Assembly: GCF_013315695.1 (NCBI RefSeq)
Contig: NZ_CP054353.1
DNA from: Escherichia coli
Lineage (GTDB): Bacteria; Pseudomonadota; Gammaproteobacteria; Enterobacterales; Enterobacteriaceae
Length of the DNA: 64,000 bases
Reading direction: 5' to 3' (one strand)
Translations under genes and position numbers: made by a program
Part shown: one piece after another, positions 1-64,000 of the stretch
How positions within the stretch are numbered: the stretch's first letter is position 1
How the letters are laid out: each line of letters begins with the position of its first letter
The notes under the pieces: model-generated
What the model was told of the DNA's origin: nothing
Databases searched by the model: none
The model's input: the letters and a program-made list of their open reading frames with translations, nothing else

Positions 1-1011
1 TCCAACCTGTTACGCCAAACCGCGATTACCGGCATCCTCGCGGTAGGAATGGTGTTCGTCATAATTTCTGCTGAAATCGACCTTTCCGTCGGCTCAATGA
101 TGGGGCTGTTAGGTGGCGTCGCGGCGATTTGTGACGTCTGGCTAGGCTGGCCTTTGCCACTTACCATCATTGTGACTTTGGTTCTGGGACTGCTTCTCGG
201 TGCCTGGAACGGATGGTGGGTCGCGTACCGCAAAGTCCCTTCATTTATTGTCACCCTCGCGGGCATGTTGGCATTTCGCGGCATACTCATTGGCATCACC
301 AACGGCACGACTGTTTCCCCCACCAGCGCCGCGATGTCACAAATCGGGCAAAGCTATCTACCCGCCAGCACCGGCTTCATCATTGGCGCGCTTGGCTTAA
401 TGGCTTTTGTTGGCTGGCAATGGCGCGGAAGAATGCGCCGTCAGGCTTTGGGTTTGCAGTCTCCGGCCTCTACCGCAGTTGTCGGTCGCCAGGCATTAAC
501 GGCGATTATCGTCTTAGGCGCAATCTGGCTGTTGAACGATTACCGTGGCGTTCCCACTCCTGTTCTGCTGCTGACGTTGCTGTTACTCGGCGGAATGTTT
601 ATGGCAACGCGGACGGCATTTGGACGACGCATTTATGCCATCGGCGGCAATCTGGAAGCAGCACGTCTCTCCGGGATTAACGTTGAACGCACCAAACTTG
701 CCGTATTCGCTATTAACGGATTAATGGTAGCCATCGCCGGATTAATCCTCAGTTCTCGACTTGGCGCTGGTTCACCTTCTGCGGGGAATATCGCCGAGCT
801 GGACGCAATTGCAGCATGCGTGATTGGCGGCACCAGTCTGGCAGGCGGCGTCGGGAGCGTGGCCGGAGCGGTAATGGGGGCATTCATCATGGCTTCACTG
901 GATAACGGCATGAGTATGATGGATGTACCGACCTTCTGGCAGTATATCGTTAAAGGTGCGATTCTGTTGCTGGCAGTATGGATGGACTCCGCAACCAAAC
1001 GCCGTTCTTGA
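1..1011 (+). CDS. xylH: xylose ABC transporter permease XylH, 3' portion (5' end lies outside the window)
   Basis: Open frame runs from base 1 to the stop at 1011; translation is a hydrophobic ABC permease; position immediately upstream of xylR matches the xylFGH-xylR layout. Confidence 0.85.
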
Positions 1012-1088
1012 TTTTGATAAAAATTTTCTCAAAGCCGGTAACGTATTACCGGTTTTGAGTTTTTGCATGATTCAGCAGGAAAAGAACC

Positions 1089-2268
1089 ATGTTTACTAAA
1101 CGTCACCGCATCACATTACTGTTCAATGCCAATAAAGCCTATGACCGGCAGGTAGTAGAAGGCGTAGGGGGAATATTTACAGGCGTCACAATCGGAATGG
1201 GATATTTTCATTGAAGAAGATTTCCGCGCCCGCATTGATAAAATCAAGGACTGGTTAGGAGATGGCGTCATTGCCGACTTCGACAACAAACAAATCGAGC
1301 AAGCGCTAGCTGATGTCGACGTCCCCATTGTTGGGGTTGGTGGCTCGTATCACCTTGCCGAAAGTTACCCACCCGTTCATTACATTGCCACCGATAACTA
1401 TGCGCTGGTTGAAAGCGCGTTTTTGCATTTAAAAGAGAAAGGCGTTAACCGCTTTGCTTTTTATGGTCTTCCGGAATCAAGCGGTAAACGTTGGGCCACT
1501 GAACGCGAATATGCATTTCGTCAGCTTGTCGCCGAAGAAAAGTATCGCGGAGTGGTTTATCAGGGATTAGAAACCGCGCCAGAGAACTGGCAACACGCGC
1601 AAAATCGGCTGGCAGACTGGCTACAAACGCTGCCACCGCAAACCGGGATTATTGCCGTTACTGACGCCCGGGCGCGGCATATTCTGCAAGTATGTGAACA
1701 TCTACACATTCCCGTACCGGAAAAATTATGCGTGATTGGCATCGATAACGAAGAACTGACCCGCTATCTGTCGCGTGTCGCCCTTTCTTCGGTCGCTCAG
1801 GGCGCGCGGCAAATGGGCTATCAGGCGGCAAAACTGTTGCATCGATTATTAGATAAAGAAGAAATGCCGCTACAGCGGATTTTGGTCCCACCAGTTCGCG
1901 TCATTGAACGGCGCTCAACAGATTACCGCTCGCTGACCGATCCCGCCGTTATTCAGGCCATGCATTACATTCGTAATCACGCCTGTAAAGGGATTAAAGT
2001 GGATCAGGTACTGGATGCGGTGGGCATATCACGCTCCAATCTTGAGAAGCGTTTTAAAGAAGAGGTGGGTGAAACCATCCATGCCATGATTCATGCCGAG
2101 AAGCTGGAGAAAGCGCGCAGTCTGCTGATTTCAACCACCTTGTCGATCAATGAGATATCGCAAATGTGCGGTTATCCATCGCTGCAATATTTCTACTCTG
2201 TTTTTAAAAAAGCATATGACACGACGCCAAAAGAGTATCGCGATGTAAATAGCGAGGTCATGTTGTAG
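1089..2268 (+). pseudogene. xylR: xylose operon regulator XylR (AraC family), disrupted by +1 frameshift in a G5 run at 1167-1171
   Basis: ATG at 1089 opens MFTKRHRITLLFNANKAYDRQVVEGVG then stops at 1212-1214; the rest of the XylR-like sequence continues in the +1 frame to the stop at 2268; total span is 1180 bp, one more than a whole number of codons. Confidence 0.7.
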
Positions 2269-2279
2269 CGATGATGAGA

Positions 2280-2360
2280 ATTGTCGGCGTCGCATCAGGT
2301 AACTCAGTACAATCACCTGATGCGAGCAAAAGCCTTATCCGACCGACAAGTCGGATAAGG
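2280..2360. repeat. REP/BIME-type palindromic units in the xylR-bax intergenic region
   Basis: GC-rich imperfect palindromes (gcgtcgcatcaggt ... cacctgatgcgagc ... cttatccgac...gtcggataagg) typical of enterobacterial REP elements. Confidence 0.5.
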
Positions 2361-2375
2361 CTCGAGGAAATGCAA

Positions 2376-3200
2376 TTACATATGTGCCGCGATTAACCGT
2401 TGGTTATCCTGGTACATTGCGAACAGGTAGTTGTTATAACTCTTCCCTTTGGTCGAGTAGCCCTTCAGCTTGTGAATCATCGCTGTGGCAGTCACTTCCT
2501 GATCCGCTTTACGCAGCTGTGCACGCGATTTACGGAACGAAGAGTAAGCCGGATGCGTATTCAGGTTAGTAACATAGGCGCTCACCGATTCTTTGACAGA
2601 ACTAAACTGTGAGTACCCTTTCACTTTACCCGGCGCATTGGTACAACGTCCTTTCATGCATTTCATGCCGAACAGGTTGTTGTTGTTGCGCGCCAGCTTC
2701 GACGTTCCCCAACCGCTTTCTGCTGCAGCCATCGTCGCCACCATACTGGTAGGGATAATGTCTACGCGTTCAAGCAAAGTATTCCACGGGATTTTTCGCG
2801 TATTACCAGACCACTTCACCTTGTAGCGTTTGGCGATGTCTTTCAGACGCGCACGCTCAGCAGGTGACCATTGGCCCTGATACTGTTTTGAAATCAGCCA
2901 GTTACGTTCCGCAGTAATGGCCGCATTTTGGCTGGTAATGTAAGGCATTACGGTCCGGAGAAACGCCTTTTTCCTTGGTGTTCCGGAAGGGTATTTTCGC
3001 AAATCAGGAAGTGAACTACTCTTTGCACTATTGCGAGAATACTCTTGTTTACTGCTTACCTGTTTATTACTAGCTTTAGTTAAGTGGGACTTTTGACTCG
3101 CTGTTGTTGTGTGCGTCTTCGCTAACACCTCACTCGAAAACACCAGAGTGAGTAACATAAGAATCATCGCCCCATATCGTCGTATGGGAGTCAAAATCAT
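2376..3200 (-). CDS. bax: Bax protein (putative glucosaminidase-domain protein)
   Basis: 274-aa ORF with N-terminal signal-like segment; sequence and position match Bax. Confidence 0.8.
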   Translation of the reverse strand: MILTPIRRYGAMILMLLTLVFSSEVLAKTHTTTASQKSHLTKASNKQVSSKQEYSRNSAKSSSLPDLRKYPSGTPRKKAFLRTVMPYITSQNAAITAERNWLISKQYQGQWSPAERARLKDIAKRYKVKWSGNTRKIPWNTLLERVDIIPTSMVATMAAAESGWGTSKLARNNNNLFGMKCMKGRCTNAPGKVKGYSQFSSVKESVSAYVTNLNTHPAYSSFRKSRAQLRKADQEVTATAMIHKLKGYSTKGKSYNNYLFAMYQDNQRLIAAHM

Positions 3201-3519
3201 CAGGTCTCCTGGTCGGATTTAATCATTCCAACACCTTATATTTTTCACAAATTTGAGAGTTGAATCTCAAATCATATCAAAAATAGCTGTCAAGAGCACC
3301 CCAAGGAATAGTCCAAATCTGAAACTATGTCACGAGTTAACGATTCAGATTGGCGCTAAATCGCAGAAAATGTGGGGTTTATCGCAAAATTCAGCCGTTT
3401 TTTGCGCGCGATCGCTCACCCTTGCTTCTCATCCTGTGGACTTACCGCTCAGGGATGAGTTTTGTCTGGCTTATCGCTGGCAAACTGTCTGAAATCGCAG
3501 CAATAAGGACTCATTCGCC

Positions 3520-5550
3520 ATGAAACTCGCCGCCTGTTTTCTGACACTCCTTCCTGGCTTCGCCGTTGCCGCCAGCTGGACTTCTCCGGGGTTTCCCACC
3601 TTTAGCGAACAGGGGACGGGAACATTTGTCAGCCACGCGCAGTTGCCCAAAGGTACGCGTCCACTAACGCTAAATTTTGACCAACAGTGCTGGCAGCCTG
3701 CGGATGCGATAAAACTCAATCAGATGCTTTCCCTGCAACCTTGTGGCAACACGCCGCCTCAATGGCGATTGTTCAGGGACGGCGAATATACGCTGCAACT
3801 AGACACCCGCTCCGGTACACCAACATTGATGATTTCCATCCAGAACGCCGTCGAACCGGTAGCAAGCCTGGTCCGTGAATGCCCGAAATGGGATGGATTA
3901 CCGCTCACACTGGATGTCAGCGCCACTTTTCCGGAGGGAGCCGCCGTCCGGGATTATTACAGCCAGCAAATTGCGATAGTGAAGAACGGTCAAATAACGT
4001 TACAACCCGCTGCCACCAGCAACGGTTTACTCCTGCTGGAACGGGCAGAAACTGACGCCTCTGCCCCTTTCGACTGGCATAACGCCACGGTTTACTTTGT
4101 GCTGACAGATCGTTTCGAAAACGGAGATCCCAGTAATGACCAGAGTTACGGACGTCATAAAGACGGTATGGCAGAAATTGGCACTTTTCACGGCGGCGAT
4201 TTACGCGGCCTGACCAACAAACTGGATTACCTCCAGCAGCTGGGCGTCAATGCTTTATGGATAAGTGCCCCATTTGAGCAAATTCACGGCTGGGTCGGCG
4301 GCGGTACAAAAGGCGATTTCCCGCATTATGCCTACCACGGTTATTACACACAGGACTGGACGAATCTTGATGCCAATATGGGCCGCGAAGCCGATCTACG
4401 GACGCTGGTTGATAGCGCGCATCAGCGCGGTATTCGTATTCTCTTTGATGTCGTGATGAACCACACCGGTTATGCCACACTGGCGGATATGCAGGAGTTT
4501 CAGTTTGGCGCGTTATATCTTTCTGGTGACGAAGTGAAAAAAACGCTGGGTGAACGCTGGAGCGACTGGAAACCTGCCGCCGGGCAAACCTGGCATAGCT
4601 TTAACGATTACATTAATTTCAGCGACAAAACAGGCTGGGATAAATGGTGGGGAAAAAACTGGATCAGAACCGATATCGGCGATTACGACAATCCTGGATT
4701 CGACGATCTCACTATGTCGCTGGCCTTTTTGCCGGATATCAAAACCGAATCAACGACCGCTTCTGGTCTGCCGGTGTTCTATAAAAACAAAACGGATACC
4801 CACGCTAAAGTCATCGACGGCTTTACCCCTCGCGATTACTTAACCCACTGGTTAAGTCAGTGGGTCCGCGACTATGGGATTGATGGTTTTCGGGTCGATA
4901 CCGCCAAACATGTTGAGTTGCCCGCCTGGCAACAACTGAAAACCGAAGCCAGCGCCGCGCTTCGCGAATGGAAAAAAGCGAATCCCGACAAAGCATTAGA
5001 TGATAAACCGTTCTGGATGACCGGTGAAGCCTGGGGCCACGGCGTGATGCAAAGTGACTACTATCGCCACGGCTTCGATGCGATGATCAATTTCGATTAT
5101 CAGGAGCAGGCGGCGAAAGCAGTCGATTGTCTGGCGCAGATGGATACGACCTGGCAGCAAATGGCGGAGAAATTGCAGGATTTCAACGTGTTGAGCTACC
5201 TCTCATCGCATGATACCCGCCTGTTCCGCGAAGGTGGTAATAAAGCAGCAGAGTTATTGTTATTAGCGCCAGGCGCGGTACAAATCTTTTATGGTGATGA
5301 ATCCTCGCGTCCGTTCGGCCCCACCGGTTCGGATCCGCTGCAAGGTACGCGTTCGGATATGAACTGGCAGGATGTTAGCGGTAAATCTGCCGCCAGCGTC
5401 GCGCACTGGCAGAAAATCAGCCAGTTCCGTGCCCGCCATCCCGCAATTGGCGCGGGCAAACAAACGACACTTTCGATGAAGCAGGGCTACGGCTTTGTTC
5501 GTGAGCATGGCGACGATAAAGTGCTGGTCATCTGGGCTGGGCAACAGTGA
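3520..5550 (+). CDS. malS: periplasmic alpha-amylase MalS
   Basis: 676-aa ORF with signal peptide and GH13 alpha-amylase motifs (FDVVMNH, GFRVDTAKH). Confidence 0.9.
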   Translation: MKLAACFLTLLPGFAVAASWTSPGFPTFSEQGTGTFVSHAQLPKGTRPLTLNFDQQCWQPADAIKLNQMLSLQPCGNTPPQWRLFRDGEYTLQLDTRSGTPTLMISIQNAVEPVASLVRECPKWDGLPLTLDVSATFPEGAAVRDYYSQQIAIVKNGQITLQPAATSNGLLLLERAETDASAPFDWHNATVYFVLTDRFENGDPSNDQSYGRHKDGMAEIGTFHGGDLRGLTNKLDYLQQLGVNALWISAPFEQIHGWVGGGTKGDFPHYAYHGYYTQDWTNLDANMGREADLRTLVDSAHQRGIRILFDVVMNHTGYATLADMQEFQFGALYLSGDEVKKTLGERWSDWKPAAGQTWHSFNDYINFSDKTGWDKWWGKNWIRTDIGDYDNPGFDDLTMSLAFLPDIKTESTTASGLPVFYKNKTDTHAKVIDGFTPRDYLTHWLSQWVRDYGIDGFRVDTAKHVELPAWQQLKTEASAALREWKKANPDKALDDKPFWMTGEAWGHGVMQSDYYRHGFDAMINFDYQEQAAKAVDCLAQMDTTWQQMAEKLQDFNVLSYLSSHDTRLFREGGNKAAELLLLAPGAVQIFYGDESSRPFGPTGSDPLQGTRSDMNWQDVSGKSAASVAHWQKISQFRARHPAIGAGKQTTLSMKQGYGFVREHGDDKVLVIWAGQQ

Positions 5551-5727
5551 CTTTTCCGGCTTCCCGTTCGTCAGTACCTCGGGAAGCCGCCAACCAGGAT
5601 AAAATGTCAGCTCTAATCAGCGTTGCAGGATAAAGCACCGCTCCCTCTTCAACAGAGCGATTTGCACCCCAGCAAATGTAGCGTTATTGTTACCTTCCTT
5701 GCTACAGAGTTCGACAGATATCCCGCT

Positions 5728-6981
5728 ATGACATTCTCCCTTTTTGGTGACAAATTTACCCGCCACTCCGGCATTACGCTGCTGATGGAAGATCTGAACG
5801 ACGGTTTATGCACGCCTGGCGCGATTATGCTCGGCGGCGGTAATCCAGCGCAGATCCCGGAAATGCAGGACTACTTCCAGACGCTACTGACCGACATGCT
5901 GGAAAGTGGCAAAGCGACTGATGCACTGTGCAATTACGACGGTCCACAGGGGAAAACGGAGCTCCTCACACTGCTTGCCGGAATGCTGCGCGAGAAGTTG
6001 GGTTGGGATATCGAACCACAGAATATTGCACTAACAAACGGCAGCCAGAGCGCGTTTTTCTACTTATTTAATCTGTTTGCCGGACGCCGTGCCGATGGTC
6101 GGATCAAAAAAGTGCTGTTTCCGCTGGCACCGGAATACATTGGCTACGCTGACGCCGGACTGGAAGAAGATCTGTTTGTCTCTGCGCGTCCGAATATTGA
6201 ACTGCTGCCGGAAGGCCAGTTTAAATACCACGTCGATTTTGAGCATCTACATATTGGCGAAGAAACCGGGATGATTTGCGTCTCCCGGCCGACGAATCCA
6301 ACAGGCAATGTGATTACTGACGAAGAGTTGCTGAAGCTTGACGCGCTGGCGAATCAACACGGCATTCCGCTGGTGATTGATAACGCTTATGGCGTCCCGT
6401 TCCCGGGTATCATCTTCAGCGAAGCGCGCCCGCTGTGGAATCCGAATATTGTACTGTGCATGAGTCTTTCCAAGCTGGGACTACCGGGTTCGCGCTGCGG
6501 CATTATCATCGCCAATGAAAAAATCATCACCGCAATCACCAACATGAACGGCATTATCAGCCTGGCGCCTGGCGGTATTGGTCCGGCGATAATGTGTGAA
6601 ATGATTAAGCGTAACGATCTGCTGCGCCTGTCTGAAACAGTCATCAAACCGTTTTATTACCAGCGTGTTCAGGAAACTATCGCCATCATTCGCCGCTATT
6701 TACCGGAAGATCGCTGCCTGATTCATAAACCGGAAGGAGCCATTTTCCTCTGGCTATGGTTTAAGGATTTGCCGATCACTACCGAGCAGCTTTACCAGCG
6801 CCTGAAAGCACGCGGCGTGCTGATGGTACCGGGGCACAACTTCTTCCCAGGGCTGGATAAACCGTGGCCACATACACATCAATGTATGCGCATGAACTAC
6901 GTGCCGGAGCCGGATAAAATTGAGGCGGGTGTGAAGATTCTGGCGGAAGAGATAGAAAGAGCCTGGGCTGAAAGCCATTAA
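5728..6981 (+). CDS. avtA: valine-pyruvate aminotransferase AvtA
   Basis: 417-aa PLP aminotransferase starting MTFSLFGDKFTRHSGI; the six-frame ORF extends further upstream with no conserved sequence. Confidence 0.85.
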   Translation: MTFSLFGDKFTRHSGITLLMEDLNDGLCTPGAIMLGGGNPAQIPEMQDYFQTLLTDMLESGKATDALCNYDGPQGKTELLTLLAGMLREKLGWDIEPQNIALTNGSQSAFFYLFNLFAGRRADGRIKKVLFPLAPEYIGYADAGLEEDLFVSARPNIELLPEGQFKYHVDFEHLHIGEETGMICVSRPTNPTGNVITDEELLKLDALANQHGIPLVIDNAYGVPFPGIIFSEARPLWNPNIVLCMSLSKLGLPGSRCGIIIANEKIITAITNMNGIISLAPGGIGPAIMCEMIKRNDLLRLSETVIKPFYYQRVQETIAIIRRYLPEDRCLIHKPEGAIFLWLWFKDLPITTEQLYQRLKARGVLMVPGHNFFPGLDKPWPHTHQCMRMNYVPEPDKIEAGVKILAEEIERAWAESH

Positions 6982-7019
6982 TACGCTATTCCGGCGTTGA
7001 GAAACGCCGGAAAAACGTT

Positions 7020-7493
7020 TCAAACAGGCTGCTGCCGTAGCCGATGCCGCTGCACTTTCTCGACATCCATGCACTGCAACGCCTTTGTCGGGCAGGCTTC
7101 AACACAGGCCGGTCCCGTCGCCCGATGCCAGCACAGATCGCACTTAATCGCCCTCGCCTTTTTGCGCGAAGAAACGACCTCCATCGCACCAAACGGGCAA
7201 GCCAGCATACAGCTTTTACAGCCAATGCAACGTGATTGTTCAACGAAAATATGCCCATGTTCGCGGCTTATCGCGTCAACAGGGCACACATTTGCGCACG
7301 GTGCATCTTCACACTGATGACAGGCTACTGCCGTGGTGTAAGTATGATCTTTAATGACACGAATACGCGAAATAAACTCACCGTGTGACAACGCAGCGCA
7401 ATCCTGATTCTCCTGATGCGACACTGCGCAAGCCACTTCACAGGTACGGCAACCGATACATTTCGTCGCATCCGCAATAATAAACCAGTTCAT
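7020..7493 (-). CDS. ysaA: 4Fe-4S ferredoxin-type protein YsaA
   Basis: 157 aa with several CxxCxxCxxxCP iron-sulfur motifs. Confidence 0.8.
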   Translation of the reverse strand: MNWFIIADATKCIGCRTCEVACAVSHQENQDCAALSHGEFISRIRVIKDHTYTTAVACHQCEDAPCANVCPVDAISREHGHIFVEQSRCIGCKSCMLACPFGAMEVVSSRKKARAIKCDLCWHRATGPACVEACPTKALQCMDVEKVQRHRLRQQPV

Positions 7494-7594
7494 GATCACT
7501 CCTTTGCACTAAAACAGCAGAGTGCCAGAGAGCGCGTCTCTACTGCTTTGATCCAACGAAGGAAATGTTAAAGTTTTGGCACTTGTCCAAAGCG

Positions 7595-8443
7595 TTATGT
7601 GATCGCGCCCTGGTCGTCCCTGACAGTAAATCCCAGTTCATTAGAAATAGCCTGCGCGGTTTCACGCAGTGGTTTCAGGAGATTTTTCTCCCCCACCTGT
7701 TTCAGACGTGATGTCGAAAGCGAAATCGACACGGCGTACGGCACCCGCCCATGAATATCAAACACCGGAACAGCAATACAGGAGACGCCGAGTTCGTTTT
7801 CTTCTCTGTCCATCGCCGCTCCGCTTTCACGAATGTGCGCCAGTTCGTCGAACATCGCGGGCAGCTCGGTAATGGTATTGTGGGTTAACGGCTGGATCTC
7901 ATGCTGATGGCTTTCCCAGTATGACTTCACGTAGTCCGGGTGACCAAACGCCATGTAGATCTTGCCCATTGCGGAACAGTAGAGCGGCATATGCTGGCCA
8001 ATATAGGCACGGGTTCGCAGCATCCCGGTTGTGGGTTCCAGCTTATAAATCAAAATAGCGTGATCGTCTTCGCGGCTGGAGAAGTTAATAGTTTCACCAG
8101 TGGCGATGTTCAGTGCCTCAAGATGCGGAGCGGCGATATGAATGATATTCAGCGAAGACAGCGCCTTCTGCCCGACGGCAATAAATTTGGTGGTCAGGCG
8201 GTAACTCCCTGCGGCGGGCGCGGTGGTCACATAGCCGCAGGACTGTAATCCCTGCAATAAGCGATGGACGGTACTCTTATTTAAACCAGCCAGTTCCGAA
8301 AGATGCGCCAACGGACAACCGTTTGGATAGTTGCTCAAAATCTCAATCAGCATCAACCCGCGAAACAGACTCTGGCTTCCGGCTGGACGCTCTTTTTCCT
8401 GCGCCATCTCGTTCTCTTTTTTTCCCATCACTTCTTTCCCCAT
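7595..8443 (-). CDS. yiaJ: IclR-family transcriptional repressor YiaJ (PlaR) of the yiaK-S operon
   Basis: 282 aa; N-terminal HTH and IclR effector domain; divergent from yiaK. Confidence 0.85.
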   Translation of the reverse strand: MGKEVMGKKENEMAQEKERPAGSQSLFRGLMLIEILSNYPNGCPLAHLSELAGLNKSTVHRLLQGLQSCGYVTTAPAAGSYRLTTKFIAVGQKALSSLNIIHIAAPHLEALNIATGETINFSSREDDHAILIYKLEPTTGMLRTRAYIGQHMPLYCSAMGKIYMAFGHPDYVKSYWESHQHEIQPLTHNTITELPAMFDELAHIRESGAAMDREENELGVSCIAVPVFDIHGRVPYAVSISLSTSRLKQVGEKNLLKPLRETAQAISNELGFTVRDDQGAIT

Positions 8444-8643
8444 TTTGTCGCGTCCTGATGGTAGCGCAAAGTGTGCCGTAGTTCACGATCTCGACAGATA
8501 ATTTATAACCACTTGATTTTTAAGTTTTTTGAAATTCATCAATCAGATTGCTTTGTTAAAAAGTGATCGATATATTTGAAATCAAGTTTCGTATATTGAA
8601 ATTTTAAGCCAAAAAAGCGATCAAAAAAACAAGGAAGCCTGGG

Positions 8644-9642
8644 ATGAAAGTGACATTTGAGCAGTTAAAAGCAGCCTTTAATCGGGTCTTAATTTCACGC
8701 GGCGTTGACAGCGAAACGGCTGACGCCTGTGCAGAGATGTTCGCCCGCACCACCGAATCCGGCGTTTATTCTCACGGCGTTAATCGTTTCCCTCGTTTCA
8801 TTCAACAACTGGAAAACGGCGATATCATTCCTGATGCCCAACCCAAACGTATAACCAGCCTCGGCGCAATTGAACAGTGGGACGCTCAGCGTTCGATCGG
8901 TAACCTGACAGCGAAAAAGATGATGGATCGCGCCATTGAACTGGCTGCCGATCACGGTATTGGTCTGGTGGCACTACGTAATGCCAACCACTGGATGCGC
9001 GGCGGCAGCTACGGCTGGCAGGCGGCGGAAAAAGGCTATATTGGCATTTGCTGGACCAACTCCATCGCCGTAATGCCGCCGTGGGGCGCAAAAGAGTGTC
9101 GCATCGGCACCAACCCGCTGATCGTCGCCATTCCTTCTACCCCAATCACCATGGTCGATATGTCGATGTCGATGTTCTCTTACGGCATGTTAGAAGTTAA
9201 CCGTCTGGCAGGCCGTCAGCTCCCGGTCGATGGTGGCTTTGATGATGAGGGCAATTTGACCAAAGAACCTGGCGTTATCGAGAAGAATCGCCGCATTTTG
9301 CCGATGGGCTACTGGAAAGGTTCTGGCATGTCGATTGTGCTGGATATGATCGCCACTCTCCTTTCCGACGGCGCATCGGTTGCCGAAGTCACCCAGGACA
9401 ACAGCGACGAATACGGCGTTTCGCAAATCTTTATCGCCATCGAAGTGGATAAATTGATCGACGGCCCCACCCGCGATGCCAAGCTGCAACGCATCATGGA
9501 TTACGTTACTACCGCTGAACGCGCTGACGAAAACCAGGCCATCCGCTTACCCGGCCACGAATTTACTACCCTGCTGGCCGAAAACCGCCGTAACGGCATC
9601 ACCGTTGATGACAGCGTGTGGGCCAAAATCCAGGCGTTATGA
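8644..9642 (+). CDS. yiaK: 2,3-diketo-L-gulonate reductase YiaK
   Basis: 332-aa Ldh_2-family dehydrogenase; first gene of the yiaK-S operon. Confidence 0.85.
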
Positions 9643-9650
9643 GGAGATAA

Positions 9651-10121
<471 letters not shown>

Positions 10122-10238
10122 TCGAATAATCGTCTACGCCAGAACGCCTGGGTAATGTTATTGCTCTAACTATATTAATAATTTAGGTTGCTGCACATGC
10201 AACTTGAATTATGACAGACATAGCCTCAAGGAATAGCT

Positions 10239-10712
10239 ATGAAAAAAATACTTGAAGCAATACTGGCGATTAATCTCGCCGTACTTTCCTGTATTGTGTT
10301 TATAAACATTATTTTAAGATATGGTTTTCAGACAAGCATTTTATCTGTAGATGAATTGTCACGTTATTTATTTGTCTGGTTAACATTTATTGGCGCGATT
10401 GTGGCTTTTATGGATAACGCCCACGTTCAGGTCACCTTTCTGGTGGAGAAACTCTCCTCCGCATGGCAGCGACGAGTCGCTCTGGTTACCCATTCCTTAA
10501 TCTTATTTATTTGTGGCGCACTGGCCTGGGGCGCAACGCTAAAAACAATTCAGGACTGGAGCGATTATTCACCGATCCTCGGTTTGCCCATCGGCCTGAT
10601 GTATGCCGCTTGTCTGCCCACCAGCCTCGTTATCGCATTCTTTGAACTGCGTCATTTATATCAACTCATCACGCGTAGCAATTCTCTAACGTCGCCACCG
10701 CAAGGAGCTTAA
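10239..10712 (+). CDS. yiaM: TRAP transporter small permease YiaM
   Basis: 157-aa membrane protein directly upstream of the large permease. Confidence 0.85.
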
Positions 10713-10714
10713 TC

Positions 10715-11992
10715 ATGGCTGTGCTGATTTTTCTGGGCTGTCTGTTGGGTGGTATTGCTATCGGTTTGCCTATTGCCTGGGCACTGTTGTTGTGCGGGGC
10801 GGCGTTAATGTTCTGGCTGGGCATGTTTGATGTCCAGATCATGGCACAAACGCTGGTGAACGGAGCCGACAGCTTCTCCCTGCTGGCGATTCCGTTCTTT
10901 GTGCTGGCGGGTGAAATCATGAATGCGGGCGGCTTGTCAAAACGCATTGTTGACCTGCCGATGAAACTGGTGGGGCATAAACCAGGCGGGCTGGGCTACG
11001 TCGGCGTGCTGGCGGCTATGATTATGGCAAGCCTTTCTGGTTCTGCCGTTGCGGATACCGCCGCCGTTGCCGCGCTATTAGTGCCGATGATGCGCAGCGC
11101 TAACTACCCGGTCAACCGTGCTGCGGGGCTGATTGCCTCTGGCGGGATTATCGCGCCAATTATTCCCCCTTCCATTCCGTTTATTATCTTCGGCGTTTCC
11201 AGCGGATTATCCATCAGCAAGCTGTTTATGGCGGGTATTGCCCCAGGCATTATGATGGGCGCAACGCTGATGCTTACCTGGTGGTGGCAGGCCAGTCGCC
11301 TTAATTTACCCCGCCAGCAAAAAGCAACGATGCAGGAAATCTGGCACTCTTTTATCTCCGGTATCTGGGCGCTGTTTCTTCCAGTCATCATTATTGGCGG
11401 GTTTCGCTCCGGTCTGTTTACCCCTACCGAAGCCGGGGCCGTTGCTGCTTTCTATGCGCTGTTTGTCGCCACAGTTATTTACCGTGAAATGACCTTCGCC
11501 ACACTTTGGCATGTGCTCATTGGCGCAGCGAAAACGACCTCAGTGGTGATGTTTCTGGTGGCCTCGGCACAAGTTTCCGCCTGGCTGATCACCATTGCTG
11601 AACTGCCGATGATGGTTTCTGATTTACTGCAACCGCTGGTCGATTCACCGCGTCTGCTGTTTATCGTCATTATGGTGGCTATCCTGATTGTCGGCATGGT
11701 CATGGATTTAACGCCGACGGTATTAATTCTTACCCCGGTATTAATGCCTTTAGTTAAAGAGGCAGGAATCGATCCGATTTATTTCGGTGTCATGTTTATC
11801 ATTAACTGCTCAATCGGCTTAATTACACCGCCTATCGGTAATGTGCTTAACGTTATTTCAGGGGTGGCAAAACTCAAATTCGATGATGCAGTCAGAGGCG
11901 TTTTCCCTTACGTCCTGGTTTTATATTCATTATTAGTCGTATTTGTTTTTATTCCCGATCTCATCATCCTCCCTTTGAAATGGATTAATTAA
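10715..11992 (+). CDS. yiaN: TRAP transporter large permease YiaN
   Basis: 425-aa polytopic DctM-like protein. Confidence 0.85.
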   Translation: MAVLIFLGCLLGGIAIGLPIAWALLLCGAALMFWLGMFDVQIMAQTLVNGADSFSLLAIPFFVLAGEIMNAGGLSKRIVDLPMKLVGHKPGGLGYVGVLAAMIMASLSGSAVADTAAVAALLVPMMRSANYPVNRAAGLIASGGIIAPIIPPSIPFIIFGVSSGLSISKLFMAGIAPGIMMGATLMLTWWWQASRLNLPRQQKATMQEIWHSFISGIWALFLPVIIIGGFRSGLFTPTEAGAVAAFYALFVATVIYREMTFATLWHVLIGAAKTTSVVMFLVASAQVSAWLITIAELPMMVSDLLQPLVDSPRLLFIVIMVAILIVGMVMDLTPTVLILTPVLMPLVKEAGIDPIYFGVMFIINCSIGLITPPIGNVLNVISGVAKLKFDDAVRGVFPYVLVLYSLLVVFVFIPDLIILPLKWIN

Positions 11993-12004
11993 AAGGAAAA
12001 TATT

Positions 12005-12991
12005 ATGAAATTACGCTCTGTAACCTACGCATTATTCATTGCTGGCCTGGCTGCATTTAGTACATCTTCAATGGCGGCGCAATCTTTACGTTTCGGTTAT
12101 GAAACCTCACAAACCGACTCGCAACATATTGCGGCGAAAAAATTCAATGATTTATTGCAGGAGAGAACCAAAGGCGAGCTGAAATTAAAACTGTTCCCGG
12201 ACAGCACTCTCGGTAACGCGCAGGCGATGATCAGCGGCGTACGTGGCGGCACCATCGATATGGAAATGTCCGGCTCGAATAACTTTGCCGGGTTATCACC
12301 AGTGATGAACTTGCTTGATGTCCCTTTCCTGTTCCGCGATACCGCTCACGCGCATAAAACGCTCGACGGCAAAGTCGGTGATGATCTGAAAGCCTCACTT
12401 GAAGGTAAAGGACTAAAAGTACTGGCCTACTGGGAAAACGGCTGGCGCGATGTCACCAACTCGCGCGCACCGGTTAAAACCCCCGCCGACCTGAAAGGGC
12501 TGAAAATCCGCACCAACAATAGTCCGATGAATATCGCAGCATTCAAAGTCTTTGGCGCTAACCCGATCCCGATGCCGTTTGCCGAAGTCTATACCGGGCT
12601 GGAAACGCGCACTATCGACGCTCAGGAACACCCGATCAACGTCGTCTGGTCAGCAAAATTTTTCGAAGTACAGAAGTACCTTTCTCTGACGCACCACGCC
12701 TATTCGCCACTTTTGGTGGTGATCAACAAAGCGAAGTTTGATGGCTTAAGCCCGGAATTCCAGCAGGCGCTGATCTCATCTGCGCAGGAAGCGGGTAACT
12801 ACCAGCGCAAACTGGTTGCTGAAGATCAGCAAAAAATCATCGATGGCATGAAAGAAGCGGGCGTGGAAGTCATCACCGATCTCGACCGCAAAGCCTTTAG
12901 CGACGCGCTGGGTAATCAGGTTCGCGACATGTTTGTTAAAGATGTTCCGCAGGGTGCTGATCTGCTGAAAGCCGTGGATGAGGTGCAATAA
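12005..12991 (+). CDS. yiaO: TRAP transporter periplasmic solute-binding protein YiaO
   Basis: 328 aa with signal peptide; DctP-like. Confidence 0.85.
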   Translation: MKLRSVTYALFIAGLAAFSTSSMAAQSLRFGYETSQTDSQHIAAKKFNDLLQERTKGELKLKLFPDSTLGNAQAMISGVRGGTIDMEMSGSNNFAGLSPVMNLLDVPFLFRDTAHAHKTLDGKVGDDLKASLEGKGLKVLAYWENGWRDVTNSRAPVKTPADLKGLKIRTNNSPMNIAAFKVFGANPIPMPFAEVYTGLETRTIDAQEHPINVVWSAKFFEVQKYLSLTHHAYSPLLVVINKAKFDGLSPEFQQALISSAQEAGNYQRKLVAEDQQKIIDGMKEAGVEVITDLDRKAFSDALGNQVRDMFVKDVPQGADLLKAVDEVQ

Positions 12992-12994
12992 ACC

Positions 12995-14491
12995 ATGACG
13001 CAATACTGGCTGGGGTTAGATTGTGGCGGTAGCTGGCTGAAAGCCGGGCTGTATGACCGCGAAGGCCGGGAGGCAAGCGTGCAGCGCCTGCCGCTGTGCG
13101 CATTAAGCCCGCAGCCAGGCTGGGCAGAGCGCGATATGGCAGAACTGTGGCAATGCTGCATGGCTGTCATTCGCACCCTGCTTACTCATTCTGGTGTCAG
13201 CGGGGAGCAAATAGTGGGTATCGGTATCTCCGCACAGGGAAAGGGCTTGTTTTTGCTGGATAAAAACGACAAGCCGCTCGGGAATGCTATTTTGTCCTCG
13301 GACCGCCGGGCGATGGAAATCGTTCGTCGCTGGCAGGAAGATGGCATCCCGGAAAAACTCTACCCGCTGGCCCGACAAACCTTGTGGACCGGGCATCCGG
13401 TGTCGCTGTTACGCTGGCTGAAAGAGCACGAACCAGAACGCTACGCGCAAATTGGCTGCGTGATGATGACGCACGACTACCTGCGCTGGTGTTTAACTGG
13501 CGTCAAAGGCTGTGAAGAGAGCAATATTTCTGAGTCCAATCTCTACAACATGAGTCTTGAGGAATATGACCCGTGCCTCACCGACTGGCTGGGGATCGCT
13601 GAAATCAACCACGCCCTGCCGCCTGTTGTCGGATCTGCCGAAATTTGCGGGGAAATCACCGCTCAGACAGCCGCACTGACCGGTCTGAAAGCGGGCACCC
13701 CCGTTGTCGGCGGCCTGTTTGATGTGGTTTCCACCGCACTCTGTGCCGGGATCGAAGACGAATTTACCCTCAATGCGGTGATGGGCACCTGGGCGGTGAC
13801 CAGCGGCATAACCCGTGGTTTACGTGACGGTGAAGCGCATCCGTATGTCTATGGTCGCTACGTTAACGATGGTCAATTTATCGTTCACGAAGCCAGCCCC
13901 ACCTCTTCCGGCAACCTCGAATGGTTTACCGCACAGTGGGGAGAAATCTCGTTTGATGAGATTAACCAGGCCGTTGCCAGCTTGCCGAAGGCCGGGGGCG
14001 ATCTCTTTTTCCTGCCGTTCCTGTACGGCAGCAACGCCGGATTGGAGATGACCAGCGGTTTCTACGGGATGCAGGCCATTCATACCCGCGCACACCTGTT
14101 GCAGGCCATTTATGAAGGGGTGGTATTCAGCCATATGACCCATCTCAACCGGATGCGCGAACGTTTTACTGATGTGCACACCCTGCGCGTCACTGGCGGC
14201 CCGGCGCATTCCGATGTCTGGATGCAAATGCTGGCGGACGTCAGCGGGCTGCGTATCGAACTGCCGCAGGTGGAAGAAACCGGCTGCTTTGGTGCGGCAC
14301 TTGCCGCCCGCGTCGGCACCGGAGTTTATCGCGATTTCAGCGAAGCCCAACGTGACTTACAGCACCCGGTACGCACCCTGCTGCCGGATATGACCGCACA
14401 TCAGCTTTACCAACAAAAATACCAACGCTATCAGCATCTCATTGCCGCACTTCAGGGCTTTCACGCCCGCATCAAGGAGCACACATTATGA
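12995..14491 (+). CDS. lyxK: L-xylulose/3-keto-L-gulonate kinase LyxK
   Basis: 498-aa FGGY-family carbohydrate kinase. Confidence 0.85.
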   Translation: MTQYWLGLDCGGSWLKAGLYDREGREASVQRLPLCALSPQPGWAERDMAELWQCCMAVIRTLLTHSGVSGEQIVGIGISAQGKGLFLLDKNDKPLGNAILSSDRRAMEIVRRWQEDGIPEKLYPLARQTLWTGHPVSLLRWLKEHEPERYAQIGCVMMTHDYLRWCLTGVKGCEESNISESNLYNMSLEEYDPCLTDWLGIAEINHALPPVVGSAEICGEITAQTAALTGLKAGTPVVGGLFDVVSTALCAGIEDEFTLNAVMGTWAVTSGITRGLRDGEAHPYVYGRYVNDGQFIVHEASPTSSGNLEWFTAQWGEISFDEINQAVASLPKAGGDLFFLPFLYGSNAGLEMTSGFYGMQAIHTRAHLLQAIYEGVVFSHMTHLNRMRERFTDVHTLRVTGGPAHSDVWMQMLADVSGLRIELPQVEETGCFGAALAARVGTGVYRDFSEAQRDLQHPVRTLLPDMTAHQLYQQKYQRYQHLIAALQGFHARIKEHTL

Positions 14492-15150
14492 GCCGACCAC
14501 TTCTGCAACTGGCCCTCGACCACTCATCACTTGAAGACGCACAGCGCGACGTGATGCTGTTAAAAGGCAGCGTCGATATCGTCGAAGCGGGCACCATTCT
14601 CTGTTTAAACGAAGGGCTTGGCGCGGTGAAAGCCTTGCGCGAACAGTGCCCGGATAAAATCATCGTTGCTGACTGGAAGGTCGCCGACGCGGGTGAAACG
14701 CTCGCACAACAGGCGTTTGGCGCGGGTGCCAACTGGATGACCATCATCTGCGCTGCGCCGCTCGCGACGGTGGAAAAAGGCCACGCCATGGCGCAACGCT
14801 GCGGTGGTGAAATTCAGATAGAGCTGTTCGGTAACTGGACGCTGGACGACGCCCGCGACTGGCATCGTATTGGCGTGCGGCAGGCCATTTATCATCGTGG
14901 TCGTGATGCACAGGCCAGCGGGCAACAGTGGGGCGAAGCCGATCTGGCACGCATGAAGGCACTTTCCGATATCGGCCTTGAGCTTTCCATTACCGGCGGG
15001 ATTACCCCTGCTGACCTGCCGCTGTTTAAAGATATCCGCGTGAAAGCCTTTATTGCCGGGCGGGCGCTGGCAGGCGCAGCAAATCCGGCGCAGGTGGCTG
15101 GCGATTTCCATGCACAAATTGATGCCATCTGGGGAGGTGCGCGTGCGTAA
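14488..15150 (+). CDS. sgbH: 3-keto-L-gulonate-6-phosphate decarboxylase SgbH
   Basis: 220-aa OMP-decarboxylase-like protein; ATGA overlap with the lyxK stop. Confidence 0.85.
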
Positions 15151-16003
15151 TCATCCGTTAGGGATTTATGAAAAAGCGCTGGCGAAAGATCTCTCCTGGC
15201 CGGAGCGGCTGGTGCTGGCAAAAAGCTGTGGCTTTGATTTTGTCGAAATGTCGGTGGATGAAACCGACGAACGGCTCTCACGTCTTGACTGGAGCGCCGC
15301 ACAACGTGCTTCGCTGGTCACTGCGATGATCGAAACGGGTGTTGCCATTCCGTCAATGTGCCTGTCTGCCCATCGTCGTTTTCCCTTTGGCAGCCGGGAC
15401 GAGGCAGTGCGCGAACGGGCGCGGGAAATCATGAGTAAAGCGATTCGCCTGGCGCGCGATCTCGGCATTCGCACCATCCAGCTGGCAGGTTATGACGTCT
15501 ATTACGAAGACCACGACGAAGGCACCCAACAACGTTTTGCTGAAGGGCTGGCGTGGGCAGTCGAACAGGCGGCGGCATCACAAGTCATGCTGGCGGTGGA
15601 GATTATGGATACCGCGTTTATGAACTCCATCAGCAAATGGAAAAAATGGGACGAGATGCTCGCCTCGCCGTGGTTCACCGTCTACCCGGACGTCGGCAAC
15701 CTCAGCGCCTGGGGCAATGATGTTCCCGCCGAACTGAAACTGGGCATTGACCGTATCGCCGCGATCCACCTGAAAGACACCCTGCCAGTCACCGGGCAAA
15801 GCCCCGGACAGTTCCGTGATGTGCCGTTTGGCGAAGGCTGCGTCGATTTCGTTGGCATCTTCAAAACGCTGCATGAACTGAACTATCGCGGATCATTTCT
15901 GATTGAGATGTGGACCGAAAAAGCCAAAGAGCCGGTGCTGGAGATTATTCAGGCGCGGCGCTGGATTGAAGCGCGTATGCAGGAGGCCGGATTTATATGT
16001 TAG
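15143..16003 (+). CDS. sgbU: L-xylulose-5-phosphate 3-epimerase SgbU
   Basis: 286 aa from GTG at 15143 ([15 protein letters not shown]); the six-frame ORF extends upstream into sgbH. Confidence 0.8.
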
Positions 16004-16692
16004 AGCAACTAAAAGCCGACGTGCTGGCGGCGAATCTGGCGCTTCCCGTTCATCATCTGGTGACGTTCACCTGGGGCAATGTCAGCGCGGTAGACGAAAC
16101 GCGGCAATGGATGGTAATCAAACCTTCCGGCGTCGAGTACAACGTGATGACCGCCGACGATATGGTAGTGGTTGAGATAGCCACCGGTAAGGTGGTGGAA
16201 GGCAGAAAAAAACCCTCGTCCGACACGCCAACGCATCTGGCGCTTTACCGTCGCTATGCCGAAATTGGCGGTATTGTGCATACCCACTCGCGCCACGCCA
16301 CCATCTGGTCGCAGGCCGGGCTGGATCTCCCCGCCTGGGGCACCACGCACGCTGATTACTTCTATGGTGCCATCCCCTGCACGCGACAGATGACCGCAGA
16401 GGAGATCAACGGCGAGTATGAATACCAGACCGGCGAAGTGATCATTAAAACCTTCGAAGAACGTGGGTTGAACCCGGCACAAATCCCGGCTGTACTGGTG
16501 CATTCTCACGGCCCGTTCGCCTGGGGAAAAAACGCCGCCGATGCGGTGCATAACGCCGTGGTGCTGGAAGAGTGCGCCTATATGGGCCTGTTCTCGCACC
16601 AGCTTGCGCCGCAGCTCCCTGCGATGCAAAACGAACTGCTGGATAAGCACTACCTGCGTAAACATGGGACCAATGCCTATTACGGGCAGTAA
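15997..16692 (+). CDS. sgbE: L-ribulose-5-phosphate 4-epimerase SgbE
   Basis: 231-aa class II aldolase/epimerase (AraD-like). Confidence 0.85.
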
Positions 16693-16723
16693 TCCCTCAC
16701 GCCGGGGCTTCATCGCCCCGGCA

Positions 16724-17539
16724 CTACGAATTGATATGTTCCTTGCTGTAACGCCGCTTCCACGCTGCTGGCGTTAAACCAGTGTGTTTGCGAAAAATCT
16801 GCCGGAAATAGCCAACGTCATTAAACCCGCACAACGCCGCCACTTCAGTGAGCGATCGCGCTTCGCTAATTAACAGCTTTTCGGCTTCGCGCACTCGCTG
16901 GCGATGAATTGCTTCTGTTAACGTCAGATGAAACACCCGCCGATAGACGCGCCCAAGATAATCGGCATTGCAGTACAGCTCGCGGGCTAAAAGCGCCGTG
17001 GAAAGCGGGCGGTGATATTGCGTGCGAATCAGTTTCTGTGCTTTCCAGGCAAGGGTGGTGCCTGCACCATCGGCCTGTTCATCAAGACGCGCGTCACGGG
17101 TGAGCTGCTGCAAAATCAGCAGCACAATAAACTCCAGCGCCGGAGTGCGTTGATGCTTTTCCTGTTCGCTTAAGAACTGGCGAAACAAGGCCACCAGCAC
17201 CTGCGGATCGGCAACCTTAGTTTGTTGCGGCACGCTAAGATGAGTGAGCCAGCGCGGATCGTTGTCCGGCGCTTTAACCTCAAAATGCAGCCAGTAAAAT
17301 TTGAGATCGGCGGGAAAATCCTCCACCCCAACATGCTGTCGGTTCGGCCAGAGTAATAAACTCTCTCCCGCATCGACCAGAAATATCCGCTCTTCTTCCT
17401 GAATCGCTAATCGACCTTTTTCGACAAAGATAATTTCCCATGACTCCAGCCGCCTTGCCGGATGCCTCCCTACGCCACGGGAAATAAATAATCCACCATT
17501 TTGCACTTTAATCGGTAACGTCATGGATAATTCGAGCAT
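16724..17539 (-). CDS. AraC/XylS-family transcriptional regulator (accessory sugar-utilisation cassette)
   Basis: 271 aa; N-terminal cupin-like sensor and C-terminal AraC HTH; divergent from the transporter gene. Confidence 0.8.
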   Translation of the reverse strand: MLELSMTLPIKVQNGGLFISRGVGRHPARRLESWEIIFVEKGRLAIQEEERIFLVDAGESLLLWPNRQHVGVEDFPADLKFYWLHFEVKAPDNDPRWLTHLSVPQQTKVADPQVLVALFRQFLSEQEKHQRTPALEFIVLLILQQLTRDARLDEQADGAGTTLAWKAQKLIRTQYHRPLSTALLARELYCNADYLGRVYRRVFHLTLTEAIHRQRVREAEKLLISEARSLTEVAALCGFNDVGYFRQIFRKHTGLTPAAWKRRYSKEHINS

Positions 17540-17587
17540 TGATATGTAATTTCCCGCTTATTCATTAATGATTAAACACATTACCTT

Positions 17588-17602
17588 TTGATTATTAATC
17601 AA
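17588..17602. promoter_or_regulatory. 7-1-7 inverted repeat TTGATTA-t-TAATCAA in the divergent AraC/transporter promoter region (candidate operator)
   Basis: Inverted repeat read directly in the 225-bp intergenic region. Confidence 0.3.
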
Positions 17603-17764
17603 AAACATTAATTTCACCTGATCCAATTCACACTTTTAAATTCAGGTCGGAATCGTCACCTTTTTTTACTCTTTTCTCGCCTTGTTGATATTCCCGTTCA
17701 CGGCAGAATTAATCATGTCATTGCAATAAAACTAAAAATTGCTCCCTATTCACGAGGAATATCT

Positions 17765-19165
17765 ATGACCTCTACACCGATTACTACCGCTGATATCGCT
17801 AAAGGTAAAATTGACGATGCGTTATCTGTACGGGAAAAAATAGGCTACGGCCTGGGTGACGCAGGCGGCACCGTAATAACTTGCCTGATCATGAACTTTC
17901 TCACCTTTTTCTACACCGACGTTTTTGGCTTAACTCCGGCGCTGGTCGGCACGCTGTTTATTGCACTGCGCGTGTTTGATGCCATCTCCGACCCGGTGAT
18001 GGGCGTCATTGCCGACCGGACGCAAAGTCGCTGGGGGCGCTTTCGTCCGTGGCAGTTATGGATTGCCATTCCCATCGGCATTATCGGCATCCTGACGTTC
18101 ACCGTGCCAGATGCCAGCATGGGAGTAAAAATCGCCTGGGCGTTCGGTACTTACCTGCTCCTTTCAGTCGGTTATACCGCCATCAACGTACCGTACTGCG
18201 CGCTGATCAACACCATGACCACCCGCCACAATGAAGTGATCTCCTGCCAGTCCTGGCGATTCGTTCTCTGCGGCGTAGCGGGATTTCTGGTTTCGGTAGG
18301 CTTACCGTGGATGGTAGATCTCTTCGGGCAGGGTAATGCCGCGCGCGGCTATCAACTGGGCGTCGGCGTATTGTGCGCCATTGCCGTGGTGATGTTCCTG
18401 TGCTGTTTCTTCTGGGTTCGTGAACGGGTGCCGCTCTCCACAATGGGGAAATTTACCCTGCGCGAACATCTTGCCGGGCTGCGGAACAACGACCAACTGC
18501 TGCTGATGCTGGTCATGTCTTTCCTGCTGATTAACGTCTTTAATATTCGCGGCGGTGGGTATATGTACTTCATTACCTACGTCTTACAAGGCAGTACGGG
18601 CTACACGTCGCTGTTCTTCACCATGGTCACCTTCGCCTCCATTATCGGCTCGGTGATTGTCAGCCCATTAACGCGGCGTTTCGATACCGTCAAAATTTAT
18701 TACTACACCAACCTGCTCCTCGCTTCACTGGCGGTGTTGATGTGGTTCCTGCCCTCCGGCCCGGCTTATCAAACGCTGTGGCTGGCGGTGATCCTCGGTA
18801 ATGGCGTGATTCTTGGCTTCACATTGCCACTGCACTTCTCATTGATGGCCTTTGCCGATGACTACGGCGAGTGGAAAACCCGCGTACGTTCTTCCGGCAT
18901 GAACTTCGCCTTCAATCTGTTTTTCATCAAGCTGGCCTGGGCCTCCAGCGCCGGGATCATCAGCCTGCTGTTTATTTTTGTCGCCTACCAGCCAGGCGTG
19001 GAAAACCAGACCACCAGTTCGCTTGGCGGGATCGCGGCGATGGAAACATTGCTGCCTGCGCTGTTCCACCTGCTGCTGGCGATGGCGATCCGCTTTTGCA
19101 AACTCAATAACCCTATGATGTCACGCATTGCTAGCGACCTGCGTCAGCGTCATGTACAGCCTTAA
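17765..19165 (+). CDS. glycoside-pentoside-hexuronide (GPH) family cation symporter, MelB-like
   Basis: 466-aa 12-TM-type protein with N-terminal GYGLGD motif typical of GPH transporters. Confidence 0.8.
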
Positions 19166-19175
19166 GGAGCACAAG

Positions 19176-21155
19176 ATGAACATTTCGGAAGTCGATCTGC
19201 ATAAACTGACGGTCAGCGATCCGTTCCTCGGTCAGTACCAACAACTGGTCCGCGATGTGGTGATTCCTTATCAGTGGGACGCCTTGAACGATCGTATCCC
19301 AGAAGCGGAACCCAGCCATGCGATTGAAAACTTTCGCATTGCCGCAGGACTGCAAGACGGTGAATTTTACGGGATGGTGTTTCAGGACAGCGACGTCGCC
19401 AAATGGCTGGAAGCGGTAGCCTGGTCGCTGTGCCAGAAGCCGGACGCCGAACTGGAAAAAACCGCCGACGAGGTGATTGAACTGATCGCTTCCGCCCAGT
19501 GCGAAGATGGCTATCTCAATACTTACTTTACGGTAAAAGCGCCCGAAGAACGCTGGAGCAATCTGGCGGAGTGTCATGAACTTTACTGCGCCGGTCATCT
19601 GATTGAAGCCGGAGTCGCCTTCTTCCAGGCTACGGGCAAGCGGCGCTTGCTGGAAGTAGTTTGCCGTCTGACCGATCATATCGACAGCGTATTTGGTCCA
19701 GATGAAAGTAAGTTACACGGTTATCCTGGTCACCCGGAAATTGAACTGGCACTAATGCGCCTGTATGAAGTGACCGAAGAGCCGCGCTACCTGGCGTTGA
19801 CGAACTATTTTGTCGAACAGCGTGGTGCGCAACCGCACTATTACGACCAGGAATATGAAAAGCGCGGGCAGACCTCGCACTGGCACACCTACGGCCCGGC
19901 GTGGATGGTGAAAGATAAAGCCTACAGCCAGGCGCATTTGCCCATCGCACAGCAACAAACCGCCATCGGACATGCAGTACGCTTTGTATATCTGATGACT
20001 GGCGTCGCACATCTGGCGCGTTTAAGTCACGATGAAAGCAAGCGTCAGGATTGCCTGCGGCTGTGGAACAATATGGCCCAGCGTCAGTTATATATTACCG
20101 GCGGCATTGGCTCACAAAGCAGCGGCGAAGCGTTCAGCAGCGATTACGATCTGCCGAATGACACGGTTTACGCCGAAAGCTGTGCTTCCATCGGCCTGAT
20201 GATGTTCGCCCGGCGAATGCTGGAAATGGAAGGCGACAGTCAATATGCCGATGTGATGGAGCGCGCACTGTACAACACCGTGCTCGGCGGCATGGCGCTG
20301 GATGGCAAACATTTCTTCTATGTGAATCCGCTGGAAGTACATCCAAAATCGCTGAAATTCAACCATATCTACGATCACGTTAAGCCGATCCGCCAGCGTT
20401 GGTTTGGTTGCGCTTGTTGTCCGCCAAATATCGCCCGCGTGCTAACCTCGATTGGTCATTATCTCTACACGCCGCGTGAAGATGCGTTGTATATCAACAT
20501 CTACGCAGGAAACAGCATGGAAGTGCCGGTAGAAAATGGCACGTTGCGTCTGCGGGTTAGCGGAAACTATCCGTGGCAGGAACAGGTGACAATTGCGGTT
20601 GAATCGCCCCAGCCGGTGCGTCATACGCTGGCTTTACGTCTGCCGGACTGGTGCACACAGCCGCAGATCATATTGAATGGGGAAGAGGTCGAGCAGGATA
20701 TTCGTAAAGGGTATTTGCACATTACCCGCGAATGGCAGGAGGGCGACACGCTGAATCTAACTTTGCCAATGCCAGTACGTCGCGTTTACGGTAACCCGCT
20801 GGTGCGTCACGTCGCCGGAAAAGTGGCGATTCAGCGCGGCCCGCTGGTTTATTGCCTGGAACAGGCCGACAACGGCGAGTCACTGCATAACCTGTGGCTG
20901 CCCGCCGATGCGCCATTTACGACATTTGAAGGTAATGGATTGTTCCGCCATAAGATCTTAATCCAGGCACCGGGTTACCGGTATGAACAGAGCAATCCAG
21001 AGCAGCAACCGCTGTGGCATTACGACAGTGCGCCAGCCAAACGCCAGCCGCAAACTCTGACGTTTATCCCGTGGTTTAGCTGGGCTAACCGGGGTGAAGG
21101 CGAAATGCGGATCTGGGTGAATGAGGAAAAGCATTGCCATCCGGAGGTTGGATAA
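19176..21155 (+). CDS. glycoside hydrolase family 127 (DUF1680) protein, beta-L-arabinofuranosidase-like
   Basis: 659 aa from ATG at 19176 preceded by AAGGAG; contains the GCACCPPN cysteine-rich motif of GH127 enzymes; the six-frame ORF starts 48 bp earlier. Confidence 0.8.
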   Translation: MNISEVDLHKLTVSDPFLGQYQQLVRDVVIPYQWDALNDRIPEAEPSHAIENFRIAAGLQDGEFYGMVFQDSDVAKWLEAVAWSLCQKPDAELEKTADEVIELIASAQCEDGYLNTYFTVKAPEERWSNLAECHELYCAGHLIEAGVAFFQATGKRRLLEVVCRLTDHIDSVFGPDESKLHGYPGHPEIELALMRLYEVTEEPRYLALTNYFVEQRGAQPHYYDQEYEKRGQTSHWHTYGPAWMVKDKAYSQAHLPIAQQQTAIGHAVRFVYLMTGVAHLARLSHDESKRQDCLRLWNNMAQRQLYITGGIGSQSSGEAFSSDYDLPNDTVYAESCASIGLMMFARRMLEMEGDSQYADVMERALYNTVLGGMALDGKHFFYVNPLEVHPKSLKFNHIYDHVKPIRQRWFGCACCPPNIARVLTSIGHYLYTPREDALYINIYAGNSMEVPVENGTLRLRVSGNYPWQEQVTIAVESPQPVRHTLALRLPDWCTQPQIILNGEEVEQDIRKGYLHITREWQEGDTLNLTLPMPVRRVYGNPLVRHVAGKVAIQRGPLVYCLEQADNGESLHNLWLPADAPFTTFEGNGLFRHKILIQAPGYRYEQSNPEQQPLWHYDSAPAKRQPQTLTFIPWFSWANRGEGEMRIWVNEEKHCHPEVG

Positions 21156-21270
21156 GGCGCTCGCGCCGCATCCAACGTAGGGTGCACATTGCCTGATGCG
21201 ACGCTTAACACGTCTTATCAGGCCTACAAGTCGGTGCGAGAGCGTAGGCCAGCCGCACCGACATCCACCG
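21152..21270. repeat. REP/BIME palindromic units between the GH127 gene and yiaT
   Basis: Repeated GC-rich palindromes (gccgcatccaacgtagg, cctgatgcgacgc, cttatcaggcctac). Confidence 0.5.
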
Positions 21271-21275
21271 GTGAA

Positions 21276-22016
21276 TTAAAAACGCCAGCTCACGCCGGTG
21301 ACAAAGGTAAAACTCTCATTACGATCAACCATCGGGCTGTCGGTAATCTCTTCCGGCAGCTCGCTGTATCCGGCGCTCGCCATCAATACGACGTGCTCTC
21401 CTATCGGGTATTTTGCCGTCAGGCTGACATAGGGCACCCAGGCATCCTGCGCGGAATAACTTGCCAGACCGCTACGACGGGACTCACTCTCTGAAATGCC
21501 ATAGTAATAGTCACTGAAATTCTCGTCATAATAGAGAACGCCCAGCGCAGGTGTCAGCGACAGGCGACCTATCTGCATTTTGTGGAATACCGATAGCTCC
21601 CCCACCCAGCCGTTGCTGTTATCCAGAACGTCCGCAGCCGCAGAGGCTTTCACGGTTCCCCAACGCTCGTGGTGATACCAGGCAACCCCCGCCATAGCCG
21701 TACTATCACGCTTATCAAGCTGTTGCATGGCATAATCGTCATTATCGGCAGGGTCAAATTCCAGCGGCATCCAGGATGCGGTCAGGCTAAGTTCATTTTT
21801 TTCACTTTGCGACAGAATAAAACCTAACGTGGTCTGACGAACATAAAAAGTATCACCTTCATAACTAATCAGCGGAATTGCCTTTGTATTTTCATTATAA
21901 CCGCGATAAGGCGATTCATTATAAGCCGCACCAGCACCAATGGATAATTCAGAAGCAGTTGCACTTGCCATAAAAGGCAACGCAAATAACACCACAATAT
22001 TGCGGTTAATTAACAT
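21276..22016 (-). CDS. yiaT: MipA/OmpV-family outer membrane protein YiaT
   Basis: 246 aa with signal peptide and C-terminal aromatic residue (…VSWRF). Confidence 0.8.
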   Translation of the reverse strand: MLINRNIVVLFALPFMASATASELSIGAGAAYNESPYRGYNENTKAIPLISYEGDTFYVRQTTLGFILSQSEKNELSLTASWMPLEFDPADNDDYAMQQLDKRDSTAMAGVAWYHHERWGTVKASAAADVLDNSNGWVGELSVFHKMQIGRLSLTPALGVLYYDENFSDYYYGISESESRRSGLASYSAQDAWVPYVSLTAKYPIGEHVVLMASAGYSELPEEITDSPMVDRNESFTFVTGVSWRF

Positions 22017-22139
22017 GTCCGGTATTCCATTTTAAAATAAGATAAAAAAGAGTCGGCATAGTAATGCTTACAATTTCTCCGGTGCAAGATTCATATTTAT
22101 ATAGTAATATATAAAATTATATATAATTGGACTGTTGCG

Positions 22140-23114
22140 ATGACAAAATTACAACTTAAGTACCGGGAGTTAAAAATTATCTCGGTAATCGCTGCCAGTG
22201 AAAATATCAGCCATGCCGCGACTGTACTTGGCATCGCACAGGCCAACGTCAGCAAATATCTTGCTGATTTTGAATCAAAAGTGGGTTTAAAAGTCTTTGA
22301 CCGAACCACCCGACAGCTGATGCTCACACCTTTTGGCACCGTGCTGTTACCGTACATCAACGACATGCTGGACAGAAACGAGCAGCTTAATAATTTTATT
22401 GCAGATTATAAGCATGAGAAACGTGGTCGGGTCACTATCTATGCACCAACCGGCATAATTACCTATTTATCCAAACATGTAATCGATAAAATTAAAGATA
22501 TCGGTGATATCACCTTATCGCTAAAAACCTGCAATCTTGAGCGTAATGCCTTTTATGAAGGCGTCGAATTTCCCGATGATTGTGATGTTTTAATCAGCTA
22601 CGCCCAACCAAAAGATGAATCGCTGGTTGCCAGTTTTATTACCCAATATGCCGTAACCGCTTATGCCAGCCAGCGCTATCTTGGGAAACATCCCATTAGC
22701 CGTCCTGACGAACTCGAACATCACTCCTGTATTTTGATCGACTCGATGATGATCGACGACGCGAATATCTGGCGCTTCAACGTCGCCGGGAGTAAAGAGG
22801 TGCGGGATTATCGCGTGAAGGGAAATTACGTTTGCGACAACACGCAATCTGCGCTGGAGCTGGCACGAAATCACCTGGGGATTGTGTTTGCGCCAGACAA
22901 AAGTGTGCAGAGCGACCTGCAAGACGGCACGCTGGTGCCCTGCTTTCAGCACCCGTATGAATGGTGGCTGGATCTGGTGGCTATCTTCCGTAAACGGGAA
23001 TACCAGCCCTGGCGGGTCCAGTATGTGCTGGATGAAATGCTGCGTGAAATTCGCCACCAGCTTGCTCAGTCGCAGCAACTGCGGCCTGAACAAGCGGCGG
23101 AAAGCGAAGATTAA
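22140..23114 (+). CDS. yiaU: LysR-family transcriptional regulator YiaU
   Basis: 324 aa; N-terminal HTH and LysR substrate-binding domain. Confidence 0.85.
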
Positions 23115-24247
23115 TGATCGAGATAAAGGTAATGCACCCAGCTGGTCATGCGTAACAGTACTTTGCGCATCACCGAGACATGGCTGAAATGATCAGAGTA
23201 GACCGCCACCTGGGCGTAAATACCGTCTGGTAATGCGCTCAAATCAGTATGCTCATCCAGTTCAATGGTCGCGATAACGCCATCTGAACCCGGCTCTGTG
23301 TTTAACGTCTGTAAGGTGCCGGTCGACTGATAAGCTCCGCCGGGAACGGCTGGACTAATGGCTGCCAGCTTACCGCTGAATACCTTACCTGGCAGAGCAT
23401 TAAACACCACTTCCGCATCGTCGCCAGGAGCCAGTCGCAGCAAGGAGTTCTGACGGAACTGCGCCACGATTTGTCGTTTCTGATCGGGTATAAACACCAT
23501 CACCGGACGTAGCGGCAGCGACGCGGCATAGGTACCCGGACGAATCAGTACCTGGGTCACATAACCATCGCTCGGCGCACGCACTATCGTCTGCTCAAGG
23601 TTATATTTTGCTTCCGCGAGCTGCGCTTTCAGGCTGGCGATTTGAGAATGTTCACCCAACACCAGGCTATCCAGCTGGCTCTGGATCTGTTTTTGTTCCG
23701 CCGCCGCTGATTTTACGGAGGCTTCCTGCGCCAGATAATTTTGCCGCGCCACATCGATATCGCGTTCTGAAAACGGGTTTACTTTCGCCTGACTGCCGCG
23801 TGCGTAACGCTGATACTCTTTAGCGAATTTATCCCGCGTGGCCTTTGCCTGCTGAGTATTCGCCGCCATCTCATCTAACTCTGCGCCCAACGCCCGCTGT
23901 TTATGTTCTGCGGTAACGATATCCGCCATCAGCCGATCCACCCGCGCCTGATAACGCGTCGGGTCCAGTCGAAATAGCACCTCACCTTTTTTAATCAGCG
24001 TATTTTTCTTGTCCGTCACTTCGATCACCACGCCTGTCACCTGTGGGACAACAGGAATAGAAATAACCGCTTTTTGCGCTTTAAAGGTATACGGATGGTT
24101 ATAGTTCATTAACAGAATTAAACCGCTGACAATAAATATGCCACCCAGGGCCGCGGTGGGAATGGTCCATTTATTTACAGGAATTTTGAAGATCTTAAAC
24201 ATTGCCCATGCGAAAGCCACATAGGTCAAAATAATCAGTAAATCCAT
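23111..24247 (-). CDS. yiaV: HlyD-family membrane fusion protein YiaV
   Basis: 378 aa; N-terminal TM helix, coiled coil and beta-barrel sandwich; paralogous to yibH in this window. Confidence 0.85.
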
Positions 24248-24252
24248 AAGTA

Positions 24253-24576
24253 TTACTCGGCAGAAGAGGATTTGATGTCGGCGAGCTGTTTCTCCAGCCC
24301 GGCAATACGCTGTTGTAGTTGCACAACGGAGGAGTCATGGTTTTGCATTCCCCATCCCCGCTCCGGGCGGTAAAGCGTGGCCCAAATCCACAAAAATGGC
24401 CAGATAACATGCAGCGTAAAAAGACTCACCCAACCAGCAACATGAATGGCGTCGGCATGAGGATGATTACGTTTTTTAGCAATCAGGTAGGGAATATCAT
24501 GTAAAATAATAATCCCATAGAAGATCACCAGAAATACAAAAATAAGCACTCCCAGTGCAAAATAATCCAGGAACAT
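24253..24576 (-). CDS. yiaW: DUF3302-family inner membrane protein YiaW
   Basis: 107 aa from [11 protein letters not shown]; about 90% identical to yibI in this window. Confidence 0.8.
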
Positions 24577-24994
24577 ATTTCCCTCAGAGAATATAAAAAA
24601 GAACAATTAACGCATATTATGAAATACCATAATGCGGTGCAATTTCCTTATTTATATAACGACATATGGTTTTTTATATACTTTCTGAAGTGTGTGCCTG
24701 GCTTTTCAACAGGTCGAAGCTTATCATATTGAAATAATGTAACTATTGACCAAATTTATGAATAAAAACCGTAAAACATCCACAATGCAGATTAAGCGTA
24801 TTAAACCTTCAATTATCTACCGTTTATTGCTGATTGGCCTCGGAACGCCAATGGTGATTTATGGCCTGGTTCGCCCGCTCACCATCGAAACGCGAGATTA
24901 AACTCCTGGCAAAACACGCCCCAGAAACGCACTTCTGTTGGCGTAGTCTGGGTTATTGCGCACGTAGATTTAAAACGTAAATTGTAACAACGTG

Positions 24995-25095
24995 CGCTTT
25001 GTTTATGCCGGATGCGGCGTGTACGCCTTATCCGGCCTACGGTCAGGTCCCCGTAGGCATGATAAGACACGTAAGCGTCGCATCAGGCAATGAAT
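24995..25095. repeat. REP/BIME palindromic units downstream of aldB
   Basis: Canonical REP strings gccggatgcggcgtgtacgccttatccggcctacgg and gcgtcgcatcaggc. Confidence 0.55.
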
Positions 25096-25119
25096 ACCCA
25101 ATGCGACCAGCTTCTTATA

Positions 25120-26658
25120 TCAGAACAGCCCCAACGGTTTATCCGAGTAGCTCACCAGCAGGCACTTGGTTTGCTGGTAATGCTCAAGCATCATCTTATG
25201 GGTTTCGCGTCCGATGCCCGACTGTTTGTAGCCGCCAAACGCCGCATGTGCCGGGTAAGCGTGATAACAGTTGGTCCACACGCGCCCGGCCTGAATGCCG
25301 CGCCCCATCTTATAGGCCAGATTACCGTTGCGGCTCCAGACACCCGCGCCCAGGCCATATTGCGTGTCGTTCGCCAGCTCCAGCGCCTCGTCCATCGTTT
25401 TGAAGGTGGTTACCGCTAGCACCGGGCCAAAAATCTCCTCCTGGAACACGCGCATATTATTCTGACCAAACAGAATCGTCGGTTCGAGGTAGTAGCCGTC
25501 TTTCAGTTCGCCTTCCAGCAGCTTGCGCCGCCCGCCGGTGAGCACGTCTGCGCCCTCTTTTTTACCAATATCAATGTAGTTGAGGATGGTTTCCAGTTGC
25601 CCGTGAGAAACCTGCGCCCCCATTTGCGTCACGCTGTCGAGCGGGTTACCGCTACGAATGCTTTCGACACGGCGGATGGCGCGTTCCATAAAGCGTTCGT
25701 AGATAGACTCCTGCACTAAAGCACGGCTTGGACAGGTGCAAACTTCGCCCTGGTTAAAGGCAAACAGTGCAAAGCCTTCCAGCGCTTTATCGAAAAAGGC
25801 ATCTTCTTCATCCATCACATCAGCAAAGAAGATATTTGGCGACTTGCCGCCCAGTTCCAGGGTTACCGGAATAATATTTTGCGTGGCGTACTGCATAATT
25901 TGTTGGCCCACTTCCGTTGATCCGGTAAACGCCACTTTGGCGATGCGTTTCGAGGTCGCCAGATATTCGCCAATTTCCCCACCAGCGCCGTTAACCACGT
26001 TCACCACGCCCGGCGGCAGTAAATCACCGACGATTTCCATTAGCAGCAGTACAGAAAGCGGGGTAAGACGTGCGGGTTTCAGCACCACACAGTTGCCCGC
26101 CGCCAGCGCGGGAGCCATTTTCCAGCTCGCCATCAGCAGCGGGAAGTTCCACGGAATAATCTGCCCCACCACGCCTAACGGTTCGTGGAAGTGATAAGCC
26201 ACAGTTTCGCTATCCACTTCACTAATACCGCCTTCCTGCGCCCGAATACACGAGGCAAAATAGCGAAAATGGTCAATCGCCAGCGGCACATCAGCAGCAC
26301 TGGTTTCGCGAATGGGTTTGCCGTTATCCCAGGTTTCAGCGGTCGCTAACAGTTCGAGGTTCTGCTCCATCCGATCGGCAATCTTAAACAGAATCGCCGC
26401 GCGATCCTGCACCGAAGTATGCGCCCATTTATCTTTCACTTTGTGCGCAGCATCCAGCGCCAGATCGATGTCTCGTTTGCCCGAAGACGCCACTTCGCAC
26501 AGCAGCTGTCCGGTCACCGGCGTCAGGTTCTGGTAATACTCGCCGTCGGCAGGGGCTACCCATTCGCCGCCAATAAAGTTGTCGTAGCGGGCTTTTAACT
26601 TGAGGGGGAAACCATACTCGCCGGGCTTAATCTGTGCTGAAGGGGGATTATTGGTCAT
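25120..26658 (-). CDS. aldB: aldehyde dehydrogenase B
   Basis: 512 aa starting [15 protein letters not shown]; aldehyde dehydrogenase catalytic Cys/Glu motifs; the six-frame ORF is 30 codons longer upstream. Confidence 0.9.
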
Positions 26659-26765
26659 GATCGTCTCCTTGCGGTGTGAGGTATAACAAGGGTAGACGTG
26701 ACTGGCGAAATCTTCGCCAGTCGATAACAGCTTTACGACGGCTATCACGAATTTACGGGCAAGGG

Positions 26766-28061
26766 TTACAGCGGATAATGCGCGAAGTACACGGCTTGCT
26801 GGTCATTAATTTTCTTCTCTTGCGCAAACCCTTCTTTAACAATTGTCCGTAAATCAGCTCGAGCCGTATTATCAGAGACGCCCAGGCTCGCGCTAATTTC
26901 AGCAACTGTGTACTCTTTCCCCGGATTGGCGAGCATCACATTCAGGAGCGTTACCTGGCGCGGATTCAGGCGTTTAAGCACACCAGAGCTAAACAGCACA
27001 CTATCGAGTTTTGCGCTTCGTTGTGTAATTTCATCGATATGCTGCTGCCAGTTTTGCAGAGCACGTTTAATGACACCCGCCTGATATTCAAGGAAATAAG
27101 TCAGATCCATACCATCTGATTCAGTGTACTGGTAGCTGGCGGCATATTTGACCGGTGCAGCATGAAGCAAACGGCTGATGGAAATATATTTAAAGACATC
27201 GTAGCCCGATTTCAGCATATACCAGTAAAACAGCGCCCGACTGGTGCGCCCGTTGCCATCCCGAAACGGATGTTCATGGGCCAGCATAAAATGCAGAATG
27301 CAGGCACGGACCAACGGATGAATATACCCTTCATGGCTGTTTAACCACTGGCAAACTTTTTCCAGCCGTTCCGGTAACAATGCCGCAGCGGGCGGTTGAT
27401 GCACTATATTGCCATCATAGTCGGCGATCACAACATCATCTGTTTCACGAAATTCTCCCGGACGATATTTCGCGTCATTGATTCCACCCATACCAATGGC
27501 ATGTAACTGGCGAATAAGCGCAGGTGTCAGCGGTTCTGCGAGTAAGTGCGGAATTTCCGCCATCAGCCGGGCATTTCCCGCAATCATATGCTCGTCTTCA
27601 GTGCGTGGCGACCGCCCTGTTTCCAGCATTTTTCTCGCCACCAGCGTTGTAGTATTCGCACCTTCCAGCTGGGAGCTGGTGATCGGCTCTTCCAGGCGTA
27701 ACTGGCTTAACTCGGCTCCGGCCCCGCGTAACCGTTCAGTCTGATCTTTCAGCGCCAGCGCGGTAGCACGTTTGTCGACAAGCTCGCACGCTTCTGCAAT
27801 CACCGGGGTAATGTTGAATCCGGCCTGTTCACCCGCTTCATTGCAATAATTAATTCGTTGGATCGCCGCGTTGCGCGCCAGACGGGTAAGCGTCCACGCC
27901 ACATCGACGTTTTCTCCTTTTTTGATGCGGTACTGCAACTCATCAAAAGGCAGATAACGTCCTTTTTCATCGGTAACCCGGTTAAAGCGCAGGTGGGCCA
28001 GGAGTTCCTCACCCGATAAGTGTGATAAAGGAATAAGTCCGGGAGGTGATTTGATAGCCAT
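26766..28061 (-). CDS. Fic (AMPylase-type) family protein with N-terminal inhibitory motif and C-terminal winged-helix domain
   Basis: 431 aa; Fic active-site motif [15 protein letters not shown]-terminal SSQLEG matching the (S/T)xxxE(G/N) inhibitory-helix pattern; C-terminal HTH-like segment ([28 protein letters not shown]). Confidence 0.8.
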
Positions 28062-28064
28062 GTG

Positions 28065-28145
28065 CTTATCTCAAAAAAGCGCAATATTGAGATAGTGTAT
28101 AGCAGGAAAGAGAAACTATCTCAAAAAAAGCAAGTTTTGAGATAG
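28065..28145. promoter_or_regulatory. two ~30-bp palindromes (TATCTCAAAAAA…TTGAGATAG) immediately upstream of the Fic gene; candidate operator pair
   Basis: cttatctcaaaaaagcgcaatattgagatag at 28065-28095 and ctatctcaaaaaaagcaagttttgagatag at 28116-28145. Confidence 0.45.
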
Positions 28146-28190
28146 TTGAAAAAGCGGCTGACAACTCGCCAGCCGTTGTGGGAATGATGA

Positions 28191-29342
28191 TTACATTGCG
28201 GCGCGATAAATCGCCACAATTTCTTCGTGAGTTGCCTGGATCGGGTTAGTAAAGCCACAGGCATCTTTCAGGGCATTAGTCGCCAGTACCGCGAAATCTT
28301 CTTCTTTCACGTTCAGGTCACGCAGGCCTGCCGGGATATCCACTTTCTTCGCCAGTTCACGGATGGCGTTAATGCAGGCTTCAGCACCTTCCGCGTCGTT
28401 TTTACCAGTCACGTTCACGCCCATTGCAGCGGCACAGTCACGCAGACGTGCTGCAGCGACTTTGCTATTGAATACCTGAACGTGTGGCAGCAGAACAGCA
28501 TTACATACACCGTGTGGCAGGTTGTAGAAACCGCCCAGCTGGTGCGCCATCGCATGAACATAACCCAGAGAAGCATTATTGAACGCCATACCGGCGAGGA
28601 ACTGGGCATAAGCCATTGCTTCACGCGCTTTCGCATTACTGCCATCTTCAACGGCTAACGGCAGGTTTTCGGCAATCATGGTCACGGCTTTCAGTGCGCA
28701 AGCGTCAGTGATCGGCGTGGCGGCAATAGAAACATACGCTTCGATAGCGTGCGTTAAGGCATCCATACCCGTTGCGGCGGTCAGTGACTTCGGCATACCG
28801 ACCATCAGAGATGAGTCATTGACAGAAAGCAACGGAGTTACATGTTTATCAACAATCGCCATTTTGATATGACGCGCTTCGTCAGTGATGATGCAGAAAC
28901 GGGTCATTTCAGAGGCCGTACCCGCCGTGGTATTGATGGCGATCATCGGCAGCTGCGGTTTTGCAGAGCGGTCAACGCCTTCGTAATCGCGAATATCGCC
29001 GCCATTGGCTGCCACCAGCGCAATACCTTTTGCGCAGTCGTGCGGAGAACCACCGCCTAAGGAGATCACGCTATCGCAATTATTTTCTTTAAGTAATTTC
29101 AAACCTGCGGCGACGTTTTCCGTGGTGGGGTTAGGTTGGGTGCCATCATAAATAACGCTAAAAATATTGCGTTCTTCCAGTGCTTTTTGCACATCACCCG
29201 CCATACCCAATTTCGTTAACATATTGTCGGTGACAATTAAGGTACGGGTAAATCCATAATCTGCCATCATATTCATTGCATCATTCAATGAATCAGCACC
29301 AATAACATTCACGGAAGGAATAAAAAAGGTTGAAGCTGCCAT
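28191..29342 (-). CDS. yiaY: iron-containing alcohol dehydrogenase YiaY
   Basis: 383-aa Fe-ADH family protein. Confidence 0.85.
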
Positions 29343-29532
29343 AACACACTCCTGAAAGTGTAAAAAAGGGCGGGCAGCTTACTGAGAATTTTCATTTGAA
29401 AATATGATCAACATTACCGTTTATTAAAATATTTTTAATAAAAAGCACGTTACATTCATCAAATAACGTGCCTTCTTAACATTAATAAGAAATTTTGTAT
29501 TAATTCATATTTATTATGAATTAATCATTTCC

Positions 29533-31377
29533 TTATTTTTCCGGAAATAATAATGCGTCGCGTAATAAATGATCATTTCCACGACGACGCGTAAAGCCAA
29601 TGCGGTCAAAATATTCCAGAATCTGAATTGCCAGCTTTCGGCCTACGCCTAAGCGATCGCGGAAATCCGCCGCGCAGGTTGAACCACACTCCTGATCGAG
29701 ATCGCGGATCATATTAGCAAACTCGACAATCCGATCGTTACGGTAATAACGATCTTTAACGATCGCGGTAATTATCCCCTGCTGCGCCGCCTGGCGTAGA
29801 GTCAGGCGCATTGCCTGCTCGTCGGTTCCCGTCTCTTTTGCCAGGTCTCGCACCCACCACGGTTCGTCACCAAACAGTGGCTCTGCTTTTTGCCAGATGG
29901 CCTGCTGCTCTTCGCTGAAGCCCGCTTTGTGATCCGGCAGATGCAGCCAGCCGTGATGACTGAGGATGTCGCCGCTTTCGCGCATCTTTTCAATCAGCAA
30001 CAGTACCAGCGCTTCATCTTCCATTGGCAACGCCATACGTCGCAGACGTTCGCGCCCAGGACCAGGTTCATCGCGATGTTGCTCATGATAAGTCGCTAAT
30101 GTGTCGAGAATTTTCCGCTGCCAGCGGGCGGCAACCGGCGCATTCAACAAGCTATAACCAGCCTGAATATAGCCAGGCTGTTGCAGCAGTTCGCGCATCC
30201 CTTCGCCGTTGAGCTGGCGCGCCCAGGCGAAATCAGCAAGGTTAACCGCGCCGCGTTCCAGATGAACAGATAACGCATCGGCATCGCTCTGCGCCCGTGC
30301 AAGAGACGCCAGCCATTGCAGATATTCCGGCTTACGCTTACCGCGACGCGGCGGGTTAAGCATCACCACACGCGCCCCCGCCAGCGTGTTGCGGGCCGAG
30401 ATATCGCGCAGCACTATGCGATCGTTATCCGCCAGCCACAGCGGCGTGTCGAACACCAGCTCGGCAAGGTTATCTTCCAGCAGCGAAACGCGTCCCGTAA
30501 CGTGGCTGGCGGCGTGGTGAATATGCAGCGGCTGCCACTGGGTCAGCGGTGTATGGGTTTGAAGCTCAACTATCACCCGCGTAAACGGCTCCGGCGGCGC
30601 ATCGGCAAGCAACCAGTCGCCACGGTTAATCTGTTCTTTTTCCGCATCACCCGCGATGTTAAGCGCAATACGCTGCCCGGCATGAGCTGCATCTGTTGGC
30701 TGATTTTGCGCATGTAGCGCACGCACGCGCATCGGTTTATTTACACCAGTCAGCCAGATTGAATCGCCTACCTTCACTTCCCCGCTTAACGCCGTACCGG
30801 TGACGACCAGCCCGGCACCTTTTACGGTAAATGCGCGGTCGATCGCGAGGCGGAAACTATGTTGGCTGGCGTGTTCGCGTTCTGGTAACTGAAGCAGATG
30901 CTCGCGCAGGGCATCAATTCCCCGACCTTCGGTTGCTGCGGTGATAAACAGTTTTGCCTCAGCAAAACCGTATTCCCGCAGCACCTCCTTTACCTGGCGT
31001 TCAACCTCATCAACACGCGCTTCGTCCACGCGATCGGCTTTGGTCAGCGCCACTGTCAGCATCGGATTACCGGTCAGCTGCAAAATCGCCAGATGCTCAC
31101 GGGTCTGTGCCATCACGCCGTCATCGCACGCCACCACCAACAGCGCGTGATCGATACCACCAACGCCCGCCAGCATGTTGGAAAGAAACTTTTCATGACC
31201 GGGTACGTCGATAAAACCAGGCACGCGACCATCCGGCTGCGGCCAGTAGGCATAGCCGAGATCGATGGTCATGCCGCGCTTTTTTTCTTCCGGCAGACGG
31301 TCGGCATTTACGCCAGTAATCGCCTGCAATAAGGTTGTTTTGCCGTGGTCAACGTGTCCGGCAGTCGCAATAATCAT
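29533..31377 (-). CDS. selB: selenocysteine-specific elongation factor SelB
   Basis: 614 aa; N-terminal GTPase motifs (GHVDHGKT) and C-terminal winged-helix repeats. Confidence 0.9.
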
Positions 31378-32765
31378 TTCAACAACATCTCCAAAAACCG
31401 TTGCTCATCTTCAAGGCAGCGTAAATCCAGCCACAATCGTCCGTCATAAATACGACCAATCACCGGCACTGGCAATTCACGCCAGCGGGCGGCTAATGAC
31501 TCAAGGTGGCTACCGCGTCCATCATGGGGTGTAAACGTTAATGCCGCGCTCGGCAGGCGATCAACCGGCAGCGAACCACTGCCAATCTGCGAAAGACATG
31601 GCATAACCTGTACCGCAAACTCCGCGCCGTAATGTGCGGCAAGGGGAGCCTGTAAACGTTGTGCCTGGATTTGAATGACCTCTGCGCTGCGGGTAAGCAG
31701 GCGCAGGGTCGGTAATTTTTCACTCAGCGCCTCAGGGTGTAAATAAAGACGCAGCGTGGCTTCCAGCGCCGCGAGGGTCATTTTATCCGCGCGTAATGCA
31801 CGCTTCAGTGGATGGCTTTGCAGGCGGGCGATCATCTCTTTTTTACCAACAATAATTCCTGCCTGCGGCCCGCCTAACAACTTGTCGCCGGAGAAGCTCA
31901 CCAGACTGACGCCCGCCGCAATCAACTCCTGCGGCATTGGCTCTTTCGGCAAACCGTACTGGCTAAGATCGACCAGCGAGCCACTGCCTAAATCAGTCAC
32001 TACGGGGACATCCAGCTCTTTGCCGAGCGCCACCAGTTCCGCTTCATCTATCGCTTTGGTGAATCCCTGAATGCTGTAGTTACTGGTATGTACTTTCATC
32101 AACAGCGCGGTATTTTCATTCACCGCCTGACGATAATCATTAGCGTGCGTGCGGTTGGTGGTCCCTACTTCGTGTAGTGTGCAGCCTGCCTGACGCATAA
32201 CATCAGGAATACGAAACGCGCCGCCAATCTCCACCAGTTCGCCGCGAGAAACCACCACCTCTTTCCCGCTGGCAGTGGCCGCCAACATCAATAACACCGC
32301 CGCCGCATTGTTATTAACGATACAGGCATCTTCCGCCCCCGTAATACGGCACAGCAGCTGCGCCAGCGCACGATCGCGATGTCCGCGTCCGGCGTCGTCC
32401 AGATCGTACTCGAGGGTCACTGGCGAACGCATAGCCTGCGCAACGGCTTCCACCGCGGCTTCTGCCTGTAAAGCTCGCCCAAGATTGGTATGCAGCACGG
32501 TTCCCGTCAGGTTGATCACCGGACGCAGCGCGCTCTGCGCCTCCTTCGTCAGTCGGGCATCGACTTCTTGCGCCCAGTTTTCACACCATGCGGGCAGCGT
32601 CTGGCTATCACGAATCACTTCTCGCGCTTCGTCAAGCATCTGACGCAGCAATTCCACCACGCGGGTGTGACCATAAGTATCACGCAAAGAAAGGAAGGAG
32701 CTATCGCGCAATAAGCGATCAATAGCCGGAAGTTGACTATAGAGGGAACGCGTTTCGGTTGTCAT
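31374..32765 (-). CDS. selA: L-seryl-tRNA(Sec) selenium transferase SelA
   Basis: 463-aa PLP enzyme; 4-bp overlap with selB. Confidence 0.9.
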
Positions 32766-32862
32766 AGGAAACCTGGCTGATCAAGGCCCTCTCACACGGA
32801 GAAGGGCGTTTAACATAACCACGGATTGTAACGTGAGATGGGTCAGGAGGACATATCGCGCA

Positions 32863-33471
32863 TCAAGCCTTTGGCGGTTCGGTGCGGGCGAAACTTTCGC
32901 GGCTAAAGAGGTTTTCGACCAGTTTGACTAAGTGTGGGCGGTCGACACACCAGCCTGGCGCAACGCGGCGGAAATTGAGATATCCGACGGCACAGGCAAT
33001 GGCGATAGTCGCCAGATTGACCGTATCGGTTTTGAGCGTGCCATCGACCAGATATCCTTCCAGCACATCCAGACTGCGGTTGATTTTCTCCCGCTGGCGT
33101 AACAATTCATCTTCAGACTGCTGCGCCGCCGGACGCGCCTGTTCACGCACCGATACCAGCCCGGCATCCATAATGCCATCCGCCAGCGCCTCAATTTTGC
33201 GCACCCGCAACGACTCCAGCGGATCACGCGGCAACATCGCCGGAGCGACATTCATTAATTCAATATATTCAGCGATGATCGGCGAATCAAACCAACATTC
33301 GCCCTCTTCGGTCACCAGCACCGGCACTTTCCCTAACGGGTTAAATTGCGCCACGCCGTTGTCCGCGTTATAGGGCAGTTCATTAATAAATTCGAAAGTT
33401 ATGCCCTTTTCTAACAACAGAATAGAAAGTTTGCGTACAAACGGGCTGGTGTAGCTACCGACGAGTTTCAT
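32863..33471 (-). CDS. yibF: glutathione S-transferase-like protein YibF
   Basis: 202-aa GST fold. Confidence 0.85.
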
Positions 33472-33541
33472 GCCGAGTCCTTTGTGCGAGGAAAAATATC
33501 AGTATGGCTCAGGCTCGCGCAAAACACAGGTGATACAAGTC

Positions 33542-34678
33542 TCAATGATCCAAATAAAGATAATGCATCCAACTGGTCATTCTCAGCAGCACCTTCCGCA
33601 TCACCGAAACATGGCTGAAATGGTCGGAGTAAACTGCCACCTGGGCGTAGATGCCGTCGGGTAAAGCATCGATATCATCGTTGGGGTCCAGTTCAATGGT
33701 TCCCAGCACACCGTCCGTGCCGGGCACGACCGTTAATGATTGCAATACCCCTTGCGCCTGATACGAACCGCCTGGCACGACAGGTAAAATACTAGTCAGT
33801 TTGCCGTGGAACACCTGCCCAGGTAGCGCGTTAAACACCACTTCCGCATCATCGCCGGGTTTCAGACGTAACAGCGAGTTCTGCCGAAATTGGGCGACAA
33901 TTTGCCGTTTTTGCTCGGGGATGAAAACCATCACCGGACGTAGCGGCAAGGCAGCTGCGTATGTACCTGGGCGGATCAGTACCTGAGTAACGTAGCCATT
34001 GCTTGGTGCGCGAATGACAGTCTGCTCAAGGTTATATTTTGCTTCAGTAAGTTGCGCTCTTAAGCTCACAATCTGCGATTGCTCGCCGTTAACCATACTG
34101 TCGAGCTGGCTCTGGATCTGCGCCTGCTCCGCCACCGAGCCTTTCACCAGCGCGTCCTGCGCGAGGAAGTTTTGCCGCGCATCGTCGATGTCACGTTCCG
34201 AGAACGGATTCACCGCCGCCTGGCTGCCTTTCAGGTAACGTTGATAATTTTTAAACAGACGGTCGCGCTCCGCTGAAACCTGGGTGGTGTTGGCCTGCGC
34301 TTCAGTGAGCTGCGCGCGCAGCGTCTTTATATTATGCGTCGCCGTCATCAGGTCAGCCTGAAGTCTGTCAACTCGCGCCTGGTAACGAACCGGGTCGAGC
34401 TTAAAAAGCACCTCGCCCTTTTGAATAAGCTGATTATTTTTGTCGGTGACTTCAGTAACAATTCCCGTCACCTGTGGCGTGATGGGGATCGCTATCACTG
34501 CCTTTTGCGCGGTAAAAGTGTAAGGGTGGTTGTAGTTCATCAACAAAATCAAACCACTCACCAGAAACACGCCTCCCAGCGCCGCCGTCGCCAGCGTCCA
34601 CTGATTTACCGGAATGCGGAAGATTTTAAAGACCGCCCACGCCAGCGCCACGTAAGTTAAAACAATCAATAGATCCAT
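33542..34678 (-). CDS. yibH: HlyD-family membrane fusion protein YibH
   Basis: 378 aa; paralogue of yiaV, same length. Confidence 0.85.
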
Positions 34679-34680
34679 AT

Positions 34681-35043
34681 TTAGATCTCCGGGAACGTGG
34701 AATAGTCAGTCTTTTTCTCGGCGGCGAGTTGATGCTCCAGCCGGGAAATTCGGTCAGAAAGTGCGGCGATTTCCGGGTCTGGCACGTCGCCTTGCGGCGC
34801 AACATGTGACTGCATGCCCCAGCCGCGCTCCGGTTGATAGAGCGTCGCCCAGATCCACAGGAACGGCCAGATAACATGCAGAGTAAACAGGCTCACCCAG
34901 CCCGCCGTATGAATAGCGTCGGCATGGGGATGGTTGCGCTTTTTGGCAATCAGATAAGGGATGTCATGTATCGCGATGATTCCATAAAAAATCACCAGAA
35001 AGACGAAGATCAGCACTCCCAACGCGAAATAGTTTAGAAACAT
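34681..35043 (-). CDS. yibI: DUF3302-family inner membrane protein YibI
   Basis: 120 aa; paralogue of yiaW. Confidence 0.85.
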
Positions 35044-35259
35044 ATCTGCCTCGGATTCACGTTTATCAGTGTTGTTTTTTGGCTGGCAGCCAGAAGGGAG
35101 TCAGGCTGATATTTTGACAATAATCCGGGTTCGCGATTCTCGCCATAACACCAAAGAATAATTTTAAGAGGTGATGAGTTGCTTAGTTACATAACGATTT
35201 TATGACGAAGGCATAACATGCTGCAGATCACATCAGGTGAACGCTGTAAGAAAATATCT

Positions 35260-64000: not shown

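Follow-up and report, generated by a model that had tools for sequence, protein, structure and literature searches.

In this analysis of 64,000 nt of Escherichia coli DNA (the window, by which we mean the whole stretch), we found that xylR, the gene of the xylose activator, carries a fifth G in a run that holds four G in the closest relatives, so that the reading frame is lost after 27 codons. From comparisons at the level of sequence, we infer that the fifth G is truly present in the DNA and that the strain would be xylose-negative, and we put the probability that the extra base is a real xylR null allele with this consequence at roughly 0.6. This reading is favoured because the extra G is the only indel that separates the window from its nearest genomes, because the xylose locus is already decaying in these relatives, because the same allele recurs in clean sequence of an unrelated background and because xylR has been lost repeatedly in the species. 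The earlier note on this DNA had offered two explanations, an inactivated activator or a homopolymer sequencing error, and these stay the only serious ones. As such, the lesion is of an ordinary and well-understood kind in a thoroughly characterised gene and is already explained under either of them.

The interrupted xylR reading frame

The xylR pseudogene as a whole occupies positions 1089 to 2268 (+ strand) and measures 1180 nt, i.e. 3n+1, against 1179 nt for the intact gene. The earlier note had described a frame that opens at the ATG at 1089, closes early and continues in the +1 frame after a G run, and its coordinates were confirmed throughout. The sole open reading frame that can be reached from the native start (1089 to 1214, + strand) has 41 codons, MFTKRHRITLLFNANKAYDRQVVEGVGGIFTGVTIGMGYFH, and is composed of 27 native codons, MFTKRHRITLLFNANKAYDRQVVEGVG, followed by 14 out-of-frame codons, GIFTGVTIGMGYFH, up to the TGA at 1212-1214. 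The frame switches in the GGGGG run at 1167-1171 (+ strand), at codons Gly27/Glu28, where all other complete genomes have GGGG. The remainder of the gene (1171 to 2268, + strand; residues 28-392 plus the stop) lies in the +1 frame, reads EYLQASQSEWDIF... from the GAA at 1171 and is free of stops until the TAG at 2266-2268, with no start codon near its beginning. Alignment with the closest genome places a one-base gap in the run, GGGG versus GGGGG, and no second difference was seen in the 151 nt aligned around it. The check that had been suggested, an alignment with xylR of related strains, gave the same answer, with the relatives carrying GGGG and the window GGGGG.

The first ATG, GTG or TTG in the XylR frame past the shift is the TTG at 1423, corresponding to residue 112, and the downstream part can therefore not be translated from near its beginning. 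This TTG opens the longest residual ORF in the XylR frame (1423 to 2268, + strand), which would encode 281 aa covering residues 112-392, and no Shine-Dalgarno-like sequence was found upstream of it. A second change lies close by, namely a synonymous A-to-G substitution at 1419 (+ strand; GCA to GCG, Ala110), which is private to the window and missing from all other sequences examined. We considered whether this substitution creates a start or ribosome-binding site for the 281-aa ORF and rejected the idea, given that it yields no new ATG, GTG or TTG and no Shine-Dalgarno sequence. In the small hairpin at 1400-1420, which precedes a T run, it only replaces T-A pairing by T-G.

The identity of the gene as xylR, likewise named in the earlier note, was confirmed. 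Deletion of one G restores a 392-aa product that is identical to PDB 4FE4/4FE7 at 391 of 392 positions over its full length (alignment of residues 1-392 with 4FE4, E=3.7e-266), and such a full-length match is not what a chance ORF pattern would give. The sole difference is D66N, due to an A for G at 1285 (+ strand), which is also present in MSB1_4I, one of the two nearest genomes, and in a 392-aa protein (P0008) encoded on 87 contigs, and is thus an inherited polymorphism. The repaired protein contains the sugar-binding domain PF22177 PBP1_XylR at residues 7-104 (E=6.7e-47), PF13377 at residues 113-277 (E=9.2e-39), and the AraC-type helix-turn-helix, matched by PF12833 and PF00165, at residues 309-384. 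In the window no single uninterrupted ORF encodes both XylR domains, as the native frame holds only 41 codons before its stop. Their product has a Pfam match to positions 1-24 only of the 98-position profile of the XylR N-terminal domain. In E. coli XylR, residues 1-274 serve xylose binding and dimerisation and residues 285-389 bind DNA (PMC3561964). Given this domain map and the 27 native residues that are left, the 41-codon product is predicted to keep neither domain, while in the 281-aa residual ORF the first 111 residues of the sugar-binding and dimerisation domain are missing. Loss of XylR abolishes the consumption of D-xylose, as seen in a xylR null strain (PMC8647362). The locus is hence best described as a XylR-family pseudogene, or as an intact member of the family if the fifth G is erroneous.

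The gene order along the window is xylH(3' part)-xylR-bax-malS-avtA-yia...-mtl-lld-...-rfaD/F. The window begins within xylH, the permease gene of the xylose ABC transporter, of which the 3' part (1 to 1011, + strand; stop codon at 1009-1011) forms an ORF that runs off the left window end and is identical to xylH of AF3, the other nearest genome, and of MSB1_4I (WP_000045978.1). With its start at 1089, xylR holds the orthologous position downstream of xylFGH, and the xylH/xylR order is that of AF3, MSB1_4I, MS 21-1 and UMNK88. A consensus scan revealed a terminator-like hairpin between the two genes (1028 to 1059, + strand; a 14-pair stem followed by TTTTT), a strong predicted structure that would reduce the transcription reaching xylR from the xylF promoter. 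The same kind of scan found no sigma-70-like promoter in 950-2450, a result that is uninformative for a weak promoter such as the one that xylR has of its own. Further along the window, positions 16724-21155 between araD/sgbE and yiaT hold a putative accessory sugar-utilisation cassette, not known to occur in K-12, that encodes a regulator of the AraC family, an MFS transporter and a family 127 glycoside hydrolase. Between aldB and yiaY there is a gene for a Fic-family protein (26766-28061, - strand; annotation transferred from AF3), which looks like a lineage-variable insertion.

Mutation or sequencing error at the G run

The five-G allele is exceedingly rare. When complete RefSeq E. coli genomes were probed with 81 nt spanning the run, all 5,408 full-length matches were 98.8% identical, a value that reflects the one gap, and none had the fifth G. 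Exact-pattern scans did not find the five-G pattern in species-representative genomes, and in metagenome contigs recovered it from a single noisy contig (L011) only. The private substitution is equally isolated, as no match to the window at 1419 was found among about 5,409 complete genomes and every fetched locus that holds the site has an A. The related GenBank chromosome CP164702.1 (L031) carries four G at the run, and the MalS allele of the lineage is present in 1,254 collection blocks. As a separate observation, one nucleotide is deleted close to the 5' end of yiaJ in CP164702.1, at the equivalent of window position 8417, and the yiaJ product is called at 270 aa, the AF3 yiaJ CDS being 849 nt or 282 aa by coordinates; the deletion could be a true frameshift or an error left in the consensus of that batch of assemblies.

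Rarity of this degree also suits the other serious explanation, which is that the fifth G is a long-read basecalling or polishing error and that the strain has GGGG and an intact 392-codon xylR. We regard this as possible but somewhat unlikely. In its favour, seven recorded contigs encode exactly the same 41-aa frameshift peptide; six of them (L006-L011) are noisy and one (L012) is clean. In the noisy assemblies, which come from at least two projects, all neighbouring genes are shattered, with 23-39 gap openings per ~4.7-7.8 kb relative to the window, and their shared indels at C4, C5, G5 and T5 runs and at CCTGG (Dcm) sites are the signature of an uncorrected long-read consensus. These six indel-riddled assemblies carry the identical G4-to-G5 change and span several lineages, which argues that the change is in their case a systematic miscall and not shared ancestry. 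On this sequence pattern, the xylR G4 run is a systematic miscall site for long reads. In addition, the source assembly of the window must contain such reads. The window is free of N and extends across a multi-copy IS1A and an array of 255-bp repeats, which points to a long-read, hybrid or finished assembly, and one residual error per 64 kb fits the range of polished long-read assemblies.

Against an error stands the accuracy of the window in every other respect. It aligns end to end with AF3 (NZ_OZ547117.1) and MSB1_4I (NZ_LR898874.1) at 99.98% identity, and across its 64,000 bp no indel other than the extra G separates it from these two near-identical genomes. All 215 other homopolymers of at least 5 nt agree with both (153 of 5 nt, 46 of 6, 14 of 7 and 2 of 8, so that 62 have at least 6 nt). 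Length-dependent homopolymer error is expected in long runs first, whereas the insertion struck a 4-mer while 215 longer runs stayed untouched. Furthermore, sites that are systematically wrong in the noisy assemblies, at 315, 876, 2707, 3208, 3241, 3867 and 5741, are correct in the window. The window has the G4-to-G5 call in common with L006-L011, but is without every other hallmark of these assemblies and their homopolymer and Dcm-site errors, having no further indel in 64 kb.

The remaining private differences of the window from AF3 and MSB1_4I support the same view. Besides the extra G and the A-to-G change at 1419, they comprise 11 substitutions at 43690-44292 within a YadA-like adhesin gene (42025-47025, + strand) that contains the 255-bp repeat array. 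All 11 match the base of the preceding repeat unit, which suggests that one or two adhesin repeat units were homogenised by a gene-conversion-like process. A reading of these differences as a sign of poor assembly was rejected, since the exact 1666-aa adhesin protein recurs in independent assemblies, namely in CP164447.1, a sister genome that differs from the window at 47187, and in a contig assembled by SPAdes from short reads (ENA ERZ1741957). The variant is thus no assembly fault but a genuine polymorphism, in a trimeric autotransporter adhesin that is rich in repeats, and its confirmation elsewhere indicates that the assembly is accurate even in a difficult repeat region. Directly upstream of the adhesin gene, the IS1A (40872-41569) truncates the 5' end of a gene for a lipoprotein of the SadB/YajI family (41589-41981), as it does in AF3 and MSB1_4I, while the ERZ1741957 contig has a 227-aa ORF and no IS1 at the lipoprotein site; the IS1A might alter expression of the adhesin.

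Outside the adhesin repeats, the only two private changes of the window both fall in xylR, 252 bp apart, in a gene that makes up 1.8% of the window. We considered the change at 1419 as a systematic long-read miscall and rejected this, as all noisy assemblies have A at the site. The neighbouring substitution is therefore no recurrent miscall, which speaks against error at the locus. That both changes fall close together in xylR may be due to chance but is not explained by systematic miscalling.

The identical five-G allele is present in a clean contig of another lineage. L012, the Logan assembly of SRR24416294, has the same G4-to-G5 change and the same split into 41 and 281 aa, together with intact xylB, xylA, xylF, xylG and xylH. 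Its background is UMNK88-like and lies 51 SNPs per 2.3 kb away from the window; in 11,254 bp compared with UMNK88, its only differences are the extra G and a single substitution in xylG, T138I. The latter (L012 position 7635, xylG codon 138) is private, and both differences of L012 from UMNK88 hence fall in xyl genes. A third lineage is represented by L032 (Logan ERR4014541), a clean contig with a single gap in 8.1 kb, in which an additional A immediately precedes the run. L033, from a long-read run in the same resource, is far noisier, its 12 gaps within 3.2 kb lying at homopolymers and Dcm sites, and this contrast with L012 and L032 argues that these two derive from accurate reads. Judged from these contigs, the G4 run of xylR is a site of real mutation as well as of miscalling. 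Given this dual nature, a xylR frameshift call at the run should be neither accepted nor rejected without read-level evidence.

Probable stepwise loss of the xylose pathway

The nearest genomes provide the lineage context. In both of them, xylG is split by ISEc45 (AF3, L004 14874-18473; MSB1_4I, L001 55-1833), and AF3 xylG has an additional IS1A, while xylA, xylB and xylF are intact in both. The slightly more distant AF14, AF10 and MS 21-1 have an intact xylFGH-xylR. The insertion in xylG of AF3 and MSB1_4I indicates that decay of the xyl locus had set in earlier in this sub-clade, to which the window is tied by a marker at 674 that it shares with both genomes. The window starts inside xylH, and by parsimony its strain probably carries xylG::ISEc45 as well. 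In that case the high-affinity transporter would have been lost before the frameshift, which takes away the activator of what was left of the pathway.

Based on these observations, we propose that, in an E. coli strain from an F-like lineage, slippage by +1 at codons 27-28 of xylR converted GGGG to GGGGG. Ribosomes that start at the native ATG would then terminate after 41 codons, with no usable downstream start before residue 112, and without XylR the promoters of xylAB and xylFGH would not be activated, so that the strain would neither grow on nor ferment D-xylose. As xylG is already split in the nearest genomes, the frameshift is probably a later step, after xylG::ISEc45, in the stepwise decay of a pathway that the sub-clade does not need.

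Damage to xylR has indeed taken many forms. A wider sample, defined as contigs that encode the 281-aa C-terminal ORF, contained insertions of IS4 and IS3, a 71-bp deletion, a 707-bp internal duplication, premature stops and a deletion in a T run. A GLASS analysis of 60,472 E. coli genomes found xylR to be enriched for predicted deleterious polymorphisms, alongside rhaR, rhaS, rbsR, chbR and malT (PMC10401003). If the fifth G is real, the isolate is predicted to be xylose-negative and would represent one more case of stepwise and convergent decay of a sugar locus in E. coli, with an IS in xylG followed by a frameshift in the activator. Such a result would be of use for strain typing, the curation of metabolic models and pseudogene annotation, and it would leave existing knowledge unchanged.

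Leakiness, reversion and comparison with known systems

A real five-G allele need not be a complete null, and we considered that ribosomes might slip by +1 on GGG-G or that G5 might frequently revert to G4 and act as an on/off switch. In the sequence that carries the candidate slip site, GUAGGGGGAAUA, the codons read GUA GGG GGA AUA, and a peptidyl-tRNA-Gly that slips by +1 would re-pair perfectly with GGG and leave GAA as the next codon, by which ...VEGVG-EYLQ..., the exact wild-type protein, would be restored. The zero-frame codon in the A site, GGA, is a rarer glycine codon, and prfB as well as frameshift suppression at GGGG runs offer precedents. The insertion also creates AGGGGG, a Shine-Dalgarno-like hexamer, and three independent frameshift alleles cluster at the run. 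A broader form of this idea holds that the GTAGGGGAA run (xylR codons 26-28) is a recurrent hotspot that switches xylose catabolism off and partly back on, in which case the gene would not be dead and the five-G allele would mark a state that is leaky or can be reversed; we consider this highly improbable.

Several features speak against both forms. The shift site is not conserved, as essentially all of about 5,408 genomes have G4 and the five-G configuration was found in none of these complete genomes and in no species representative, which excludes a conserved programmed frameshift. GGG-G permits re-pairing, but it is not followed by a stop or hungry codon placed as in prfB, and while the Shine-Dalgarno-like element of prfB precedes its slip site by 3 nt, the AGGGGG of the window overlaps the slip site. 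Spontaneous +1 slippage typically reaches at most 1%. Phase-variable tracts usually have at least 7 nt, with a length that varies between and within strains, whereas the tract in xylR has 5 nt, far fewer than known examples, and its length is constant between strains, with G4 in essentially all genomes and isolated frameshift alleles only. An incomplete or switching allele therefore seems very unlikely.

The lesion has clear counterparts among the xyl pseudogenes of Shigella and other E. coli, in which the capacity to use D-xylose was lost at the same locus by small lesions or IS elements, convergently across lineages. Thus xylR is truncated or xylH frameshifted in S. flexneri 6 (PMC8767353), xylFGH-xylR is deleted in S. 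sonnei (PMC12795559), and BL21(DE3) has a frameshift in xylG, c.1094delC (PMC11870883). Different from these, the lesion of the window is a +1 G at codons 27-28 that occurs in no complete E. coli genome, and its host, unlike Shigella, belongs to an ordinary extra-intestinal or commensal-type E. coli lineage. The GLASS study (PMC10401003), which is statistical, includes neither this allele nor a phenotype for it. With the XylR of E. coli K-12 (PDB 4FE4/4FE7; Ni et al. 2013, PMC3561964), the gene of the window shares the architecture of a PBP-like N-terminal domain followed by an AraC-type helix-turn-helix as well as the xylH-xylR-bax-malS synteny, and it departs from K-12 in the frame broken at codon 28, in D66N and in the private synonymous change at 1419.

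Follow-up and report, generated by a model that had tools for sequence, protein, structure and literature searches.

The window analysed here is a 64,000-nucleotide stretch of an Escherichia coli genome (contig NZ_CP054353.1), and the interval 16693-21275 within it is exactly the gap from the sgbE stop codon (16692) to the yiaT gene (21276-22016, minus strand). Three intact open reading frames occupy this gap, encoding an AraC-family regulator, a GPH-family symporter and a GH127 enzyme; the GC content of this module (0.47-0.56) is like that of its flanks, and no mobility genes are found in it. On the left, the convergent sgbE and regulator genes are separated by a GC-rich hairpin read from the sequence, GCCGGGGC-ttcatc-GCCCCGGC (16701-16722), which is a candidate terminator; a U-tract is absent at this hairpin on both strands. 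On the right lies a BIME-like pair of oppositely oriented REP palindromes (21146-21227), the first of which (21147-21176) overlaps the stop codon of the GH127 gene and encodes the last few GH127 codons, while the second (21190-21227) fits a REP consensus pattern at 0 mismatches, where 0 such matches are expected by chance. The pairing of the stems was confirmed from the sequence, and the pair jointly exceeds the threshold of Rfam naRNA4 (68.3 bits vs 59.5), a family derived from a REP element. Another E. coli genome has a match to a 42-bp piece of the REP region at a different location. The first-pass annotation had named a divergent AraC-family regulator, a MelB-like symporter with a GYGLGD motif, a DUF1680/GH127 enzyme with a GCACCPPN motif and a REP cluster at the 3' end, and all of these identifications were borne out, as was the expectation that the GH127 protein would keep its catalytic cysteine.

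The regulator (16724-17539, minus strand, 271 aa) belongs to the AraC/XylS family and is annotated by RefSeq as an AraC family regulator. In Pfam, it has an N-terminal AraC_binding cupin (6.5e-8) and a C-terminal HTH_18 domain with a double HTH (4e-19), but it falls below all NCBIfam equivalog cut-offs (for AraC, for example, 60.6 vs 208); its dN/dS is 0.07-0.14. Regulator and transporter genes are transcribed away from each other, and the 225-bp control region between them (17540-17764) shows several conserved blocks in an alignment of 68 intergenic regions. A search of 17540-17764 gave no sigma-70 consensus promoter, which fits activator-dependent promoters. Among the conserved columns there is a 7-1-7 palindrome, TTGATTA-T-TAATCAA (17588-17602), whose minus strand includes AATAAT, a -10-like hexamer for the regulator gene. 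It is followed by a CRP-like site, CCTGA-N6-TCACA (17617-17632), in which TCACA, the right half-site, and GA-TC on the left hardly vary from genus to genus; as a pattern match alone, this site is at chance level (21 matches vs 27 expected in the window). It would be located at about -41 from the putative start of the regulator gene and about -92 from the putative start of the operon. The strongest non-coding conservation in the alignment is that of the block AGGTCGGAATCGTCAcc-TTTTTtTACTc (17644-17671, plus strand), situated directly upstream of the putative -35 element and, by analogy with the layout of the araBAD and rhaBAD promoters, a candidate binding region for an AraC-type activator. The putative operon promoter (17682-17709, plus strand) consists of two conserved hexamers, TTGTTG (17682-17687) and CAGAAT (17704-17709), flanking an unconserved 16-nt spacer of fixed length and variable sequence. 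In the model drawn from this conservation only, the leftward-transcribed regulator probably activates the rightward operon upon binding a sugar ligand, probably together with CRP.

The symporter (17765-19165, plus strand, 466 aa) is a member of the GPH family of glycoside:cation symporters (TC 2.A.2), with 333 bits on TIGR00792 against a cut-off of 231 and the GYGLGD motif at residues 27-32. Its gene has a GAGGA ribosome-binding site 7 nt upstream of the ATG. The nearest NCBIfam subfamily is YagG (356 vs a cut-off of 610), and the protein reaches no NCBIfam equivalog or subfamily cut-off, those of YagG, MelB and the glucuronide transporter included. It aligns with MelB (4M64) at E 1e-37; R52, D55 and D59 of MelB (the helix-II Arg/Asp/Asp) are kept, whereas N58 is replaced by Ser and D124 by Asn among the cation- and sugar-site residues. 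The dN/dS is 0.03-0.07.

The GH127 gene (19176-21155, plus strand, 659 aa) starts 10 nt past the symporter stop codon, and its AAGGAG ribosome-binding site (19164-19169) overlaps that stop; therefore the two genes form an operon. The protein is a cysteine-zinc retaining glycosidase by its Pfam domains (PF07944 at E 1e-111, PF20736 and PF20737) and by full-length alignments to two solved proteins. Its nearest solved relative is the beta-L-arabinofuranosidase Ara127N (AraN) of Geobacillus stearothermophilus T6 (PDB 4QJY/4QK0), with E 1.7e-234 and 54% identity end to end over 630 aligned residues. The founding GH127 beta-L-arabinofuranosidase, HypBA1 of Bifidobacterium longum (Bll1HypBA1, BLLJ_0211, PDB 3WKW), gives a weaker match (E 7e-153). 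GH127 members of other role are much more distant and match only in part (6EX6, 1.6e-114; 5MQO, 6.7e-95). In HypBA1, Cys417 is the nucleophile and Glu322 the acid/base (PMC8106489, PMC10850190). As read from the alignment to 3WKW, the nucleophile corresponds to C414 in the GCACCPPN motif (residues 411-418, codons 20406-20429), in which C412 is the counterpart of Cys415 and C415 that of Cys418; the acid/base corresponds to E318 (20127-20129), and further zinc ligands are E334 and C336 (20175-20183). Thus Cys417, Glu322 and the Cys3-Glu zinc ligands (Glu338/Cys340/Cys417/Cys418) of HypBA1, as well as its substrate-site residues His142, Tyr145, His194 and Arg273, are all present and are invariant in 81 orthologs, and in the alignments the conservation of the predicted catalytic machinery is shown. 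The active site of HypBA1 is covered by loop A, residues 35-49 (PMC10850190). This loop is 12 residues shorter in the E. coli enzyme and in 4QJY, and therefore the aglycone (+1) preference may differ from that of HypBA1. The N-terminus has no signal-peptide-like sequence, and the protein is predicted to be a cytoplasmic beta-L-arabinofuranosidase; its dN/dS is 0.03-0.07.

Taken together, the conserved HypBA1 residues, the likeness to 4QJY and the signal-less N-terminus point to symport and then to hydrolysis in the cytoplasm, which would yield L-arabinose. The reading that we favour, and consider probable, is that of an ancestral three-gene catabolic module for beta-L-arabinofuranoside import and cytoplasmic cleavage, which has been lost by deletion in K-12. 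Beta-L-arabinoside uptake and cleavage had been suggested at first sight of the locus and is also the best explanation here, as a prediction, the substrate not being provable from sequence. At the inner membrane, the symporter would take up a small beta-L-arabinofuranoside, with Araf-beta-1,2-Ara (beta-1,2-arabinobiose) from plant hydroxyproline-rich glycoproteins as the leading candidate and short oligosaccharides that end in beta-Araf, derived from arabinan or arabinogalactan proteins, as the alternative cargo. The GH127 enzyme would then split the glycoside by a zinc-dependent retaining mechanism of the HypBA1 type with a cysteine nucleophile, and the freed L-arabinose would feed the standard AraBAD pathway. 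Since no secreted sugar-liberating enzyme is present at the module locus in E. coli, the organism would rely on plant tissue, or on other microbes with enzymes such as the bifidobacterial GH121, for the release of the sugar.

GH127 is a polyspecific family, which also includes enzymes for other furanose-like sugars, for example aceric acid (BT1003) and 3,6-anhydro-D-galactose (Zobellia enzymes). The enzyme might accordingly act on a sugar other than beta-L-arabinofuranose, with the symporter carrying that compound, and we regard this as rather unlikely. The shortened loop A and the existence of an aceric acid hydrolase model in NCBIfam speak for such a role, and in the literature searched no enterobacterial member turned up with an enzyme assay, a growth test or expression data. 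However, the protein scores only 456 bits against the cut-off of 950 for the aceric acid hydrolase equivalog, over residues 252-649 only; the full-length matches to 4QJY and HypBA1 score far above those to 6EX6 or 5MQO; and all four substrate-site residues of HypBA1 are invariant.

Comparison of the sgbE-yiaT junction, which had been proposed as a check, shows how the module is distributed. Among 5426 complete E. coli genomes, it is intact in length in 2313 (43%), about 2470, K-12 included, hold remnants only, and 641 have no match at all; it was never found on plasmids. K-12 MG1655 lacks the three genes, as anticipated, but the first-pass statement that sgbE and yiaT adjoin there holds only in so far as the trio is missing: 347 bp intervene, carrying two annotated pseudogene remnants, ysaC and ysaD, of the regulator and GH127 genes. 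What the K-12-type genomes keep of the regulator gene is a tail of 104 bp, and of the GH127 gene a piece of 189 bp, the latter being 89% identical to the window in K-12 vs 95-99% for the flanks. From BLAST of K-12 against the window and from the junction sequences, two deletions can be placed. The first (about 4.02 kb, 16828-20849) begins within the regulator gene and ends within the GH127 gene, without microhomology at the joint. The second (216 bp, 21039-21254) takes out the 3' end of the GH127 gene together with the two REPs and lies between copies of a 6-bp direct repeat, CCAGCC (21033-21038 and 21249-21254). Because the remnants are truncated outer genes with identical end points, they are a deletion scar, and the K-12 junction is therefore a deletion joint and not a pristine adjacency. 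By these sequence comparisons, the module in E. coli is a deletion polymorphism arising from loss rather than acquisition.

Repeated loss might also mean that the E. coli module is a cryptic, decaying relic without current function. At least three different deletions affect the module or its neighbours (K-12 type, APEC O18 type, which joins sgbE to aldB, and the flank deletions of ST131 and O157), and 57% of the genomes lack the module, which suggests that it is dispensable in many niches. But the open reading frames run uninterrupted over their full length both in the window and in the carriers sampled, a dN/dS of 0.03-0.07 is obtained even when the comparison is with the closely related E. 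whittamii, and the "frameshift" of ST131 in the GH127 gene touches only residues past 650, beyond the conserved end. A relic is thus improbable.

At the level of species, the trio was found in 67 of the 80 species-representative loci, in 24 named genera of Enterobacterales, with equivalent position in Citrobacter, Enterobacter, Lelliottia, Klebsiella, Salmonella diarizonae and others. In these 67 loci, sgbE is the immediate left neighbour 24 times and yiaT the immediate right neighbour 19 times, and 9 loci have both; the genes further out (ysaA, aldB, yiaY, selAB) are unchanged even where yiaK-sgbE is missing. The identity of the trio declines roughly with taxonomic distance, the dS of the module is of the same order as that of neighbouring sgbE and often saturated, and dN/dS across the module genes (0.03-0.14) indicates strong purifying selection. 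On this sequence evidence, the module is ancestral at the sgbE-yiaT position across Enterobacterales. The label "accessory", given to it initially, is apt in the pan-genome sense, but not for its origin: it has been deleted in K-12 and in about half of E. coli.

The module could instead be a functional part of the adjacent yiaK-sgbE system for L-pentose/2,3-diketo-L-gulonate, supplying it with an L-sugar; the regulator gene lies less than 500 bp from sgbE in 24 of the 67 loci, and SgbE is annotated as an AraD-type L-ribulose-5-phosphate 4-epimerase. We give this little credence, given that a regulator and a promoter region of its own serve the module, which is convergent with sgbE, with the hairpin in between, that O157:H7, Citrobacter amalonaticus, Kluyvera, Buttiauxella and Pantoea retain it without adjoining yiaK-sgbE, and that strains of the K-12 and APEC O18 types retain yiaK-sgbE without it. 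Finally, the absence from K-12, the presence in only 43% of genomes and the REP elements at one edge could recall an accessory island that some E. coli lineages had gained between sgbE and yiaT by horizontal transfer, but this is effectively refuted by the K-12 remnants and the shared position in other genera, to which the roughly taxonomic pattern of identity, normal GC content, chromosomal confinement and lack of mobility genes may be added, and it retains hardly any probability.

The favoured reading, an ancestral module for import and cytoplasmic cleavage of beta-L-arabinofuranosides, can be compared with four known systems. The control region resembles araC-araBAD and rhaSR-rhaBAD in the divergent regulator gene, the cupin and double-HTH regulator, the weak -35 element, the conserved upstream blocks and a CRP-like site at compatible distance; unlike there, the regulator is no ortholog of AraC, RhaS/R or MelR, being below all cut-offs, and the sites are putative. 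The intracellular HypBA1 splits imported Araf-beta-1,2-Ara, and its bifidobacterial system imports by way of an ABC importer and works with secreted GH121 and GH43 enzymes (PMC8106489, PMC10850190). The catalytic, zinc and substrate residues of HypBA1 recur in E. coli, whereas the ABC importer, GH121 and GH43 are absent from the E. coli module and loop A is longer in HypBA1. Ara127N shares with the E. coli enzyme a three-domain layout, a short loop A and an identical GCACCPPN-type motif; its activity was reportedly assigned largely by homology. Its gene belongs to a large arabinan-utilisation cluster, which also encodes ABC transporters and alpha-arabinofuranosidases, while the E. coli enzyme has as its only partners a GPH symporter and an AraC-type regulator. 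Pairs of a GPH symporter and a cytoplasmic glycosidase are familiar in enterobacteria (melB-melA, uidB-uidA, yicJ-yicI and yagG-yagH). The module resembles them in that a GPH cation symporter is co-transcribed with a signal-less glycoside hydrolase; it differs in the symporter, which is under the YagG, MelB and glucuronide-transporter cut-offs, and in the partner, which comes from a different GH family. The module is therefore an old, well-conserved, uncharacterised representative of known families.

Over the region compared, the window is identical to the chromosome of E. coli isolate AF3 (NZ_OZ547117.1). Positions 16693–21275, which span exactly the interval from the sgbE stop codon to yiaT, hold three intact genes, as the first-pass annotation had read from the sequence. 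On the left lies sgbE (15997–16692, annotated as araD-like), and on the right yiaT (21276–22016, minus strand). The first gene of the module encodes an AraC/XylS-family regulator of 271 aa on the minus strand (16724–17539), in which a ligand-binding cupin of the AraC type was found together with a double helix-turn-helix. The second encodes a symporter of 466 aa (17765–19165), which belongs to the glycoside-pentoside-hexuronide:cation (GPH) family, matches TIGR00792 above its cut-off and carries GYGLGD at residues 27–32, in agreement with the MelB-like symporter expected there. The third encodes a GH127 protein of 659 aa (19176–21155) with all three Pfam GH127 domains and the predicted cysteine motif GCACCPPN at residues 411–418. 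In the sequence, the symporter stop is overlapped by an AAGGAG site and followed after 10 nt by the GH127 start codon; symporter and GH127 genes are thus organised as a single operon, which is divergent from the regulator gene.

The GH127 protein is similar over its full length to the (alpha/alpha)6 catalytic domain and the two beta-sandwich domains of the family: PF07944 (E 1.2e-111, residues 12–427), PF20736 (1.3e-23) and PF20737 (3.6e-25) were all found by the Pfam search. Its best match among solved structures is Ara127N of Geobacillus stearothermophilus (4QJY; E 1.7e-234, 54% identity over 630 aligned positions), and the second is HypBA1 of Bifidobacterium longum (3WKW; E 7e-153), the founding GH127 beta-L-arabinofuranosidase. 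The matches to 6EX6 and 5MQO, GH127 members with other roles, are far poorer and limited to the C-terminal two-thirds. An aceric acid hydrolase of the BT1003 type (NCBIfam NF049879) was rejected, since the score is 456.4 bits against a cut-off of 950 and the best stretch covers just residues 252–649. HypBA1 uses Cys417 as nucleophile and Glu322 as acid/base and binds zinc at a Cys3-Glu site (PMC8106489); its substrate site is formed by His142, Tyr145, His194 and Arg273 (PMC10850190). In the present protein C414 aligns with the nucleophile, so the catalytic cysteine is retained; E318 corresponds to the acid/base, E334, C336, C414 and C415 to the zinc ligands Glu338, Cys340, Cys417 and Cys418, and H134, Y137, H186 and R269 to the substrate site. 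All of these residues are invariant across 81 orthologs, and the substrate-site residues are those of a beta-L-arabinofuranosidase (EC 3.2.1.185), the predicted activity. Loop A, which covers the active site of HypBA1 (residues 35–49; PMC10850190), is 12 residues shorter in the alignment both here and in 4QJY than in HypBA1, so the preference on the aglycone side may differ from that of HypBA1. The N-terminus MNISEVDLHKLTV…, read directly from the sequence, has no signal-peptide character, and the enzyme should therefore be cytoplasmic. Literature searches on GH127 (DUF1680) proteins of E. coli, O157 included, and of Enterobacteriaceae returned no published assay of any enterobacterial member.

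The symporter is assigned to the GPH family (TC 2.A.2) by TIGR00792 with 333 bits against a cut-off of 231.35, over residues 25–462, and it can be aligned with Salmonella MelB (4M64) at E 1e-37. In MelB, the helix-II residues Arg52, Asp55 and Asp59 serve in cation coupling; they correspond to R69, D72 and D76 here, whereas Asn58 and Asp124 of MelB are replaced by Ser and Asn. As the charged residues of helix II are kept, transport by cation symport is likely, but with the other two positions changed neither the cation nor the sugar can be read from the sequence. Orthology with YagG (356 against a cut-off of 610), with MelB (208.6 against 456) and with the glucuronide transporter (193 against 528) was rejected, so that the protein forms a GPH subgroup of its own; membership of PRK11462 (325 against 836) was rejected as well.

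The regulator shows AraC_binding (6.5e-8, residues 26–132), HTH_18 (4e-19, residues 184–263) and HTH_AraC (5e-8), which place it in the AraC/XylS family. Its score against the AraC model NF007860 is 60.6 bits, far under the cut-off of 208, and the name "Arabinose operon regulatory protein" used by some sources is thus not justified; the scores for RhaS/R and MelR are also far under their cut-offs. Matches to Rfam isrK and c4-a1b1 within the regulator gene fall far under threshold.

The control region (17540–17764) was compared by aligning 68 divergent intergenic regions, in which conserved blocks stand out sharply against freely drifting sequence. The first is a perfect 7-1-7 palindrome, TTGATTA-T-TAATCAA (17588–17602), whose core TGATTATTAA is conserved in most genera and which may be an operator or the -10 region of the regulator gene. 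It is followed by a CRP-like site, CCTGA-N6-TCACA (17617–17632), with a nearly invariant TCACA half, and by a long conserved block AGGTCGGAATCGTCA…TTTTTtTACTc (17644–17671). Further on, the conserved hexamers TTGTTG (17682–17687) and CAGAAT (17704–17709) are separated by a 16-nt spacer of variable sequence and constant length, a promoter signature that would mark a putative operon promoter. With a putative start near 17716, the CRP-like site would be centred at about -92 and the long block would extend from about -73 to -45; the araBAD and rhaBAD promoters have this layout. The same CRP-like site would also lie at about -41 of a putative leftward promoter, with its -10 AATAAT inside the palindrome and a predicted start near 17584 on the minus strand. 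An alternative -10 at 17666–17671 reads TATACT in most genera and TTTACT in E. coli, but the downstream TTGTTG/CAGAAT pair is preferred, since with the alternative the CRP-like site would fall near -52, an unfavourable position. A simple scan of the control region found no sigma-70 consensus promoter, and the CRP-like site has 2 mismatches, such matches being no commoner than chance in the window as a whole; it is kept as a candidate because it is conserved. The terminator-like matches all fall within genes, are about twice as many as shuffled sequence would give, and were set aside. Taken as a whole, the model of the control region is attractive and unproven.

Elsewhere in the window, four strong CRP consensus sites occur within 180 bp (35260–35436), and three of these match TGTGA-N6-TCACA perfectly. 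They closely precede an ORF (35580–37493) that we take to be mtlA, the gene for the mannitol PTS permease, whose promoter is known to carry several CRP sites. The products of two HlyD-family genes (33542–34678 and 23111–24247) begin almost identically (MDLLI[IV]LTYVA…); one of the genes is yiaV, and the other is presumably its paralog yibH.

Downstream of the GH127 gene, the expected REP cluster was recovered as two palindromes of opposite orientation (21147–21176 and 21190–21227), the second of which matches a REP consensus pattern with 0 mismatches where 0 matches are expected by chance. A copy is also present elsewhere in another genome, as befits a dispersed REP. On 21146–21224, Rfam naRNA4 (RF02564) scores 68.3 bits on the plus strand and 53.7 on the minus strand, with a gathering threshold of 59.5. 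The naRNA4 family is derived from a REP element, and the match is read as REP/BIME membership rather than as a specific sRNA gene. The GH127 protein of E. coli is about 9 aa longer than the orthologs of other genera, because the first REP overlaps the stop codon and supplies the last codons.

Within E. coli, a full-length module was found in 2313 of the 5426 complete genomes sampled, always as a single chromosomal copy and never on a plasmid; about 2470 genomes, including K-12 MG1655, contain remnants only, and 641 gave no match. In K-12 MG1655, the final 104 bp of the regulator gene and 189 bp from within the GH127 gene are left, both annotated as pseudogenes in RefSeq and named ysaC and ysaD in a strain description (PMC12361893), so that these two pseudogenes are now explained as the two ends of the module. 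The K-12 state is accounted for by two deletions. The first removed about 4.02 kb (16828–20849) and left a joint without microhomology, and the second, flanked by direct repeats of CCAGCC (21033 and 21249), removed 216 bp and with them the 3′ end of the GH127 gene and both REPs. The GH127 remnant is 89% identical to the window, compared with 95–99% for the flanks, a difference that fits a long period of neutral decay. The K-12 scar at the sgbE-yiaT junction (3725–4018 of the K-12 locus L001) has been used as a neutral site for reporter integration, for example in strain RB290 (PMC12361893), and this site is the joint of the two deletions.

When other E. coli strains are compared with window 12000–26000, the whole neighbourhood from yiaK to aldB proves to be a hot spot for deletions. 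O157:H7 keeps the module and has lost yiaK-sgbE, with a stub of an IclR-family (yiaJ-like) gene beside the regulator gene; an ST131 strain (O25:H4) keeps the module without yiaTUVW; and APEC O18 has neither the module nor yiaTUVW, so that sgbE abuts aldB. The APEC O18 locus also contains an additional DUF4862 gene between yiaL and yiaM. In the ST131 strain, RefSeq flags the GH127 gene (8177–10146 of locus L085) as frameshifted, owing to a 1-bp deletion at codon 651 (window 21127). Inactivation was rejected, since the frameshift lies past the conserved C-terminus …WVNE and merely swaps a short tail; it should therefore be harmless. In several other genomes the module match is 4431 bp long, 1 bp short of 4432 bp, and these may carry the same variant.

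In a wider comparison, one genome per species was scanned, and the regulator-symporter-GH127 trio was present in 67 of the 80 loci returned, in 24 named genera of Enterobacterales, including Escherichia, Citrobacter, Salmonella diarizonae, Klebsiella, Raoultella, Enterobacter, Lelliottia, Leclercia, Kluyvera, Kosakonia, Phytobacter, Buttiauxella, Pantoea, Mixta and Mangrovibacter. The trio directly adjoins sgbE on the left in 24 loci and yiaT on the right in 19 (both in 9), and the neighbourhood of ysaA, aldB, yiaY and selAB is unchanged even at loci without yiaK-sgbE or yiaT. Protein identity to E. coli is 96–97% for the other Escherichia and declines, roughly in step with taxonomic distance, to 72% for Enterobacillus; dN/dS is 0.03–0.14 for all three genes, that is, they are under purifying selection, and their dS is similar in magnitude to that of the neighbouring sgbE, though often saturated. 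Since the position is shared by many genera, identity is graded, selection is purifying and the GC content is unremarkable, the module is an old resident and not an inserted cassette. A horizontally acquired island, as the term accessory cassette in the first-pass annotation might imply, would suit the absence from K-12, but it was rejected on account of the common site, the normal GC and the deletion scars in the genomes lacking the module; no mobility genes were found at the module locus. Thus "accessory" holds in so far as the module is not in all E. coli, K-12 having remnants alone, and fails in that an ancestral module was deleted from K-12.

Some loci of the scan call for separate mention. 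The GH127 proteins of Bradyrhizobium spp. (L073–L078, L082) are 71–72% identical to the E. coli enzyme, against 54% for Geobacillus, which points to an exchange of the gene between Enterobacterales and Alphaproteobacteria that live with plants. These loci have no adjoining GPH symporter or AraC-type regulator and show a PAS histidine kinase, a peptidase and unannotated ORFs; in the Hafnia locus, the GPH gene is cut by the locus edge and followed by tsaC and trp genes, so neither neighbourhood is informative about the substrate. A record named Chryseobacterium sp. 18061 (L025) has a module 85% identical to that of E. coli, with the layout and coordinates of the Citrobacter sp. 18056 record (L024) from the same project, and its assembly is probably mislabelled or contaminated. 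Enterobacteriaceae bacterium MGYG-HGUT-00110 (L081, L030) has two GPH-GH127 pairs on different contigs, 84–86% and 70% identical to the E. coli proteins, so a paralogous second copy exists in some Enterobacteriaceae.

The idea of uptake followed by cleavage of a beta-L-arabinoside is retained as the best working proposal, in which the substrate, coupling ion, inducer, regulatory sites and ecological sugar source are all candidates deduced from sequence. A small beta-L-arabinofuranoside would reach the periplasm, and the GPH symporter would import it. In the cytoplasm the GH127 enzyme would split the glycoside by a Cys/Zn retaining mechanism, and the released L-arabinose would enter the AraBAD pathway, the operon being turned on by the AraC-type regulator, probably with CRP. 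As substrate, Araf-beta-1,2-Ara, on which HypBA1 naturally acts, is the most economical candidate, and short oligosaccharides with terminal beta-Araf from arabinan or arabinogalactan proteins would also be possible (PMC10850190). As the locus has no secreted glycosidase, release of the sugar by plants or other microbes is implied. E. coli strains would then be predicted to differ in the use of beta-L-arabinofuranosides, with K-12 as a natural null.

The genes of the module are already named by family in RefSeq. It has been reported in a pan-genome study of 2024 that a "GH127" accessory gene co-segregates with invasion in isolates from IBD, the activity of HypBA1 being cited by analogy (PMC11879602), and this association has received a commentary (PMC11954838). 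Because an old deletion polymorphism is common to whole lineages, the association could be phylogenetic confounding, that is, it may reflect a lineage-structured deletion polymorphism and not a virulence function. A far bolder reading, to which we give little credence, takes the module as the first GPH-type beta-L-arabinofuranoside symporter system, with which Enterobacterales cross-feed on beta-arabino-oligosaccharides from plant glycoproteins, released in planta or by other microbes, for example by bifidobacterial GH121; that lineages such as O157:H7, ST131 and E. coli B retain it while K-12-like ones have deleted it would in this case make a real difference in colonisation, possibly causal in the co-segregation with invasion reported for IBD isolates (PMC11879602) and not a lineage marker. 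The significance of the module is modest, and current concepts are unaffected.

Literature searches, the sgbE-yiaT pair included, turned up the pan-genome association and CAZy count tables but no work on the biochemistry or genetics of the enterobacterial module, which is an uncharacterised combination of known kinds, namely a GH127 enzyme, a GPH symporter and an AraC-type regulator. In its architecture, it shares the classic enterobacterial unit of a symporter plus a cytoplasmic glycosidase, and, if the proposed working is true, beta-arabino-oligosaccharides would have a further route of uptake, by cation symport, besides the one through ABC transporters that bifidobacteria are known to use.

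Follow-up and report, generated by a model that had tools for sequence, protein, structure and literature searches.

The window, by which we mean the whole 64-kb stretch of DNA analysed here, belongs to an Escherichia coli chromosome, and its positions 16700-19200 are 100% identical to several complete E. coli genomes. In the RefSeq annotation of CE10, the gene order runs yiaM-yiaN-yiaO-lyxK-sgbH(ulaD)-sgbU-sgbE(araD), continues with an AraC-family regulator gene on the opposite strand, an MFS transporter gene and a GH127 glycoside hydrolase gene, and proceeds to yiaT, yiaU, yiaV, yiaW and aldB. The cassette is therefore located between sgbE and yiaT, with the regulator gene (16724-17539, minus strand) facing a transporter/GH127 operon (17765-21155, plus strand). 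The regulator, a protein of 271 aa called AraC family regulator in RefSeq, carries the Pfam domains HTH_18, HTH_AraC and AraC_binding; it reached none of the NCBIfam equivalogs, the top-scoring being AraC (60.6 bits, cutoff 208), and it scored 38.6 bits against the MelR equivalog (cutoff 253). The transporter gene (17765-19165, plus strand) encodes a GPH-family (MFS_2) sugar:cation symporter (Pfam MFS_2, E = 4.5e-73; NCBIfam gph TIGR00792, 333 bits, over the cutoff). The GH127 glycoside hydrolase gene (19176-21155, plus strand; RefSeq start at 19176) encodes three Pfam GH127 domains, a family that Pfam names beta-L-arabinofuranosidase, and its top NCBIfam model, aceric acid hydrolase, scored 456 bits, well under the cutoff of 950. 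In CE10, the annotation gives the GH127 gene (8477-10456 of locus L001) an internal stop and pseudogene status, with the regulator and transporter genes intact; the cassette may be decaying in some lineages.

The 225-bp intergenic region between regulator and transporter genes (17540-17764) is AT-rich, as the preliminary description had stated, with 32% G+C versus 52% in the window, and Pfam and RefSeq bear out its placement as a divergent control region, with an AraC-family regulator gene on one side and a GPH transporter/GH127 operon on the other. Literature searches that combined GH127, E. coli and AraC, or sgbE and yiaT, returned nothing on this locus, and no transcription-start or binding data for it were found in the searched literature.

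The whole cassette is present in ~2,313 of 5,426 complete E. coli genomes (~43%) and is also widespread in Enterobacterales. K-12 strains retain a remnant of ~325 bp (1532-1825 of locus L082) in place of the region corresponding to 16693-21275 of the window. In it, the final 102 nt of the regulator gene and 189 nt of the GH127 gene survive, each annotated as a partial pseudogene; the absence of the cassette there is thus due to a deletion of ~4.2 kb and not to non-acquisition. Among two other genera checked, the cassette also adjoins an sgbE homologue in Salmonella enterica subsp. diarizonae and in Superficieibacter, so its link with a yiaK-S-type operon may predate the genus Escherichia; in both (loci L005 and L018, ~5320-6100), a convergent sgbE/araD-like epimerase gene follows the regulator gene. 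The term 'accessory cassette' used previously is accurate for the E. coli pan-genome but misleading if read as recent acquisition, given the K-12 deletion remnant, this shared sgbE linkage and a cassette G+C content of 53%, like that of the window (52%).

The inverted repeat and its conservation

The feature that had drawn attention to this region is the inverted repeat TTGATTA-T-TAATCAA (7-1-7) at 17588-17602, which is found in the sequence as claimed and extends to a perfect 9-1-9 repeat, TTTTGATTA-T-TAATCAAAA, at 17586-17604. A related half-site said to lie nearby, cattaatgattaa, is also real: the segment TTCATTAATGATTAA at 17561-17575 has 3 mismatches to the 15-mer, and the half-site belongs to a 23-nt imperfect direct repeat with copies at 17561-17583 and 17588-17610 (18/23 matches), the left copy of which is not conserved, information content being approximately zero across orthologues at 17561-17580. 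Chance levels were taken from dinucleotide-preserving shuffles of the 225-bp region. Palindromes with arms of at least 7 and loops of 0-4 arose in 12% of shuffles, so the 7-1-7 repeat as first described is not unusual; arms of at least 9 arose in 1.2% (P ~0.012) and a direct repeat of at least 18/23 in 1.25% (P ~0.0125). For a single region, the full 9-1-9 repeat is moderately unusual, a figure not corrected for the number of intergenic regions that 64 kb contain, and statistical support for the repeat is weak to moderate.

Because the E. coli intergenic region is at least 98% identical across all 2,321 genomes carrying it, E. coli itself offers no test of constraint, and constraint was read from orthologues. 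An orthologue scan with one genome per species gave 80 loci, 78 of which have a full-length regulator gene facing the transporter gene; nearly all of these 78 also carry GH127, and the divergent arrangement is the same throughout. The regulator orthologues across Enterobacterales share 58-93% identity, and the 78 intergenic regions, compared in window orientation, come from ~25 enterobacterial genera, including Escherichia (E. whittamii), Citrobacter, Salmonella (S. diarizonae), Pseudescherichia, Enterobacter, Kluyvera, Leclercia, Lelliottia, Klebsiella, Raoultella, Kosakonia, Yokenella, Pantoea, Mixta, Trabulsiella, Buttiauxella, Cedecea, Mangrovibacter, Hafnia and others. The conserved positions cluster in islands at 17541-17560, 17589-17598, 17619-17635, 17643-17687 and 17703-17713, and at the transporter ribosome-binding site.

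Only the left arm and centre of the palindrome fall within such an island, as an asymmetric core, TGATTATT(A/C)A (17589-17598), that reads T(T/G)AATAATCA on the minus strand. The TGATTATT part is invariant or nearly so in ~65 of the 78 loci, and the left-arm and centre bases T, G, A, T, A and T are invariant in all 66 motif-bearing loci; the motif is missing from the other 12, all of which keep the regulator, the transporter and a 45-bp block described below. The right arm behaves differently. At 17600 (position +5), where a C would pair with the invariant G at 17590, the 66 loci have C in 16, G in 25, A in 17 and T in 8, and at 17599 (position +4), T occurs in 31 and C in 29. Enterobacter species with otherwise near-identical regions show AATCAATA, AATAAATA, AATTAATA and AATGAATA, so that 17600 takes all four bases among close relatives and behaves as a neutral position. 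Across 49 non-redundant loci, the left arm holds 13.7 bits versus 9.8 bits for the right arm, pair 5 (G-C) is retained in 11 and the 7-1-7 repeat is complete in 5. Strong conservation of the left half means that it is probably functional. The palindromic extension occurs in Escherichia, Citrobacter amalonaticus, some Enterobacter, Yokenella and one Kosakonia, and the evidence favours the view that the palindrome is not itself a functional unit but extends, variably and in some lineages only, an asymmetric element that is conserved.

Copies of either element elsewhere were sought in the window, and no second copy of the palindrome or of the conserved 10-mer was found at up to 2 mismatches; matches with 3 mismatches are scattered, mostly in coding sequence. 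An extra match to the 10-mer recurs at ~5564 in three of 81 loci (L005, L018 and L034), where it is coincidental because it lies inside conserved coding sequence of the sgbE/araD homologue. The octamer ATTAATCA of the palindrome right arm (17594-17601) appears again at 17708-17715, in the predicted transporter -10 region. Each of the two predicted -10 regions, taken on the coding strand of its gene, has the sequence AAT(w)AATCA, which may be mere AT-rich promoter composition.

The proposal that the palindrome is the operator of the AraC-type regulator does not hold up on site geometry, conservation and position. Sites of AraC-family proteins are asymmetric and ~18 bp long, each taken by one monomer whose two helix-turn-helix motifs enter adjacent major grooves (PMC2377442). 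We therefore looked for ~17-18 bp per monomer, with direct or inverted pairs ~21 bp or more apart, and found instead a symmetric element of 15-19 bp with half-site centres 8-10 bp apart; such a palindrome could hold just one monomer, so its symmetry is meaningless for an AraC-family protein. The symmetry itself is lost in most orthologues, the core is absent from 12 of the 78 loci whereas the 45-bp block is present in all of them, and the repeat centre (17595) is ~121 bp upstream of the predicted transporter start, whereas AraC/XylS-family sites that serve activation adjoin or overlap the -35 of their promoter. Better operator candidates, conserved in all 78 loci, are found at 17617-17632 and 17643-17687. 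What stands of the preliminary description is thus the divergent control region and, in the palindrome, its conserved left half.

Predicted control map of the divergent region

From the pattern of conserved islands and spacings, we infer two divergent promoters, each with its start site, and DNA binding by both CRP and the regulator. Read on the regulator strand, the core is T(T/G)AATAAT-CA and contains a -10-like hexamer, AATAAT, running from 17596 to 17591, that matches the sigma-70 -10 consensus TATAAT at 5/6 positions, including the -11 A and the -7 T. The sole hexamer variants among the 66 loci, GATAAT in Mixta and GATATT in Trabulsiella, both keep these two bases. The motif lies 49 ± 1 nt from the regulator ATG in ~65 loci and 39 nt from a conserved TCACA. 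In the 12 motif-less loci, other conserved -10-like hexamers are present on the regulator strand ~19 bp nearer the ATG, namely TACACT in Buttiauxella, Cedecea, Atlantibacter and one 'C. freundii', CATAAT, inside TGATTATG, in Mangrovibacter, and TAAAAT in Hafnia. A -10-like hexamer is thereby conserved, or apparently functionally replaced, at a plausible start-codon distance upstream of the orthologous regulator gene; an interchangeable island of this kind upstream of one gene is what is expected of a promoter element, not of the operator of a conserved regulator. On this comparison, the -10 element of the regulator gene's own sigma-70 promoter is the most likely identity of the conserved half, at about even odds. 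AATAAT is seldom the top-scoring -10-like hexamer in this AT-rich stretch, so the assignment comes from conservation and not from the score. The conservation also exceeds the hexamer, since 8-10 bases including the downstream CA are invariant, which is more than a -10 element needs and fits a protein-binding site too.

From this hexamer, regulator transcription would start near 17584 and give a leader of ~45 nt. The leader ends in a conserved segment, AAGCGGGAAATTACATATCA-ATG (17541-17560, minus strand; orthologue consensus atATTcAnnTTCCCGCTttt), which probably serves ribosome binding on the regulator transcript and may alternatively be a regulator site. A scan of 17400-17900 for consensus promoters and terminators on both strands found no strong sigma-70 promoter, no -35 element and no terminator. 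The empty promoter scan counts against the predicted promoters; at the transporter promoter it is expected because the promoter would be activator-dependent. The predicted regulator promoter would likewise be without a usable -35, for which a CRP-like site ~40 bp upstream would substitute, a class II arrangement known for melR.

That site is the CRP-like 16-mer CCTGATCCAATTCACA (17617-17632, centre 17624.5), nominated by conservation and position. The conserved island here, cGATC-N5-TCACAnTTT (17619-17635), has TCACA in all 78 loci and GATC in 77 at a fixed distance. The match to the CRP consensus (8/10 core positions, 14/22 overall) is not significant by itself (shuffle P 0.07-0.11). Relative to the predicted starts, the centre lies at ~-40.5 for the regulator and ~-91.5 for the transporter, and in the divergent, motif-less group at ~-59.5 for the regulator; the distances of -40.5 and ~-59.5 are near the class II and class I positions of CRP but miss the canonical -41.5 and -61.5 by 1-2 bp. 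We retain a candidate CRP site on these grounds. Likeness to part of the 17645-17667 segment means that 17617-17632 could instead be a regulator site, or could serve both CRP and the regulator. The GATC within the element (17620-17623) is a Dam methylation site, replaced by GACC in the one exception, S. diarizonae, and is kept even though this half (cGATC) departs from the CRP consensus.

The highest information content of the region is found in a near-invariant 45-bp block, CAGGTCGGAATCGTCACCTTTTTTTACTCTTTTCTCGCCTTGTTG (17643-17687, plus strand), with the consensus cAGGTCGGAATCGTCAyCTTTTTATACTTTTCCCTTCCCTTGTTG, which reaches over a -35-like TTGTTG; GTCGGAAT and CTTGTTG are present in 78/78 loci with invariant spacing. 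Direct repeats occur at an offset of 21 bp (TCACCTTTTT from 17656 and TCGCCTTGTT from 17677), of 25 bp (GATCnnAATC from 17620 and GGTCGGAATC from 17645, with 9/10 matches in Enterobacter) and of 28 bp (TCACAnTTTT and TCAyCTTTTT), which makes 17620-17687 the best candidate for regulator half-sites. By analogy with AraC I1-I2 and MelR sites 2/2', the block itself would be the best candidate for the binding region of the AraC-family regulator. Downstream of it, we predict a transporter/GH127 promoter with a weak -35, TTGTTG (17682-17687, plus strand), 16 bp upstream of a -10, CAGAAT (17704-17709, plus strand), that has A at -11 and T at -7. A GCAGAAT-type heptamer is present at a fixed distance in 75/78 loci, within an island of consensus GCAGAATwAAT (17703-17713). 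Transcription would start near 17716, and the 5' UTR would extend from there to 17764 and evolve freely. The 45-bp block would then fill -73 to -29, where AraC, RhaS and MelR bind to activate. The araBAD, rhaBAD and melAB operons share this classic layout (PMC2377442 for mel).

The conserved elements are held at nearly constant distances in the 78 loci: 88 (range 85-89) from the regulator ATG to TCACA, 18 from TCACA to GTCGGAAT, 35 from GTCGGAAT to CTTGTTG and 22 from CTTGTTG to GCAGAAT. The sole length-variable stretch, of 50-111 nt, runs from GCAGAAT to the transporter ATG, which fits a 5' UTR beginning there. Within it, Klebsiella, Raoultella and Citrobacter loci (L042, L044, L046 and L050-L060) contain an inserted G+C-rich hairpin, for example CCCGCAACGTAGCGGG, and Buttiauxella izardii (L065) a ~140-bp insertion of REP/BIME appearance (...GTAGGTCGGATAAGCG...CATCCGACA...). 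Upstream of it, a control region of ~170 bp (17540-17715; loci L002-L079) is fixed in length, non-conserved stretches included.

Promoter elements by themselves do not account for spacing that stays rigid across non-conserved sequence. The 10-mer might act, besides its likely role as a -10, as an anchor of a rigid ~170-bp nucleoprotein complex formed by the regulator with or without CRP, a proposal that we consider unlikely on present evidence. If true, the complex would span the distance from the regulator leader to the transporter promoter, like the four-MelR repression complex, and would explain why spacings, including that to the start codon, are fixed over ~25 genera despite drift between the anchors.

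Other readings of the conserved half and of the palindrome

A reading that we regard as possible, though still on the unlikely side, is that the core and its flanks (~17581-17600) are an asymmetric ~18-bp monomer site through which the regulator represses its own promoter, in the manner of MelR site R or AraC O1, perhaps in a fixed-geometry complex with sites in 17620-17687. The 8-10 contiguous conserved bases, together with a conserved T at 17581-17582, go beyond the needs of a -10; the element sits at -2 to -20 of the predicted promoter, which suits repression; and it keeps rigid distances to the start codon and to all other elements. For repression by MelR, helical phasing is important (PMC2377442). 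Against this reading, TGATTATTAA shows just weak, AT-driven similarity to the near-invariant block on either strand, the motif is missing in 12 loci that retain both regulator and block, and a monomer with two helix-turn-helix motifs is expected to leave two patches ~8 bp apart, whereas one strong patch is seen.

Two further readings concern the symmetry that Escherichia has and most orthologues lack. It is improbable, in our assessment, that the palindrome in Escherichia is the operator of a dimeric global factor or unlinked repressor that acts on the -10 and shuts off the cassette, even though the 9-1-9 repeat is perfect (P ~0.012), is identical in E. coli, E. whittamii and C. amalonaticus, recurs with at least 7 pairs in some Enterobacter, in Yokenella and in Kosakonia arachidis, and overlies the predicted -10, where a repressor would work. 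Symmetry is gone in most orthologues, the key C varies among close relatives, and the window holds no second copy at up to 2 mismatches. TTGAT and ATCAA correspond to the half-sites of FNR, but FNR and CRP sites have fixed spacings, TTGAT-N4-ATCAA and TGTGA-N6-TCACA respectively, and the repeat has TTGAT-N5-ATCAA, a change of spacer to which the fixed-geometry CRP/FNR family is intolerant. A palindromic site of that family was accordingly set aside, on its N5 spacer and on a right half-site whose C is kept in 16 of 66 loci. Neither the conserved half nor the spacing is known to fit the consensus of Fur, Cra, IHF, Fis, ArcA or NarL, the ARG box of ArgR (5-4-5, compared with 5-3-5 here) or the RcsAB box, whose core GAATAATC is present in a Klebsiella/Citrobacter subgroup only. 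Least credible of all is a transcript hairpin or DNA cruciform acting on termination, stability or supercoiling-dependent promoter activity. The single-stranded DNA folds at -4.6 to -4.8 kcal/mol (z -3.7 to -4.6 versus shuffles), but the stem, almost wholly A-T, is weak on an absolute scale, the scan for terminator-like features was empty, and the pairing is neither conserved nor accompanied by a compensatory pattern; Rfam searched at permissive E-values over 17300-18000 matched no RNA family.

We favour, with a probability of roughly 0.55, an account in which an accidental palindrome has formed on an asymmetric -10 element within a conventional sugar-operon control region. At araBAD, the AraC activator occupies ~-35 to -75 as direct-repeat half-sites 21 bp apart, with CRP near -90 and the divergent araC promoter just beyond. 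The layout predicted here is alike, and AraC is the best-scoring named relative of the regulator, albeit far under the equivalog cutoff; the candidate half-sites, also 21 bp apart, bear no resemblance to araI, and no distal O2-type site is evident. The likeness of the repeat to an FNR site, by contrast, ends with the inverted pentamers: its spacer is 5 bp where FNR has 4, and orthologues do not conserve the right pentamer.

The melR-melAB system, the nearest precedent, also pairs an AraC-family regulator gene with a divergent GPH-symporter sugar operon. There, CRP overlaps the -35 of the regulator promoter, and MelR occupies asymmetric 18-bp sites, one monomer each (PMC2377442). Points in common with the map predicted here are a regulator promoter that has a CRP or CRP-like site in place of a -35, activator sites that reach the operon -35, and site spacing that matters (PMC2377442). 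The two differ in that the mel starts are 237 bp apart, compared with a predicted ~132 bp within the 225-bp region here, in that mel has two CRP sites versus a single CRP-like site, in that no equivalent of MelR site R was identified at this locus, and in that the regulator is not a MelR equivalog; melR-melAB is, moreover, known from experiment, and this locus from sequence alone.

The evidence favours reading this region as a conventional example of divergent sugar-operon control of the AraC-plus-CRP class, rather than as a new operator. Its practical value is small, and nothing in it should surprise a specialist. More generally, perfect palindromes in AT-rich promoters can arise by accident where an asymmetric element is conserved. 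For this locus, attention shifts from the palindrome to 17589-17598, 17617-17632, 17643-17687 and 17704-17709 (17703-17709 with the preceding G) as targets of footprinting and promoter mapping, and the predicted control map may be a starting point for reporter constructs that seek the substrate and inducer of the cassette.

Follow-up and report, generated by a model that had tools for sequence, protein, structure and literature searches.

Two like-oriented gene modules flank the selenocysteine genes selA and selB of Escherichia coli. Do they put the genes between them at risk, and what do the modules themselves do? An earlier note raised both matters for the window analysed here, a stretch of 64,000 nt from E. 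coli contig NZ_CP054353.1, and described two copies of a module pairing a DUF3302 gene with an HlyD-type gene. Much of that description holds. The open reading frames lie exactly where it placed them (Table 1), with both modules on the minus strand and in the same orientation, and RefSeq annotates the six bracketed genes likewise in L001. The 378-aa proteins are HlyD-type by their Pfam matches (CusB_dom_1, HlyD_D23 and HlyD_3, together with Biotin_lipoyl_2), the small proteins match DUF3302 (E 1e-43 for YiaW, 3e-41 for YibI), and the ORF list of the window places no pump or outer-membrane gene beside either module. A 2024 y-ome survey keeps yibH and yibI on its uncharacterised list, and all four are long-annotated, uncharacterised E. 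coli y-genes.

Table 1. Coordinates of the two modules, of the genes around and between them, and of candidate regulatory elements in the window.
Feature	Position	Strand	Description	Basis
yiaT	21276-22016	-	MipA-family outer-membrane protein, in variable yiaT-U-V-W block	Pfam MipA E 1.5e-52
Second copy of element, TATATAAATATGAATCTTGCAC	22082-22103	-	~64 nt upstream of yiaT ATG, yiaT-yiaU divergent region	
yiaU	22140-23114	+	LysR-type regulator	ORF; Pfam HTH_1 and LysR_substrate
Module yiaW-yiaV	24576-23111	-		ORFs
yiaV	23111-24247	-	378 aa, EmrA-like periplasmic adaptor (membrane fusion protein), two predicted N-terminal membrane helices	ORF and Pfam
yiaW	24253-24576	-	107 aa from ATG, DUF3302 inner-membrane protein	ORF and Pfam PF11742 E 1.8e-43
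Promoter-region element, TATATAAATAAGGAAATTGCAC	24637-24658	-	~60 nt upstream of yiaW ATG	
aldB	25120-26658	-	Intervening gene	ORF; RefSeq annotation in L001
Fic gene	26766-28061	-	Intervening gene	ORF; RefSeq annotation in L001
yiaY	28191-29342	-	Intervening gene	ORF; RefSeq annotation in L001
selB	29533-31377	-	Intervening gene	ORF; RefSeq annotation in L001
selA	31374-32765	-	Intervening gene	ORF; RefSeq annotation in L001
yibF	32863-33471	-	Intervening gene	ORF; RefSeq annotation in L001
Module yibI-yibH	35043-33542	-		ORFs
yibH	33542-34678	-	378-aa EmrA-like periplasmic adaptor, core-genome paralogue	ORF and Pfam
yibI	34681-35043	-	120-aa DUF3302 inner-membrane protein	ORF and Pfam PF11742 E 2.7e-41
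Four CRP-type sites (TGTGA-N6-TCACA)	35260-35436	.	yibI-mtlA divergent intergenic region	Pattern matches

Each module is ~1.5 kb long and the two are spaced 10.4 kb apart. By ORF positions, the stop codon of the DUF3302 gene lies 5 nt ahead of the adaptor start in yiaWV and 2 nt ahead in yibIH, and yiaU is convergent with yiaV, their 3' ends overlapping by 4 nt; yiaU-yiaV is a listed excludon pair (PMC12288877). None of YiaV, YiaW, YibH and YibI matched the anti-phage defence models of PADLOC, and Rfam gave no match within either module; the intervening Fic gene was the sole PADLOC match, to SoFic. As set out below, the repeats pose no risk to the selenocysteine genes and the finding as posed is ordinary. 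Its remaining value lies in a DUF3302 protein and an adaptor that are near-inseparable across Proteobacteria, accompanied at some loci by a TolC-family gene, and with no known pump found beside them.

The similarity of YiaV to YibH and of YiaW to YibI is far above chance, and on these alignments both pairs are paralogous. The small proteins are, as the earlier note had it, about 90% identical in their shared region (74/80 residues, or 92%, of the core; BLASTP E 2e-61), whereas "near-identical" overstates the likeness of the modules: YiaV and YibH align without gaps at 77% protein identity (BLASTP E = 0.0), and their genes at 69.7% DNA identity. Over the whole module the identity is 70.2% across 1,466 aligned nt. 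Only 43% of third codon positions are identical, and the proportion of synonymous differences (pS) is 0.77 and 0.82, that is, saturated. No 40-codon window has a pS below 0.66, and gene conversion, sought as local dips in synonymous divergence between the modules, was not found. The flanks are unrelated (32-43% identity). Judged in this way, the modules are ancient, strongly diverged paralogous operons.

The yibHI module was present in 5,406 of the 5,426 complete E. coli genomes. It is core in E. coli, and yiaWV is a member of the variable, accessory yiaT-U-V-W block; in strain AR_0089 the yiaT-yiaW block is simply absent. Escherichia, Citrobacter and Pseudocitrobacter share the two-module arrangement in synteny, and both copies have coexisted, in the same orientation, at least since these genera split. 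YibH of E. coli is ~90% identical to YibH of Raoultella against 77% to its own paralogue YiaV, and a neighbour-joining tree places the YiaV clade outside a clade of YibH orthologues and the single copies of other Enterobacterales. Old envelope-export paralogues are likewise kept in one chromosome, and regulated differently, in the case of emrAB/emrKY and acrAB/acrEF, which are diverged duplicate efflux operons of one E. coli genome. Those operons encode their own pumps, and their substrates are known, whereas yiaWV and yibIH have no pump gene and are separated by a mere 10 kb, yiaWV being accessory.

For a structural view of the module, YibI was joined to YibH by a Gly-Ser linker and modelled with AF2 from a genome-paired alignment, the secondary structure and a fold search of the model (pLDDT 77.6) being used. 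The best Foldseek match was EmrA of EmrAB-TolC (8zal/8zar, E 2e-19, TM 0.70), which headed a top 50 composed nearly entirely of periplasmic adaptors, and a phmmer search of YibH against the PDB also reached EmrA (1.7e-11). In the model, helices occupy residues 1-19 and 26-50 of YibH, and after the barrel only a C-terminal helix follows. The predicted parts of the adaptor are two N-terminal membrane helices, a lipoyl domain, an alpha-hairpin of ~56 residues, a beta-barrel and the C-terminal helix, with no membrane-proximal domain; the charge distribution places the loop between the N-terminal helices inside. By domain and anchor criteria, as modelled, YiaV and YibH belong to the HlyD/membrane-fusion adaptors and to an EmrA-like subgroup of these.

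EmrA, the best match to YibH in both sequence and fold, has an architecture described in PMC13139468. Both proteins have a membrane anchor, a lipoyl domain, an alpha-hairpin, a beta-barrel with a long flexible loop and a C-terminal helix, and both lack a membrane-proximal domain. The identity is, however, only ~19%, and EmrA has one N-terminal membrane helix where two are predicted in YibH. EmrA is partnered by an MFS transporter (DHA2), whereas YiaV and YibH have no neighbouring MFS transporter gene, and a DUF3302 gene invariably comes before the adaptor gene. In NCBIfam, partial matches to MdtN, EmrA/EmrK and AaeA reached 54-113 bits, far short of the curated cut-offs of 376-563 bits, and YiaV and YibH were taken as relatives of the EmrA, MdtN and AaeA equivalogs rather than members.

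The DUF3302 proteins are less easily placed. YiaW and YibI score 147 and 140 bits against the PF11742 profile (gathering score 32). Nine positions are invariant among 35 diverse sequences (P29, A33, H38, P39, A43, S51, W59, P60 and W65), and the core motif reads R-x-H-P...W-P-F-L-W-I-W. Charge counts under the positive-inside rule favour neither topology of DUF3302, the mean K+R being 2.6 for the loop and 2.9 beyond the second helix. DUF3302 has no relative with a solved structure or an annotation; a profile search of the PDB yielded nothing but weak matches to rhodopsin membrane helices, taken as composition bias.

Loci from other taxa were gathered by an exhaustive representative search and two collection scans; word-indexed searches yielded close relatives among the enterobacteria and no distant context. 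Of the 143 evaluable loci, drawn from many taxa, 138 have the DUF3302 gene directly followed by the adaptor gene, at a median gap of 2 nt, and the pairing was also seen in distant genomes. Six metagenomic loci carry an OEP/TolC-family gene 11-15 nt from the module, in operonic arrangement; two of the six were assigned to the TolC family by Pfam scan (one also by a precomputed match) and the other four by BLAST clustering with those. Among the operonic partners identified outside E. coli, TolC-family genes are the commonest. A Pfam scan of the ~20 tightest or recurrent same-strand neighbours found no RND, ABC, MFS or FUSC gene, nor did the precomputed annotations of the distant-genome loci; the scan covered a subset of operonic neighbours, and a pump encoded elsewhere in the genome is compatible with its result. 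No inner-membrane transporter gene, the usual neighbour in the EmrA subgroup, lies beside either module in the window, and the scanned operonic neighbours include none of the RND, ABC, MFS or FUSC type. In two unrelated settings (L116 and L163/L164) a SulP-family transporter comes after the module. Two groups of candidate partners were set aside: the ECF/ABC importer downstream of Vibrio modules, an uptake system at a gap of 255-285 nt, and single-locus, non-recurrent neighbours such as a TPP enzyme, a cyclase-PilZ protein, a helicase and a transketolase.

On balance, we regard it as probable that the modules are diverged paralogous operons in which a DUF3302 protein and an EmrA-like adaptor act as a TolC-docking export conduit, DUF3302 being the inner-membrane partner and the conduit being the part that we infer. 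The DUF3302 protein and the adaptor would form an obligate inner-membrane/periplasmic pair, as the pairing in 138 of 143 loci suggests. A hexamer of the adaptor would dock tip-to-tip on TolC or, in some other bacteria, on the operon-encoded TolC-family protein, the six metagenomic loci with such a gene being indirect evidence, and DUF3302, not a canonical RND, ABC or MFS pump, may be the dedicated inner-membrane partner of an envelope-spanning conduit. The EmrA-like fold, the near-inseparable pairing, the occasional TolC-family gene and the absence of a known pump among the neighbours scanned make this a concrete hypothesis that is cheap to test.

Several observations run counter to the conduit. 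Two membrane helices are few for a transporter, and the SulP transporters noted above follow the module in two separate settings. In addition, yibH has served as a neutral integration site without comment from its users, and a yiaW insertion alone was without phenotype in macrophages. Weak deletion phenotypes of yibI, yibH and yiaW count in favour of the conduit: yibH deletion is among the most ornidazole-sensitive strains, and yiaW deletion leads to higher transformability. The question touches four genes that are still uncharacterised in the best-studied of bacteria. One of them, yibI, contributes to UPEC fitness in urine, where it is induced and its deletion mutant is less fit (PMC5404293).

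A possible alternative, to which we assign a distinctly lower likelihood, is that DUF3302 acts merely as accessory or regulatory subunit, like AaeX, AcrZ or YajC, and that the adaptor serves an MFS, FUSC or SulP transporter encoded elsewhere, which would make the module one half of a standard tripartite pump. MdtN, EmrA/EmrK and AaeA, to which YiaV and YibH come closest in the partial family matches, are adaptors of FUSC and MFS pumps, a two-helix protein is unlikely as a transporter, and the SulP neighbours would fit such an arrangement. The gene order also resembles that of aaeX-aaeA, where a small membrane-protein gene stands right upstream of the adaptor gene; in the aaeXAB and mdtNOP operons the small protein has two helices, and their adaptors, AaeA and MdtN, are among those partial matches. 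Those operons, however, include a FUSC-family pump, with or without an outer-membrane factor, and no FUSC gene adjoins yiaWV or yibIH. DUF3302 has no detectable homology to AaeX (DUF1656), an hhalign comparison giving a probability of 0.1% with a provisional AaeX sequence, and the modules were accordingly rejected as aaeXAB-type operons. Adaptor genes as a rule adjoin their own pump gene, yet the neighbours checked within the 138 intact modules include no RND, ABC, MFS or FUSC pump. Moreover, nine invariant positions are more conservation than would be expected of a dispensable accessory.

Unlikely, and more so than the accessory role, is a self-contained conduit in which DUF3302, the EmrA-like adaptor and TolC or a TolC-family protein form a pump-less tripartite system, a two-helix oligomer replacing the RND, ABC or MFS component. 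If true, this would define a class of minimal TolC-dependent exporters that has yet to be described and that occurs widely in Proteobacteria. The adaptor fold and the pairing offer a testable choice between a minimal, pump-less YibI-YibH-TolC conduit and an adaptor that borrows a distant transporter.

It is improbable that the modules are periplasmic scaffolds or envelope-stress factors with no role in transport, yiaWV for example acting with the MipA-family protein YiaT under YiaU control. The element upstream of yiaW recurs upstream of yiaT (2 matches to the pattern in the window against 0 expected); its position ahead of yiaW is conserved in Citrobacter and Pseudocitrobacter, and the TTGCAC inside it could be a -35 hexamer. 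YiaU affects LPS-core genes and yiaT, the latter being a reported YiaU target (10.1101/2021.12.22.473864). A deep Serratia paralogue (L071) lies near MipA-like and LysR genes, and the reported phenotypes bear on adhesion and transformability. Against this, the adaptor is predicted to have the full EmrA-type tube-forming architecture, long hairpin included, and a TolC-family gene is its commonest operonic partner elsewhere; yibIH has no MipA or LysR neighbour, and Enterobacter keeps yiaU-yiaT without yiaWV. Within the conduit reading that we prefer, the two copies may have diverged in regulation, yibIH with a putative CRP-rich region common to mtlA and yiaWV with the promoter element common to yiaT.

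There remains the risk to the intervening genes. Homologous recombination in E. coli needs a perfect match of ~23-27 nt to start, and it drops by orders of magnitude at 15-20% divergence owing to mismatch repair. The earlier note held that the modules are direct repeats driving RecA-mediated deletion or duplication of the 10-kb selAB interval, and that identity too low or too interrupted would speak against this. Their common orientation, spacing and length fit the proposal, as does one perfect match of 26 nt (23589-23614 against 34020-34045). The alignment of the modules nonetheless consists of 294 short perfect runs averaging 3.5 nt; after the 26-nt match the next longest are 22, 20 and 17 nt, none reaches 27 nt, and that match is the sole run within the minimal range. 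On the earlier note's own terms the proposal is therefore refuted. The saturation of synonymous sites, the lack of a conversion tract and a two-module layout kept across genera also count against it.

Of 5,426 complete E. coli genomes, 5,425 carry selAB, at 5,426 places in total, one record having two places and one genome none. The exception could be a strain whose genome was reduced artificially; DGF-298, for instance, carries an engineered deletion covering the present region. Both natural module losses inspected were IS-mediated and left selAB intact. By the selAB counts and the inspected losses, IS-mediated or the absence of a block, the interval lacks the natural deletion and duplication alleles expected of recombinogenic repeats. 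Being ancient and ~70% alike in DNA, the copies are too unlike to recombine at a meaningful rate and pose no danger to the genes between them, and we give the proposal almost no credence. The rrn operons, IS copies and Rhs elements are likewise same-orientation repeated DNA of ~1 kb, but they are close to identical across kilobases, whereas the modules are 70% identical with a longest match of 26 nt. An Rhs element sits in this same interval in K-12 and many other strains.

Open reading frames and family matches bore out the arrangement described in the earlier note, two adaptor-DUF3302 gene pairs on the minus strand, with coordinates, orientations, lengths and family names all correct. Both 378-aa proteins matched the Pfam families CusB_dom_1, HlyD_D23 and HlyD_3, and both small proteins matched DUF3302 (E 1e-43 and 3e-41). 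The genes that separate the modules (aldB, a Fic gene, yiaY, selB, selA and yibF) are on the minus strand too. Over the 14.5 kb from 22000 to 36500, the sequence matches strain MSB1_4I perfectly (100% identity) and almost all other complete genomes at 95-99%.

Coordinates of the two modules and of associated features in the window
Feature	Coordinates	Strand	Remark
yiaV	23111-24247	-	378 aa
yiaW	24253-24576	-	107 aa counted from ATG
yibH	33542-34678	-	378 aa
yibI	34681-35043	-	120 aa
26-nt perfect run, yiaWV copy	23589-23614
26-nt perfect run, yibIH copy	34020-34045
TATATAAATAWGNNNNTTGCAC element	24637-24658	-	~60 nt upstream of yiaW ATG
TATATAAATAWGNNNNTTGCAC element	22082-22103	-	~64 nt upstream of yiaT ATG
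CRP-type sites (four)	35260-35436		yibI-mtlA divergent intergenic region
yiaT-yiaU-yiaV-yiaW block	21276-24576
yiaU/yiaV 3' overlap	23111-23114	+/-	4 nt
yibF-yibH spacing	33472-33541		70 nt
Fic gene	26766-28061	-	between aldB and yiaY
47-codon ORF	24758-24901	+	divergent from yiaW
naRNA4 (CssrE) match	21146-21224	+	just downstream of yiaT

The same note called the modules near-identical. They are indeed paralogues, but near-identity is contradicted by their measured divergence, their saturated synonymous sites and the shortness of their perfect matches. YiaV and YibH align without gaps at 77% identity (291/378), and YiaW and YibI at 92% across their first 80 residues, beyond which the tails diverge through substitutions and indels. 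At the DNA level, identity is 70.2% for the whole module, 69.7% for yiaV against yibH (only 43% at third codon positions) and 77.5% for the first 240 nt of yiaW and yibI. The 294 perfect runs in the module alignment average 3.5 nt, the longest being 26, 22, 20 and 17 nt; the 26-nt run codes for a conserved 10-residue peptide. Sequences flanking the modules are unrelated on either side. Synonymous differences are saturated (proportions of 0.77 and 0.82); as no 40-codon window departs from the range 0.66-0.93, recent gene conversion has left no trace. Non-synonymous divergence is low (0.18 and 0.06), and both copies are therefore under purifying selection.

These measurements bear directly on the proposal that the modules are substrates for RecA-mediated deletion or duplication of the DNA between them. 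Shen and Huang in 1986 and Rayssiguier and colleagues in 1989 reportedly found that RecA/RecBCD recombination in E. coli requires a perfect match of some 23-27 nt to start, that it increases with the length of uninterrupted homology and that 15-20% divergence lowers it by orders of magnitude through mismatch repair. With 30% divergence and a single 26-nt run, the modules fall outside the recombinogenic range. Among 5,426 complete E. coli genomes, a 3.2-kb selAB probe found one full copy in 5,425; the lone genome without selAB may be DGF-298, an engineered reduced-genome strain from which the region was removed by design. The yibHI module is present in 5,406 of these genomes and yiaVW in only 3,800. 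The module losses inspected each have a visible cause other than recombination between modules. AR_0089 lacks the entire yiaT-yiaW block, has a GH127/MFS/AraC cluster directly beside aldB, and keeps aldB to yibI intact; in CFSAN064036, an IS1B lies at the truncated end of yiaW; and in ECCHD184, an ISKpn26 lies at the truncated yibI. All three retain selAB. The proposal, for which the earlier note had itself named low or interrupted identity as disproof, is refuted by that identity and by the population and comparative data. The yiaT-yiaU-yiaV-yiaW block as a whole is accessory in E. coli. As the AraC/MFS/GH127 cluster occurs at a coverage of at least 80% in 2,312 genomes, it and the block are not simple alternatives.

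Scanning one genome per species yielded 71 loci. In Escherichia, Citrobacter and Pseudocitrobacter, where the two-module layout is syntenic, both modules point the same way and lie 8-17 kb apart. The yiaWV pair is missing from Enterobacter, Leclercia, Lelliottia and Huaxiibacter, which do have yibIH and aldB-yiaU-yiaT; Klebsiella, Raoultella and Kluyvera loci have yibIH alone; Serratia, Yersinia, Rahnella, Pantoea, Budvicia and Buttiauxella have a single module in another genomic place. YibH of E. coli shares about 90% identity with that of Raoultella, more than with its own paralogue. In a midpoint-rooted neighbour-joining tree, the YiaV clade falls outside a group comprising all YibH orthologues and the single copies of other Enterobacterales families. 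Either the split is older than the Enterobacterales radiation, with yiaWV later lost in several lineages, or a later duplication was followed by faster evolution of YiaV; the topology is compatible with both histories. Under either history, stability of the direct-repeat arrangement extends across genera. Serratia also carries a deep-branching second paralogue, 59-60% identical to YiaV and to YibH (loci L055, 9289-11494, L071 and L058), and its operon includes a DUF3313 gene 40 nt ahead of it. Just ahead of the DUF3313 gene lie LysR and MipA-like genes in L071 and a LysR gene in L055, surroundings which echo the yiaT-yiaU neighbourhood of yiaWV.

The two copies also differ in their apparent regulation. 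The core module, yibIH, shares its upstream region with mtlA, and the intergenic region between these divergent genes holds four predicted CRP-type sites (TGTGA-N6-TCACA, 0-1 mismatch), which could affect both genes. The 3' end of the accessory module, yiaWV, overlaps that of the convergent LysR gene yiaU by 4 nt, and the yiaU-yiaV pair is among the excludons supported by RNA-seq (PMC12288877). Upstream of yiaW and of yiaT, in identical orientation relative to each, stands a 22-nt element, TATATAAATAWGNNNNTTGCAC, with exactly two matches in the 64-kb window against an expectation of zero. It is kept at both genes in Citrobacter and Pseudocitrobacter, and at yiaT in Enterobacter. The element is possibly a site for YiaU overlapping a -35 hexamer. 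Because yiaT, with the same upstream element, is a reported YiaU target (10.1101/2021.12.22.473864), yiaWV probably belongs to the same regulon.

The four genes have long been annotated and are still uncharacterised, and the finding as originally posed is an ordinary one. What still merits interest is the pairing of DUF3302 with an adaptor, as yet unexplained and conserved very tightly. Genome loci, 80 metagenome loci and individual look-ups together provided 153 DUF3302 genes, 143 of them with readable downstream sequence. An adaptor gene follows directly on the same strand in 138 of the 143, at a median gap of 2 nt, and the remaining five are mostly artefacts of a crude ORF caller or of contig ends. 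Outside enterobacterial synteny, neighbours were clustered by BLAST, and a Pfam scan covered some 20 of those on the same strand that were most tightly spaced or recurrent. The commonest operonic partner was an outer-membrane factor of the OEP/TolC family, 11-15 nt from the module at six metagenomic loci, upstream in L078 and L079 and downstream in L083, L093, L127 and L128 (assigned by Pfam for L078 and L083, and by BLAST clustering with these for the other four). Three further families recurred more weakly: DUF3313, encoded upstream of the module in Serratia and Biostraticola; SulP transporters, encoded on its downstream side in L116 and L163/L164; and DUF3300, at L110 and L163. No RND, ABC, MFS or FUSC exporter occurred among the roughly 20 scanned neighbours or in the precomputed annotations of the look-ups.

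In NCBIfam, the adaptors matched models only in part and below threshold, with MdtN, EmrA/EmrK and AaeA the best. YibI and YibH were modelled jointly through a Gly-Ser linker with 30 genome-paired sequences (mean pLDDT 77.6; mostly 80-95 in the adaptor part). YibH is predicted to begin with helices 1-19 and 26-50, followed by lipoyl-domain beta strands and a hairpin (helices 97-152 and 161-192/201-218). Beyond the hairpin come a beta-barrel, in which the loop at 301-320 has low confidence, and finally a C-terminal helix (355-374). The top Foldseek match was EmrA in the 2025 cryo-EM structures of EmrAB-TolC (8zal/8zar; E 2e-19, target TM 0.70), ahead of MacA, AcrA and MexA, and phmmer against PDB sequences likewise found EmrA (1.7e-11). 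[quoted passage not shown] On the model, YibH/YiaV would have all of these domain features in common with EmrA, differing only in an extra membrane helix.

At a threshold of 50% identity, the DUF3302 family resolves into about 800 clusters. Conservation is striking in the core, where nine positions are invariant among 35 diverse members; the variable tail contains a short heptad-like LxxRxxxLExxL segment. A PDB profile search found no solved relative, no similarity to AaeX was detectable, and there is essentially no literature on the family. Some members (P0339, P0352, P0292) terminate in the adaptor's C-terminal helix motif, e.g. ...LRKARLRMSSWMNYVFLEH, as though an in-frame deletion had removed the body of the adaptor. 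At L163 (5001-7070) and L164, such a fused gene precedes a SulP transporter (Sulfate_transp and STAS), with DUF3300/DUF2950 genes adjoining. At L116, too, a SulP gene comes after the module, which there is intact.

An EmrA-type adaptor is thus coupled tightly and near-universally to a DUF3302 gene. We infer that the adaptor would form a TolC-docking tube, with the DUF3302 protein as its obligate inner-membrane partner. The outer component in E. coli would be TolC, encoded away from the module, as it is for AcrAB, EmrAB and MacAB. DUF3302 may itself form the inner-membrane passage, a reading favoured by its extreme conservation and the lack of a co-located pump among the neighbours scanned. The main rival is that it may be accessory to a transporter encoded elsewhere, which its having only two membrane helices would favour.

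Experimental hints are thin. In UPEC, yibI is induced by urine, and a mutant lacking it is less fit (competitive index 0.33) and less adhesive (PMC5404293). Elsewhere, a yibH knockout was among the strains most sensitive to ornidazole, beside mdtN, acrB and tolQR, and yiaW deletion raised chemical transformability. An IS1 insertion in yiaW that arose during macrophage adaptation had no phenotype alone, and yibH has served as a neutral integration site.

Several further features of the region were noted. At the point where only a short spacer separates yibF from yibH here, K-12 and many other strains carry an inserted Rhs element (rhsA, yibA, yibJ, yibG). It is this element, rather than the yia/yib modules, that constitutes the real repeat-family DNA in this region. 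The Fic gene, which has a C-terminal HTH, was matched in PADLOC to the anti-phage model SoFic (E 1.2e-43). Found in only 1,575 of the 5,426 genomes, the gene is a candidate for a single-gene defence insert, variable within an otherwise conserved interval. The 47-codon ORF, MNKNRKTSTMQIKRIKPSIIYRLLLIGLGTPMVIYGLVRPLTIETRD, encodes one hydrophobic segment. RefSeq annotates a hypothetical CDS of 47 codons at the matching position in CFSAN064036, between IS1B and aldB. REP-like palindromes lie downstream of aldB. The naRNA4 (CssrE) Rfam match, to a REP-derived family of nucleoid-associated RNAs, scores 68 bits against a gathering score of 59.5.

Follow-up and report, generated by a model that had tools for sequence, protein, structure and literature searches.

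The window, by which the whole stretch of 64,000 nucleotides of Escherichia coli DNA analyzed here is meant, carries a short open reading frame (ORF) with a hydrophobic product in the spacer between yiaW and aldB. The genes and features of this locus are as follows.

22140-23114, plus strand: yiaU
23111-24247, minus strand: yiaV
24253-24576, minus strand: yiaW
24638-24680, no strand assigned: conserved stretch of the spacer (blastn against loci, and a diversity scan)
About 24673-24701, minus strand: probable yiaWV promoter (hexamers of PMC3946193 located by reading the sequence)
24740-24742, plus strand: in-frame TAA, allele-specific, GAA in other strains
24758-24901, plus strand: 47-codon ORF, MNKNRKTSTMQIKRIKPSIIYRLLLIGLGTPMVIYGLVRPLTIETRD (ORF list, PGAP annotation of an identical genome, and alignment to full-length genes)
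24785-24901, plus strand: 38-codon ORF, the 3' part of the 47-codon ORF, whose codon 10 is ATG 24785
24860-24874, plus strand: deletion junction TAT GGC CTG GTT CGC, codons 35-39 (DNA alignment)
24898-24966, minus strand: hicB 3' remnant, YVRNNPDYANRSAFL..GRVLPGV* (translations and alignment)
25120-26658, minus strand: aldB

The ATG at 24785, the stop codon at 24899-24901, and the translation of the 38-codon ORF are exactly as the first-pass annotation gave them. The frame is already open from TTG 24746, which makes 51 codons, and ATG 24758 inside it gives the 47-codon form, located at 3754611-3754754 in the K-12 record NC_000913.3. The 571 bases around the ORF are 100% identical to E. coli MS 21-1 and 94% identical to K-12. 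The hydrophobic stretch behind the proposed transmembrane helix is real (Kyte-Doolittle 19-residue maximum of 1.71, over IIYRLLLIGLGTPMVIYGL) and corresponds to helix 1 of a genuine membrane protein. The spacer has a GC content of 41% versus 52% for the window and is H-NS bound (PMC3946193), and when its 543 nt were shuffled, an ATG-initiated ORF of at least 38 codons appeared in 67% of the shuffles and one of at least 47 codons in 43%, so the length of the ORF by itself is within chance. These properties would suit a chance reading frame, without coding history, in an AT-rich yiaW promoter region, but the homology of the ORF to a real gene is beyond chance, as it runs codon for codon through both ends of a conserved 104-amino-acid gene under purifying selection, and the hexamers of the yiaWV promoter lie upstream of the ORF, not inside it. 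The alignment to full-length genes refutes the chance origin, which is left with practically no probability.

The ORF had been described as unannotated, which holds for the curated K-12 record NC_000913.3 and for some other genomes such as those of O157:H7, but not for most RefSeq E. coli genomes, in which PGAP labels the 47- to 51-codon form as a hypothetical protein, as in the genome identical to the window (WP_001039208.1) and in a K-12 assembly (WP_001066080.1). The yiaW-aldB interval of NC_000913.3 holds no feature, not even a pseudogene entry, and in the O157:H7 genomes the frame is open between yiaW and aldB, yet no feature is annotated. In none of the papers found by a literature search was yiaW linked to a small protein. 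As well, the peptide is absent from the accessible part of the Enterobacteriaceae microproteome supplement, and the accessible part of the supplement of Stringer et al. has no entry for the ORF.

Protein searches with the 47-amino-acid sequence returned E. coli matches only. The yiaW neighbourhoods were taken from species-representative genomes and searched (tblastn, blastn, and ORF lists), and E. whittamii (L007) and Escherichia sp. E1V33 (L006) were found to match residues 1-38 of the ORF and then to diverge; the match ends there because the same frame is 104 codons long in these two genomes, running from MNNTSNTSTVQLKRIKPSIIYRLLLIGLGTPLVIYGLV through 56 residues to RPLTIETRD. The 104-amino-acid gene is also present, with identical flanks, in genomes labelled as E. 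coli (L086-L089 and L108); EC42405 (NZ_CP043414.1, 230505-230819) is one strain in which it persists. In its intact form the locus reads yiaW, the 104-amino-acid gene, hicB, hicA, and aldB, where the 104-amino-acid gene is convergent with hicB-hicA and aldB and its stop overlaps the hicB stop. Of 5,426 complete E. coli genomes, the full gene is found in 28 and the deleted form in about 3,780, and about 1,600 have neither. In E. coli KK19-02 (L085), genes for an MFS transporter and a GH127 glycosidase replace yiaU-yiaV-yiaW upstream of hicB-hicA-aldB, which marks this side of aldB as variable within the E. coli species. A second DUF3302 gene, about 75% identical to YiaW, was observed elsewhere in Escherichia genomes (L061, L063, L043, L057, L062, and L067), and the E. 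coli species-representative genome matched only the DUF3302 paralogue of YiaW.

According to the DNA alignment, the common E. coli form is without exactly 168 nt, which are codons 39-94 of the full gene; codons 1-38 of the 47-codon ORF correspond to the N-terminal tail and helix 1 of that gene, whose last 9 codons are matched by codons 39-47. The junction fuses two imperfect direct repeats, TAC GGY CTG GTT TGC and TAC AGC CTG GTY CGC, which lie 168 nt apart in the intact gene and both of which share GCCTGGTT exactly in E. whittamii, and we infer that replication slippage or recombination between these repeats produced the deletion. When the codons of 24860-24874 were compared between the window and genomes L003, L090, L092, L093, and L097, two junction types were found in E. 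coli, GGC CTG GTT CGC (Arg39; the window and K-12) and GGT CTG GTT TGC (Cys39; O157, CE10, and F6326-C1), each corresponding to a different crossover point in the direct repeat. Moreover, the N-terminal variants KNRK and NSSK each occur with both junction types, and the junctions and variants together point to independent deletions, recombination between alleles, or recurrent mutation. At codons 3-5 (24764-24772), four base changes fall within nine bases, so that the window reads AAAAACCGT and encodes KNR where other strains have AACCCCAGT or AACTCCAGT and encode NPS or NSS; this clustered change, which L090 and L093 share, suggests a single multi-base event and not independent point mutations.

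The intact gene belongs to a family of small proteins. An exhaustive HMMER search yielded 169 cluster representatives at E ≤ 1e-3, with clusters defined at 50% identity, and most of them are about 100 amino acids long and aligned end to end; members include WP_001064341.1 of Escherichia, WP_349951231.1 and WP_024553640.1 of Franconibacter, and WP_075181565.1 of Pantoea. In an alignment of 30 members, G27, G59, G88, and L89 are invariant and G46, N53, W90, and S93 nearly so, and the conserved motifs are FG..V.WN and GLW.YS..RPL. The Franconibacter orthologues are convergent with aldB like the Escherichia gene, which makes the 104-amino-acid gene a long-standing neighbour of aldB in Enterobacteriaceae. 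In the AlphaFold model of the full-length protein, which is confident (mean pLDDT 83), residues 17-44 form a helix, residues 51-56 a short hairpin, and residues 59-95 a long helical segment. The product is a small membrane protein of about three helices. The codons lost from the common E. coli form hold helices 2-3 and the short hairpin, and with them seven of the eight invariant or nearly invariant residues are lost (G46, N53, G59, G88, L89, W90, and S93), while G27 is kept. Only RPL is left of the C-terminal GLW.YS..RPL motif, and the core motifs FG..V.WN and GLW.YS are absent from the window's product. The end-to-end alignment of about 90-100 residues that characterizes the family is thus not found for this product, which aligns over residues 1-38 and the last 9 only.

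Several identities were considered for the parent protein and for the short peptide. Searches of Pfam, NCBIfam, and PADLOC with the 47-amino-acid peptide gave no match, and those with the full-length protein and 29 relatives gave no counterpart, only scattered sub-threshold matches to unrelated membrane families. A profile search of PDB sequences with the family found no match, and a Foldseek comparison of the AlphaFold model with the PDB found nothing below E = 5. One UniRef entry labels a member as DUF3566 domain-containing, but of 30 members only 1 matched DUF3566 even weakly (E = 0.33). A role as a third component of a yiaV-yiaW system was discarded, as no trace of the gene was found in Citrobacter yiaW loci, and membership of the hicAB module likewise, as the Franconibacter and Pantoea homologues have no hicAB neighbour. 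Across Pantoea, Franconibacter, and metagenomes, the neighbourhoods of distant family members have no conserved partner in common that would point to a function. A type I toxin was also rejected for the short ORF, since an Rfam search over 24000-25600 gave no match over it on either strand at E ≤ 1 and Pfam and NCBIfam gave none; the hydrophobic helix is explained by the derivation of the ORF from a larger membrane-protein gene.

Selection on the two forms of the gene differs markedly. Across Escherichia lineages, the full-length gene has a dN/dS of 0.09-0.13, with a ratio of nonsynonymous to synonymous variable sites of 7:21, similar to the dN/dS of yiaW in the same genomes (0.07-0.12). The short form, sampled in 11 E. 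coli genomes with 6 distinct alleles, has a dN/dS of 1.03 (mean dN 0.060, mean dS 0.058; sites 14:4), or 1.10 on the 6 unique alleles, and in short-form strains yiaW has a dN/dS of 0.06 (3:14) and the 3' 720 nt of aldB one of 0.005 (1:49). By Fisher's test, the short form differs from the full-length gene (p = 7e-4), from full-length genes over the codons that the short form retains (5:13; p = 0.007), from yiaW (p = 6e-4), and from aldB (p = 3e-10), and selection on it is relaxed relative to the intact gene. Nucleotide diversity is 0.056 in the ORF and 0.060 in the adjacent non-coding spacer, compared with 0.020 in yiaW and 0.026 in aldB. The first-pass annotation had suggested an overlooked small membrane protein and had named substitutions inconsistent with coding constraint as one outcome that would refute it, and this outcome was observed; the purifying selection expected of a functional small protein gene was not found in the short form, whose dN/dS is about 1.0 and whose diversity equals that of its non-coding neighbour. 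Since the short form drifts like non-coding DNA, it is to be read as an ordinary decaying gene and not as an overlooked small protein.

Further lesions have accumulated around this form. Other E. coli variants include a frameshift (P0033), a stop-loss (P0005), and replaced N-termini (P0030 and P0022), and Escherichia sp. MOD1-EC7003 has a separate deletion of the 5' part, corresponding to window positions 24682-24863, and keeps yiaW. An ORF of the same extent is not conserved beyond the species, as sister Escherichia have either the 104-amino-acid form or a different deletion.

It might still be argued that the truncated product is a functional single-pass small membrane protein with a new role, for example in modulating a larger membrane protein, as many proteins of 50 amino acids or fewer do. 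The ancestral ATG and stop are retained, the frame is open in all 11 sampled short-form genomes, PGAP calls the ORF, and the hydrophobic segment is long enough to span a membrane; the open frame is weak evidence, because only 4% of possible substitutions create a stop. When the short form is divided, dN/dS is 3.3 in the N-terminal tail and 0.60 in codons 13-47 (6 nonsynonymous and 4 synonymous sites), versus 0.14 and 0.04 for the same parts of the full-length genes. The value of 0.60 leaves room for weak constraint, and over codons 13-47 the window allele encodes the same amino acids as the full-length form of E. coli, but a ratio drawn from only ten sites is indistinguishable from 1. The neutral overall ratio and the diversity given above speak against such a function, as do the variation of helix residues among short forms (G27V, T30S/I/A, I26M, and V38I), the existence of frameshift and stop-loss alleles, the missing entry in the curated K-12 annotation, and the complete lack of the locus in about 1,600 E. 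coli genomes. A functional small protein is therefore considered unlikely, although it is the least improbable of the alternatives.

The expression signals were also examined. ATG 24758 lines up with the start codon of homologues from Franconibacter and metagenomes (MNKE... and MNNA...) and is conserved in all 11 sampled short-form genomes. ATG 24785, which had been taken as the start, is not conserved, as this codon is GTA (Val), not a start codon, in K-12 and most E. coli. The in-frame TAA at 24740-24742 closes an upstream extension (MELLAKL...) with which some gene callers begin the ORF in K-12 and O157. No Shine-Dalgarno pairing was found before 24785, 24758, or 24746, and the doubt about translation that had been raised on this ground was justified; the absence of such pairing nevertheless says little, because the intact, functional full-length orthologues of Escherichia and Franconibacter are weak in this respect too. 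A promoter scan found no promoter-like site on the plus strand and one site on the minus strand, at 24752-24723, and the missing plus-strand promoter and, weakly, the missing Shine-Dalgarno sequence speak against a functional small protein as well.

Shimada et al. (2014) reported that the yiaW-aldB spacer is bound by H-NS and that the yiaWV promoter has the hexamers CAGACA-17-TATAAA (PMC3946193). In the window, the reverse complement of 24673-24678 is the -10 hexamer TATAAA and that of 24696-24701 is the -35 hexamer CAGGCA (CAGACA in K-12). The yiaWV promoter probably lies between yiaW and the ORF, at about 24673-24701, a position that we infer since the hexamers were located by reading the sequence. 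The ORF, which had been placed in a region resembling the yiaW promoter, would thus lie beyond the promoter and not in it. Within the spacer, the stretch 24638-24680 alone is conserved as far as Citrobacter and Pseudocitrobacter, at 80-91% identity over about 33-72 nt; its diversity within E. coli is low (pi 0.016), and it presumably serves yiaW as an operator, a regulatory sequence, or a 5' UTR element. A 37-codon ORF on the plus strand, 24619-24732, overlaps this stretch and is open in E. whittamii also.

With the promoter so close, the DNA of the ORF might be kept for a non-coding role, as a divergent promoter or upstream activating region for yiaWV to which YiaU or H-NS binds, or as an RNA. 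A location no more than 200 bp from the yiaWV promoter, in a spacer bound by H-NS (PMC3946193), would fit, and neutral evolution at the protein level is compatible with it. However, the ORF varies as much as the most diverse stretch of the spacer, in which only 24638-24680 is conserved, the Rfam matches are confined to sub-threshold ones in the downstream REP region, and MOD1-EC7003, which is without 24682-24863, still keeps yiaW. A non-coding role of this kind is thus very unlikely.

On the other side of the ORF lies the 69-nt hicB remnant, which encodes the last ~23 HicB residues and has itself lost 12 nt internally; the remainder of hicB and the whole of hicA are missing from the window. 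The stop of this remnant overlaps the stop of the ORF, the same as in genomes with intact hicB-hicA (L086-88 and L108), and 28 complete E. coli genomes, as well as cryptic Escherichia lineages, have intact hicB-hicA at this site. Therefore, with the relic ORF and the hicB tail, the spacer contains two adjacent gene remnants. In genomes without the short form, such as KK19-02, hicB-hicA was observed to adjoin aldB. Compared with a HicAB type II toxin-antitoxin module, the window retains the hicB tail on the opposite strand with overlapping stops as in intact loci, but hicA and most of hicB are gone, and the membrane-protein gene is no part of the module. Between the hicB remnant and the aldB stop, 24957-25130 consists of REP elements, over which three overlapping sub-threshold matches to naRNA4 (CssrE) were seen on alternating strands (29.7-37.8 bits; gathering score 59.5), and this sequence has matches at several other sites in each genome.

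Taken together, the ORF is very probably an internally deleted relic of the 104-codon membrane-protein gene, without protein function in E. coli. An Escherichia ancestor carried the 104-codon gene in the yiaW-aldB interval, where it was convergent with hicB-hicA and aldB, and on the line of descent of most E. coli 168 bases were lost between the imperfect direct repeats. As 168 is divisible by three, the original frame and stop survived, and what is left is an ORF of 47 codons that joins the N-terminal tail and helix 1 to the last nine residues. On these codons, selection relaxed roughly ten-fold, to about neutral, and a separate deletion removed hicB-hicA except for a 69-nt hicB tail. Any transcription or translation of the relic might be residual expression from old signals in an H-NS-bound, AT-rich spacer.

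This relic can be set beside known systems. With the family of about 100 amino acids it shares the correspondence of codons 1-38 and 39-47 to residues 1-38 and 96-104 of the Escherichia members, as well as the position convergent with aldB, the start, and the stop, but it is without residues 39-94. Like the intergenic pseudogenes of E. coli, it is a fragment of a gene intact in relatives, with neutral drift and lineage-specific lesions, and the features of a pseudogene are found in the intact longer homologue at the same locus, the loss of conserved residues, the relaxed selection, and the independent further lesions. It differs from them in that the lesion is in frame, so that the relic looks like a complete ORF; since the original start and stop are kept, gene callers and the first-pass annotation picked it up. 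AcrZ, MgtS, and YohP are validated E. coli small membrane proteins of 50 amino acids or fewer, supported by cross-genus conservation, translation signals, and tag detection. The window ORF resembles them in length, in its one hydrophobic helix, and in the basic residues ahead of the helix, whereas the short form occurs in E. coli only, evolves neutrally, and lacks a ribosome-binding site.

There is a slim chance that the in-frame deletion is recurrent and that the one-helix peptide has been maintained, whether as a small membrane protein with a function or as a dominant-negative piece of the parent family; if so, it would be a natural example of a small protein born by truncating a larger one. 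Under the preferred reading as a relic, the hypothetical protein annotated in thousands of RefSeq E. coli genomes would be better called a remnant of the WP_001064341.1 gene, and the curated K-12 record could carry the ORF as a pseudogene, together with the hicB remnant. In addition, the locus calls for caution in small-protein discovery, as an in-frame deletion can leave a clean start, a clean stop, and a convincing transmembrane helix in a sequence that is nevertheless revealed as drifting when sister lineages are compared. The parent family itself is widespread, adjoins aldB in Enterobacteriaceae, and has no Pfam or NCBIfam model.

Follow-up and report, generated by a model that had tools for sequence, protein, structure and literature searches.

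The junction between aldB and yiaY in Escherichia coli raises two linked questions. In K-12-like genomes these two genes are adjacent, as the initial annotation of the 64,000-nt stretch of E. coli DNA analyzed here (hereafter, the 64-kb window) had noted and as comparison of the junction across genomes confirms, and in the window an additional gene, coding for a Fic family protein, is found between them. Is this gene an accessory insertion into the core backbone, as originally proposed, and what could be the function of a Fic enzyme that is apparently combined with a DNA-binding domain and preceded by palindromic promoter elements? The scenario that we consider probable has two components: (i) the protein is a class II Fic nucleotidyl-transferase that is autorepressed via two operators and AMPylates once it is released, and (ii) the locus is ancestral and was later deleted.

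The Fic Gene and Its Genomic Neighborhood

The gene (26766..28061, minus strand, stop codon included) is an intact open reading frame (ORF) with an ATG start that encodes a protein of 431 aa, annotated as 'Fic family protein' by RefSeq in E. coli genomes; full-length orthologues comprise 431-455 aa. The flanking genes, aldB on one side and yiaY, selB and selA on the other, are core metabolic genes and do not form a defense island. The upstream intergenic region, from the yiaY stop codon to the Fic ATG, is 129 nt long (the end at position 28190 given in the initial annotation takes this region in) and includes the terminator of yiaY, a G+C-rich stem-loop followed by a T run (28155..28175, minus strand), which marks the upstream limit of the Fic unit. 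On the other side, the stop codon of the Fic gene is separated from the aldB ATG by a spacer of 107 nt (26659..26765, minus strand), which contains the aldB promoter region and which, from TGTAA onward, has a sequence common to Fic-less genomes. No terminator-like site was detected in this spacer, and a search of Rfam at E<=1 returned no known RNA element between positions 26500 and 28400.

A partner or antitoxin gene was sought at the locus, and neither a plausible small ORF in the 107-nt spacer nor a fitting partner ORF in the window was identified. Mobility genes, a tRNA site and a target-site duplication are all absent from the Fic locus, and T6SS or effector-immunity genes were found neither around the gene in the window nor in the related loci. 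All-against-all comparison of the ORFs located within 1.5 kb of 66 family loci revealed no family of neighbor genes that recurs across genera, with sharing observed only among closely related Pseudomonas. Given the lack of a partner ORF and of recurring neighbors, the single-gene organization that had been noted from the sequence holds. We found no publication on this gene or on WP_000985736.

Domain Architecture of the Protein

The catalytic core of the protein belongs to the Fic/DOC family (Pfam PF02661, residues 177-281, E 1.7e-19; 27219..27533, minus strand), so the Fic fold that had been recognized by eye is borne out by the profile search. The active-site motif, H264-P-F-R-D-G-N-G-R272-T-S-R275 (27237..27272, minus strand), can be read directly from the sequence and matches HxFx(D/E)GNGRxxR. 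The inhibitory-helix motif S129-S-Q-L-E133-G134, which matches the signature (S/T)xxxE(G/N), is encoded at 27660..27677 (minus strand) and sits N-terminal to the Fic core, 130 residues ahead of the catalytic H264. Judging from the sequence, the location of the inhibitory motif in the same chain, ahead of the core, is the class II arrangement (classification of Engel et al., 2012, as summarized in PMC12249575 and PMC9755527). In an alignment of 36 full-length family members with 40-75% identity, the inhibitory motif I-x-S-S-Q-L-E-G-A is invariant in all 36, as are the catalytic H, F, D, G, N, G, R and R. The invariance of all catalytic and inhibitory residues argues for selection on catalysis.

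A C-terminal winged helix (wHTH; 26781..26981, minus strand) is supported by several lines of evidence. Several HTH families of Pfam match weakly at residues 361-414, and the alignment with the PADLOC SoFic model (see below) extends to residue 428. The AlphaFold2 model, which was built with the alignment of 36 relatives, has a mean pLDDT of 90.3 and a pTM of 0.85, and the secondary structure of its C-terminal end (residues 361-427) is helix-helix-helix-hairpin. When this model was compared with the PDB using Foldseek, the probability was 1.00 for many Fic structures, and the top ranks were occupied by solved Fic+wHTH enzymes, namely CbFic2 (8cil), SoFic (3zcn/3eqx), Dde_2494 (4rgl) and CccR (7xux), in alignments of approximately 350-360 columns with 17-22% identity. 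A further line of evidence is the covariation between the putative recognition helix and the operators that is described in the next section.

Two SoFic models gave markedly different results. The PADLOC model PDLC03963 aligns with residues 96-428 over profile positions 30-351 of 361 (E 1.2e-43, 147.9 bits). For the NCBIfam equivalog NF046030 (protein adenylyltransferase SoFic), the score is 40.2 bits against a curated cut-off of 550 bits, and the Pfam SoFic-like C-terminal family was not detected in the protein. Taken together, the PADLOC alignment and the solved Fic+wHTH folds establish the domain order Fic (class II)-wHTH, and the score far below the NCBI cut-off indicates that none of the characterized enzymes is orthologous to the protein. 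Given this score and the identity of only 17-22% to the characterized Fic+wHTH enzymes, the target and the mode of regulation of those enzymes cannot be transferred to this protein.

The N-terminal 85 residues (27807..28061, minus strand) form a subfamily-specific domain that consists of three helices and a beta-hairpin, with conserved residues D31-x-x-G34-R35-Y36, D40, R45, W56 and R63. Neither a Pfam match nor a fold match was obtained for this domain. The gene represents an uncharacterized subfamily, which is marked by the extra N-terminal domain together with the dual TCTCAA-N12-TTGAGA operator.

Paired Candidate Operators at the Promoter

Two palindromes, the predicted operators, precede the ORF. 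Operator 1 (28114..28147, minus strand) consists of perfect 13-nt inverted arms, AACTATCTCAAAA-N8-TTTTGAGATAGTT, with the core TCTCAA-N12-TTGAGA at 28119-28142. Operator 2 (28067..28096, minus strand), located at a distance of 50 nt from operator 1, has the structure ACTATCTCAA-N10-TTGAGATA, with the same core at 28069-28092. The right half-site of operator 1 is the candidate -35 hexamer TTGAGA (28119..28124, minus strand), which is followed after 17 nt by the candidate -10 hexamer TATACA (28096..28101, minus strand), a sigma-70-like configuration; operator 2 lies between the -10 hexamer and the ATG. The automatic promoter scan missed this candidate because it demands a T at position 6 of the -10 hexamer. 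The palindromic elements at the promoter that had been pointed out initially are thus real features of the locus: the 64-kb window contains only two exact matches to TCTCAA-N12-TTGAGA, each of them immediately preceding the Fic ORF, compared to 0.13 matches expected by chance, and no further site was found in the window with one mismatch allowed.

Other interpretations of the palindromes were considered. Operator 1 was flagged as terminator-like by the scan, and this interpretation was rejected: the stem is A+T-rich, the G+C-rich terminator of yiaY is already present 8 nt upstream, and orthologues located in unrelated contexts are preceded by the same element. Operator 2, being located in the 5' UTR, could act as an RNA hairpin; the predicted fold is weak (-9 kcal/mol, z -1.87), and nothing supports such a role.

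The orthologues from E. albertii, Salmonella, Pseudescherichia, Glaciecola, several Pseudomonas, Alcanivorax, Halopseudomonas and uncultured Gammaproteobacteria (MAGs) are closely preceded by exact copies of the operator. The copies are typically paired, approximately 50 nt apart, and in most loci the proximal palindrome ends 0-8 nt before the start codon; in Enterobacterales, the pair is located at -81 and -31 from the ATG. In the Salmonella, Pseudescherichia and Glaciecola loci, TTGAGA and TATACT or TATAAC, separated by 17 or 18 nt, are present between the palindromes. In one Alcanivorax locus, a further exact operator is located 1.2 kb upstream.

In more distant members of the family, the palindromes differ, and the differences track the predicted recognition helix of the wHTH. 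The helix SDNTAR or SYNTA accompanies the palindrome TCTCAA, AYATAR accompanies TTATCAA, TYDTAR accompanies TACCAA, and T(T/L)QT(S/A)R accompanies TTAGCAG. This covariation is the strongest in silico evidence that the winged helix would read the operators. The paired palindromes at the promoter, the recurrence of this layout and the covariation with the helix together point to autorepression, a mode of control demonstrated for CccR, and the Fic protein very likely shuts off its own promoter via its DNA-binding domain.

Relationship to Characterized Fic Proteins

Among the characterized Fic+wHTH enzymes, the solved fold that superposes best is SoFic of Shewanella oneidensis (SO_4266; PDB 3EQX/3ZCN), with a TM-score of 0.65-0.69 (on target). 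SoFic is a dimer that binds the 100-bp segment preceding its start codon, AMPylates switch I of EF-Tu and constitutively deAMPylates EF-Tu (bioRxiv 10.64898/2026.07.09.737422). The two proteins are alike in that the DNA bound by SoFic immediately precedes its start codon and the operators described here are located upstream of the aldB-yiaY Fic gene; however, the identity is only about 18%, and SoFic lacks the N-terminal domain of approximately 85 aa. Another protein that goes under this name, EcSofic of E. coli H397, is a toxic dimer with subunits of about 41 kDa and catalytic H194, which is encoded upstream of a 47-aa antitoxin, AS1 (PMC12249575), whereas there is no AS1-like downstream gene at the aldB-yiaY Fic locus.

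The closest functional precedent for the layout observed here is CccR of Yersinia pseudotuberculosis (YPK_0951; PDB 7XUX, per the Foldseek match), which likewise combines a Fic domain with a C-terminal HTH. CccR represses its own promoter via inverted repeats at -35/-10, affects other genes as well and AMPylates FtsZ (PMC9755527). Its operator is a single long-spaced palindrome, AGATAATCAT-N26-ATGATAATCT, whereas the aldB-yiaY Fic gene is preceded by two TCTCAA-N12-TTGAGA sites 50 nt apart; with a half-site spacing of 18 bp center to center compared to N26 in CccR, the dimer geometry must differ. CccR is linked to a T6SS, and because the two proteins have the architecture class and the autoregulatory logic in common, the aldB-yiaY Fic protein could be thought of as an effector that is secreted through a T6SS to poison competitors and to signal to kin. 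Given the absence of T6SS and effector-immunity genes nearby, the lack of conserved neighbors in any genus, the identity of 18-19% and the lack of a counterpart of the N-terminal domain in CccR, such a role is barely credible.

The top Foldseek match is CbFic2 of Coxiella burnetii (CBU_0822; PDB 8CIL; E 4.9e-12, 21% identity), another Fic+HTH protein, the activity of which is controlled by DNA binding and dimerization; on DNA, CbFic2 switches to a deAMPylating dimer (PMC10628234). CbFic2 differs in being a host-directed effector that acts on histone H3 and binds DNA non-specifically, and in lacking the N-terminal domain; nothing suggests a eukaryotic role for the aldB-yiaY Fic protein. The Fic proteins of class I, such as E. 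coli K-12 Fic/YhfG and FicT/FicA, are toxin-antitoxin pairs in which the inhibitory helix resides on a separate antitoxin. With these pairs, the aldB-yiaY Fic protein shares the catalytic fold, the motif and, if it indeed AMPylates, the theme of growth-arresting AMPylation, whereas its inhibitory helix is in the same chain, there is no partner gene, and a DNA-binding domain is added.

These comparisons also raise the possibility that the protein is mainly a transcription factor with a regulon beyond its own gene, the Fic domain serving for sensing, for switching by self-modification or mainly for deAMPylation, and not as a toxin. The strong conservation of the operator architecture is compatible with this reading, as are the effect of CccR on other genes, the deAMPylating activities of SoFic and of DNA-bound CbFic2, and the additional operator in the Alcanivorax locus. 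Nevertheless, considering that there is no third operator within the 64-kb window even with one mismatch and that no aligned family member deviates at any of the catalytic and inhibitory positions, we regard it as unlikely.

In summary of these relationships, the aldB-yiaY Fic protein belongs to the class II Fic+wHTH architecture, together with SoFic, CccR and CbFic2, and is not a SoFic equivalog, a member of a Sofic-AS1 pair or a T6SS effector. The description of the gene as the most system-like unexplained element of the window was an overstatement given the match to the PADLOC SoFic model and the existence of Fic+wHTH proteins that bind their own promoters (CccR, PMC9755527; SoFic, bioRxiv 10.64898/2026.07.09.737422). 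The gene adds an uncharacterized member to this group, which will not surprise a specialist.

Evolution of the Locus: Gene Loss Versus Insertion

Of the 5426 complete E. coli genomes compared, 5357 have a match to the locus. The whole gene is carried by 1572 (29%), so it is not universally conserved at this position, and no published characterization of it was found. In E. coli, the gene is always chromosomal (in all 5362 places found) and always located between aldB and yiaY; the carriers include EPEC E2348/69, several strains labeled UPEC and at least one O157:H7 strain. Two scenarios for this patchy distribution are possible: (i) recent acquisition of a single accessory gene, in line with the insertion assumed in the initial annotation, or (ii) presence of the gene in a common ancestor followed by loss. 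Apart from the minority of carriers, the first scenario could draw on the orthologues from other genera, which occur in unrelated contexts: the Salmonella orthologue is part of an ICE-like island (AcaB, DUF3158, DUF3577, DUF2859), and the Pseudescherichia copy lies among unrelated housekeeping genes. These contexts imply that the family moves horizontally over long time-scales. Carriage by mobile elements was considered as well and rejected, given that the family is found in only 21 of 72,556 plasmid records and almost never in phages.

Several observations argue against a recent insertion. E. albertii has a 95%-identical orthologue at the same locus, with aldB next to it, and comparison of the window with E. 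albertii gives a dS of 0.34 for the Fic gene and 0.39 for the adjacent aldB; dN/dS for the Fic gene is 0.068. The match in dS between Fic and aldB, together with the low dN/dS, points to co-inheritance and purifying selection. Furthermore, the empty alleles retain pieces of the Fic locus. In 576 genomes, a complete operator 1, with the exact TCTCAA-N12-TTGAGA, is present in the absence of the gene; this orphan-operator allele continues with TAGTTATCTCTGTAA, a sequence that can be aligned with the final codons of the ORF, TTATCCGCTGTAA, and looks like a remnant of them, so that the allele amounts to a 1332-bp deletion. In the K-12-type allele (roughly 3200 genomes, by subtraction), the left operator arm is joined to TGTAA, the end of the ORF, with CAACTATCTC directly followed by TGTAA; this allele is identical to the orphan-operator allele minus 36 nt between two TATCTC repeats.

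Neither an operator without its gene nor a stop codon without its ORF can be older than the gene itself. The changes therefore proceeded from the occupied locus to the orphan-operator scar and then to the K-12 scar, and because parts of the Fic locus persist in the empty alleles, K-12 carries a deletion scar. Thus, the gene appears to have resided between aldB and yiaY before E. coli and E. albertii diverged and to have been subsequently deleted in most E. coli lineages including K-12. In view of these remnants, the occupied locus in E. albertii, the dS equal to that of aldB and the lack of a mobility gene, tRNA site or target-site duplication, the insertion into the core backbone claimed initially is very unlikely.

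Proposed Mechanism and Possible Physiological Role

On the strength of the precedents discussed above, we infer DNA binding, repression, dimerization, AMPylation and toxicity for the Fic protein. Under the scenario of an ancestral, autorepressed Fic enzyme, a dimer would bind both TCTCAA-N12-TTGAGA operators through its winged helices. Because operator 1 overlaps the -35 hexamer and operator 2 lies between the -10 hexamer and the ATG, we propose that the gene's own promoter is repressed and that the level of the protein is low. As long as the enzyme is at rest, the inhibitory helix would, through Glu133, prevent ATP from binding productively, which is also how other class II Fic proteins are inhibited. 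On relief of inhibition by some signal, His264 would transfer AMP to Ser, Thr or Tyr of a cellular target, and growth would be slowed. By analogy with SoFic and CccR, plausible targets would be essential GTPase-type proteins such as EF-Tu or FtsZ. Fic folds also catalyze UMPylation, phosphocholination, phosphorylation and deAMPylation; by the same analogy, AMPylation is the most likely activity of this enzyme.

The physiological role of such an enzyme could be single-gene anti-phage defense of the SoFic type, through abortive infection: infection would relieve autoinhibition, an essential host protein would be AMPylated, and phage production would stop. This reading is compatible with the scenario that we prefer, for which it would supply the physiological role. 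SoFic-family proteins are reported as a defense system, the family having been defined by Millman et al. (bioRxiv 10.1101/2022.05.11.491447), and the toxic Sofic of E. coli H397 is reported to protect against T5 (PMC12249575). The match of the aldB-yiaY Fic protein to the PADLOC SoFic model fits with these reports, as do the presence of the Salmonella orthologue in an ICE-like island and the presence-absence polymorphism (29% of genomes), which is typical of defense genes.

However, the gene is flanked by core metabolic genes, appears to be vertically inherited under strong purifying selection and belongs to a family with few plasmid-borne members and hardly any in phages. The validated EcSofic is a protein of about 360 aa with an antitoxin encoded downstream, whereas the aldB-yiaY Fic protein has the extra N-terminal domain and there is no room for a partner. 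Moreover, when the uropathogenic strain NILS69, which belongs to B2, was challenged with the 10 phages to which it is susceptible, deletion of a predicted SoFIC made no difference, and when NILS69 systems were cloned with their native promoters in K-12 and challenged with 15 phages, only PD-T4-3 and PD-T7-1 were protective, in a report that does not state which systems were successfully cloned (PMC12409345). Given that NILS69 is a B2 strain, its SoFIC may be the same gene as the aldB-yiaY Fic gene, and the bearing of this deletion on the present gene depends on that possible identity. On balance, a role in defense is possible but unsupported.

More speculatively, the gene could be a one-gene, self-titrating switch. 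In such a switch, the operator-bound dimer would act as a repressor while having no catalytic activity (or deAMPylase activity), and the N-terminal domain would sense phage, DNA damage or a metabolite, causing release from DNA, conversion into an AMPylating toxin and de-repression of its own synthesis. The family would then constitute a distinct regulatory subclass of Fic proteins that is ancestral in Escherichia and was repeatedly discarded. In this elaborate form, we consider the idea quite unlikely.

Implications

The findings on the aldB-yiaY Fic gene leave the current concepts of Fic biology unchanged. They do bear on the annotation of defense systems: prediction tools will call this gene, which resides in a core context, 'SoFic', and the counts of defense systems may be inflated as a result. 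The orphan operator in 576 genomes and the stepwise scars provide a tidy case of gene loss mistaken for insertion. For the biology of E. coli, an uncharacterized enzyme that probably modifies an essential protein is encoded in approximately 29% of complete genomes; the gene is present in many pathogenic strains and was lost in K-12, the background in which most of the physiology has been done. K-12 therefore offers a natural null background for this gene, and the predicted operators provide an immediate experimental handle.

Divergence and possible deletion alleles at the Fic/aldB junction

The Fic gene of the window (26766-28061, minus strand) is 99.5% identical, with a dS of 0.02, to its counterpart in enteropathogenic E. 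coli E2348/69 (L003), whereas the adjoining aldB (25120-26658) shows only 95.9% identity and a dS of 0.19 in the same comparison. This contrast between adjacent sequences suggests that a recombination breakpoint lies close to, or exactly at, the boundary between Fic and aldB.

Fusion proteins are encoded in a number of E. coli assemblies, P0098 (503 aa) and P0007 (438 aa) being the examples. In P0098, the Fic N-terminal domain comes first (100% identity over 39% of the query) and is followed by an aldehyde dehydrogenase (PF00171). The presence of such products suggests additional, independent deletion alleles that fuse Fic with aldB.

The spacer from the Fic stop codon to the aldB promoter region (26659-26765) contains no terminator-like structure. 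In carrier strains, transcripts that start at the Fic promoter could extend into aldB.

On the far side of aldB, araD/sgbU/ulaD-type genes directly follow it in E2348/69 (L003, 1-3159), whereas in the window it is adjoined by yiaW, yiaV and yiaU (22140-24606), which amounts to a second presence/absence difference between the two genomes. The gap of approximately 500 nt that separates yiaW from the aldB 3' end (24607-25119) contains an ORF whose translation is full of RIRRTRRIRH-type strings, which are typical of REP/BIME repeats translated as protein.

Fic orthologues outside Escherichia

The locus of Alcanivorax quisquiliarum (L013) carries an additional exact TCTCAA-N12-TTGAGA palindrome (2813-2836), 1.2 kb upstream of the Fic orthologue. 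Yet another site, the third, lies about 125 nt ahead of the Fic start (-125) and comes close to the consensus. In this species the operator may be triple, or the protein may control a small regulon.

The orthologous loci of the Pseudomonas fluorescens group (L010, L012, L014, L016-L018, L025 and L052) are mutually syntenic. Several of the matches are truncated (from query residues 18-335 to 18-376), and the palindromes upstream of them are degenerate. These may be copies in decay.

The Salmonella enterica orthologue (L083, Logan SRR21788689) is 70% identical to the query and retains both operators intact. It is flanked by autotransporter genes on one side and by an ICE-like module (AcaB, DUF3158, DUF3577, DUF2859) on the other; in contrast to the Escherichia locus, the context of this Fic gene is mobile.

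Follow-up and report, generated by a model that had tools for sequence, protein, structure and literature searches.

Paired palindromes upstream of an accessory Escherichia coli Fic gene are candidate operators for repression by its own winged helix

We analysed a 64-kb stretch of Escherichia coli DNA (the window) with the gene order yiaV-yiaW-aldB-[Fic]-yiaY-selB-selA. The Fic gene is encoded on the minus strand. Directly upstream of it, past the yiaY stop codon at 28191, is the region that holds the two palindromes described here (28065-28145). When complete E. coli genomes were searched, the Fic intergenic region was matched in 1580 of 5426, always between a gene annotated as 'Fic family protein' and yiaY. 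It was absent from 3846 of the 5426 genomes and Fic is thus an accessory gene; in K-12 MG1655, aldB and yiaY are adjacent and there is no Fic gene. The features of the locus are:

26766..28061, minus strand: Fic gene, 431 aa, RefSeq label 'Fic family protein'
26781..26978, minus strand: region coding for the winged helix-turn-helix (wHTH) domain, residues 362-427
26835-26876, minus strand: recognition helix, residues 396-409, formed by the third wHTH helix (397-409) and N-capped by S396 in the AF2 model
28065..28096, no strand: candidate proximal operator, core TATCTCAA-N12-TTGAGATA at 28067-28094, ending 5 nt before the Fic ATG
28096..28104, minus strand: extended -10-like element TGcTATACA, abutting the proximal operator; putative function
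28114..28147, no strand: candidate distal operator (upstream in the Fic sense), core TATCTCAA-N12-TTGAGATA at 28117-28144
28119..28124, minus strand: -35-like hexamer TTGAGA, the inner arm of the distal operator, matching the -35 consensus at 5/6 positions; putative function
28155..28175, minus strand: yiaY intrinsic terminator, 9 pairs of which 6 are G-C, followed by CTTTTT; boundary of the Fic module and outside it

The yiaY terminator is also present in K-12, which lacks Fic. On the opposite side of the gene, a program-made open reading frame for aldB spans 25120-26748 with a GTG start at 26748, and RefSeq places the aldB start at an ATG at 26658 (MTNNPP...), so that the true Fic-aldB gap is 107 nt. 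We saw no AS1-like small gene downstream of Fic in this gap. A perfect hairpin, GACTGGCGAAGATTTCGCCAGTC, lies between the Fic stop codon and the aldB start (26696-26723, minus strand); because it also occurs in K-12, it is part of the aldB upstream region and not of the Fic module. Literature searches with the arm sequences, or for Fic together with aldB or yiaY, returned no relevant paper on the E. coli locus or the motif.

A sequence-only reading had described two palindromes directly upstream of the Fic start, and both of the strings it quoted are present there. Its spacing of about 50 bp was also borne out, since positions 28067-28096 and 28117-28146 form a 30-nt direct repeat that is 80% identical and has a start-to-start distance of 50. 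The proposed arms had to be redrawn: they are inverted repeats as claimed, but the 7-bp length given for them (TATCTCA/TGAGATA) did not stand, the actual arms being 8-13 bp long with CAA-N12-TTG as the fixed unit. At the distal site, pairing extends to 13-nt arms around an 8-nt gap (AACTATCTCAAAA-N8-TTTTGAGATAGTT, 28114-28147). The pattern TATCTCAA-N6..16-TTGAGATA matched twice in the window and 0.00 times in 100 dinucleotide-preserving shuffles. With the gap fixed at N12 and up to three mismatches allowed, the two promoter sites were still the only matches in the window, against 0.13 expected.

In the Fic sense, the region reads: yiaY terminator, distal site with TTGAGA, a spacer of 17 nt, TGcTATACA, proximal site, 5 nt and ATG. 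The proximal palindrome (28096-28065) starts on the last base of TGcTATACA, and the five nucleotides between it and the ATG at 28061 are AGCAC. A strict consensus scan called no sigma-70 promoter in the Fic upstream region, because the -10 hexamer TATACA ends in A and not in T; we infer the Fic promoter from the position of these elements and their conservation. A transcript that begins about 7 nt past the -10 element would start within the first proximal arm. The 50-bp spacing follows from promoter geometry between -35 and +1 (20 nt to the -35 arm, 6+17+6, then 1-3 nt) and therefore does not indicate helical phasing between dimers. The location of the palindromes, one overlapping TTGAGA and the other covering the expected transcription start, supports their assignment as promoter operators.

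To assess conservation, we took 80 loci with Fic homologues from reference genomes, of which 78 were usable for an upstream motif scan. A strict motif was defined as NNNNNCAA-N12-TTGNNNNN with at least 7 of 8 positions palindromic, within 150 nt upstream of the start. It was present in 34 of the 78 loci, with 48 sites in total; dinucleotide-preserving shuffles of the same upstream regions gave a mean of 0.07 loci and a maximum of 2 (300 shuffles). Together, the window shuffles, the mismatch scan and the shuffles of homologous loci rule out a chance origin of the palindromes. The strict motif failed at the other 44 loci, many of which show degenerate or N10 versions, and a relaxed N10-12 scan recovered the layout in 46 homologous loci and the window. 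The hosts include Enterobacterales, Pseudomonas, Alteromonadales, Aeromonas, Marinomonas, cyanobacteria, Campylobacterota and others. The earlier reading had proposed a search for the same palindrome elsewhere: there was no further copy in the 64-kb window, and 508 kb of homologue flanks contained 10 strict matches, 4 of which look genuine.

Several features of the layout recur at the homologous loci: (i) two strict sites lie 49-52 bp apart in 14 loci (mode 51); (ii) in the 34 loci with the strict motif, the proximal site ends 0-7 nt before the start codon in 24, overlaps it by 1-3 nt in 5 and lies 16-54 nt away in 5; (iii) the inner arm is TTGAGA or TTGAAA at most loci that have an upstream site; and (iv) a -10-like element, reading TGCTATAAC, TATAAT, TATATT, TATACT or TGCTAT, abuts the proximal site. 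The view that the palindromes are operators within the Fic promoter is thus supported on two counts, their overlap with the -35/-10/+1-like region in E. coli and the conservation of the same layout at homologous loci. The arm sequence is conserved and the spacer sequence is free, both within E. coli and E. albertii and across phyla. In the former two species the arms are invariant, and the substitutions seen from the palindromes to the start codon affect the distal spacer, the stretch that separates the two sites, the -10-like element and the bases beside the ATG. The motif also accompanies a homologue of 41% identity on the Klebsiella pneumoniae IncFIB plasmid pKp_SB617_1, where TTAACTCAA-N12-TTGAGTTAA lies 5 nt before the ATG (L091 265-300).

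Other plasmids and neighbourhoods showed further arrangements. Aeromonas plasmid copies carry TTGAGA, 17 nt, TATAAA and then a degenerate TCTCAA-N12-TTGCGA; no such site was seen at the Fic copies of Vibrio plasmids. In Pantoea and Erwinia, an operator-like palindrome, AATCTCAA-N12-TTGAGATT, lies just past the Fic stop codon between convergent genes (L078 4306-4333, L071 4240-4267, L075 4316-4343) and could be a second binding site, perhaps for looping, or a terminator. In Alcanivorax quisquiliarum, a perfect CATCTCAA-N12-TTGAGATG (L048 1811-1838) precedes a higA-like antitoxin gene by about 70 nt and Fic by 1.2 kb; it could reflect cross-regulation or coincidence.

The protein encoded downstream of the palindromes has the hallmarks of a regulated Fic enzyme with a DNA-binding tail. 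Fic proteins with an N-terminal inhibitory helix carry the motif (S/T)xxxE(G/N). The corresponding class II motif is found here at residues 129-134 as SSQLEG (S129-S130-Q131-L132-E133-G134), every residue of which is invariant in an alignment of 20 homologues of 41-75% identity. The active-site motif HxFx(D/E)GNGRxxR occurs at residues 264-275, with H264, P265, F266, D268, G269, N270, G271, R272 and R275 invariant in the same set, and the Pfam Fic domain matches at E = 1.7e-19. The C-terminal wHTH domain claimed in the earlier reading is evident in the AF2 model of the monomer (pLDDT 89.2), which ends in a three-helix bundle and a beta-hairpin wing (H367-378, H386-393, H397-409, E413-417, E423-427). 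N398, T399 and A400 of the recognition helix are invariant in the 20 homologues. A Pfam HTH_DeoR match at residues 384-412 was weak, and the C-terminal domain alone, searched against solved structures, gave weak matches to the TFE winged helix and nothing else.

With the full AF2 model, the closest structures found by Foldseek were CbFic2 (8CIL), SoFic (3ZCN/3EQX) and CccR (7XUX), over about 355-368 aligned columns; a family profile likewise matched 8CIL, and this match takes in the C-terminal domain. The subfamily studied here has about 65 additional N-terminal residues compared with these three proteins. The PADLOC SoFic profile matched residues 96-428 over nearly its full length (E = 1.2e-43, 148 bits). 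The NCBIfam SoFic equivalog scored 40 bits against a cut-off of 550, which speaks against the Fic protein here being a SoFic orthologue.

Which protein binds the palindromes? We compared the arms with the recognition helices of the cognate Fic proteins and found the following combinations:

Helix VSDNTAR: arm ATCTCAA, gap N12
Helix VSENTARDDLKK: arm ACCTCAA, gap N12
Helix CSYNTA: arm A/GTCTCAA, gap N12
Helix CAYNTA: arm ATTTCAA, gap N12, in two separate clades (L035/L044 and L025/L046)
Helix I[SA]ENTAR: arm AACTCAA or AACGCAA, gap N10

In a neighbour-joining tree, the change from Ser to Ala coincides with the change from ATCTCAA to ATTTCAA twice, in L035/L044 and in L025/L046, each nested among CSYNTA sisters. 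This covariation of Ser/Ala with C/T was seen in the C[SA]YNTA clade and not elsewhere, since VADNTAR and IAANTAR proteins keep C; as it is not universal, we take it as supportive and not as conclusive. Pseudomonas hosts harbour three Fic clades with three arm and spacing types, each matching its own recognition helix, and the host therefore does not set the site. Arm variants in these alignments thus follow the Fic clade and the recognition helix, not the host. A further Pseudomonas sub-clade (L060, L063, L073) has lost the invariant NTA of the helix (CSHREAA, CSHSEAA, CSYTEAA) and has degenerate palindromes about 100 nt upstream of Fic, which suggests that helix and site decayed jointly.

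We clustered the open reading frames within 2.5 kb of Fic at the 80 loci and found no neighbour gene conserved family-wide, only synteny internal to Pseudomonas. A conserved partner gene or antitoxin was rejected on this ground. In E. coli, yiaY and aldB flank Fic directly, and no small antitoxin gene of the kind found in type II toxin-antitoxin operons is adjacent. Because the motif travels with the homologues, no neighbour is conserved and the arms track clade and helix, Fic itself is most likely the binder.

Alternatively, the palindromes could be operators for another DNA-binding protein, be it a regulator of the host or a partner that is not linked to Fic. Among solved structures CbFic2 is the closest, and it binds random DNA strongly and has no defined motif (PMC10628234); the covariation at S/A396 is moreover incomplete. 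Both points would fit a binder other than the Fic winged helix. However, the motif accompanies the gene through many phyla and onto the IncFIB plasmid, no neighbour gene travels with it, the three clades within Pseudomonas carry arm and spacing variants that match their own helices, the clade with the decayed helix also has decayed arms, and both CccR and SoFic bind their own promoters. We therefore regard a foreign binder as very unlikely.

Another alternative is that the palindromes work at the RNA level, as hairpins. In that case the distal one would be a second terminator or insulator after yiaY, and the proximal one a hairpin in the 5' leader that masks the Fic ribosome-binding region. 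The distal palindrome does fold, at -14.1 kcal/mol (z = -6.0), and is flagged as terminator-like with the tail TCTCTTTCCT; for the proximal one, whose 3' arm is 5 nt from the AUG, the values are -7.3 kcal/mol (z = -2.5). Yet the distal stem has 3 G-C among 13 pairs and a broken T tail, unlike an intrinsic terminator, the strong yiaY terminator already lies 8 nt upstream of the distal palindrome, and distal sites elsewhere lack a following T run and occur downstream of unrelated genes. The conserved -10-like element lies right against the proximal site, which would place the transcript start in the first proximal arm and leave the RNA without the intact hairpin; folding from that point gave z = +0.66. 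The arm sequence CTCAA...TTGAG is itself conserved across phyla, beyond mere pairing, around a large gap of fixed length (12 nt, or 10 nt in a single deep clade) and free sequence. Mismatches in the 7/8 sites show no G-U bias (of the 23, wobble pairs in the Fic sense account for 4 and A-C pairs for 8), and Rfam gave no match at E <= 1. A role as RNA structures is accordingly very unlikely.

The presence/absence polymorphism of Fic raises a last alternative. Compared with Fic-negative genomes (L002, K-12; L090), the Fic-specific segment spans 26771-28138 (1368 bp), and in K-12 and 06-00048 the sequence CAACTATCTC, which is the outward portion of the distal arm, runs directly into the TGTAA of the Fic stop region. 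The polymorphism looks like a 1368-bp deletion of promoter and gene that left half an operator arm as a scar. That the palindromes are recombination or mobility sites at the ends of a gene cassette would agree with the accessory status of Fic (1580/5426 genomes) and with a junction inside the distal palindrome, but we give it hardly any credence: the two palindromes share one end of the gene and the E. coli 3' end has no matching site, no recombinase gene is linked to Fic in the window or in the neighbourhoods of the homologous loci, the palindromes keep a fixed position relative to the start codon and the -35/-10-like elements across dozens of unrelated contexts, and the simplest account of the K-12 junction is a scar from a single deletion, with microhomology of the TATC type.

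What, then, would Fic do at these sites? We consider it probable that the palindromes are the operators of a self-contained Fic module that is autorepressed by its own winged helix. Fic would form a dimer, as suggested by SoFic, CccR and CbFic2, whose group is characterised by homodimers formed through an N-terminal helix. Each dimer would engage one xTCTCAA-N12-TTGAGAx site, with a wHTH recognition helix (SDNTAR...) on either arm. In the CccR dimer, the DNA-binding helices are 70.2 Å apart (PMC9755527). The arm centres here are 20 bp apart, or about 68 Å on B-DNA, a distance compatible with one dimer per palindrome. A dimer on the distal site would cover the -35 hexamer, which is the arm TTGAGA, and a dimer on the proximal site would cover the transcription start and the short leader, with repression rather than activation as the presumed outcome. 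As Fic accumulates it would shut its own promoter, so that a potentially toxic AMP-transferase would be kept low and buffered.

A more elaborate possibility is that the operators, besides limiting expression, belong to the switch of the enzyme: occupancy of the pair, if of high affinity, would set the oligomeric and catalytic state of Fic, or release from DNA would free active enzyme while de-repressing its synthesis. SoFic reportedly needs to dimerise for AMPylation. The idea draws on this behaviour and on CbFic2, in which DNA binding drives dimerisation and (de)AMPylation, and we regard it as unlikely. If true, a single gene would make up a DNA-tethered, self-timed toxin or defence module, retained along with its cis-site in hosts as far apart as Enterobacterales, cyanobacteria and Campylobacterota; release of the enzyme could be triggered by, for example, phage infection or stress.

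Fic enzymes that end in a winged helix are widespread, and recent work has linked them to inter-bacterial toxicity (CccR), control of translation through EF-Tu and phage defence (SoFic). To our knowledge, DNA targets of wHTH Fic enzymes are known for CccR only, and roughly for SoFic; we know of no defence phenotype or EF-Tu target for the subfamily studied here. What the locus adds is a family-wide candidate operator, xTCTCAA-N12-TTGAGAx, together with natural specificity variants. The putative operator is usually paired, one copy carrying the -35 hexamer and the other covering the predicted transcription start. The variants of site and helix form a small recognition code that can be tested, the site is a sequence signature for annotating promoters of the Fic subfamily, found in the 1580 E. 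coli genomes mentioned above, and it offers a ready design for EMSA, footprint and reporter work in E. coli.

Autorepression by a Fic-wHTH protein is already established for CccR, and the locus described here would extend that principle to a new subfamily and overturns nothing. CccR (YPK_0951 of Yersinia pseudotuberculosis, 7XUX) uses its C-terminal HTH domain to repress the promoter of its own gene, as demonstrated by EMSA, footprinting and reporter assays; the sites are close to the -35 and -10 boxes, and the dimer is required (PMC9755527). Like Fic here, it belongs to the class II Fic enzymes and carries an HTH domain at its C-terminus, and it matches the AF2 model in structure, with about 17-18% identity in the structural alignment; CccR has 380 aa and Fic here 431 aa. 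CccR is a T6SS-secreted protein encoded beside an effector cluster, whereas Fic here adjoins nothing of that kind.

We rebuilt the cccR promoter from the authors' primers (PMC9755527, Supplementary Data 3) and a 99%-identical Logan contig, with 25 nt upstream of the proximal element. The rebuilt promoter reads AAGATAATGAT-ATTTACATGTTT-GAGATAATCTAACTTT-ATG and contains AGATAAT direct repeats 22 bp apart, AAGATAATGAT-N12-GAGATAATCT-AACTTT-ATG (cccR-like loci L083 1-50 and L084 520-650). It shares the 8-mer TTGAGATA with the arms here, within TTGAGATAATC, 6 nt before the ATG, but its elements are direct repeats and not CAA-N12-TTG palindromes. The published inverted repeat AGATAATCAT-N26-ATGATAATCT (PMC9755527) was not reproduced from the 99%-identical contig or from a 91%-identical cccR pseudogene locus. 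The latter has a longer, rearranged region with four AGATAAT copies.

SoFic (SO_4266 of Shewanella oneidensis, 3EQX/3ZCN) shares the alpha-inh motif, the Fic core and the wHTH domain with Fic here, and its best TM-scores against the AF2 model are 0.6-0.7. According to a preprint, dimers of SoFic bind their own promoter region, within the 100 bp that precede the start codon (bioRxiv 10.64898/2026.07.09.737422). The 300-bp upstream fragment given in its Table S2 contains ATCGACAT-N22-ATGTCGAT, ATCGACAT-N21-ATGTCGAT and ATGTCGAT-TGA-ATCGACAT, so that both half-site and spacing differ from the CAA-N12-TTG sites here. The latter two arrangements fall in the 100-bp fragment F1, which is the best SoFic binder; no motif is defined in the preprint text consulted. 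Since the cccR and SoFic operators both differ from the present sites, the geometry of the sites is not transferable from them.

CbFic2 (CBU_0822 of Coxiella burnetii, 8CIL) is the best match to Fic here by both sequence profile and Foldseek, C-terminal domain included. It is a dimer whose wHTH domain contributes to DNA binding, as seen with random DNA, and DNA binding stimulates its (de)AMPylation (PMC10628234). No specific operator is known for CbFic2, in contrast to the defined candidate operator of the present subfamily. Finally, the proposed module would share the logic of type II toxin-antitoxin operons, in which a toxic enzyme is held low by feedback at palindromic operators over its own promoter; there the antitoxin is a separate gene, whereas in Fic the toxin-like enzyme carries the DNA-binding domain in the same chain.

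Follow-up and report, generated by a model that had tools for sequence, protein, structure and literature searches.

The window, by which we mean the whole 64-kb stretch of DNA that was analyzed, carries three genes on its minus strand that frame the region of interest.

31374 to 32765, minus strand: selA
29533 to 31377, minus strand: selB, with its TAA stop codon at 29533 to 29535 (UAA, read 29535 to 29533)
28191 to 29342, minus strand: yiaY, with its ATG start codon at 29340 to 29342

The names selB and yiaY had already been given in the initial annotation and are correct. The source matched Escherichia coli: a 701-bp query around the inverted repeat described below (the dyad) matched 5,425 of 5,426 complete genomes. 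The product of yiaY is an iron-type alcohol dehydrogenase, and the gene has been called cryptic; its physiological role and its control are essentially unstudied. The spacer between selB and yiaY is 190 bp long and 74% A+T. Read along the minus strand, it runs from the selB stop codon through 7 nt to the dyad, followed by ACAAAA, a 20-nt linker, a GC hairpin, UUUUU, an AT-rich stretch, the block TTGATCATATTTT, and finally the yiaY leader and ATG. Two mechanically called open reading frames of 28 and 31 amino acids, which overlap the gene ends in the spacer, found no support.

Several other features were observed around these genes. A gene for a Fic-family protein (26766 to 28061, minus strand) sits between yiaY and aldB; it is absent from this place in K-12, where the gap measures 164 bp. 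Between the Fic gene and yiaY lies a 13-bp perfect inverted repeat, AACTATCTCAAAA / TTTTGAGATAGTT (28114 to 28147), with a terminator-like appearance. In E. coli ETEC1701 (locus L007), an IS1 element directly follows selB, the C-terminus of selB is altered, and yiaY is missing together with its neighbors back to yiaN; the spacer and yiaY are thus dispensable.

The initial annotation had described a 9-bp inverted repeat, taattcata-tttat-tatgaatta, at 29501 to 29524. The repeat is present at 29501 to 29523, the noted end being one base too long, and its perfect symmetry reaches beyond 9 bp: ATTAATTCATA (29499 to 29509) and TATGAATTAAT (29515 to 29525), 11 nt each with 5 nt between them, are 100% complementary. 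The dyad begins 8 nt past the selB stop codon, with 7 nt in between, and can be divided as follows, with mean column identities calculated over 16 spacers from Escherichia, Citrobacter, and Pseudocitrobacter.

29499 to 29525: the dyad, an 11 + 5 + 11 perfect palindrome in the window allele, with a conserved core of 9 + 9 + 9
29517 to 29525: selB-side arm, TGAATTAAT on the plus strand, mean column identity 0.951 (16 spacers)
29508 to 29516: variable 9-bp center, mean column identity 0.646, differing in nearly every Citrobacter species
29499 to 29507: yiaY-side arm, ATTAATTCA on the plus strand, identity 0.958, overlapping the plus-strand word TGTATTAATT (29496 to 29505)
29493 to 29498, minus strand: ACAAAA tail after the dyad, identity 0.917

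The conserved core, ATTAATTCA-N9-TGAATTAAT, reads identically on either strand, and it is the outer 2 bp on each side of the 9-bp center that extend the palindrome to 11-bp arms in the window allele.

Shuffle tests indicate that the repeat is real and not an artifact of base composition. A perfect arm of at least 11 bp with a loop of 3 to 20 nt appeared in 14 of 2,000 dinucleotide shuffles of the spacer, and the whole 64-kb window holds four such repeats versus 0.17 expected from composition-preserving block shuffles. The remaining repeats of that class are a REP pair (2290 to 2362) and the terminator-like repeat at 28114 to 28147. When up to 3 mismatches were allowed, the 18-base dyad pattern occurred a single time in the window (0.03 expected). 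The symmetry of the dyad is statistically unusual, as that of an operator would be. It is possible, if quite improbable in our view, that the dyad has no present function, an 11-bp palindrome having arisen by chance in the AT-rich spacer of one E. coli haplotype while the likeness across species reflects shared ancestry or mutational bias. Palindromes do arise easily in AT-rich DNA, and two further AT palindromes (I4 and I5) lie within the same spacer; against this stands the rarity with which local shuffles reach the repeat.

Neither the window nor the fetched loci contain a second full copy of the dyad, and no regulon is therefore apparent. In 15 fetched loci, ATTAATACAAAA occupies the orthologous position, and it occurs once more at L091, the locus of a copy at 40.6 kb in the window. 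That copy, a 17-mer on the plus strand (40626 to 40642; ATTAATACAAAAATTCT), matches the dyad-adjoining ATTAATACAAAATTTCT at 16 of 17 positions, with 0 expected from whole-window shuffles. It represents a half-site only, without a dyad partner, and lies ~105 bp upstream of a DUF3251/SadB-like lipoprotein gene (ATG at 40749) in an accessory island that follows yibL and is absent from K-12. It could be a second site for the factor that would bind the dyad, or a chance match. An IS1 element is inserted early in this lipoprotein gene, from about position 40817 of the window onward, with a junction common to 3 of 5,426 genomes.

Membership of the dyad in the REP/BIME class was ruled out by its single copy (in the window and loci) and its AT-rich sequence, the REP consensus being multicopy and G+C-rich. 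The window does contain a REP-like, G+C-rich pair at 2290 to 2362, in which a perfect inverted repeat of 11 bp lies next to one of 13 bp. In the window-type haplotype, a perfect AT palindrome, TTTATTAAAA-TAT-TTTTAATAAA (29420 to 29442), directly follows the U-tract of the GC hairpin, in a poorly conserved stretch upstream of the GATC-containing block.

The minus-strand RNA of the spacer forms two hairpins, of which the dyad is one and the GC hairpin the other.

29440 to 29472, minus strand: predicted selAB intrinsic terminator, stem GCACGUUA (29465 to 29472) / UAACGUGC (29445 to 29452), then UUUUU (29440 to 29444)

The GC hairpin has a folding energy of −16.4 kcal/mol (z = −5.5) in the window allele and lies about 27 to 40 nt downstream of the dyad on the minus strand. 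In an alignment of 13 distinct versions from Escherichia, Citrobacter, Intestinirhabdus, and Kluyvera, 99% of cells were paired, double changes occurred in six of eight pairs, and none of 500 shuffles was as good. The hairpin is equally stable in both E. coli haplotypes (−16.4 and −16.8 kcal/mol) despite two compensatory differences between them. Taken together with its U-tract, it appears to be the true intrinsic terminator of selAB and an element separate from the dyad. A consensus terminator scan of the spacer reported no site, the real terminator included; the scan was limited to loops of 8 nt, and it misses the GC hairpin because its loop (9 to 12 nt) is longer than that limit.

The presence of this second hairpin bears directly on the earlier suggestion that the dyad might be part of a bidirectional terminator. 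The dyad resembles Rho-independent terminators in that it is a hairpin-forming inverted repeat just past the selB stop codon. However, its stem contains one G-C pair among 11 and is in effect AU-only, the minus strand goes on as ACAAAAUUUC with no U-run (the continuation after the stem being ACAAAAUUUCUUAUU), and compensatory substitutions are lacking, the one double change being no better than shuffles. The adjacent GC hairpin, in contrast, has all three properties, and this covarying hairpin with its downstream UUUUU accounts for termination. The consensus scan also reports nothing at the dyad, though the same scan misses the real terminator. With one G-C pair, no U-run, and no covariation, the terminator reading fails, and we find it scarcely credible that the dyad is part of an intrinsic selAB terminator, bidirectional or not.

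A SelB scan, which returned 80 loci across the Enterobacteriaceae, was used to follow the spacer in other species. yiaY follows selB, with a spacer of about 185 to 189 bp, in Escherichia species, most Citrobacter species, Intestinirhabdus, and Kluyvera; the spacer measures 151 to 167 bp in Pseudocitrobacter and Enterobacter soli/asburiae and 326 bp in Citrobacter amalonaticus. Most Enterobacter, Klebsiella, Raoultella, Leclercia, Kosakonia, and others have a selB neighbor other than yiaY. The motif ATTAATTCA-N9-TGAATTAAT-ACAAAA is present in window-type E. coli, the cryptic Escherichia lineages, Escherichia albertii (with one arm change), all species of the Citrobacter freundii complex, and Pseudocitrobacter, and it is degenerate in C. 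amalonaticus and Citrobacter sedlakii. It is absent after selB in taxa without yiaY at this place (Enterobacter, Klebsiella, Raoultella, Leclercia, and others) and also, despite selB-yiaY adjacency, from Kluyvera, Enterobacter soli/asburiae, and Intestinirhabdus.

Where the dyad occurs, its arms are kept while most of the surrounding sequence drifts. Mean column identity is 0.63 to 0.68 in the linkers, 0.90 and 0.93 in the terminator stems, 0.96 in the U-tract, and 0.918 in the GATCATATTTT block. By comparison with these values, the dyad arms are as constrained as elements of clear function. The half-sites and their spacing are thus retained across species while the spacer sequence varies, a pattern expected of an operator. 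Both the conserved spacing and the identity of the arms (0.95 to 0.96, versus 0.63 to 0.68 in flanking noncoding columns of the same sequences) speak against a dyad that has no function.

E. coli has two strongly divergent haplotypes of the spacer, whose flanks are almost the same and which differ over roughly 110 bp (about 29395 to 29520; loci L001 and L003 to L006). The window-type haplotype, counted with a haplotype-specific 55-nt probe, was found in 1,336 of 5,426 genomes, 1,144 of them identical. The remaining genomes, K-12, HS, and O157 included, read ATTAATTaA(g/t)ttttaaaaTaAATTAAT, in which the symmetric dyad positions 8 and 20 are both changed. About 75% of E. coli genomes, including K-12, therefore carry a decayed dyad, and about 25% carry an intact one; since most genomes have lost it, the dyad is dispensable. 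The few variants inside the window type (a small sample) spare the dyad for the most part; one affects an arm and another the center. Judging from the distribution of the motif across Escherichia, Citrobacter, and Pseudocitrobacter, the window-type allele is ancestral and the K-12 type derived. The haplotypes also form a mosaic, the window type being nearer to Citrobacter in the dyad and the K-12 type nearer in the terminator stem. For the possibility that the dyad lacks function, two aspects of this variation are favorable: the extension from 9 to 11 bp is allele specific, and in most E. coli genomes the dyad is degenerate, to no known effect.

Located between the selB stop codon and the covarying terminator, the dyad is probably transcribed, and the question arises of whether it acts as RNA or as DNA. 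In the window allele, the RNA stem is longer than the palindrome itself.

29484 to 29537, minus strand: extended, allele-specific RNA hairpin, in which the dyad is surrounded by an outer stem, AAUAAGGAA/UUUCUUAUU, that also takes in the UAA stop codon of selB

The main rival to an operator is accordingly a hairpin in the selAB 3′ untranslated region, an AU-rich stem-loop that would serve mRNA 3′-end stability, processing, or ribosome release or would form the body of a 3′-UTR-derived small RNA ending at the terminator. The position of the dyad upstream of the terminator on the coding strand suits such a role. The dyad hairpin is also the minimum-free-energy structure in every allele folded except that of C. 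amalonaticus, and it is strong in the window allele, where the extended hairpin reaches −15.2 kcal/mol (z = −5.5). In an alignment of 18 sequences, the 9-bp stem stays paired in seven cells through G-U wobbles, which are possible only in the minus-strand RNA, and one pair has changed on both sides (C-G to U-A, in C. amalonaticus).

The same alignment, however, provided no covariation in the dyad stem beyond that of shuffles: 93.8% of cells were paired versus 92.8% in shuffled alignments, a value reached by 63 of 500 shuffles. In contrast to the adjacent terminator, which covaries in the same sequences, the arms are therefore kept as sequence and not through compensation. Folding energy beyond that expected from composition is not a property of all carriers, as the window allele alone has a z score of −5.5. 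The K-12 dyad hairpin (−5.4 kcal/mol, z = −0.4) is no better than shuffled sequence, and z scores range from −0.4 to −2.3 in the other E. coli alleles (−1.6 in HS) and from −0.5 to −2.1 in Citrobacter, E. albertii, and Pseudocitrobacter. The Citrobacter stems fold at −6.0 to −7.8 kcal/mol (z = −1.1 to −1.6), and those of E. albertii, C. amalonaticus, and Pseudocitrobacter fold at −4.1 to −5.7 kcal/mol; stability in K-12, HS, and Citrobacter is thus indistinguishable from that of shuffles. As DNA, the window allele could extrude a hairpin with a computed energy of −7.1 kcal/mol.

Other evidence also weighs against the 3′-UTR hairpin. An Rfam scan of 29000 to 30000 with E values up to 10 returned noise only, the best hit being an unrelated snoRNA model (E = 0.23), and the literature searched reports no sRNA or 3′-UTR function here. 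The hairpin has been lost in about three-quarters of E. coli genomes, and selB loci without yiaY lack the dyad, which argues that selB does not require it. On balance, we consider a 3′-UTR function unlikely, though it is the alternative that deserves the most attention.

The initial annotation had placed the repeat in the yiaY promoter. This is imprecise: the dyad does lie in the spacer between the selB stop and the yiaY start, but upstream of the terminator and inside the selAB 3′ untranslated region. The part of the spacer that resembles a promoter element is found closer to yiaY.

29399 to 29411, minus strand: conserved block TTGATCATATTTT, which contains the Dam site GATC, identity 0.918

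This block is present in every genus in which yiaY follows selB, including the dyad-less Kluyvera, Enterobacter, and Intestinirhabdus, and its distance to the yiaY ATG was exactly 67 nt in all 14 sequences measured. Such conservation of sequence and distance suggests that TTGATCATATTTT is probably a core-promoter or activator element of yiaY. A scan of the spacer, TTGATCATATTTT included, for the sigma-70 promoter consensus found nothing that scores. The dyad lies 103 bp from the GATCATATTTT block and 170 bp from the yiaY ATG, with the terminator in between. The distance from the dyad center to the GATC block is 101 to 103 bp in all Escherichia and Citrobacter despite drift in the linkers. It is 92 bp in Pseudocitrobacter, approximately one helical turn shorter; helical phasing rests on this one informative genus.

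Literature searches found no mapped yiaY promoter, regulator, sRNA, or 3′ end for the spacer, and selB and yiaY are absent from the RpoD genomic-SELEX promoter list. A promoter list is the only place where yiaYp4 and yiaYp6 are named, and we take them to be computational predictions. In K-12, yiaY was not transcribed under the conditions of a 2025 preprint (10.1101/2025.01.06.631547). The silence of yiaY in K-12 (in this one data set), together with the absence of a sigma-70-like promoter, fits a gene that depends on a factor for its expression.

Two further observations concern this region. The 3′ end of selB contains a cluster of GATC sites (29655, 29694, 29700, 29707, 29733, 29751, and 29761), the densest in the window, which lies 130 to 250 bp from the dyad. 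The same cluster of seven GATC sites in K-12 was reported to show Dam-dependent occupancy by RNA polymerase and protein, with no known binding protein (10.1101/2025.01.06.631547). In the yiaY leader, AAGCUGCC pairs with GGCAGCUU (29333 to 29340 and 29373 to 29380, minus-strand RNA), with an inner ACACU/AGUGU stem. The resulting fold contains both the Shine-Dalgarno sequence and the AUG (−17.8 kcal/mol, z = −2.4). Since neither Citrobacter nor Kluyvera retains it, the fold may represent an E. coli-specific occlusion of translation.

The reading that we tentatively favor, at a little short of an even chance, is that a sequence-specific DNA-binding protein, probably a dimer, recognizes the dyad as an operator-like site, one that was already present in the ancestor of the Escherichia-Citrobacter group. 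In this model, the protein would contact two 9-bp half-sites (ATTAATTCA / TGAATTAAT), separated by a constant 9 bp and located some 100 bp upstream of the putative yiaY core promoter, and it would adjust yiaY transcription, with repression or silencing as the most likely mode. The window strain has kept the ancestral form intact, with a chance improvement to a perfect 11-bp palindrome. Some three-quarters of E. coli genomes, K-12 among them, have a derived allele that lacks both of the symmetric bases C8 and G20. The analysis shows the repeat itself, its nonrandomness, its position, its conservation pattern, and its allele frequencies; that a protein binds there, that it acts on yiaY, and in which direction are inferences.

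Several lines of evidence point toward an operator. First, the arms and their spacing are conserved while the center is variable, covariation is absent, and the RNA hairpin is weak outside the window allele. Second, the identity of the arms is level with that of the terminator and the promoter block, while the center and the linkers drift. Third, the dyad is seen only where yiaY follows selB. Fourth, the distance between the dyad and the GATC block is kept, or is reduced by about one helical turn in Pseudocitrobacter. Fifth, the silence of yiaY in K-12 (one data set) and the lack of a scoring sigma-70-like promoter would suit a gene under the control of a factor. The initial annotation had offered a transcription-factor site controlling yiaY as the other of its two possibilities; this is compatible with the cross-species pattern and is favored over the terminator.

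The dyad shares with the palindromic operators of dimeric bacterial transcription factors its symmetry, its half-sites at fixed spacing across genera, its freely drifting center, and its location in noncoding DNA upstream of a poorly expressed gene whose promoter is unlike the sigma-70 consensus. Unlike them, it is a single-copy, candidate site about 100 to 120 bp from the presumed promoter and on the far side of a terminator, and its half-site centers are 18 bp apart, yet its ATTAAT hexamers are 21 bp apart. A center at this distance from the promoter, with a terminator hairpin between them, would be unusual for a simple operator. Kluyvera, Enterobacter soli/asburiae, and Intestinirhabdus, which have selB next to yiaY and no dyad, also count against an operator, as do the single copy of the dyad and its loss from most E. 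coli genomes. In addition, conservation of the arms at the sequence level would be equally expected of an RNA stem that is recognized sequence specifically.

If the dyad is an operator, one candidate for the protein is MngR (FarR), a repressor of the HutC/GntR family that controls mngAB. The FarR/MngR consensus is given in PMC4494728, with reference to Quail et al. 1994, as direct repeats of TGTATTAWTT. On the plus strand, TGTATTAATT at 29496 to 29505 matches this consensus at 10 of 10 positions and is the sole match in the window; a second plus-strand copy 21 bp away, TGAATTAATC, matches at 8 of 10 positions (9 of 10 in Citrobacter), and both strands contain the related words TGAATTAAT. In K-12, the genuine mngR-mngA operator region contains TGTATTATT, TGAATTTAT, and cGTATTAAT. 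The word TGWATTWWT, which was defined post hoc, occurs three times at the dyad and twice in the 108-bp mngR-mngA spacer of K-12, the expectation for the latter being 0.09. At a synthetic promoter, repression by MngR from −103 is about as effective as from +1 (PMC11806353).

The match to MngR nevertheless came from a comparison with many motifs, and a 10-mer match in 74% A+T DNA is weak after such multiplicity. The architecture also differs, with tandem, contiguous TGTATT units at mngA versus a spaced inverted or 21-bp direct arrangement here, and MngR is reported to control only mngA and mngB (PMC12842492). Named clusters of MngR orthologues came from Citrobacter koseri, C. amalonaticus/Salmonella, C. 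sedlakii, Pseudocitrobacter, and Enterobacter, and none came from the C. freundii complex, which has kept the dyad best; as this absence was judged from named clusters only, it leans against MngR without being proof. Conversely, C. sedlakii and C. amalonaticus have MngR but degenerate dyads. Considering the motif multiplicity, the differing architecture, the mngAB-only regulon, and the species distribution, MngR is an unsupported lead, and we regard it as a very improbable special case of an operator.

Other DNA-binding proteins were also considered. YiaU/LpsR, a LysR-type regulator encoded nearby, was rejected, as yiaY is not among the targets reported for it from ChIP-exo and RNA-seq (PMC9068703). 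Motifs for ArgR, Fur, IHF, Fis, Lrp, Zur, NikR, and ArcA and the LysR T-N11-A motif, compared by eye, did not fit in spacing or orientation. The high-affinity nucleation motif of H-NS is tCG(A/T)T(A/T)AATT, as Lang and colleagues reportedly described it in 2007. In comparison with this motif, TGATTAATT at the selB-side arm matches at 8 of 9 positions, and the AT-rich context and a neighboring gene that is silent in K-12 would also fit H-NS. H-NS sites, however, are not usually precise dyads conserved across genera, and the Citrobacter flank, CAATTAATT, matches less well. The H-NS-like match at the flank of the arm illustrates the ease with which AT-rich words match known motifs.

A more specific proposal, which seems to us possible but doubtful, is that the dyad is the operator of a candidate regulator of the cryptic yiaY gene for which E. 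coli is naturally polymorphic, intact in ~25% of genomes and decayed in ~75%, including K-12. The stakes are modest; this would be an ordinary kind of cis-element that leaves current understanding unchallenged. If the proposal is true, the regulation of yiaY would differ between lineages, which would help explain why work on K-12 has yielded so little knowledge of yiaY control. Because K-12 carries a decayed allele of a conserved cis-element, regulon maps based on K-12 would miss the dyad. A real operator would in turn offer a 27-bp bait, which B2-type E. coli and the C. freundii complex carry in intact form and with which the regulator of yiaY and its inducing condition may be found.

Follow-up and report, generated by a model that had tools for sequence, protein, structure and literature searches.

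The 70 bp that separate yibF from yibH in an Escherichia coli chromosome raise the question of whether an Rhs element is missing there and, if so, whether the site was never filled or was filled and later emptied. The window, that is the whole stretch of 64,000 nucleotides that was analysed, had been described beforehand as carrying an empty Rhs site that marks a strain other than K-12 and may preserve the ancestral junction. The yibF/yibH interval is Rhs position 10 in Table 3 of Jackson et al. (2009; PMC2935791), who inferred that this position postdates the divergence of one group of pathogenic strains and that it arose by duplication of position 5, rhsC.

The spacer in the window and its counterpart in K-12

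In the list of open reading frames of the window, the 70-bp spacer (33472-33541) lies between two intact genes of the minus strand, yibF (32863-33471), which encodes a glutathione S-transferase homologue of 202 aa, and yibH (33542-34678), which encodes an HlyD-family membrane fusion protein of 378 aa. Both genes are annotated as such in AF14, an E. coli strain from a blood culture in the UK (RefSeq) whose sequence matches the full length of the window at 99.9% identity. Upstream of yibH is its partner yibI (DUF3302; 34681-35043, minus strand). The window sequence places the ATG of yibF at 33471-33469 and the stop codon of yibH at 33544-33542, and the gap of 70 bp given in the preliminary description is exact. 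The YibF and YibH products are 100% identical in amino acids to the K-12 proteins. The open reading frames of yibI, yibH, yibF, selA and selB are all on the minus strand, and the order selB-selA-yibF-yibH-yibI-mtlA-mtlD-mtlR is that of K-12, the two chromosomes being collinear apart from the RhsA element.

The distance between yibF and yibH in K-12 BW25113 is 8,287 bp, and the interval contains rhsA (4,134 bp), yibA, an rhs core fragment, yibG, a second rhs fragment and a frameshifted Imm57 immunity gene. The earlier statement that RhsA and several yib genes stand between yibF and yibH in K-12 was thus right, and the two genes are not adjacent in that strain. In a base-level alignment, identity with K-12 stops at position 33508 of the window, 37 bp upstream of the yibF ATG, and restarts at 33541, one base past the yibH stop, the flanks being 97-99% identical up to these breakpoints. 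Between them, K-12 has 8,249 bp (L001 5752-14000), including orphan rhs tips and an H-repeat remnant, in place of the 32 bp at 33509-33540 of the window (TCAGGCTCGCGCAAAACACAGGTGATACAAGT). The spacer is accordingly made of three parts: 37 bp upstream of the yibF ATG that are common to empty and RhsA-occupied genomes (33472-33508, minus strand), 32 bp that are present in unoccupied genomes only (33509-33540), and the single base past the yibH stop that forms the right breakpoint (33541). The 32 bp have no counterpart in the K-12 locus, where the best ungapped match reaches 19/32.

The K-12 element is typical of Rhs in its composition, the GC content being 61.7% in the core and 38.3% in the remainder. 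Neither a tblastn search with RhsA nor a blastn search with the whole K-12 element gave any match in the 64-kb window, and the traits of an Rhs element as a YD-repeat toxin locus are absent from it, namely a GC-rich core of about 1,200 codons with YD repeats, a C-terminal tip rich in AT, and an immunity gene. No rhs core, tip, immunity or H-repeat sequence was found between yibF and yibH. The proposal of an empty Rhs site was confirmed in that the 64 kb contain no Rhs DNA and the ends of the element in occupied strains fall at the breakpoints defined here.

Few signals were recognized inside the spacer. A Shine-Dalgarno-like AAGGA (33478-33482) is located about 6 nt from the yibF ATG, and a -10-like CATACT box (33501-33506), conserved across genera in the spacer alignment, would be the best candidate for the yibF -10 element. 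A consensus scan detected no full sigma-70 promoter and no terminator in the spacer, nor any in the K-12 yibF-rhsA region. An Rfam search of 32700-35700 gave no match at E<=1, and the RNA fold of the spacer was no better than that of shuffled controls (z-score -0.13). This fold includes an imperfect inverted repeat (TTTTGCGCGAG..CTCGCACAAA) around the -10-like box, which was discarded because it lacks significance and Citrobacter does not conserve it. In all likelihood, the spacer holds no more than the ribosome-binding site of yibF and promoter-proximal sequence. As no terminator is visible, transcription from yibIH may also read through into yibF in empty-site strains. This link between yibIH and yibF would be cut where the site is occupied, since all DNA upstream of the -10-like box is different there. 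The empty site itself would call for no active mechanism.

Frequency of the two states and the outgroup junctions

Population counts were made on 5,426 complete E. coli genomes. The whole 70-bp spacer is present in 1,522 of them (28%) and a contiguous yibF-yibH stretch in 1,523, while the K-12-type yibF-rhsA intergenic region occurs in 3,741 (69%); other states at yibF-yibH account for about 3%. A rare third state is found in E. coli QL57EC, where an IS1 truncates the 5' end of yibF (L067 12001-13300) and an IS1-mediated deletion extends from inside yibF through yibT, so that the RhsA site, yibHI and mtlADR are gone. The 32 bp of the spacer (33509-33540) were also sought in occupied genomes, and none was found elsewhere (5,279 places in 5,277 records). 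Among named strains, ST131 and one O145 cattle strain are empty, and K-12, O157:H7 and O111:H- are occupied. We take ST131 to belong to phylogroup B2, K-12 to A, O157:H7 to E and O111:H- to B1. The phylogroup distribution used here is that of these few named strains and of the 2009 paper (Jackson et al., 2009).

To place the two states in a wider frame, a one-genome-per-species collection was scanned with YibF, which yielded 55 loci and mostly missed E. albertii, E. fergusonii, E. marmotae and E. ruysiae; YibF, YibH, YibI, SelA, MtlA and RhsA were then mapped onto these loci. The order yibI-yibH-yibF-selA with a 70-bp spacer was recovered in E. whittamii, in Escherichia sp. E1V33, which is another cryptic lineage, and in two divergent E. 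coli-like genomes. These spacers are identical to that of the window at 66-67 of 70 positions, when yibH itself is 83-93% identical at the nucleotide level, and the 32 bp at 33509-33540 are matched at 30/32 positions in E. whittamii and at 28/32 in Escherichia sp. E1V33. yibH and yibF are also adjacent in six further genera, with alignable spacers in which the CCATACT and AAGGA blocks are conserved. Spacers of 61-92 bp were found in Citrobacter amalonaticus, Citrobacter sp. 18056, Kluyvera cryocrescens, Lelliottia, Huaxiibacter, Pluralibacter and two MAGs. The spacer of C. koseri is 174 bp long and has REP-like repeats inserted; in C. koseri NCTC10786, REP/BIME-like palindromic repeats expand it at L027 ~9826-10000, and yibH, yibI, mtlA and selA of this genome gave fragmented tblastn matches, suggesting frameshifts or poor assembly. 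No RhsA match was obtained outside E. coli among the 55 scanned loci.

Since the outgroup spacers are near-identical or alignable, the 70-bp junction is, on this comparison of sequences, the ancestral state and not the scar of a deletion or excision, in support of the earlier suggestion that the ancestral junction is preserved here. An ancestral short junction agrees with Jackson et al. (2009; PMC2935791). We regard it as very probable that the window carries a never-occupied ancestral yibF-yibH site and that RhsA was inserted in another lineage. The 70-bp interval would then be the original, never-interrupted junction of the yibIH pair with yibF. An Rhs element whose leader and core are copies or close relatives of the rhsC locus would have been placed in the spacer in the lineage leading to most strains of phylogroups A, B1 and E, among them K-12 and O157:H7, where it would lie between the base after the yibH stop codon and the -10-like box of yibF. 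The window strain would stem from a lineage that never received RhsA and so kept the short spacer.

The polarity is not perfectly clean within Escherichia, owing to two cases, the MOSC-domain gene of E. albertii discussed below and a junction in Escherichia sp. MOD1-EC7003. The latter (L007) has a K-12-type left junction up to the equivalent of L001 5898 and no rhs core before the end of its contig, and it may represent a degraded or different occupant of the yibF-yibH site. Past the leader, L007 1-2962 contains a 157-aa lipoprotein-like open reading frame, a fragment of an ISAs1/H-repeat transposase and a 229-aa open reading frame. Given this left junction, the occupied allele extends beyond E. 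coli sensu stricto; it either predates the diversification of E. coli or was passed from one lineage to another by homologous recombination.

Such cases bear on the best of the alternative explanations, a secondary loss in which the ancestor had RhsA and lost it by precise excision or by replacement with an imported empty allele. Presence and absence are not strictly clade-bound, as the K-12-type left junction in a cryptic-clade genome (L007) illustrates, gains and losses in Rhs repertoires are on record (PMC2935791), and replacement by recombination would leave exactly the sequence that is observed. Excision, however, could not have restored 32 bp that agree with E. whittamii at 30/32 positions and align with Citrobacter, and the K-12 element has no flanking direct or inverted repeats to drive it. 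Moreover, all 1,522 empty alleles have the full ancestral-type spacer, and even with a re-imported empty allele the junction sequence would still be ancestral. Secondary loss thus appears improbable beside a site that was never occupied.

Borders and origin of the occupied allele

The borders of the occupied allele are uniform. On the yibF side, the match to the window ended at spacer position 37 in 27/27 sampled occupied genomes; on the yibH side, it began at query position 679, which is window position 33541, in 20/20. The flanks of K-12 and O157 are 98.8-99.2% identical to each other, and each is further from either empty allele examined. Uniform breakpoints and related flanks suggest one founding event followed by inheritance and recombination, and point to a single origin of the occupied allele as far as can be read from these sequences. 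The occupant itself varies, that of O157 being about 6.5 kb long with a primary tip different from that of K-12. From L001 5825 onward, the leader of rhsA (117 bp upstream of its ATG) and the core are 92-96% identical to the rhsC locus, which agrees with the published origin of position 10 by duplication of position 5 (Jackson et al., 2009).

Signatures of transposition or integration were sought at the ends of the K-12 element and rejected: direct repeats (TCCAAATAAA) and inverted repeats both reach 10 nt at most, as they do in about 5% of shuffles. Similarly, the traits of an IS or transposon target are absent from this element, as 32 bp are replaced instead of duplicated and terminal inverted repeats do not exceed chance. 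These observations matter for a second alternative, in which the interval would be an attB-like site dedicated to a mobile element, and its emptiness would reflect a lack of exposure or immunity and not ancestry. Three occupants are known in this one short interval (RhsA, the E. albertii MOSC gene and the C. koseri REP-like repeats), and the breakpoints are the same in every genome sampled out of the 3,741 with the K-12-type junction. However, the annotation of the K-12 and O157 elements includes no integrase or recombinase, there is neither a tRNA nor a target-site duplication, and one event followed by inheritance and recombination explains the uniform breakpoints equally well; a dedicated site is therefore very unlikely. 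The weakest explanation is an assembly artefact by which a repeated Rhs element was collapsed or dropped and yibF falsely joined to yibH. In its favour, Rhs cores, as multi-copy repeats of about 3.7 kb, interrupt assemblies from short reads, and the L007 and L008 contigs end near the yibF-yibH site. Such an artefact is barely conceivable for a junction with 32 bp that occupied genomes lack and outgroups conserve, and which recurs in 1,522 finished genomes, one of them 99.9% identical over the whole window.

With insertion into a formerly uninterrupted spacer as the preferred reading, the exact point of insertion deserves attention, and E. albertii is informative in this respect. In E. albertii CP099910.1 (L061 9296-9943), a MOSC-domain (YiiM-like) gene of 215-230 aa (215 aa as called) is found exactly between yibH and yibF; in E. 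albertii strain L062, an IS1 additionally separates yibH from the MOSC gene. The 17 nt of E. albertii that adjoin the -10-like box of yibF resemble K-12 (..CACCGCCAGG vs ..CATCACCAGG) and not the window. A remnant of the MOSC gene in K-12, which would have implied that RhsA took the place of an E. albertii-like gene, was considered and rejected, because the similarity stops at these 17 nt, and none was seen in the window either.

On the K-12 side, 73 bp (L001 5752-5824 of BW25113) form a joint between the yibF-proximal breakpoint and the leader shared by rhsA and rhsC. This joint is absent from empty genomes as well as from the rhsA/rhsC repeat, which starts at L001 5825, and is unique to the locus. 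Its first ~25-45 nt align with the yibF-upstream spacer of MAG UBA7338 (13/15 in register). In global alignment, the joint scored better with UBA7338 than all 5,000 shuffles, and the comparison with E. albertii gave p = 0.0002; the alignment with the spacer version of the window was not significant (p = 0.44). Direct homology of the 73-bp joint to the window spacer and the 3' end of yibH was likewise not significant (p = 0.28 and 0.44). The UBA7338 spacer resembles both the K-12 and the window versions.

The chances are about even that what aligns as 32 replaced bases is in part a strongly diverged orthologue, in which case the insertion point would be within about 12 nt of the yibH stop. Divergence in the yibF-proximal patch is about 50%, against 1-3% in the flanks, and introgression from a diverged lineage and damage at insertion are both possible sources of it. 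It can also be proposed, tentatively and with the odds rather against it, that the ~12 nt from the yibH stop to the conserved CTGCC-TTTT are a recurrent landing spot for unrelated cargo, and that the occupied allele, with its E. albertii-like spacer, was introgressed. The cargo counted for this proposal is RhsA in E. coli, the MOSC gene in E. albertii and the REP-like repeats in C. koseri. If it were true, no 32 bp would have been deleted from the occupied allele, which would have been recombined in from a diverged Escherichia lineage, with no de novo insertion into an E. coli spacer; even so, it would be a modest refinement of the natural history of Rhs elements.

Strain differences and relation to known systems

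The flanks of the site in the window are 96-98% identical to those of K-12 and there are several other indels, from which the window strain is not K-12, as the preliminary description had it. As a marker of this, the empty junction is weak, because 28% of the complete E. coli genomes are empty.

An IS1 at ~40817-41584, with an InsA-like open reading frame at 40872-41147 and an InsB-like one at 41066-41569, is inserted in a SadB/YajI (DUF3251) lipoprotein gene, just upstream of a large adhesin gene. AF14 has 214 bp of lipoprotein gene at this place; as the IS1 is present in the window and not in AF14, the window strain is not AF14 itself. The adhesin gene (42025-47025, plus strand) encodes a YadA-like trimeric autotransporter of the UpaG/EhaG type with 1,666 aa, including four near-identical tandem repeats of ~85 aa, and its length differs in AF14 (4,746 bp). 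The 6.9-kb yibL-lldP block (~40191-47046) is absent from K-12 and present in O157, O145 and E. albertii. Between aldB and yiaY, the gene of a Fic-family protein of 431 aa (26766-28061, minus strand) is part of a region in which K-12 is without 1.37 kb (homology breaks at 26771/28139). The gene is present in O157, O145 and E. albertii, so that K-12 is probably the deleted state. A paralogue of the yibI-yibH pair, yiaW-yiaV (23114-24576, minus strand; 74% and 77% amino acid identity), is encoded about 9 kb from the spacer. The mtlA-mtlD spacer (~37504-37524) is ~115 bp shorter than in K-12 and the lldD-trmL spacer (~50934-50956) ~170 bp shorter; both differences are probably due to REP-type repeats present in K-12 only.

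An empty RhsA site is an already known and common strain difference and not a new lead, and its importance is slight beyond strain description, the accessory-genome polymorphism being known for long. What is added here is the empty junction to the exact base, its frequency from 5,426 complete genomes and the outgroup evidence for an ancestral spacer. The junction can be used as a simple PCR or in silico marker and as a reference "before" state in studies of Rhs placement.

Among known systems, integrase-borne islands, for example those linked to tRNAs, likewise show presence or absence of several kilobases at a fixed chromosomal point. The yibF-yibH locus is unlike them in having no tRNA, integrase, flanking direct repeats or target duplication. 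The yibH-MOSC-yibF arrangement of E. albertii carries cargo without Rhs sequences, unlike the K-12 RhsA locus. The RhsC locus (kdp-ybfA-rhsC-...-phr; Rhs position 5) matches rhsA in leader and core, but is a separate chromosomal site outside the window, relevant only to where the element absent here came from. A strain that lacks RhsA and has a short unrelated sequence in its place was reportedly described by the laboratory of C. W. Hill in the 1990s. With nothing substantive differing, the window is the empty form of the K-12 RhsA locus, the "Rhs-null" allele, with the same flanking genes and the same breakpoints.
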